From the NCBI GenBank assembly GCA_003990765.1, contig RBNJ01000006.1, forward strand, positions 47,794 through 67,793: DNA of 20,000 nucleotides, given 5' to 3'. Positions 1 to 20,000 of the stretch are shown here, piece after piece. This DNA is from Jimgerdemannia flammicorona. Lineage: Eukaryota. The translations under genes were made by a program, and so were the position numbers. Position 1 is the stretch's first letter; every line of letters starts with the position of its first letter. The notes under the pieces are model-generated. The model worked only from the letters and a program-made list of their open reading frames with translations. It had not been told where the DNA came from and ran no database searches.

Positions 1-2
1 AT

Positions 3-750
3 ATCAGCAGAAGAATCATTCGAGATGAAGATGAAGAACATGAGGAGGAACAAGTAGAAATACCTCTCTGAACTCCTTTACCTTTTGTTCCTGAGACAAA
101 TAAGTTGCCATCAGAAGATGAAGAAATAGAATAAGAAGAATGGGAACCTGCTGCTCCAAAGCCTAAGAAGAAGTACACTTTGAAGACCATGCCTAGAGAC
201 ATTTATAATAAAGTCTGGCAGAAGATTCAAGAAGCCAAGATGGAAGTCCCCCTCCTGCAGTTCTTACAATTGACACTAGCTGGGGTCCAAAACAAATTGC
301 TGAGAACCACCAGGTCTAGTACTGGCCAAGTTCCAATCCCACAGCAAGAACCAGCTTCCATCTCTGTCCAATCAGCTGAAAGATATATCAGCACCTATTT
401 ACATAGAGATATTGGAGGACAAAAAGCAAAAATCCTCATAGACATAGGAGCAGCTGTCTGTATCATTGCCAAACGATTCTTGGACACCCTCCAATGGCCC
501 ATTGATGGACCATCCAACCTCAGCATCATAGTAGCAGATGGAGCCCAAACTCAACCTCTTGGAGAAGTACAAAATATCACCATCTCTCTTGGACACATTC
601 AGTTCTCCATCCCCAAAGCTGTTGTCACTGAAGCTGTCACCTATGATATGATTCTTGGCACCAACTGGATGAAGGAAATGAATGCAGTTGTTGATATCAG
701 CCAACAAGTACTCAAGTTTGATTATCAAGGCAAGAAGTATAGGATTAAGG
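3..750 (+). pseudogene. Gag C-terminal/linker region and retropepsin-type aspartic protease
   Basis: Frame +3: ...KAKILIDIGAAVCII...IIVADG..TQPLG...YDMILGTNWM. Catalytic D-T-G-A appears as D-I-G-A at 441-452 (ACA>ATA transition). The frame continues upstream past the window edge with two stops. Confidence 0.9.
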
Positions 751-2060
751 TGACTAGCAATGAGCAATCAAAGAAGAAGAAAAAGGTCACTATTCAGAAA
801 GAATATACCAGCAGTGAGGAGTTTACTACAGAAGAGGAAGAAGAATCTGAAGATGGAAATGATCCCAGACTCAATCCCCAAATCAATCTGGTGGATGACA
901 GACCAGAAGATAATGTGTGGGCCAAGAACACTATCCCTATTACCATAGGAGCTATTGCAGGAGAAGCCAAAGGATGCCCTACATGCCTCAAGAGACACAA
1001 GTGTCCTGAGCACTCCTCCAAGATCATGGGAACAAGAAAATCGCCTGGCACAGCCTGCCCAGAATGCAGAAGGAAGAAGAAGAAATGCAGACATGTTTCA
1101 GAAACACCTGCAACCGAAGCTACAGAAGTACAAGCAATTTGGGGCCAAGAATCATCCAAGGAAGAAGAAACTTCTGACCAAGAAGTTCCTGAACAAGAAG
1201 CACCTGATGAAGAAGAGGTCCCTGAACTCATTCTCTGGGATGACCCTCACTGGACACCACCTGAAGACAATGACCCTTGGAATACAGAAGAAGGACCCAG
1301 TACAATCACCATTATTCCCAAGAAAGAAACTCACCAAGAAAAGGCTTTTCAGCTAGAAAGATGTCCACACCAAATGGTCTTCTACTCTTCCCAAGACTAC
1401 TGCTATCAGTGTCATCTGTTGGACCAATAAGAAAGACAGAGACCCCAGAGATCAGAACCCCCAACTACTCTTGCACAGTCCACCACCTTTCAAGAAGTCA
1501 CCACAAGGTTACAACATTGATTTAGGGGACAAGGCCTCTTCACCCAAATAGAAATATATCCCTTGTCTACCCTTCCCCTGACCTATGATCAAGATGGGTA
1601 TTGATTCCCAAGACAACAAGAGATAAATAGCCAGGAACATCATTTTCAGGCAATGGGATATTGCAACCATAGGAGACACCCTGACTGCCAAGACTGCAGA
1701 CATCAGAAGATTCACCTCAGTCATGATGTTGCAGTGCACACTTTGAAGAAAGGAGAAAACTGAAGCCAGATTCGAAAAAACCAGATTCAAAAAAGTCAGA
1801 CCAAGAAGCCCAGAAAAAGAATCCTTAAGATCTATGATTTGGGAGAAGACATTCTAGCTCTCATTAGACATATAACCCACCAAGGATAGGCAGAAGATAT
1901 CACCAACTTCATGGAAGCCCTTGACCCTATAGGAAGGAGGGGAATCAACTATCTCTGAGACCCCTCTACTGGAGCCAGATGGCCACACCTCAACCTTAGA
2001 GCTTGGAGGCTTTCTGCTAGTGGAGTCTCAGCCTTAGGAAAGCCTGAACTCAGCAAGGAT
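751..2060 (+). pseudogene. Long PR-to-dUTPase spacer of the polyprotein: acidic low-complexity tracts plus four Cys/His clusters
   Basis: Same frame (+3) as protease and dUTPase, with only isolated stops. Clusters: CPTCLKRHKCPEH (975-1013), CPECRRKKKKCRH (1056-1094), CPH..CYQCH (1362-1415), CNHRRHPDCQDCRH (1662-1703). Confidence 0.7.
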
Positions 2061-2459
2061 ATTGCCCAGTATGTTCTGCTGCACCCCAAGGCCAAACCCC
2101 CAACCAAAGTCCACCCAGAGGATATAGGATATGATCTTCGCAGCCTGGAGGATGAATCTATCAAGCCTGGAAAAACCTTCATGGTTAGAACTGGATTAGC
2201 CATACAGCCACCCCCAGAAGCTTATATTCAACTGACCTCAAGGTCTGGACTTGCCAGACAGGAGATAACTGTAGAAGAAGGAACCATTGACCCAGGATAT
2301 ACAGGCGAAATCAAGGTCAGCAGTGCAGAATGGCACTGAATCATTAGAGGACAGAAGATTGCTCAAGCAGTCTTCATGAAAGTCAAGACCCCACAGTTAC
2401 AGGAAGTCTCTGAACTAACTGAAGGAATAAGACAAGCCAAGGGATTTGGAAGTTCAGAC
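2061..2459 (+). pseudogene. dut: Trimeric-type dUTPase domain within the Gypsy polyprotein
   Basis: Manual translation of frame +3 (absent from the ORF track): QYVLLHPKAKPPTKVHPEDIGYDLRS...VRTGLAIQPP..YIQLTSRSGLA...GTIDPGYTGEIKV...RGQKIAQAVF...RQAKGFGSSD. All five dUTPase motifs are in order. A small compensating indel with one stop lies between motifs III and IV. Confidence 0.93.
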
Positions 2460-2879
2460 AGGAAAGAGGTACATCTCCTTCAAGTCAACCATCTTAAGAG
2501 GAATGTTCCCTAGCAAGTGTACCAGTAACCAGTCAGACTGCACAAGAATCTCATCCTGGAGCCCAGAGAACAAACTATCTTCGAAATCTTTGCACCACCC
2601 GACCCCAGAAACCTTTTCTTTGAAACCAAGGAAGATATCCCATATCTGGATATAGAGGGACACACATTCCCTGACAAAATGAACCCAGTACACTCCCGAG
2701 CAACCAACCAAAGTTGGGAGACCATCATCTTACTGAAAGGAACCATCATAGGATATCTGGTGCCCTTTCTCAACTGAACTCATAGGGAAGTTTATGAACT
2801 AAACCTATCAGGAAATAGTAAAAGGTCTCAGAAGAAAGGAAAGGCCCCTCTGCGACCCAGAAGATAGTGAAGCCTTCCA

Positions 2880-3717
2880 CCAACATTGGAGAAGAACTGA
2901 CACCTCAATAACAGCAACAACTAGTAGAACTTCTCAACAAATATCAAGATATCTTCACCACTGATTATGGCAACCTGCTATACAACCCATCATATCACCA
3001 CAGCATAAATACAGGAAGTGCAACACCCATCCAGCAGAAGCCCTTTAGAATACCTATCACTTGAAAACATTCAAAAAAGAGCACATTTAAGAACTCTTAG
3101 ACAATAGAGTCATCCGACCCTCCACTAGCCCCTGGGCCAGCCCTATACTTATTGTACCAAAGAAAGGAGGATGGAGACTCTCCAGATACTTCAGCAGTAT
3201 GGACCTCTTCACAGGATTCCATGAGATCCCCATGGACCCCAAGGACATTCAAAAGACAGCTTTCCTTGCTCTAGGAAAACTGTTTGAATACCTCCAAATG
3301 CCCTTTGGACTCTGCAATACACCCCCCATCTTTCAGAGGATGATAAATTCAGTCTATGTCTCCTTGATCCACTACTGCCTGATTATATATATGGACGATT
3401 CCAACATCTATTCAGCGAATTTCAAAGAATACCTGCACCACCTAGAGGAATTCTTCAAGCTCACCCGCAAGAATCACTTGAGATTGAATACAAAGAAATG
3501 CTACTTTGGGAAACAGAAACTCGAATTCCTGGGATTCATGGTTTCAAAAGAAGGAACTTATGCAGACCCAAAGAAAACCAAGAAGATCAACAATTGGCCA
3601 GTACCCAAGACTCCAAAGGAAATACTATCATTTCTGATGCTAGTATCCTACTACAGAAGGTTCCTCAAGGACTTTGCCCAAATCACTGCCCTGATCTGAA
3701 TCCTTCTCAAGAAAGGA
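2880..3717 (+). pseudogene. Reverse transcriptase domain (Ty3/Gypsy), disrupted
   Basis: LVELLNKYQDIF...PIQQKPFRIP (frameshift) IRPSTSPWASPILIVPKKGG...YFSSMDLFTGFHEI...QMPFGLCNTPPIFQR...IYMDD (3388-3399)...KKCYFG...FLGFMVS. Confidence 0.95.
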
Positions 3718-4190
3718 ATGCCATTTAAATGGACAGAATCACAGGAAAAAGCCTTCAGAGAACTCAAGAACCATATGACTACAGCACCAATCCTTGTACA
3801 CCCCAATCTACAGAAGCCATTCATCTTGTATATAAATGCTTCCAAAGATGGCCTAGGAGCAGTTCTAGCCCAAGAAGGACCTGACCAACAGCATCATGTG
3901 ATAGCTTATGCAAGCAGAGCTACCAATCAGCAGCAGGTGAACTATAGTAGCACCAAACTGGAATGTCTTGCAGTCATATGGGCAGTCATCCTGTTCAAGC
4001 ATTACCTCATCAGAAAAAGGTTCACCCTGATCACAGACCATACAGCCCTCAAATAGCTATTCAATTGCAAGAAACCTGCTGGAATCCTAGTCTGCTAGAT
4101 CCTTATCCTTCAGGATTACAAAATCACATTTATTCACAAAGCAGGAAAACCCACAACAATGTTGATGTACTTTCCCACCAGCCCCAATGA
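3718..4190 (+). pseudogene. RT connection and RNase H domain
   Basis: FKWT..QEKAF..LK...APIL.HP..KPFILYINASKDGLGAVLAQ...IAYASR...NYSSTKLECLAVIWAV..FKHYL...FTLITDHTALK, then HKAGK.HNNVDVLS after a frameshift. Catalytic TDAS is decayed to INAS. Confidence 0.93.
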
Positions 4191-4229
4191 ACCAGAAAAA
4201 GGGTGTCCTGAGGAACCACACCCTAAAAA

Positions 4230-5255
4230 AAGCTCAAGGAATAAGAAGATCTCATCTGACAAGAACATCAGAAAGCCCACTAAGGACAGACAAGCACAGA
4301 AGATAAGATTCAAAAACAATATCAACATTGGCCCTACCTCAGAACCCAAGTATAAGATATCATTCAAAAATGTGATGTCTGCCAGAAGTACCAAGGAAAG
4401 AAGAACTATCAAGTCTCTCTGCAACTGATTCCCCCATCTACTCACATCTTTCAAAGATGGGGAATAGATGTAATTGGACCTCTACCAGTTACACCAAGAA
4501 GAAACAAATATATCCTTATATTTGTAGAACATTTGACCAAGTGGCCTGAGGCTTTCCCAATAGAAATCACAGATGCCTTAACCATTGTAGGCCTCCTCTA
4601 TGGACTTACACTCAGATATAGACCCCCAGAAGAACTCATTTCTGACAAAGGCATAGAATTCATCAATAACATAATCATAAGTTATGTCTGAATTCACAAG
4701 ATCCACCTCAAAAGAATCACATCATACTACCCCCAGACCAATGGCATGACAGAGAGAATAAACCAGACCATCAAGAAAGGACTTGCCCAAGTCAATCCTA
4801 CTAATTGGGACCTCTGCTTACCTGAGATCCTATGGGAAATTTGGAACACCCCTACCATCTCTACTAAACAAAAGCCATTCAAAATGATGTTTGCTAAGAG
4901 AACCAGAACTGCTGACCATGAGAATCTTGAAGACCTCTTCAAAAAGACAGAACAGTTACATAATCAAGCCCAAGGACAGATTATCAAAGCCCAAGAAAGA
5001 CAAAAGAAGTACTATAATCAAAAACAGAAGGATCAGAAGATCAAGATTGGAGATCAAGTACTAGTTTGGAGAAGTATGATTGAAACAAATTTTGCTGCCA
5101 AACTGAAACCCAAATGGGAAGGACCTTATCTTGTATACAACATCAGAGGGACCAGCATCTATTTAAGAAGCATGAATGGATAAACCCTCAGAACACTAGT
5201 ACACATCAATTGCCTCAAGATATATCTTTTCCCACATCATGAATCAGAGAGTTGA
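4230..5255 (+). pseudogene. Integrase (HHCC zinc finger, catalytic core, GPY module); no chromodomain seen
   Basis: Frame +3: EHQKAH...HWPYL...KCDVCQ; RWGIDVIGPLP...VEHLTKWPEAFP...LISDKGIEF...YYPQTNGMTERINQTIK; KLKPKWEGPYLV...VHINCLKIY. Probable natural stop TGA at 5253-5255. Confidence 0.93.
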
Positions 5256-5754
5256 CAACTATCTTCAGACTCTTATCCTCAGCTCATTTCAATCACTACT
5301 GGTCCCCCTACCCTAATTCTGAGAAGTCAATGGGAATACTCTCCAAAAGATCCAGATTCATCAAGAGAATCTTGTCCTGGCCAGACAATTGCTACAGGTC
5401 CATCAACTTCAGACCCACTATGCAATTGGGAAATAATTGCAGAACCTTCTAGTCTCAGAACAAACATATATCAGAAATACCACAGAACTATCAAGGAGAG
5501 ATGTTACTGCCACTAACAGACTCTACACCCTTTACAAGTGAAACTCTGCAGCTCTGATGCAAGCACAATTCTCCTGATATGATATACAAGGAATGAACCT
5601 AGCCACCTATCTGAGCATTATCAATGCTGTTGAAATCTTATTCCCTGAAAAAGAAGAAGAACCCTTAGAATGGAGTGATCATGGTATAGATGACAAAGAT
5701 GATGGAACAGGTATTGATGCAGAAGATGCTTACCCATACTAGAATGATGATTAA
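5239..5754 (+). pseudogene. Extra ORF of unknown function between integrase and PPT (about 171 codons, several transition-type stops)
   Basis: ATG at 5239 overlaps the integrase end by 17 nt. Frame +1 reads MNQRVDNYLQTLIL...LARQLLQVHQLQTHYAIGK*LQ...RRDVTATNRLYTLYK*...YDIQGMNLATYLSIINAVEILFPEKEEEPLEWSDHGIDDKDD... to TAA 5752-5754, with no frameshift and an acidic tail. Confidence 0.65.
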
Positions 5755-5781
5755 AGGATAGTCTGAGGACAGACCATCCTT

Positions 5782-5794
5782 TAGTGGGGGCTGA
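5782..5794 (+). promoter_or_regulatory. Polypurine tract (plus-strand primer site) of the Gypsy element
   Basis: GAGGAC...TTTAGTGGGGGCTGA directly precedes TGTGAC, as is typical of Gypsy 3' ends. Confidence 0.8.
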
Positions 5795-6364
5795 TGTGAC
5801 AAACCAGGATGTACCACCTGAATTATACCTTAGCCAGATAACATGAACACACAACATAATAATCAGTAACCATTGCTGTGGAAACTGTATAAATAGCCAG
5901 ACTACCAGATAAGGTATATCTGTGCAGGACCTGTACACCTGTGCTGGACCTATATACTTATACTCGACCTGTACAACTTGTTATAGATAGCAAATCTATA
6001 GTTAGCCATATAGTAATCAGATAGCAACCAACTTGTATAAATTACCCCAGAGACAAGAGTGAATAAATCTCAGTTCAAAATACAAACCAAAGAAGTCTCT
6101 AAAGATTGAGCATTAGTCCCTTATTCCACTCCAGTCCACTTTCCGATACAAAGATTGATTGGTACACTTGCCAGACTAAGCCTGAAGATTTGCTGCCAAA
6201 AGTTCAAGGAAGAACTTCACTACTTTTTGAAGAATTCAAGTTTTTGCTGCCATTCTTACCACAAGCCAGTCTTTCTGATACAACTTCACAGTGGAGCCAG
6301 TCTATGATATAACCCCATGCAAATGAAGCCAGTCTTTGATGTAACTTGCCAAGAATCCTAGTTA

Positions 6365-6960
6365 ATTCCCAGTTGAAGCTGCCAATTCAGGAGAATCTAC
6401 ATCATCTGCCATTTCCAAGTTATCCACCATATTCCCAGTTGAAGCTGCCGATTCAGGAGAATCTGTGTCATCTGCCATTTCCAAGTTATCCACCATAGAG
6501 TACTCCCAAATGAGTCAAATCATTTCGAATCAAATTGAATTGAGGGTTAAATGAGTCAGGATTTTTCAATTCGAATCAATTCAAATCAAATCAAAAGTCA
6601 AATCAAATTGAGGGTCTGATTCAAACCCTAATTTTCAAAATGCAATAACTCAGCGTAAACTCTTCCAAATCTAATGTACCTTAGCTTGTTAGAATCACAT
6701 TAATGCATTGAATCTAACAAGCTAAAATACGTTAAATTTAGATGAGTATTTGTCGAGTTATTACATTTTGAAAATTAAGGTTCAAATCGAACTTTGAATC
6801 AAATTGGACCTTTGACTCGATTCAAATCGAATCAAATTGGACCCTTGATTCGATTCGTTGGGAGCACTACCGCCATATTCCCAGTTGAAGCCGCCATTTT
6901 CAAGAAGTCCACCAATTCAGGAGAATTCACATCATCTGCCATTTTCAAGTTATCTATGTT
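6365..6960. repeat. 66-bp tandem repeat inside the LTR (two near-perfect copies plus a diverged third), split by the MITE
   Basis: ATTCCCAGTTGAAGCTGCC-ATTCAGGAGAATCT...TCATCTGCCATTTCCAAGTTATCCACCAT starts at 6365 and 6431; the third copy resumes at 6877. Confidence 0.9.
6498..6869. mobile_element. Non-autonomous DNA transposon (MITE), hAT-like, 372 bp
   Basis: 8-bp TSD CCACCATA (6490-6497) / CCGCCATA (6870-6877). Imperfect TIRs: GAGTACTCCCAAATGAGTCAAATCA versus reverse complement of the right end TAGTGCTCCCAACGAATCGAATCA. Subterminal GAATC/GATTC repeats and a long internal palindrome at ~6625-6785. Confidence 0.85.
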
Positions 6961-7575
6961 CCCAGAAGAACCCATGCTGCCCGAGCTATTATTCCCAGAA
7001 GAATCCTATTTACACCATCTGAGTAGTATTCCCAATTGAAGTTGAATCTACAACATCTGAGTTAGTTGTCCTCAGTGAGCCCGAGTTATTAAGTTATCTG
7101 CTACTAGTACAATTCTCAGTGAACCCACACCCAAATCAAGTTATCTGCCAAATTATCAGAATGATCCAAATAAGGAATCCACTCATGCTATACAAGATCA
7201 TCATGCAGAAATTGCATAAGGAGAACTGCTAAATTGCCAGACTGTCATATACAGAAATTGTTGCACTATACAGAAATCACCTGCTACTCAAGAAGAAAAC
7301 TACTCATACTACATACAAATTCAGCCATTCCCAGTTGACCTAAGAAGAAAACCTATTCACAAATTACTGCTATACCCAGAGAACCATCCCAATTAGGAAA
7401 TCAACACACAAATCGCTTGCAGATATCCAGCTTTGACTATTATACCACTAAACACCAAGGACCTTAGGAATCTTAGAACATTTTGTTGCTTTTTGACAAA
7501 GTAACTGGGGGCTCAAGCCAAACTACATCAACCCCTAACCTTGTAATTTGCCTCCATTGAGCCAGACACATTACA

Positions 7576-8456
7576 ATATATATACTATATACTTCTTATA
7601 AGTAATATATGTTCAAACAATTCTCAAATATTTCAATATGAATAAATATAAGTCTGTCAGCACTCTTATAGATACTTTCATGAAGTTAAGAAAGCCTGAT
7701 ACTATTTCTGAAGATGACAATAATATATAAGCCAAAAATGATATCAAAGATATACTATATCAGTAACTAATTAGTTCTCTTATATATATATCTCATACTA
7801 GGAATAAGACCCAACATAATGTATACTATAAATAAGATAGCACAATATTCCTCCTACTATGATAATTTATATTAGAGTACCATTAAGAGAATATTTAGAT
7901 ATCTTAAGGATATGACATACTATATACTTATATTAAATAATAGTAATGGTGAGAGAAATAATAAGAAGAATGACATCTAACTATCTAGTATATATGATAC
8001 AGATTGGGCAGGTGATCTCAATGACTACTAATCTATAACCAGATATCTATTTCATATTAGCAACCAAGAGTCTGTCATCTTATGATAAATATATATATAA
8101 TTATCTAAAGAAATATTATTAATATAGACAAAATATCAGGCATTATCATTGGTAATAAAAGAAGCTATTTAGCTCTATTAAAAGAACTTGGATTCACTCA
8201 AAAACAGAGCACTATGCTATACCAAGATAATTAGTCTATAATTATACTTACTAAAAATCTGATATATTATAGTAGAATAAAATATATCAATATACAGCAT
8301 TATTTCATTTATAAATATATAGAAAACAGTGTTATATACTTGAAATATATCTCAATAGAGTACATAGTCACTGATTCACTTACAAAAGTCCTTCTAAAAC
8401 TAAAGTTCAAGCTATGTATTAACAAAATGGATCTTATGAACAATATGCCAGTTTAG
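7576..8456 (+). mobile_element. Highly degenerate Ty1/Copia remnant (RT C-terminus and RNase H)
   Basis: Decayed Copia motifs in order: YVQTILKYFNM..KSVSTL; YQ*LISSL..LGIRPNIMYTINKIAQY (YQSLVGSL..TRPDI); KRIFRYLK; YDTDWAGD; LYQDN*SII.L.KN...RIKYINIQHYFI (RTKHIDI.YHF); VTDSLTKVL (ADILTK.L). Confidence 0.88.
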
Positions 8457-8578
8457 TAGTTAATTATGAGATACTTTTCAGGCCCTAAAAAGTCTCTCTT
8501 ACTGTATTTACATTATTTTTACATTATTTATATCCATATCTTACATTCTCATTACATCTCTTATCTATGAGTGGATTT

Positions 8579-8889
8579 TGTAGATATTTTAGATATTATA
8601 GAATACTTTTCAATCTGCAAAAATTCCTTAGATATAGGATTTTATAATAATACTTTGGATTATATATAGTTTTAGTTTTTGCATATATTATATTACTTTT
8701 TACTCTAGTTTGTATTCCCTTTTCTTTTTTTGGATTTATATATCTCATTGAGTAGGAGTGATGGAATATATAGTAACTCAATATATCAAAATATAACTTA
8801 TACTATTTTATTAGATTTATGTCATTCATCAGTAATATGTGAAATATGTGACCTATGTAACTTCAATAAAGTATCTCTCTTTTATAACA
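8579..8889 (+). repeat. Possible 3' LTR of the Copia remnant
   Basis: Decayed purine tract ATGAGTGGA (~8567-8575), then TGTAGA... ending AATAAA (8865-8870)...TTATAACA. It sits between the Copia RNase H end and the next Gypsy remnant. Boundaries are inferred. Confidence 0.35.
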
Positions 8890-8899
8890 TAATTGATTT

Positions 8900-9368
8900 G
8901 ATAGTACTAAGTTAAGAATAAAGTTACTTTACTATAAGACAGGACTAATATTACTATTAAGATAGATAAGTCTGTAAATAAGACTCAGATTGTAATTATA
9001 TCTATAATATAATTTAAGAAGATACTTAAGAAAGTAATATATATTTTTATTACTATTATCTAACTTAAGAAACAAAACAAGAAGCTATTAATCAATAAAA
9101 GTATCAAGTTGCTACTAGATAAATTTAAGAATATCTTTTCAGATAAGCTATCTGATCTACTACTTATATAAGAAGTAGATTATAAAATAGAATTGATCTC
9201 AGAAACTGAACCCTTCAAAAAATATTTATACTATATATTATCTCTCAAGATAGAAGCAGTCAAGAAAGAATTAGAAAACCTACTTGTCTGAGGAGTTATT
9301 CAACCCATCAAGTTATCCTTTGGCTCACTATTTCTTTTTGTCAAAAAAAAAGAATAGAACTCTGAGAG
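8900..9368 (+). mobile_element. Second, highly degenerate Ty3/Gypsy remnant (PR-RT linker and RT N-terminus; chromovirus-like signature)
   Basis: IISII*FKKILKK...IKLLLDKFKNIFSDKLSDLLLI*EVDYKIELISETEP...VKKELENLLV*GVIQPIKLSFGSLFLFVKKK.NRTLR matches decayed LL..F.DVF...LPP.R.VDH.IEL...PS.SPFGAPVLFVKKKDGTLR. It differs from the first element's RT. Confidence 0.8.
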
Positions 9369-9910
9369 ATATAGTAAGATAAAGAGTGTCAGGTCAAACT
9401 TGAAGTCAGCTATATCTCAGGAACAAATTTAGTAAAAGTAAATAAATGCCATTGAGATTTAAATTGTGGATGATAACAAAGAGCCCAATCTCAGCAAAGA
9501 GAATTTCAGCAGAAGAGGGAAAGTATTTCAGCAAAGAATATCTCGGGAGAAGAAACACGGCAAACGGAAATTTGGCAAGGGAAGGAAATCTCTGGAAACA
9601 GAAACTTGACGGGGGTGGGAAACATTGGCAAACGAAAATTTGACGGGAGAGGAAAATCTCACTGATGGAGACAAACGAAGAACTGGACAGAGCAATTTGC
9701 GTTTTGTATGATGAGAGCGAAAGCAAAATCCTTCAAAACTATAGAATATTCTAGGTTTCAACCGGATGGCACACGACATAGAAAAGATCGTGAATAACCA
9801 CCAAGATTGTGTGCGCACACAGGTCACTCGTTTGGGTCGAACCACGACGTCATCACACGAGAGTCGGCACTTGATCGTGTGGCTTGGCACACGTGATCTT
9901 TTACCCTACA

Positions 9911-10135
9911 TGTAAGCCCATTATGAACGTTCTGACGCAGTCCCTTCTTTTCCTTTAAGCATTACGTAGCACTCGCTGGCAACATATATAAATATCCTCG
10001 AGGAAAGAATAAAGCTCAGATATATTATAACGCTAGTTCTGCGTCAAGAATCGTTTCTGTCACATCGCTTATTCTACACGTGTGCGCTCATTCCAACCTT
10101 TGACGCATGTGGCGGAGCGAGGATAAACGCTTACA
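9911..10135 (+). repeat. Candidate short LTR-like sequence (225 bp)
   Basis: Perfect 7-bp terminal inverted repeat TGTAAGC...GCTTACA enclosing TATATAAATA (9985-9994) and AATAAA (10008-10013). No flanking TSD (CTACA vs GAACT). Confidence 0.3.
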
Positions 10136-12654
10136 GAACTAGTATTATGGACTTTCAGCGAGTAGGAAGTGAATGCACTTGGCACGAGACGTCCTATCTT
10201 TCACCTTCCACCTGTTTAGTGTTCGTATGACAACCACTGCCGATTTCATAAACCATGACAGCCACGTGAGTCTCCGTTTTGTAACGTGGTAAATGACGCC
10301 ACAAAGACACGCGCAATAAACGTCACATAGATGAGTCACGAAATGACGTCACGAAACACGATTAAGACGTCACGCAATAAATCACTGTCAAAGAACGCGG
10401 GTTCATATATAATTATTTTGTGATAATGGTACAACTAATACGACGCGTGTTCGAACATGTACAATAATAGATACCGAACTTCTGCCTTACATCACCTATA
10501 ACTATTATTTTTGTGGCAAACAATTCTCGAAATCGTGTACGCGTTTTGATGACGTTCTGTTAATCGTAATTGTATGTCAAATTTTGGAAACGTTCACTTT
10601 TCAGCAAGATCTTTACCACATTCAACTATTCTCATGCAATCATGGTAGTGGCAAACTTTCAATCCAAACCGTCTTATAAGTGTCTTGCACAGGTTTTCAC
10701 CGCCGCACTCTTTGAATTCAAGCTCCGAATTGCACGCCACTAAAGTGAGGTGCGCAACCATTTTGACAGTCAGCCACACGCGTCTTTTTCGCTTTAATGG
10801 CGCGCCCCGCACGGGCCATTGTGGCTGGGCCGCAGCCTTGCGGAACCGACTTCACTCTAAACCGGTTTCGATACCCTTAGTGGGGCCCAGATCAGGGCTC
10901 TCCTAAATAGAGCGGCGTAACGCTTTGGGATGTATATGCCTTCTGCGGACGGAGTGCTGATGTATGGGCTCACCGATTCGCCAAGATAGTGTTTCTCGGG
11001 AATCCGGGATCGCGGCATCTGGAACAGCGCATAATTCGCGCAGTTACTGGGACCGAGAGGCGCGAATCCAAACGGGCTGCATGTGTTCGTAACCGGGAAC
11101 AGTTTCCGGCCTCGGAACGCACATTGGCCCATTACGGCATTCCCAGCCAATCCAGCCCAAATCCTACCCTTCCTTAGAGGTCATGAGTGTGAAACCAAGC
11201 TCCGCATACTGTCCACAAGACCTGGCATTGGAAGGCTCATGGACATTCCCTGGAGGTCACAAGCACGACACCGAGGGTGGCATTTTCAGAGCCTAACCGT
11301 CGAGAACAGGTGCTCGGAAACACATGAGCGTGTGATCGCTTCCAAGCCCCGGATCTGCCCCTTTCTTTGAGGTCATACCAAGCAAGCTGCGCATCCCCGG
11401 AACCCCATCCTCGAGGGCAGGTGCCCTTCTCGAAATGTACATGACATCATGGTGGCTTTCCCGGCTCCCAATTCAACCCTTCCATTGAAGTCATAGGCAC
11501 GTACTCAATGCCGCAGCTCTGCGTGACAAATAGCCCTCCGGTATTTTTGGGGAGCGCCGAGGAGCTCCGTATGCAAACCTGCCGGATCATCCGTCCATTT
11601 CTTTAATCCGATTCGTTCGGTTGAAAATGGATTGGATTGCCTAACCGAAGTAAAGTTCGGTTCGTTTTGGAGGGGCAGCGGAAGCCCGGAACGGAGACCG
11701 TAAATAGGAACATTATATGCTTGTAAATCAAAATTTGGAAAGGAAACAGTAGAATTATACAATACTGTTGTCATTTGAAACAATCGTGTATTTTGTATGC
11801 CGGTTTCATTTAAATCGTGTAGCACCTTGTTGTTCTTATGTCATGCCTCGGCGTTGTCTCAGGTTTCATGCCGACCCATTCCTGTGATTCCCGCCTAACG
11901 TAAAGAATGCGCAGCAAAACGATGATGTGTGCACTATGGATCGGTGGGGATATTTGGTTGTAGTCGCCACGAGTTTCTGGGGGTTAATGTAGGCTCGAGG
12001 TGTGAAGAAAGTAAAGCAAATTTATTTAATTTTCGTCGAATCTTGCCTAGTATTCACATTTATTATAAGCGATTTGCAATTGCCGTGGTGATTTGTTATA
12101 GAAAATAGGACGCTTGGCACAATCCGAGTAAAAAACGGCAAAATGTGCCGACAAATAACAGCTGATGAAACCAATAGTTTTGGTGTTCGTTTACGTTTTA
12201 TTTCTCACGATCGACTGCCTCGGATGTGATATTACCGTTCCGCCGGGAAATGCAAGGAAACTGTTTCCCTCACAACAATATCCGTCGGCTTGGTCCCTCG
12301 GACCAATTTGGTACCGAATTGATTAAATCGATTTGAAAAGGCCGTGGAATAATAACAAGCTTTGAAATACGCTCCTTCAACTTGAACAATGTTTATACCA
12401 AATAAATGAAAATATTAAAATTCCTTCGTACAATACACGGTATACGTTTTCTATCATTCGCCTCGCGCGATGGTCACGCGCACCGCTGAAAAATATCCTA
12501 ATATGTTATTCGCAAGCGAAAGCTCATCTCGGTACCGCCCTTCCCTATCCTTGGAATATGTTTGATGCTAAAGTAATATTCCTGTAGCACTTCAAAACTG
12601 TTGCTAATGACTCCGCAATCACCCGAGATTTTGGAGATGGAAGAAATTTTCAAA

Positions 12655-12736
12655 CGTATAAAATGACGGACAATTAGGTGTCTTCCTCGGAAGAACTTGT
12701 ACCGTATAAAATGGCGGGCAATTAGGTGTTTCCCTC
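12655..12736. repeat. Direct tandem duplication, 34-bp core with 48-bp period
   Basis: CGTATAAAATGACGGACAATTAGGTGTCTTCCTC (12655-12688) versus CGTATAAAATGGCGGGCAATTAGGTGTTTCCCTC (12703-12736). Confidence 0.8.
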
Positions 12737-15700
12737 TTGCTTCATCATCTCTCGCTCCAACATGCATCACGTCACTAAAGCGCAGAGATTTATCTTGTAG
12801 GCTCTTCGGAAGCAAATTCTAGTCACAATCTGCCGGCAATCCCTGTTCAAGTTTCGAAATAGATGTAATTATCTGACTTGAGTGATCCCCATTTCGCCAT
12901 CAGACCGTCAATTGAACAAGCCTCAACGTGGACCACAGGAGACGTCTCAACACTTGACCATCTAGTCACTCTCAGCCACGCCGCGAGTATCAAGGTCATT
13001 TGGGCTTTAAAGGTACCCGCGAAGAATTGGACGCATAATGTAGATAGTTGTCAGCAGTGAACTCCATTCGCAAATCCAATTTTGACGAGATTGAATCTAT
13101 TGGGAGGTAAGTTGGGAATATCGATAAATAACCTGATGCCATTTTGTACTATTGTTGATAGAGCTGCGTAGTATTTCCTTTTCCAAGATGCTCATAGAAA
13201 TAAAATTTCCTTCGCCGTTGAATTTTAAATTTTCCACTAGAACAGATTTCCTCTCGTAGCCGTCGGAACGTTTACAGCGTTCGTTCGTGAGGACACTACT
13301 CACGACCAGTACTCATTCAAAAATACTTTAGCCGTCATTCATGTGGCTGTGGCCGAATTGATTGCTCCTACTGAGGATTTTTGTCTCCTGCCTCCCCGTA
13401 ATAAAATGAGGATTTAAAATCGACGTAACTGCATTGTGAACCCTATTTGATGATTCTACAAAATATATTATCTGTTAAAAATTTGATTATTCAATCATTG
13501 AGAAAACCACCCCTTTGAAGCCAATGCAGTCGAATCCCTCTCTTTCACCCAATTCGTATGCTCATTCAAACCGACTTTCCGAGAATGTGTCCTCATGGAG
13601 TTGTGATGCAAATATATTTTTCTCATAAAGATCGGGTCGGGTCGGGTTGAGACACTCTAATTTTGTGTTAAAATCTGATCACAGGACACTAAAAACGAGT
13701 TTCGCCCACTTATAACTCGATCGTGCGGCCGACAGTATATCTTTGGACATATTCCAAGTCGTCACCCCACCTAAACGTTTTTTTCCCAACGTACTGGCCT
13801 TTCCAATTTATCAACTTTGGATCGTCGTAGGGGATACAATTTTTGGAGTACGGATATACAAGAAGGTATAGAAAAATAGCGCACCCACAGAACGGTACCC
13901 GCCTTCGGGGTTCGGGAAGATCTCTTAGATTGCAAATTCTTCCTCGCCTGCTCATCCCCGCTCTCTTTGAAAACCAGGCTCTGCTTTCCATGACTGAAGC
14001 CGCTGTCGTAAAAACCCGAGGTTTAAAACGATATCGGATCCCCCAGTTTTCAGCTTACATCATAATCCCATAAGAACACATCTAGATTTTTGGTATTTTG
14101 TATTTCTCTCAGGTCGTCGGTTCGAATTAGCTTACGAAGGCCCCCAAATGTTGAAAATTCGTTGAGCAACCAAGATGACGACCCATACACTAACGCTTAT
14201 TTAGCTCAATGAATTGGGAACCACCCAAGACCAAGATGGATGAGAAAGTGTTGGATCGCGTCAATAGGACTAAGTTGCGGAACACTACTCGTTCTCTTGT
14301 TTGACTTACCTTTGATCGTTAAGATTTTACAAGAGGATTGGTATTTTGAAGGAGTGTCATTATCCGGAATTTTTGAGACAAGCTCAAAAATCAAGATTTT
14401 TGGGGAGAAGGTAAATGAAGTTTAGTCAATGGAAAAAAAATACTTCAGCTCCTATATAATATTCTTCGACCTGTCGAGAGACAAGTTCTTCAATCGCAAA
14501 ATATTGGGAGGGAAGATAGAAAAGCGCCTCAAAAAAATAGGCAGTGAATTCCATGAAACTCACTTGATTTCCAGCTTGTTTCGGCTGAAAATTTTCGTCA
14601 AGTACCTTCTTCGATCTTTAATATAAAAATAATACTAAAGTCTTTTCCTGCCTATTTCGATTTTCGTTTAATAACTGTCCGCACCGAGATTGGAAAAGAC
14701 TCTTCATAAACAACACGAACTTTTGCGCGTTCGAGTAATGTTTCTTTTGATCTAAAATTTTGTGCTTTAAAGAAAGCGAACAAGATAGAGCTTCGCAAAG
14801 TTGTATCTGTAGAAAATCACACACGTTGAGATGTCGATCGCACTATTTTAAAGCACACGCTTAAGTATCGATTTTTCCCGTTACGTTATAATAAACACGC
14901 ACGTCTCGACCTGTATGGGCCTGTTGATACTTCAAGACCGCTTGGGTCATAATGGCATAAAGCTTAAATTTCGGGCGAGAGAAATTTTTGGCCTGGTTGT
15001 GTCTATGTATGGTTGCACAATTTTTACCTTTAGCCATTGGAACAGGCAGAAAAATGGAAGGGACGGCGAAAGAAGGCATTATATGACAAGGGCTCTTCCA
15101 CAGGCGCGAGTTAACGCCCTGAAATATTGCCATTATGAATATCCACTCCTTCTATGCTGCTTCACATACCGATTTCTCTGGCGTTGCGTCTTCGAACCTT
15201 TTAGTCATCTCCGGCCTAGCGGGCCCTTCGAAATTCAAGTAATTAGTTGGTGTGACCGACGGTTGCACATGACGATGAACGTCAATGTAATATATTCGAT
15301 TTACCCAAAACAGATGTCCCCATAAACGTGCAAAGTCAATCTCCCAAACGACGGCATCCGCACCACACGTGGTGGTCTTGTGTAAAAATTTATTCTACTC
15401 TCAGGAATAGCGGGCCGCATGGCTGATGTAATCAGCACGGAAAATGTCATCGGCACGATGTCCCCGAATCGTACTTATCCATGTGGGAAAACGTGTTCTT
15501 GGCACGATAGAATTGTTTAATTTTGTTGGTATGGTTAAGGCTCGCATGTTATCGATGTCGACGAAAAGCAATACTAACGTTATATGGAACACAACGACCT
15601 GCCAAATTTCTGGTCAATAGCATTCTCAGGCTTGGTGACTACATCATGAACATATACCATACGGCCTTTGATTGCCAATAGAGGTTACTCCGCACTAGCC

Positions 15701-16566
15701 AATTACCCAACAAGGAACCCCATAGTTGTCACGTTTGCAGGATCGAACTGTTAATTTTATTTTATTTTATTTCGGAACCTTCCTCGTTTCTCCCATGCGT
15801 TTGCGATAATATATTCGAAATTTCGGCGTGCCCGAAAACCTAGTCCCCTAAGCTAAGGTGAGACGTGTCCAAAATAGGAGCACGTGAAATAATGACATAT
15901 CACACGAGACACCATAGATTTTCGGGCGGAAGTGCGGAAATCGAAATCTGGAATCAAAAGTAGATTGAAGGCTATCCGTGGCTGACGGCGGTTCTCCGAT
16001 TTGCAGGACCAAGGAAATATTTCAATAAAATAGCATAAATATATATTAAAAAAAGAGTGCGTTGATATCGAAATCGAGCATCTTGTTGAGAAAGATTGTG
16101 TTCCGGATCATTCGATCATGCACAGCCTTGATTCAAGAACAATATACGATTCGTAAAAATCTATTTTTAGGCCGTATTTTTTACATTTATCAAACGAAAT
16201 AGAAATGGAAAAATACAAAGGGGAAGCAAAACGAATGGAAATAAATTAAGAAAAGGTTGTCATAAGTGTTGTAAGGGATAATTATTGTAAACTCAAATCA
16301 TCATCAGGCTTAAAGTCCGTCATATTGTGAATCGAACGAGAAAAATTCAAAAACAATGGTGGGCATACACTGCAAAGTGCTAAAAAACACTTGTCAAGGG
16401 AGTACTGTTGTAATGGGTGAAATATAGAAAGGAATTGTTGCGAGAGAACACGGAACTGATTAGGGATGGGGTTGCGAGATAACACTGAAATTATTAGGAA
16501 CGGGTTTGCGACAGAACACGTATATAAATGATTGGGAATGGGGTGATAATTTCTTGGGAATTTTCT

Positions 16567-17490
16567 TCACATCAAAATCCCTTCAAATAAGGGATCCGCA
16601 GCTATTTGATCCAACACCCGATCGATGTGGTGTAACATTTGGAGGTTCGAGGACTGGTCCTGCACGAGTGCGCCGTATAGTAACCAATCGACATCGCCAG
16701 TCCATAACGGTGCGGTGGCTGGTACGACAAACTCATCTAAAACGCGATCGAACCAGCGTTTGTTGTCGAAGTTTGCCCGGACTCTGAGTTGTGCGCAAGT
16801 GTTGCGGAGCGAGAGGGCGTCGCGGGCCGATAACTGCTCAAATATCATGGCATGAAGCTCTTTAGGGAGACCATTTATGTTTTTGGGAACAACGGATGGA
16901 CCATTTGTGTTGATGGCCAAGTTGTAGAGTTTAGGGAGGTGAGGGAGGTGAAGGGGGGCACAACGGAGGTAGGAGCTGTCGGGGTGTTCGGGTAAATCCG
17001 CCATGCCGTAATAAGTGGTGGGGTGCCGACTGTTGTCGTTGACAGAGAGGAAGAAGGCGAAATATAACTTGGCAATAACGCGTGAATAAAACTCATTATT
17101 CATTATATCAGATCCCAGGTCGATAGTGTTCCCGTTGTACGAAAGACATCGCTCAAGGAGGCGACGGAAGCAGTTGGTGTGGAGCATGACACCAAACGGG
17201 AAACTTTCGACGTAGCGCGATGGGGCGACGTTGTAAATGGAATACGTGGGCGAAGGTGAATGAGCGGACTGAGATGGCCTATCCGGATAGCGGACGAAGC
17301 CTTGAAGGTCAAGTCTTCCGCCTGGCGGAGATATGCAGGCCGCCAAGGGATCATCGACGAAATGAGTAAGCACACGGACGTCCGTACAGTCGATGGTGTC
17401 AGAAGGCGTGCTACTATGAGTGCCTTGAACCTGGGCAACCGGCCACATGCCGCAGACGACACAGAATACAACGGTAATAGTGCTTGCCAT
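16567..17490 (-). CDS. F-box domain protein, 307 aa (N-terminal CxxC...HxxC region, F-box in the C-terminal third)
   Basis: Uninterrupted ORF; first ATG at 17490 (the track start at 17649 is TTG). F-box-like INGLPKELHAMIFEQLSARDALSLRNTCAQLR..W. FCVVCG, LHTNC and VDWLLY align with the neighbouring paralog. Confidence 0.85.
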   Translation of the reverse strand: MASTITVVFCVVCGMWPVAQVQGTHSSTPSDTIDCTDVRVLTHFVDDPLAACISPPGGRLDLQGFVRYPDRPSQSAHSPSPTYSIYNVAPSRYVESFPFGVMLHTNCFRRLLERCLSYNGNTIDLGSDIMNNEFYSRVIAKLYFAFFLSVNDNSRHPTTYYGMADLPEHPDSSYLRCAPLHLPHLPKLYNLAINTNGPSVVPKNINGLPKELHAMIFEQLSARDALSLRNTCAQLRVRANFDNKRWFDRVLDEFVVPATAPLWTGDVDWLLYGALVQDQSSNLQMLHHIDRVLDQIAADPLFEGILM

Positions 17491-19191
17491 CGAGGTCGCC
17501 GGTTGGCGGAAGGACGAGTTATCATTGCTTCTCCAGGCGGTATTTATTCTTTTCCAAATGGCGGCGGTGCTCCTTTGTGTCAGCACTTTGTTTTCTTGCC
17601 AAGAATCGATCACATTGCTGCGGTTGGCCCGAAACCTTCGGTGGCACAAACGAAGAAGGATGACTTTCGACTCTTCTTTTTCTTCTTATATCTTTGTAGG
17701 CAACAAGCTGGGACCTCCAATTATGGTGTATCATCGAGCCCAGGCTATGCCCCTCTATGCCTCCAAAAGTGCGCCGAAATTGTTGGATAATTGCAATAAT
17801 TCACCTATTACATAGCCGTGACAGGGTTGCTTTCATGGTGGCGATCTGAAAATGACCAGTTACATTCGATCTATGATATGCTTTCGTTCTCTCTCCGATA
17901 TTTATCGGCTTACGGCAGGCGGATTCGTAATTTTTTTTTTTTTTTTTGTTTTTTCCCATCCCCCCCCGCCGTTTTCTATTCTTGACCCCCAGTTCCCGGA
18001 CTTCGTGGCTCATAGGGTGGGCAGTGAACCCTGCCCCCTGTTGCTAACAGAACGATTTTTGACAGGCCGAAAATTTTAAAATAAGCTCAAGTCATCTCAC
18101 GTCAGCAAACCAGTTTACATTTTATTTCGCTAGGGGTCACCGTATGCTTCGCAGTCTGCCAAAGCGTACTTCATGCTGCGGATCATTTGAACGATCGCAC
18201 GATAACTCGTCTTTGACTTTTGCCATTTCCGCCGAATAATACATCTCGCCGTTCCGCAGATATGAAAGCAACGGGGAATATTTGTTTGGCACATCGTAAT
18301 GTGCATCACTTGTATTTTTGCTTCTTTACAAAGGCACCACAAAAAAAAGTCAAATGCTTGTCTTGAGTTAGGTATCGACATCTGGTTGCATAGGTAGGTA
18401 GCTTGGAGGGTACATTTGAACAATATTAAAGTCATCAGCGTTTATGGCCATCGATGTCTATATCGGCACTCCCTTTTTCTGTCCAATATAAATACTGCCC
18501 AAATCGATAGGCTTCAAGTGCGAAAAAGAACGAACCCCGGCCATCACGGTTATGTAACTGTAGATGCCCAACTGAAGTATTGTAAGCGGTAGGCCCTCAA
18601 GGTCAGCGATGGCATGCCTCGCTACCCTGGAGGATCTGCTCAACGCTTAGTCAATGTGTCGGGCACCCTTACCTTGAATTTACGGTTACTGCGGCTCGAA
18701 TTGTTCAAAGGGGGCTGATAACCATTTCGACCAAAAAGGCACTGATCTCAAAATGCCAGTCCTGCTACCTAAGATCACGGAGGAAGCACCAAAAACAAAG
18801 GCCGATTGGCTCGGAGATTGGGTGCTTCAGCACAAAACCTTGTCCTTGGTGGCCTTTTCCACATATCGCAGTGGCTTTCCTTAAAAAATTTATTTTTGGT
18901 TTCTTCTAGAAATCAACGTCATAGTCATATACATTGAATCAATAGCATATAGAAGTCGAAAACAAAGGACATAGTGCATAGGTAGTAAAGTAATACATGA
19001 AAATAATGAGTCATAATGATGGCATCCAATACTTATTCGAGCGAAATTTTTAGAGATCCGACCGAATTGAATATCTAAAGCTAAATATGGGAACGCTACG
19101 CTACTAACAAAAATGTTTAGCAGCCAGAAGGTGACCAAACGGCTACTAGTGTTCAACGAAATTTCCCTCCAAAACGTCTCGCGTCCGCCAG

Positions 19192-19983
19192 CTACACCCT
19201 CAGCAATCTCTGGAACGCTGGAATTGCTGAAAGCTGGTCCAACATCGAGTTAATATATGAACGTTTCTGTAATCTTTCCGGACGATTGTCAAGGACACAA
19301 TAGCAAAGCCAATCAACTGTCTCGTCCCAACCCGGAGACGGGGTCGAGACTACCGTGTGTTCTGCTGCCTCTCTATGCCAGATCCGATTACTCAGGCTGA
19401 GCTTGGCTAGGCTTTCGAGCCTGGCACATGATCGACGAAGCGCGAGAGCGTCTTGGGGGGGGCACATATGTAGAATTAAAACCAGCAATTCAGGGGGAAG
19501 CTCGAGGCGGCCTAACGAGCTCGTGGCACGAAAGGGGGACTCCGGTGATTGGCATAGCTTCGGAAAGCGGAGGGGTGGAAAGGACAGCCACGGGAACCCG
19601 AAGCAGGCGTCTAGGTTGTTCAAATAGGTGGGCGGAAGGCCTTGACGGTTTACCGTAGCAGCAAACGCCTCGTACAGCGCAACGGTTATCTCCCGAGCGA
19701 TAACGGGGTTCCCATGAAATTCGGAAGCAACGTTGACGGTTCTGCCGTTATGGACGTACTGGCATCGGTCCAGCACACACTCCAAGCACCAAATGTGTGT
19801 CACGATGCCCTCGTGGTGCCTGTTGGGAGCGGTTTCGTACGCTGCGTAGTGCCGGGGGAGGGCATGCGACGACGTTGGGGACGATGGAGGGGCCATATTG
19901 TAAATCCGCCCATAGCGATTCAGCAAGACTTTGGGCAGGTCTCCCAGTAAAAGACAACATATGGGGCAAAAGGTGTCAGTCAT
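19192..19983 (-). CDS. F-box domain protein, 263 aa, paralog of 16567-17490
   Basis: Uninterrupted ORF with ATG in A-rich context (AAAAGCATG). F-box-like LELPPELLVLILHMCPPQDALALRRSCARL..W. FCPICC, THIWC, LDRC..NG.T, LY.AF..VN, VDWLCY and LDQL.A.P.F are shared with the paralog. Confidence 0.85.
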   Translation of the reverse strand: MTDTFCPICCLLLGDLPKVLLNRYGRIYNMAPPSSPTSSHALPRHYAAYETAPNRHHEGIVTHIWCLECVLDRCQYVHNGRTVNVASEFHGNPVIAREITVALYEAFAATVNRQGLPPTYLNNLDACFGFPWLSFPPLRFPKLCQSPESPFRATSSLGRLELPPELLVLILHMCPPQDALALRRSCARLESLAKLSLSNRIWHREAAEHTVVSTPSPGWDETVDWLCYCVLDNRPERLQKRSYINSMLDQLSAIPAFQRLLRV

Positions 19984-20000
19984 GCTTTTTTTCTTTTTTT

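Follow-up and report, generated by a model that had tools for sequence, protein, structure and literature searches.

To our knowledge, extra open reading frames (ORFs) behind pol are common in LTR retrotransposons, are rarely shown to be under selection, and almost none of them has a known role. Fungal elements with an 'add. ORF' have been reported (Novikova et al. 2010, PMC2864245), and brtn of the Botrytis element BcGypsy1/Boty is another fungal additional ORF (bioRxiv 10.1101/2021.04.13.439636). As described in excerpts of these accounts, such additional ORFs (aORFs) are sense ORFs that fill the space between the integrase and the 3' LTR, have no recognisable domain and are kept in several diverged copies of one family. 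Cer1, a Gypsy element of C. elegans, needs for the export of its genomic RNA an ORF that sits in the place of env without encoding an Env, and the authors propose that other 3' ORFs may likewise serve this export (PMC10309623). According to the same excerpt its product, CERV, is a lineage-restricted protein of 517 residues whose evolution is fast in comparison with pol, and it is translated from a spliced mRNA that adds an N-terminal part of gag (PMC10309623).

Stop-restart translation at overlapping AUGA or UAAUG signals is described, in the excerpts of two papers, for caliciviruses, segment 7 of influenza B, the fungal viruses CHV1 and HvV190S and the non-LTR retrotransposon SART1 (PMC10275272, PMC2699510), so that precedents exist both in fungal hosts and in a retrotransposon. 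These cassettes have in common an overlapping, out-of-frame stop and start placed after a long upstream ORF, and in the systems covered by those excerpts an RNA element has been mapped either upstream (TURBS or pseudoknot) or downstream of the overlap (PMC10275272, PMC2699510). No LTR retrotransposon using stop-restart was found in our literature search, which is no proof that none is in print. Fungal Gypsy elements bearing a dUTPase were reportedly treated in Riccioni 2008. Among elements of this type, Tmt1 (Tuber), PosPlaTy3-5 (Postia) and the Phanerochaete elements are presented, in excerpts of the reports that cover them, as carrying the dUTPase between the protease and the reverse transcriptase (RT) (PMC2864245, PMC6431247), and a chromodomain is reported for Tmt1 in an excerpt of another (PMC12581995).

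We analysed a stretch of 20,000 nucleotides from Jimgerdemannia flammicorona (contig RBNJ01000006.1, positions 47,794 to 67,793), hereafter the window, in which a sequence-only reading had pointed to a hidden third ORF behind the integrase. Comparison with relatives identifies the segment 5239-5754 as a third, real gene (ORF3) of an LTR retrotransposon of the Ty3/gypsy type, present here as a dead copy. The element is a member of a Ty3/gypsy family with the order protease (PR)-dUTPase-RT-RNaseH-integrase (IN), whose pol is split into successive -1-frame ORFs, ORF3 being the last. Its features in the window are as follows.

3..2870, + strand: first pol ORF, 5'-truncated and decayed (frame mod3=0), with an aspartic protease, a long Cys-bearing acidic linker and a dUTPase
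2810..4190, + strand: RT-RNaseH ORF (frame mod3=1), start approximate, stop TGA at 4188-4190
4187..5255, + strand: integrase ORF, decayed, ATG at 4187-4189, in-frame stops, Pfam matches Integrase_H2C2 (E 8e-8) and rve
5239..5242, + strand: ATGA, which in relatives both ends the integrase (TGA) and opens ORF3 (ATG), from the alignment of contigs L001-L003
5239..5754, + strand: ORF3, 171 codons and then TAA, a pseudogene here with six premature stops
5623..5751, + strand: acidic tail of ORF3, codons 129-171, delimited by column conservation, with LEWSD and, at the C-terminus, DDGTGIDAEDAYxYW(D/N)DD
5755..5792, + strand: purine-rich spacer read from the sequence, putative polypurine tract region
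5793..6300, + strand: 3' LTR, presumed TG start at 5793, end approximate

In the read-through of the first pol ORF, Pfam matched gag-asp_proteas at residues 136-224 (E 3e-8) and dUTPase at residues 698-818 (E 2.7e-19), and in frame mod3=1 it matched RVT_1 (E 1.4e-21) and RT_RNaseH_2 (E 1.9e-34); the Ty3/gypsy domain order PR-RT-RNase H-IN is thus matched along positions 3-5255, over two frames. The first pol ORF of L003, one of three related metagenome contigs that were fetched, ends at the site matching window 2868-2870, and the ancestral frame of RT-RNaseH is -1 relative to this ORF. The freedom from frameshifts that the sequence-only reading had seen does not extend to pol itself, where RT-RNaseH sits in another frame. 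Compared with its relatives, the window pol lacks 1 nt near 3052, 1 nt near 4147, 11 nt near 4235 and 1 nt near 5235, the former two deletions falling in RT-RNaseH and the latter two in the integrase. The end of the ORF3 frame lies 38 nt before the putative TG of the 3' LTR, an LTR placed from this TG and from contig depth in the soil-metagenome run X1 (128-437 at 5751-6250, then 50, then 4.6 beyond). The window begins inside the element and holds no 5' LTR or direct-repeat pair, so that the ends of the 3' LTR are not fixed by pairing.

Coding constraint on ORF3 and decay of the window copy

The ORF3 frame runs from the ATG at 5239-5241 to a TAA at 5752-5754, both read directly in the window. 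The span of 17 nt from this ATG to the end of the pol-frame TGA (5253-5255), given in the sequence-only reading, was found again, and so was a frame of about 171 codons free of frameshifts, since all its indels relative to L001-L003 measure 3, 6, 12 or 15 nt. The six premature stops lie at codons 26 (TAA), 28 (TGA), 66 (TAA), 101 (TGA), 113 (TGA) and 168 (TAG), where the closest homologous proteins have Q, R, Q, R, W and W. Judging from these amino acids, each stop would have arisen from the homolog codon by a single transition, C>T or G>A, in agreement with the transition type proposed earlier; for position 5434 the change was read from DNA, the window having T and three contigs of X1 having C. 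At the TAG site, shared by the window and L001, W occurs in 8 of the 10 sequences that reach the ORF3 C-terminus, and the terminal stop is common to all 8 intact sequences. The window copy of ORF3, like the rest of the element, is inactivated by C>T/G>A transitions. Classical RIP was considered as the source of the stops and rejected: the indices do not indicate it (TpA/ApT 0.65, (CpA+TpG)/(ApC+GpT) 1.62), and the private C>T changes of the window show no dinucleotide preference, which counts against it.

When the X read-through of ORF3 was compared with 1.84 billion representatives, five matches were obtained at E<=1e-3 (best 7e-49), and a profile search matched 16 metagenome proteins from separate metagenome contigs. 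The check for intact frames in other copies found four uninterrupted full-length homologs, namely P0019 (171 aa), P0020 (172 aa), P0021 (169 aa) and P0023 (183 aa), the first three of which are natural intact versions of the gene, as well as an open frame of 144 codons in L001. Homologs also lie where expected, directly behind the same integrase in all three related contigs fetched (L001-L003), and ORF3 is at the same place in 4/4 DNA copies examined. All related copies seen are partly decayed, with stops in the ORF3 or integrase of L001 and L002 and a frame-broken pol in L003.

The dN/dS of ORF3 is 0.08-0.19 in frame (five of six copy pairs, those with computable dS), which shows purifying selection, against 0.66-2.2 for the other two frames of the region in the four DNA copies. 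When the DNA copies are compared two by two (six pairs), codon positions 1, 2 and 3 show 0.22-0.34, 0.18-0.20 and 0.42-0.58 differences. The acidic tail alone shows the same pattern as the whole of ORF3: between the window and L001 its 39 codons differ 13, 4 and 16 times at positions 1, 2 and 3 (dN 0.22, dS 1.72).

The only sequencing run listed with window content was of soil-metagenome DNA (8% of words), and no RNA run containing the window sequence was listed. In X1, at a likeness of at least 80%, the depth of the ORF3 bins is 13.5-20.4, against 128-437 for the bins of pol and LTR next to them, so that many copies are either too diverged to align or without ORF3; no joint skipping the whole of ORF3 was seen among the X1 rows listed. 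A search of viral contigs gave 262 pattern matches, 0 of them confirmed.

Features of the ORF3 protein

The intact homologs of ORF3 have 169-183 aa, and the protein of working relatives is put at 169-172 residues. Their N-terminus is conserved and Leu/Pro-rich (LQTLILSSFQ.LP.PLP.F), the body is helical and mildly basic (pI about 9.2-9.9), and the acidic tail that had been seen in the window frame, about 43 residues long, contains 16-19 D/E but not a single K or R, and its aromatic residues are conserved. AlphaFold models are all-helical and of low confidence (pLDDT 58.7 and 48.0). Searches with Pfam on the read-through and 20 homologs gave best E values of 0.06-0.36, for single members only, NCBIfam and PHROGs gave 0 families, the PDB searched by sequence profile gave a best E of 0.17 and the Protein Atlas no usable match. 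Foldseek returned nothing at E<=1e-3 from PDB and BFVD, and the wide VIA-align search reached a best Z of 7.3, with generic helical hairpins and BAR-like chains, which is within noise for helical models. By BLASTP against the pol read-through of the element itself, only an insignificant acidic-Trp patch (E 3.2) was obtained, and in the protein and Pfam searches no relation of ORF3 by sequence to any named protein was found.

We consider it close to certain that ORF3 is a real gene selected as a protein, and it is the homologs that settle the question, since the stop count of the window copy is no better than chance. Taken alone, this count makes no case for a gene: the frame has 7 stops, and 5000 shuffles averaged 10.6 (P 0.16 in its own frame, 0.44 when the best of the three frames is taken). 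A count inside the shuffle range, together with the lack of a Pfam family match to the window read-through, would suit a stretch without coding function that separates pol from the polypurine tract and is open by chance; we find this scarcely credible, as it is refuted by indels occurring in threes only, by the codon-position pattern and the dN/dS values in and off frame, by the homolog set and by the four intact full-length proteins. Just as little credence is given to a decayed or minimal Env, that is, the remnant of a fusion glycoprotein, for which one could invoke an N-terminus that is charged at its start and then Leu-rich. Retroviral and errantiviral Env proteins have a signal peptide, a membrane anchor and several hundred residues, whereas ORF3 has only about 170 aa, an acidic tail, an all-helical model and, in a Pfam scan of 20 sequences, no match to any Env family. 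Moreover, the maximum Kyte-Doolittle mean over 19 residues is only 0.94-1.36 in three intact homologs, from which we conclude that there is no membrane anchor. The earlier judgement that the product is not a typical Env agrees with this lack of both a membrane segment and a Pfam match.

ORF3 is a previously unnamed gene, and it is a new family within a known class, the 3' additional ORFs of LTR retrotransposons. It is unannotated and in the window copy invisible to ORF callers, yet it is a conserved coding gene with a clear start, end and motifs. It resembles the aORFs, among them the 'add. ORF' and brtn, in the features given above for excerpts of their descriptions, and differs from them in that its coding constraint has been measured and that its start overlaps the integrase stop as ATGA, brtn and the plant aORFs being compared here by description only. 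The observation made in the sequence-only reading is confirmed and its interpretation as an accessory gene is supported, having withstood both of the refuting checks proposed there. The alignment profile of ORF3 lets annotators recognise the family in soil eukaryote data.

Junctions between the ORFs and the expression of ORF3

In L001 and L002 the end of the integrase reads CCATGA in phase, TGA ending the integrase and ATG opening ORF3. L003 has CCATAA at this junction, and its protein relative P0023 has M there, which suggests that the ATGA overlap was also present in the L003 lineage; P0024 has I at the position of the start Met. The longer overlap of 17 nt in the window results from a 1-nt deletion just upstream, which shifts the pol stop to 5253-5255. 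That homologous proteins start at the ORF3 Met mostly reflects the start-codon bias of gene callers, and the unbiased evidence for this Met consists of two of the three N-extended proteins and the ATG in 3/4 DNA copies. The same kind of overlap is found at the RNaseH/integrase junction, CAATGAACC in 3/4 copies and CAATAAACC in L002; RT-RNaseH stops at TAA in L002 and at TGA in the other three copies (window, L001, L003).

These ATGA overlaps suggest a stop-restart translation of ORF3 coupled to pol, a possibility already raised from the sequence. Ribosomes ending the integrase ORF at UGA would restart on the overlapping AUG (AUGA) and yield a small amount of ORF3 tied to the synthesis of integrase, and the same AUGA device may link RT-RNaseH to the integrase. 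We put the chance that stop-restart is the main route of ORF3 expression at about even. If it is used at both junctions, it changes the delivery of integrase to particles in this clade.

The integrase/ORF3 junction shares with the known cassettes, as their excerpts describe them, an overlapping out-of-frame stop and start after a long upstream ORF, and differs from them in that no RNA element was detected there. No significant RNA structure was predicted around its AUGA in the four copies by a tool that is blind to pseudoknots (MFE z in 150-nt windows -0.97, -0.02, -0.08 and +1.75), and no covariation is to be had from as few as four sequences. The eukaryotic stop-restart systems known so far require an upstream element, which counts against the restart reading. 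At the RNaseH/integrase junction a hairpin with z of about -2.1 immediately precedes the AUGA, in L003 and L001 only. The sole TURBS-like UGGGA upstream of ORF3, located by eye about 120 nt away and inside the conserved KWEGPY codons, was discounted.

The lack of a detected restart-promoting structure at the integrase/ORF3 junction would also agree with ORF3 being a real gene expressed from a spliced or subgenomic mRNA of its own, with ATGA as a mere consequence of tight packing. Retroviral genes in the env position and, in the excerpt cited above, Cer1 CERV use spliced mRNAs (PMC10309623), and a purine is found at -3 of the ORF3 ATG in all three lineages. Against this stand the 4-nt overlap, which diverged lineages have retained and which is seen again between RNaseH and integrase, and the lack of a YAG acceptor immediately before the start codon, as judged by eye in the copies read; a splice donor would be expected in the 5' portion of the element, which falls outside the window. 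We regard an mRNA of its own as a serious minority possibility. It is much less probable, and in our opinion quite unlikely, that ORF3 is a C-terminal extension of the integrase produced by -1 ribosomal frameshifting and occupying the chromodomain position of chromoviruses. ORF3 does lie in the -1 frame of the integrase and begins exactly at its end, the element has no chromodomain match, and the first junction, from the dUTPase ORF to the RT ORF, is a -1 overlap without ATG, where for that reason frameshifting probably operates. Nevertheless the overlap zone before ORF3 is just 4 nt long, with its ATG kept at the exact overlap in the three DNA copies that have it, no X XXY YYZ slippery heptamer precedes it (the sequence being CCACCATGA, CTACCATGA or GCCATAA), and a search covering proteins of every length found no ORF3-matching protein longer than 183 aa.

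Possible function of ORF3 and the standalone integrase

As to function, we tentatively suggest, with well under even confidence, that ORF3 may belong to a class of non-enzymatic, non-membrane adaptors or regulators. Its acidic Trp/Tyr tail could dock onto a partner from the host or the element, by analogy with the small accessory proteins of complex retroelements, for instance RNA-export or expression factors such as Cer1 CERV; alternatively it may be a cofactor of chromatin or of the integrase, in an element that has no chromodomain. The regulatory, anti-silencing and nucleic-acid-binding roles put forward in the sequence-only reading are likewise guesses. Like CERV as presented in the Cer1 excerpt, ORF3 is non-Env, lineage-restricted, in the env position and fast-evolving relative to pol, whereas it has about 170 residues and its own AUG at the integrase stop, the two being compared by position and published function only. 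A function similar to that of CERV is only a guess. Taken as a whole, the account of ORF3 as a real gene that would be expressed by stop-restart and act as an adaptor or regulator appears to us somewhat probable.

A bolder proposal, which we hold to be a long shot, is that in this clade the genomic RNA serves as a polycistronic message, with AUGA stop-restart used repeatedly in its translation (RT-RNaseH, integrase, ORF3), and that ORF3 is the trans-acting factor for it. ORF3 could then be a reinitiation or expression transactivator like the caulimovirus TAV, or a CERV/Rev-like exporter of unspliced RNA, and the host machinery would dock on its acidic Trp tail. If this holds, the integrase is a free protein that is not fused to Gag, and ORF3 is the first case of a defined accessory regulator among fungal LTR retrotransposons.

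The integrase is found as a standalone ORF in P0030, an intact protein of 354 aa with 19 member sequences and 99% identity to the L003 ORF. Between lineages its dN/dS is 0.12-0.15. Among 101 integrase matches (at least 380 aa), 93 have an M-N/D/E start at one conserved position, and 11 aligned standalone integrases end 3-20 residues past the HRNRLKKY motif. An integrase search limited to proteins of 963-3065 aa gave only relatives at 23-31% identity, because the integrase of this family is a separate ORF of 354 aa.

The integrases of chromoviruses carry at their C-terminus a chromodomain, which is absent from the window element by Pfam, with no match at E<=0.01 on the pol read-through and none at E<=1 on the ORF3 homologs. 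The domain in question we take to be Pfam PF00385, which is also listed for the integrase match P0003. The window element thereby resembles Tmt1, PosPlaTy3-5 and the Phanerochaete elements, as excerpted above, in the place of its dUTPase and differs from Tmt1 in having no chromodomain match and an integrase that is a separate ORF. On the link to early-diverging fungi brought up in the sequence-only reading, the signs point two ways. The nearest named relatives of the integrase are from Glomeromycota (36-37% identity). A flanking F-box ORF is Ascomycota-like by language-model features.

The retrotransposon and its accessory frame

The accessory frame studied here, ORF3, directly follows the integrase of a Ty3/gypsy-type element. 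The features found in the window are as follows:

Window 1 to ~6300, + strand: decayed Ty3/gypsy-type LTR retrotransposon, 3' three quarters (domain matches)
Amino acids 136-224 of the frame mod3=0 read-through, + strand: aspartic protease (translation with X at stops)
Window 2094-2456, + strand, amino acids 698-818 of the frame mod3=0 read-through: dUTPase, between protease and reverse transcriptase (RT) (Pfam E 2.7e-19)
Frame mod3=1, + strand: RT and RNase H (domain matches)
Frame mod3=0 read-through, + strand: integrase zinc and core domains (translation with X at stops)
Window 16567-17649 and 19192-19998, - strand: two weak F-box or F-box-like ORFs (weak matches)

The frame-0 read-through of pol contains 36 stops, and neither a 5' LTR nor a second copy of the element was found within the window. 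The closest named relatives of the integrase (36-37%) are from Rhizophagus and Entrophospora. The host belongs to the fungus-like eukaryotes of soil.

The sequence-only reading had described an ATG at 5239, a frame of about 171 codons and internal stops, and all of these are found in the sequence, with six premature stops; the frame ends with TAA at 5752-5754 and the pol-frame TGA lies at 5253-5255. Taken alone, the ORF3 frame of the window is unremarkable. It has seven stops, versus 8 and 11 in the other plus-strand frames, and 5000 shuffles gave a mean of 10.6 stops (P 0.16 for the frame, 0.44 for the best of three frames). Since these values are within chance and the read-through had no match in Pfam, the case for ORF3 rests on its relatives.

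At the last premature stop, where the window and the related metagenome locus L001 have TAG, W is found in eight of the ten sequences that extend this far, and ORF3 therefore truly ends with the TAA at 5752-5754, as had been claimed. At the other five stops the closest homologs have Q, R, Q, R and W, and position 5434, a T in the window, is C in three contigs of X1, a soil metagenome sequencing run. Compared with at least two agreeing relatives, the window carries 115 C>T or G>A changes (65 and 50) and 35 of the reverse kind (10 T>C, 25 A>G). ORF3 and pol share one kind of stop, as the sequence-only reading had stated. The X1 contigs differ from the window by 518 transitions vs 54 transversions. 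No dinucleotide preference was detected among the private C>T/G>A changes of the window, and classical RIP was rejected as the cause of decay by its indices. The CpG observed/expected ratio is 0.06 in the element (window 1-5800) vs 1.05-1.23 in the flanking host part (9500-20000).

Relatives of ORF3 and coding constraint

When the read-through of ORF3 was searched with HMMER against all 1.84 billion representatives, five proteins were returned (E 7e-49 to 9e-12), all of them singletons from metagenome contigs, and a profile search raised the number of homologs to 16. Four homologs are full-length and free of stops: P0019 (171 aa), P0020 (172), P0021 (169) and P0023 (183, including a spurious N-terminal extension). 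These four and four C-terminal fragments share the ending ...DDGTGIDAEDAY(P/A)(Y/H)W(D/N)D(D/N). In JGI metagenome contigs a pattern scan had 505 matches, from which three loci (L001-L003) were confirmed; the same kind of scan found no relatives in viral contigs. In each of the three the ORF has the same position as in the window, beginning at the end of a closely related integrase. L001 has 144 open codons followed by TGA, with the tail continuing in frame, L002 has three stops, and L003 is open for 83 codons up to the contig end with ATA in place of ATG.

In the alignment of the four DNA copies, the window and L001-L003, all indels inside ORF3 are of 3, 6, 12 or 15 nt, and codon positions 1, 2 and 3 show 0.22-0.34, 0.18-0.20 and 0.42-0.58 differences per site over the six pairs. 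The in-frame dN/dS (Nei-Gojobori) is 0.08-0.19 for the five of six pairs that were computable, with dS near saturation; when shifted to the +1 and +2 frames, the same columns gave 0.66-2.2. As a positive control, the C-terminal part of the integrase gave 0.12-0.15 in its own frame and 1.0-1.7 outside it. The acidic tail alone (39 codons, window vs L001) has 13, 4 and 16 differences at the three codon positions, and no long antisense ORF crosses the ORF3 region in L001. With intact homologs, coding constraint and a shared position, the central idea of an accessory gene is supported, and we consider it very highly probable that ORF3 is a real gene.

ORF3 evolves faster than the integrase (dN 0.21-0.31 vs 0.06-0.09). 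L001 and L002 have integrase proteins that are 98% identical and strongly different ORF3s (dN 0.21, dS 1.1). L002 is a mosaic (L002 1216-1569): its integrase and first ~55 ORF3 codons are L001-like (75-100% nucleotide identity), and from about window 5405 on it is window-like, reaching 72-73% near 5450-5555 vs 47-57% to L001, which places the switch between about window 5400 and 5450. Near-equal integrases with unlike ORF3s, together with this switch, indicate recombination that joined different ORF3 lineages to one pol.

What speaks most against the presence of ORF3 in all copies is its coverage in X1. This run contains 2175 short contigs that are 80-99% like the element, and ORF3 is covered at a depth of 13.5-20.4, much less than pol and the LTR. 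Either the lineages are too diverged there to align to the window, in line with the nucleotide identity of 45-67% between lineages in parts of ORF3, or many copies are without it.

Junctions and translation

The 17-nt overlap of ORF3 with pol described by the sequence-only reading exists in the window copy and is absent from its relatives. In L001 and L002 the junction reads ...CCATGA..., in which TGA ends the integrase and ATG starts ORF3. The ATGA is also present in the window, but a deletion of 1 nt some four bases before it shifts pol, which becomes 14 nt longer; thus the overlap is limited to this copy. The L003 sequence at this point is CCATAA, and a protein related to L003, P0023, has Met there. 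This fits a single G>A that would have changed both TGA to TAA and ATG to ATA.

A similar arrangement precedes the integrase:

Window 4187-4190, + strand: RNaseH/integrase ATGA (alignment of copies)
L003 2791-2794: the same
L001 ~727-730: the same

All four DNA copies have an in-frame stop after RT-RNaseH (TGA; TAA in L002). The frame ends after a ...VDVLSRMTQ motif and the overlapping ATG opens the integrase in the -1 frame (MNQRKGVP...). The junction is ...CAATGAACC... in three of the four copies and CAATAAACC in L002, where the stop (TAA) is kept and ATA replaces ATG. The protein P0030 is an intact standalone integrase (354 aa, 19 member sequences, 99% match to L003), and 93 of 101 integrase matches of at least 380 aa have an M-N/D/E start at one conserved position, so the integrase seems to be an ORF of its own across the whole clade. 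The dUTPase and RT ORFs are joined by a -1 step with a ~20-codon overlap (window 2810-2870; L003 1330-1385), in which neither an ATG nor an obvious slippery heptamer was found.

PMC10275272 and PMC2699510 describe established cases of stop-restart, on AUGA or UAAUG, in caliciviruses, in influenza B, in two fungal viruses and in SART1, a non-LTR element. For this reason we favour it for ORF3: ribosomes would stop at the AUGA ending the integrase and restart on the overlapping AUG. We give the mechanism about an even chance. Splicing or an internal promoter could possibly give access to ORF3 instead, and what counts against stop-restart is that no significant RNA structure was predicted around the ORF3 AUGA in the four DNA copies (z -0.97 to +1.75) and that a hairpin just upstream of the RNaseH/integrase AUGA (z ~-2.1) is limited to two of them:

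L003 2744-2782 and L001 ~679-717: GC-rich hairpin of ~10 bp, GCGGGAAGGA...UCUUUCCCGC, ending ~9 nt before the RNaseH/integrase AUGA

In 150-nt windows this hairpin has z -2.08 and -2.06, with 7 and 8 of 200 shuffles folding as well; the same region of the decayed window copy has z -1.03.

The ORF3 protein, known systems and surroundings

The first 128 residues are mildly basic, with a pI of 9.2-9.9 for 33-128, and Gln and Leu are abundant in them, while the last ~43 residues contain 16-19 Asp/Glu and no Lys/Arg. Conserved stretches are the N-terminus M(T/N)QRID..LQTLILSSFQ.LP.PLP.F, a helix HQENL..A.RLLQ.HQLQA.Y.IG and the tail LFPE...LEWSD...DDGTGIDAEDAY.YW.DD. The AlphaFold models have four to five helices and are of low confidence (pLDDT 58.7 from 9 rows and 48.0 from 20), and no meaningful match was found in Pfam, NCBIfam, PHROGs, PDB, Protein Atlas, Foldseek vs PDB/BFVD or VIA-align. 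In activation domains, in Arp2/3 activators and in histone binders, acidic tails with Trp serve for docking. The Leu-rich stretch at the N-terminus of ORF3 resembles a nuclear export signal. A non-enzymatic, non-membrane adaptor or regulator is our tentative and rather doubtful suggestion for ORF3.

The protein family, the measured constraint on it and the repeated ATGA coupling, with a separate integrase ORF, appear to be new. No description of any of these in an LTR retrotransposon was found in the open-access literature, although absence is not proven. Fungal LTR elements with an extra ORF are mentioned in a figure legend of PMC2864245 and, for brtn of Botrytis Boty, in part of bioRxiv 10.1101/2021.04.13.439636. 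The placement of dUTPase between protease and RT is shared by the window element with Tuber Tmt1 and some basidiomycete Gypsy elements, where it is known from sections of PMC2864245 and PMC6431247. The closest functional precedent for an ORF in the env position, by position and by function as published in part of PMC10309623, is CERV of Cer1.

The long protease-dUTPase linker (window ~675-2090, aa 225-697 of the frame-0 read-through) has several Cys/His clusters (CPTCLKRHKCPEH, CPECRRKKKKCRH, CPHQ...CYQCH) and an acidic Trp patch, ELILWDDPHW...DPW, a loose and non-significant echo of the ORF3 tail (BLASTP E 3.2). The presumed 3' LTR is closely followed by a tandem repeat of 66 nt (2 copies, 94%), and two partial, diverged copies come later (window segments 6365-6497 and 6877-6960). 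A region of 273 nt in between (6567-6839) is a 74% match to its own reverse complement. An AT-rich block (window 7500-9500, GC 24-26%, CpG observed/expected 0.0) separates the element from the host-like part. The flanking remainder of the window is host-like DNA with the two F-box ORFs, and by language-model features the one at 16567-17649 (- strand) is similar to Ascomycota clusters, which is no more than a lead (score 0.95).
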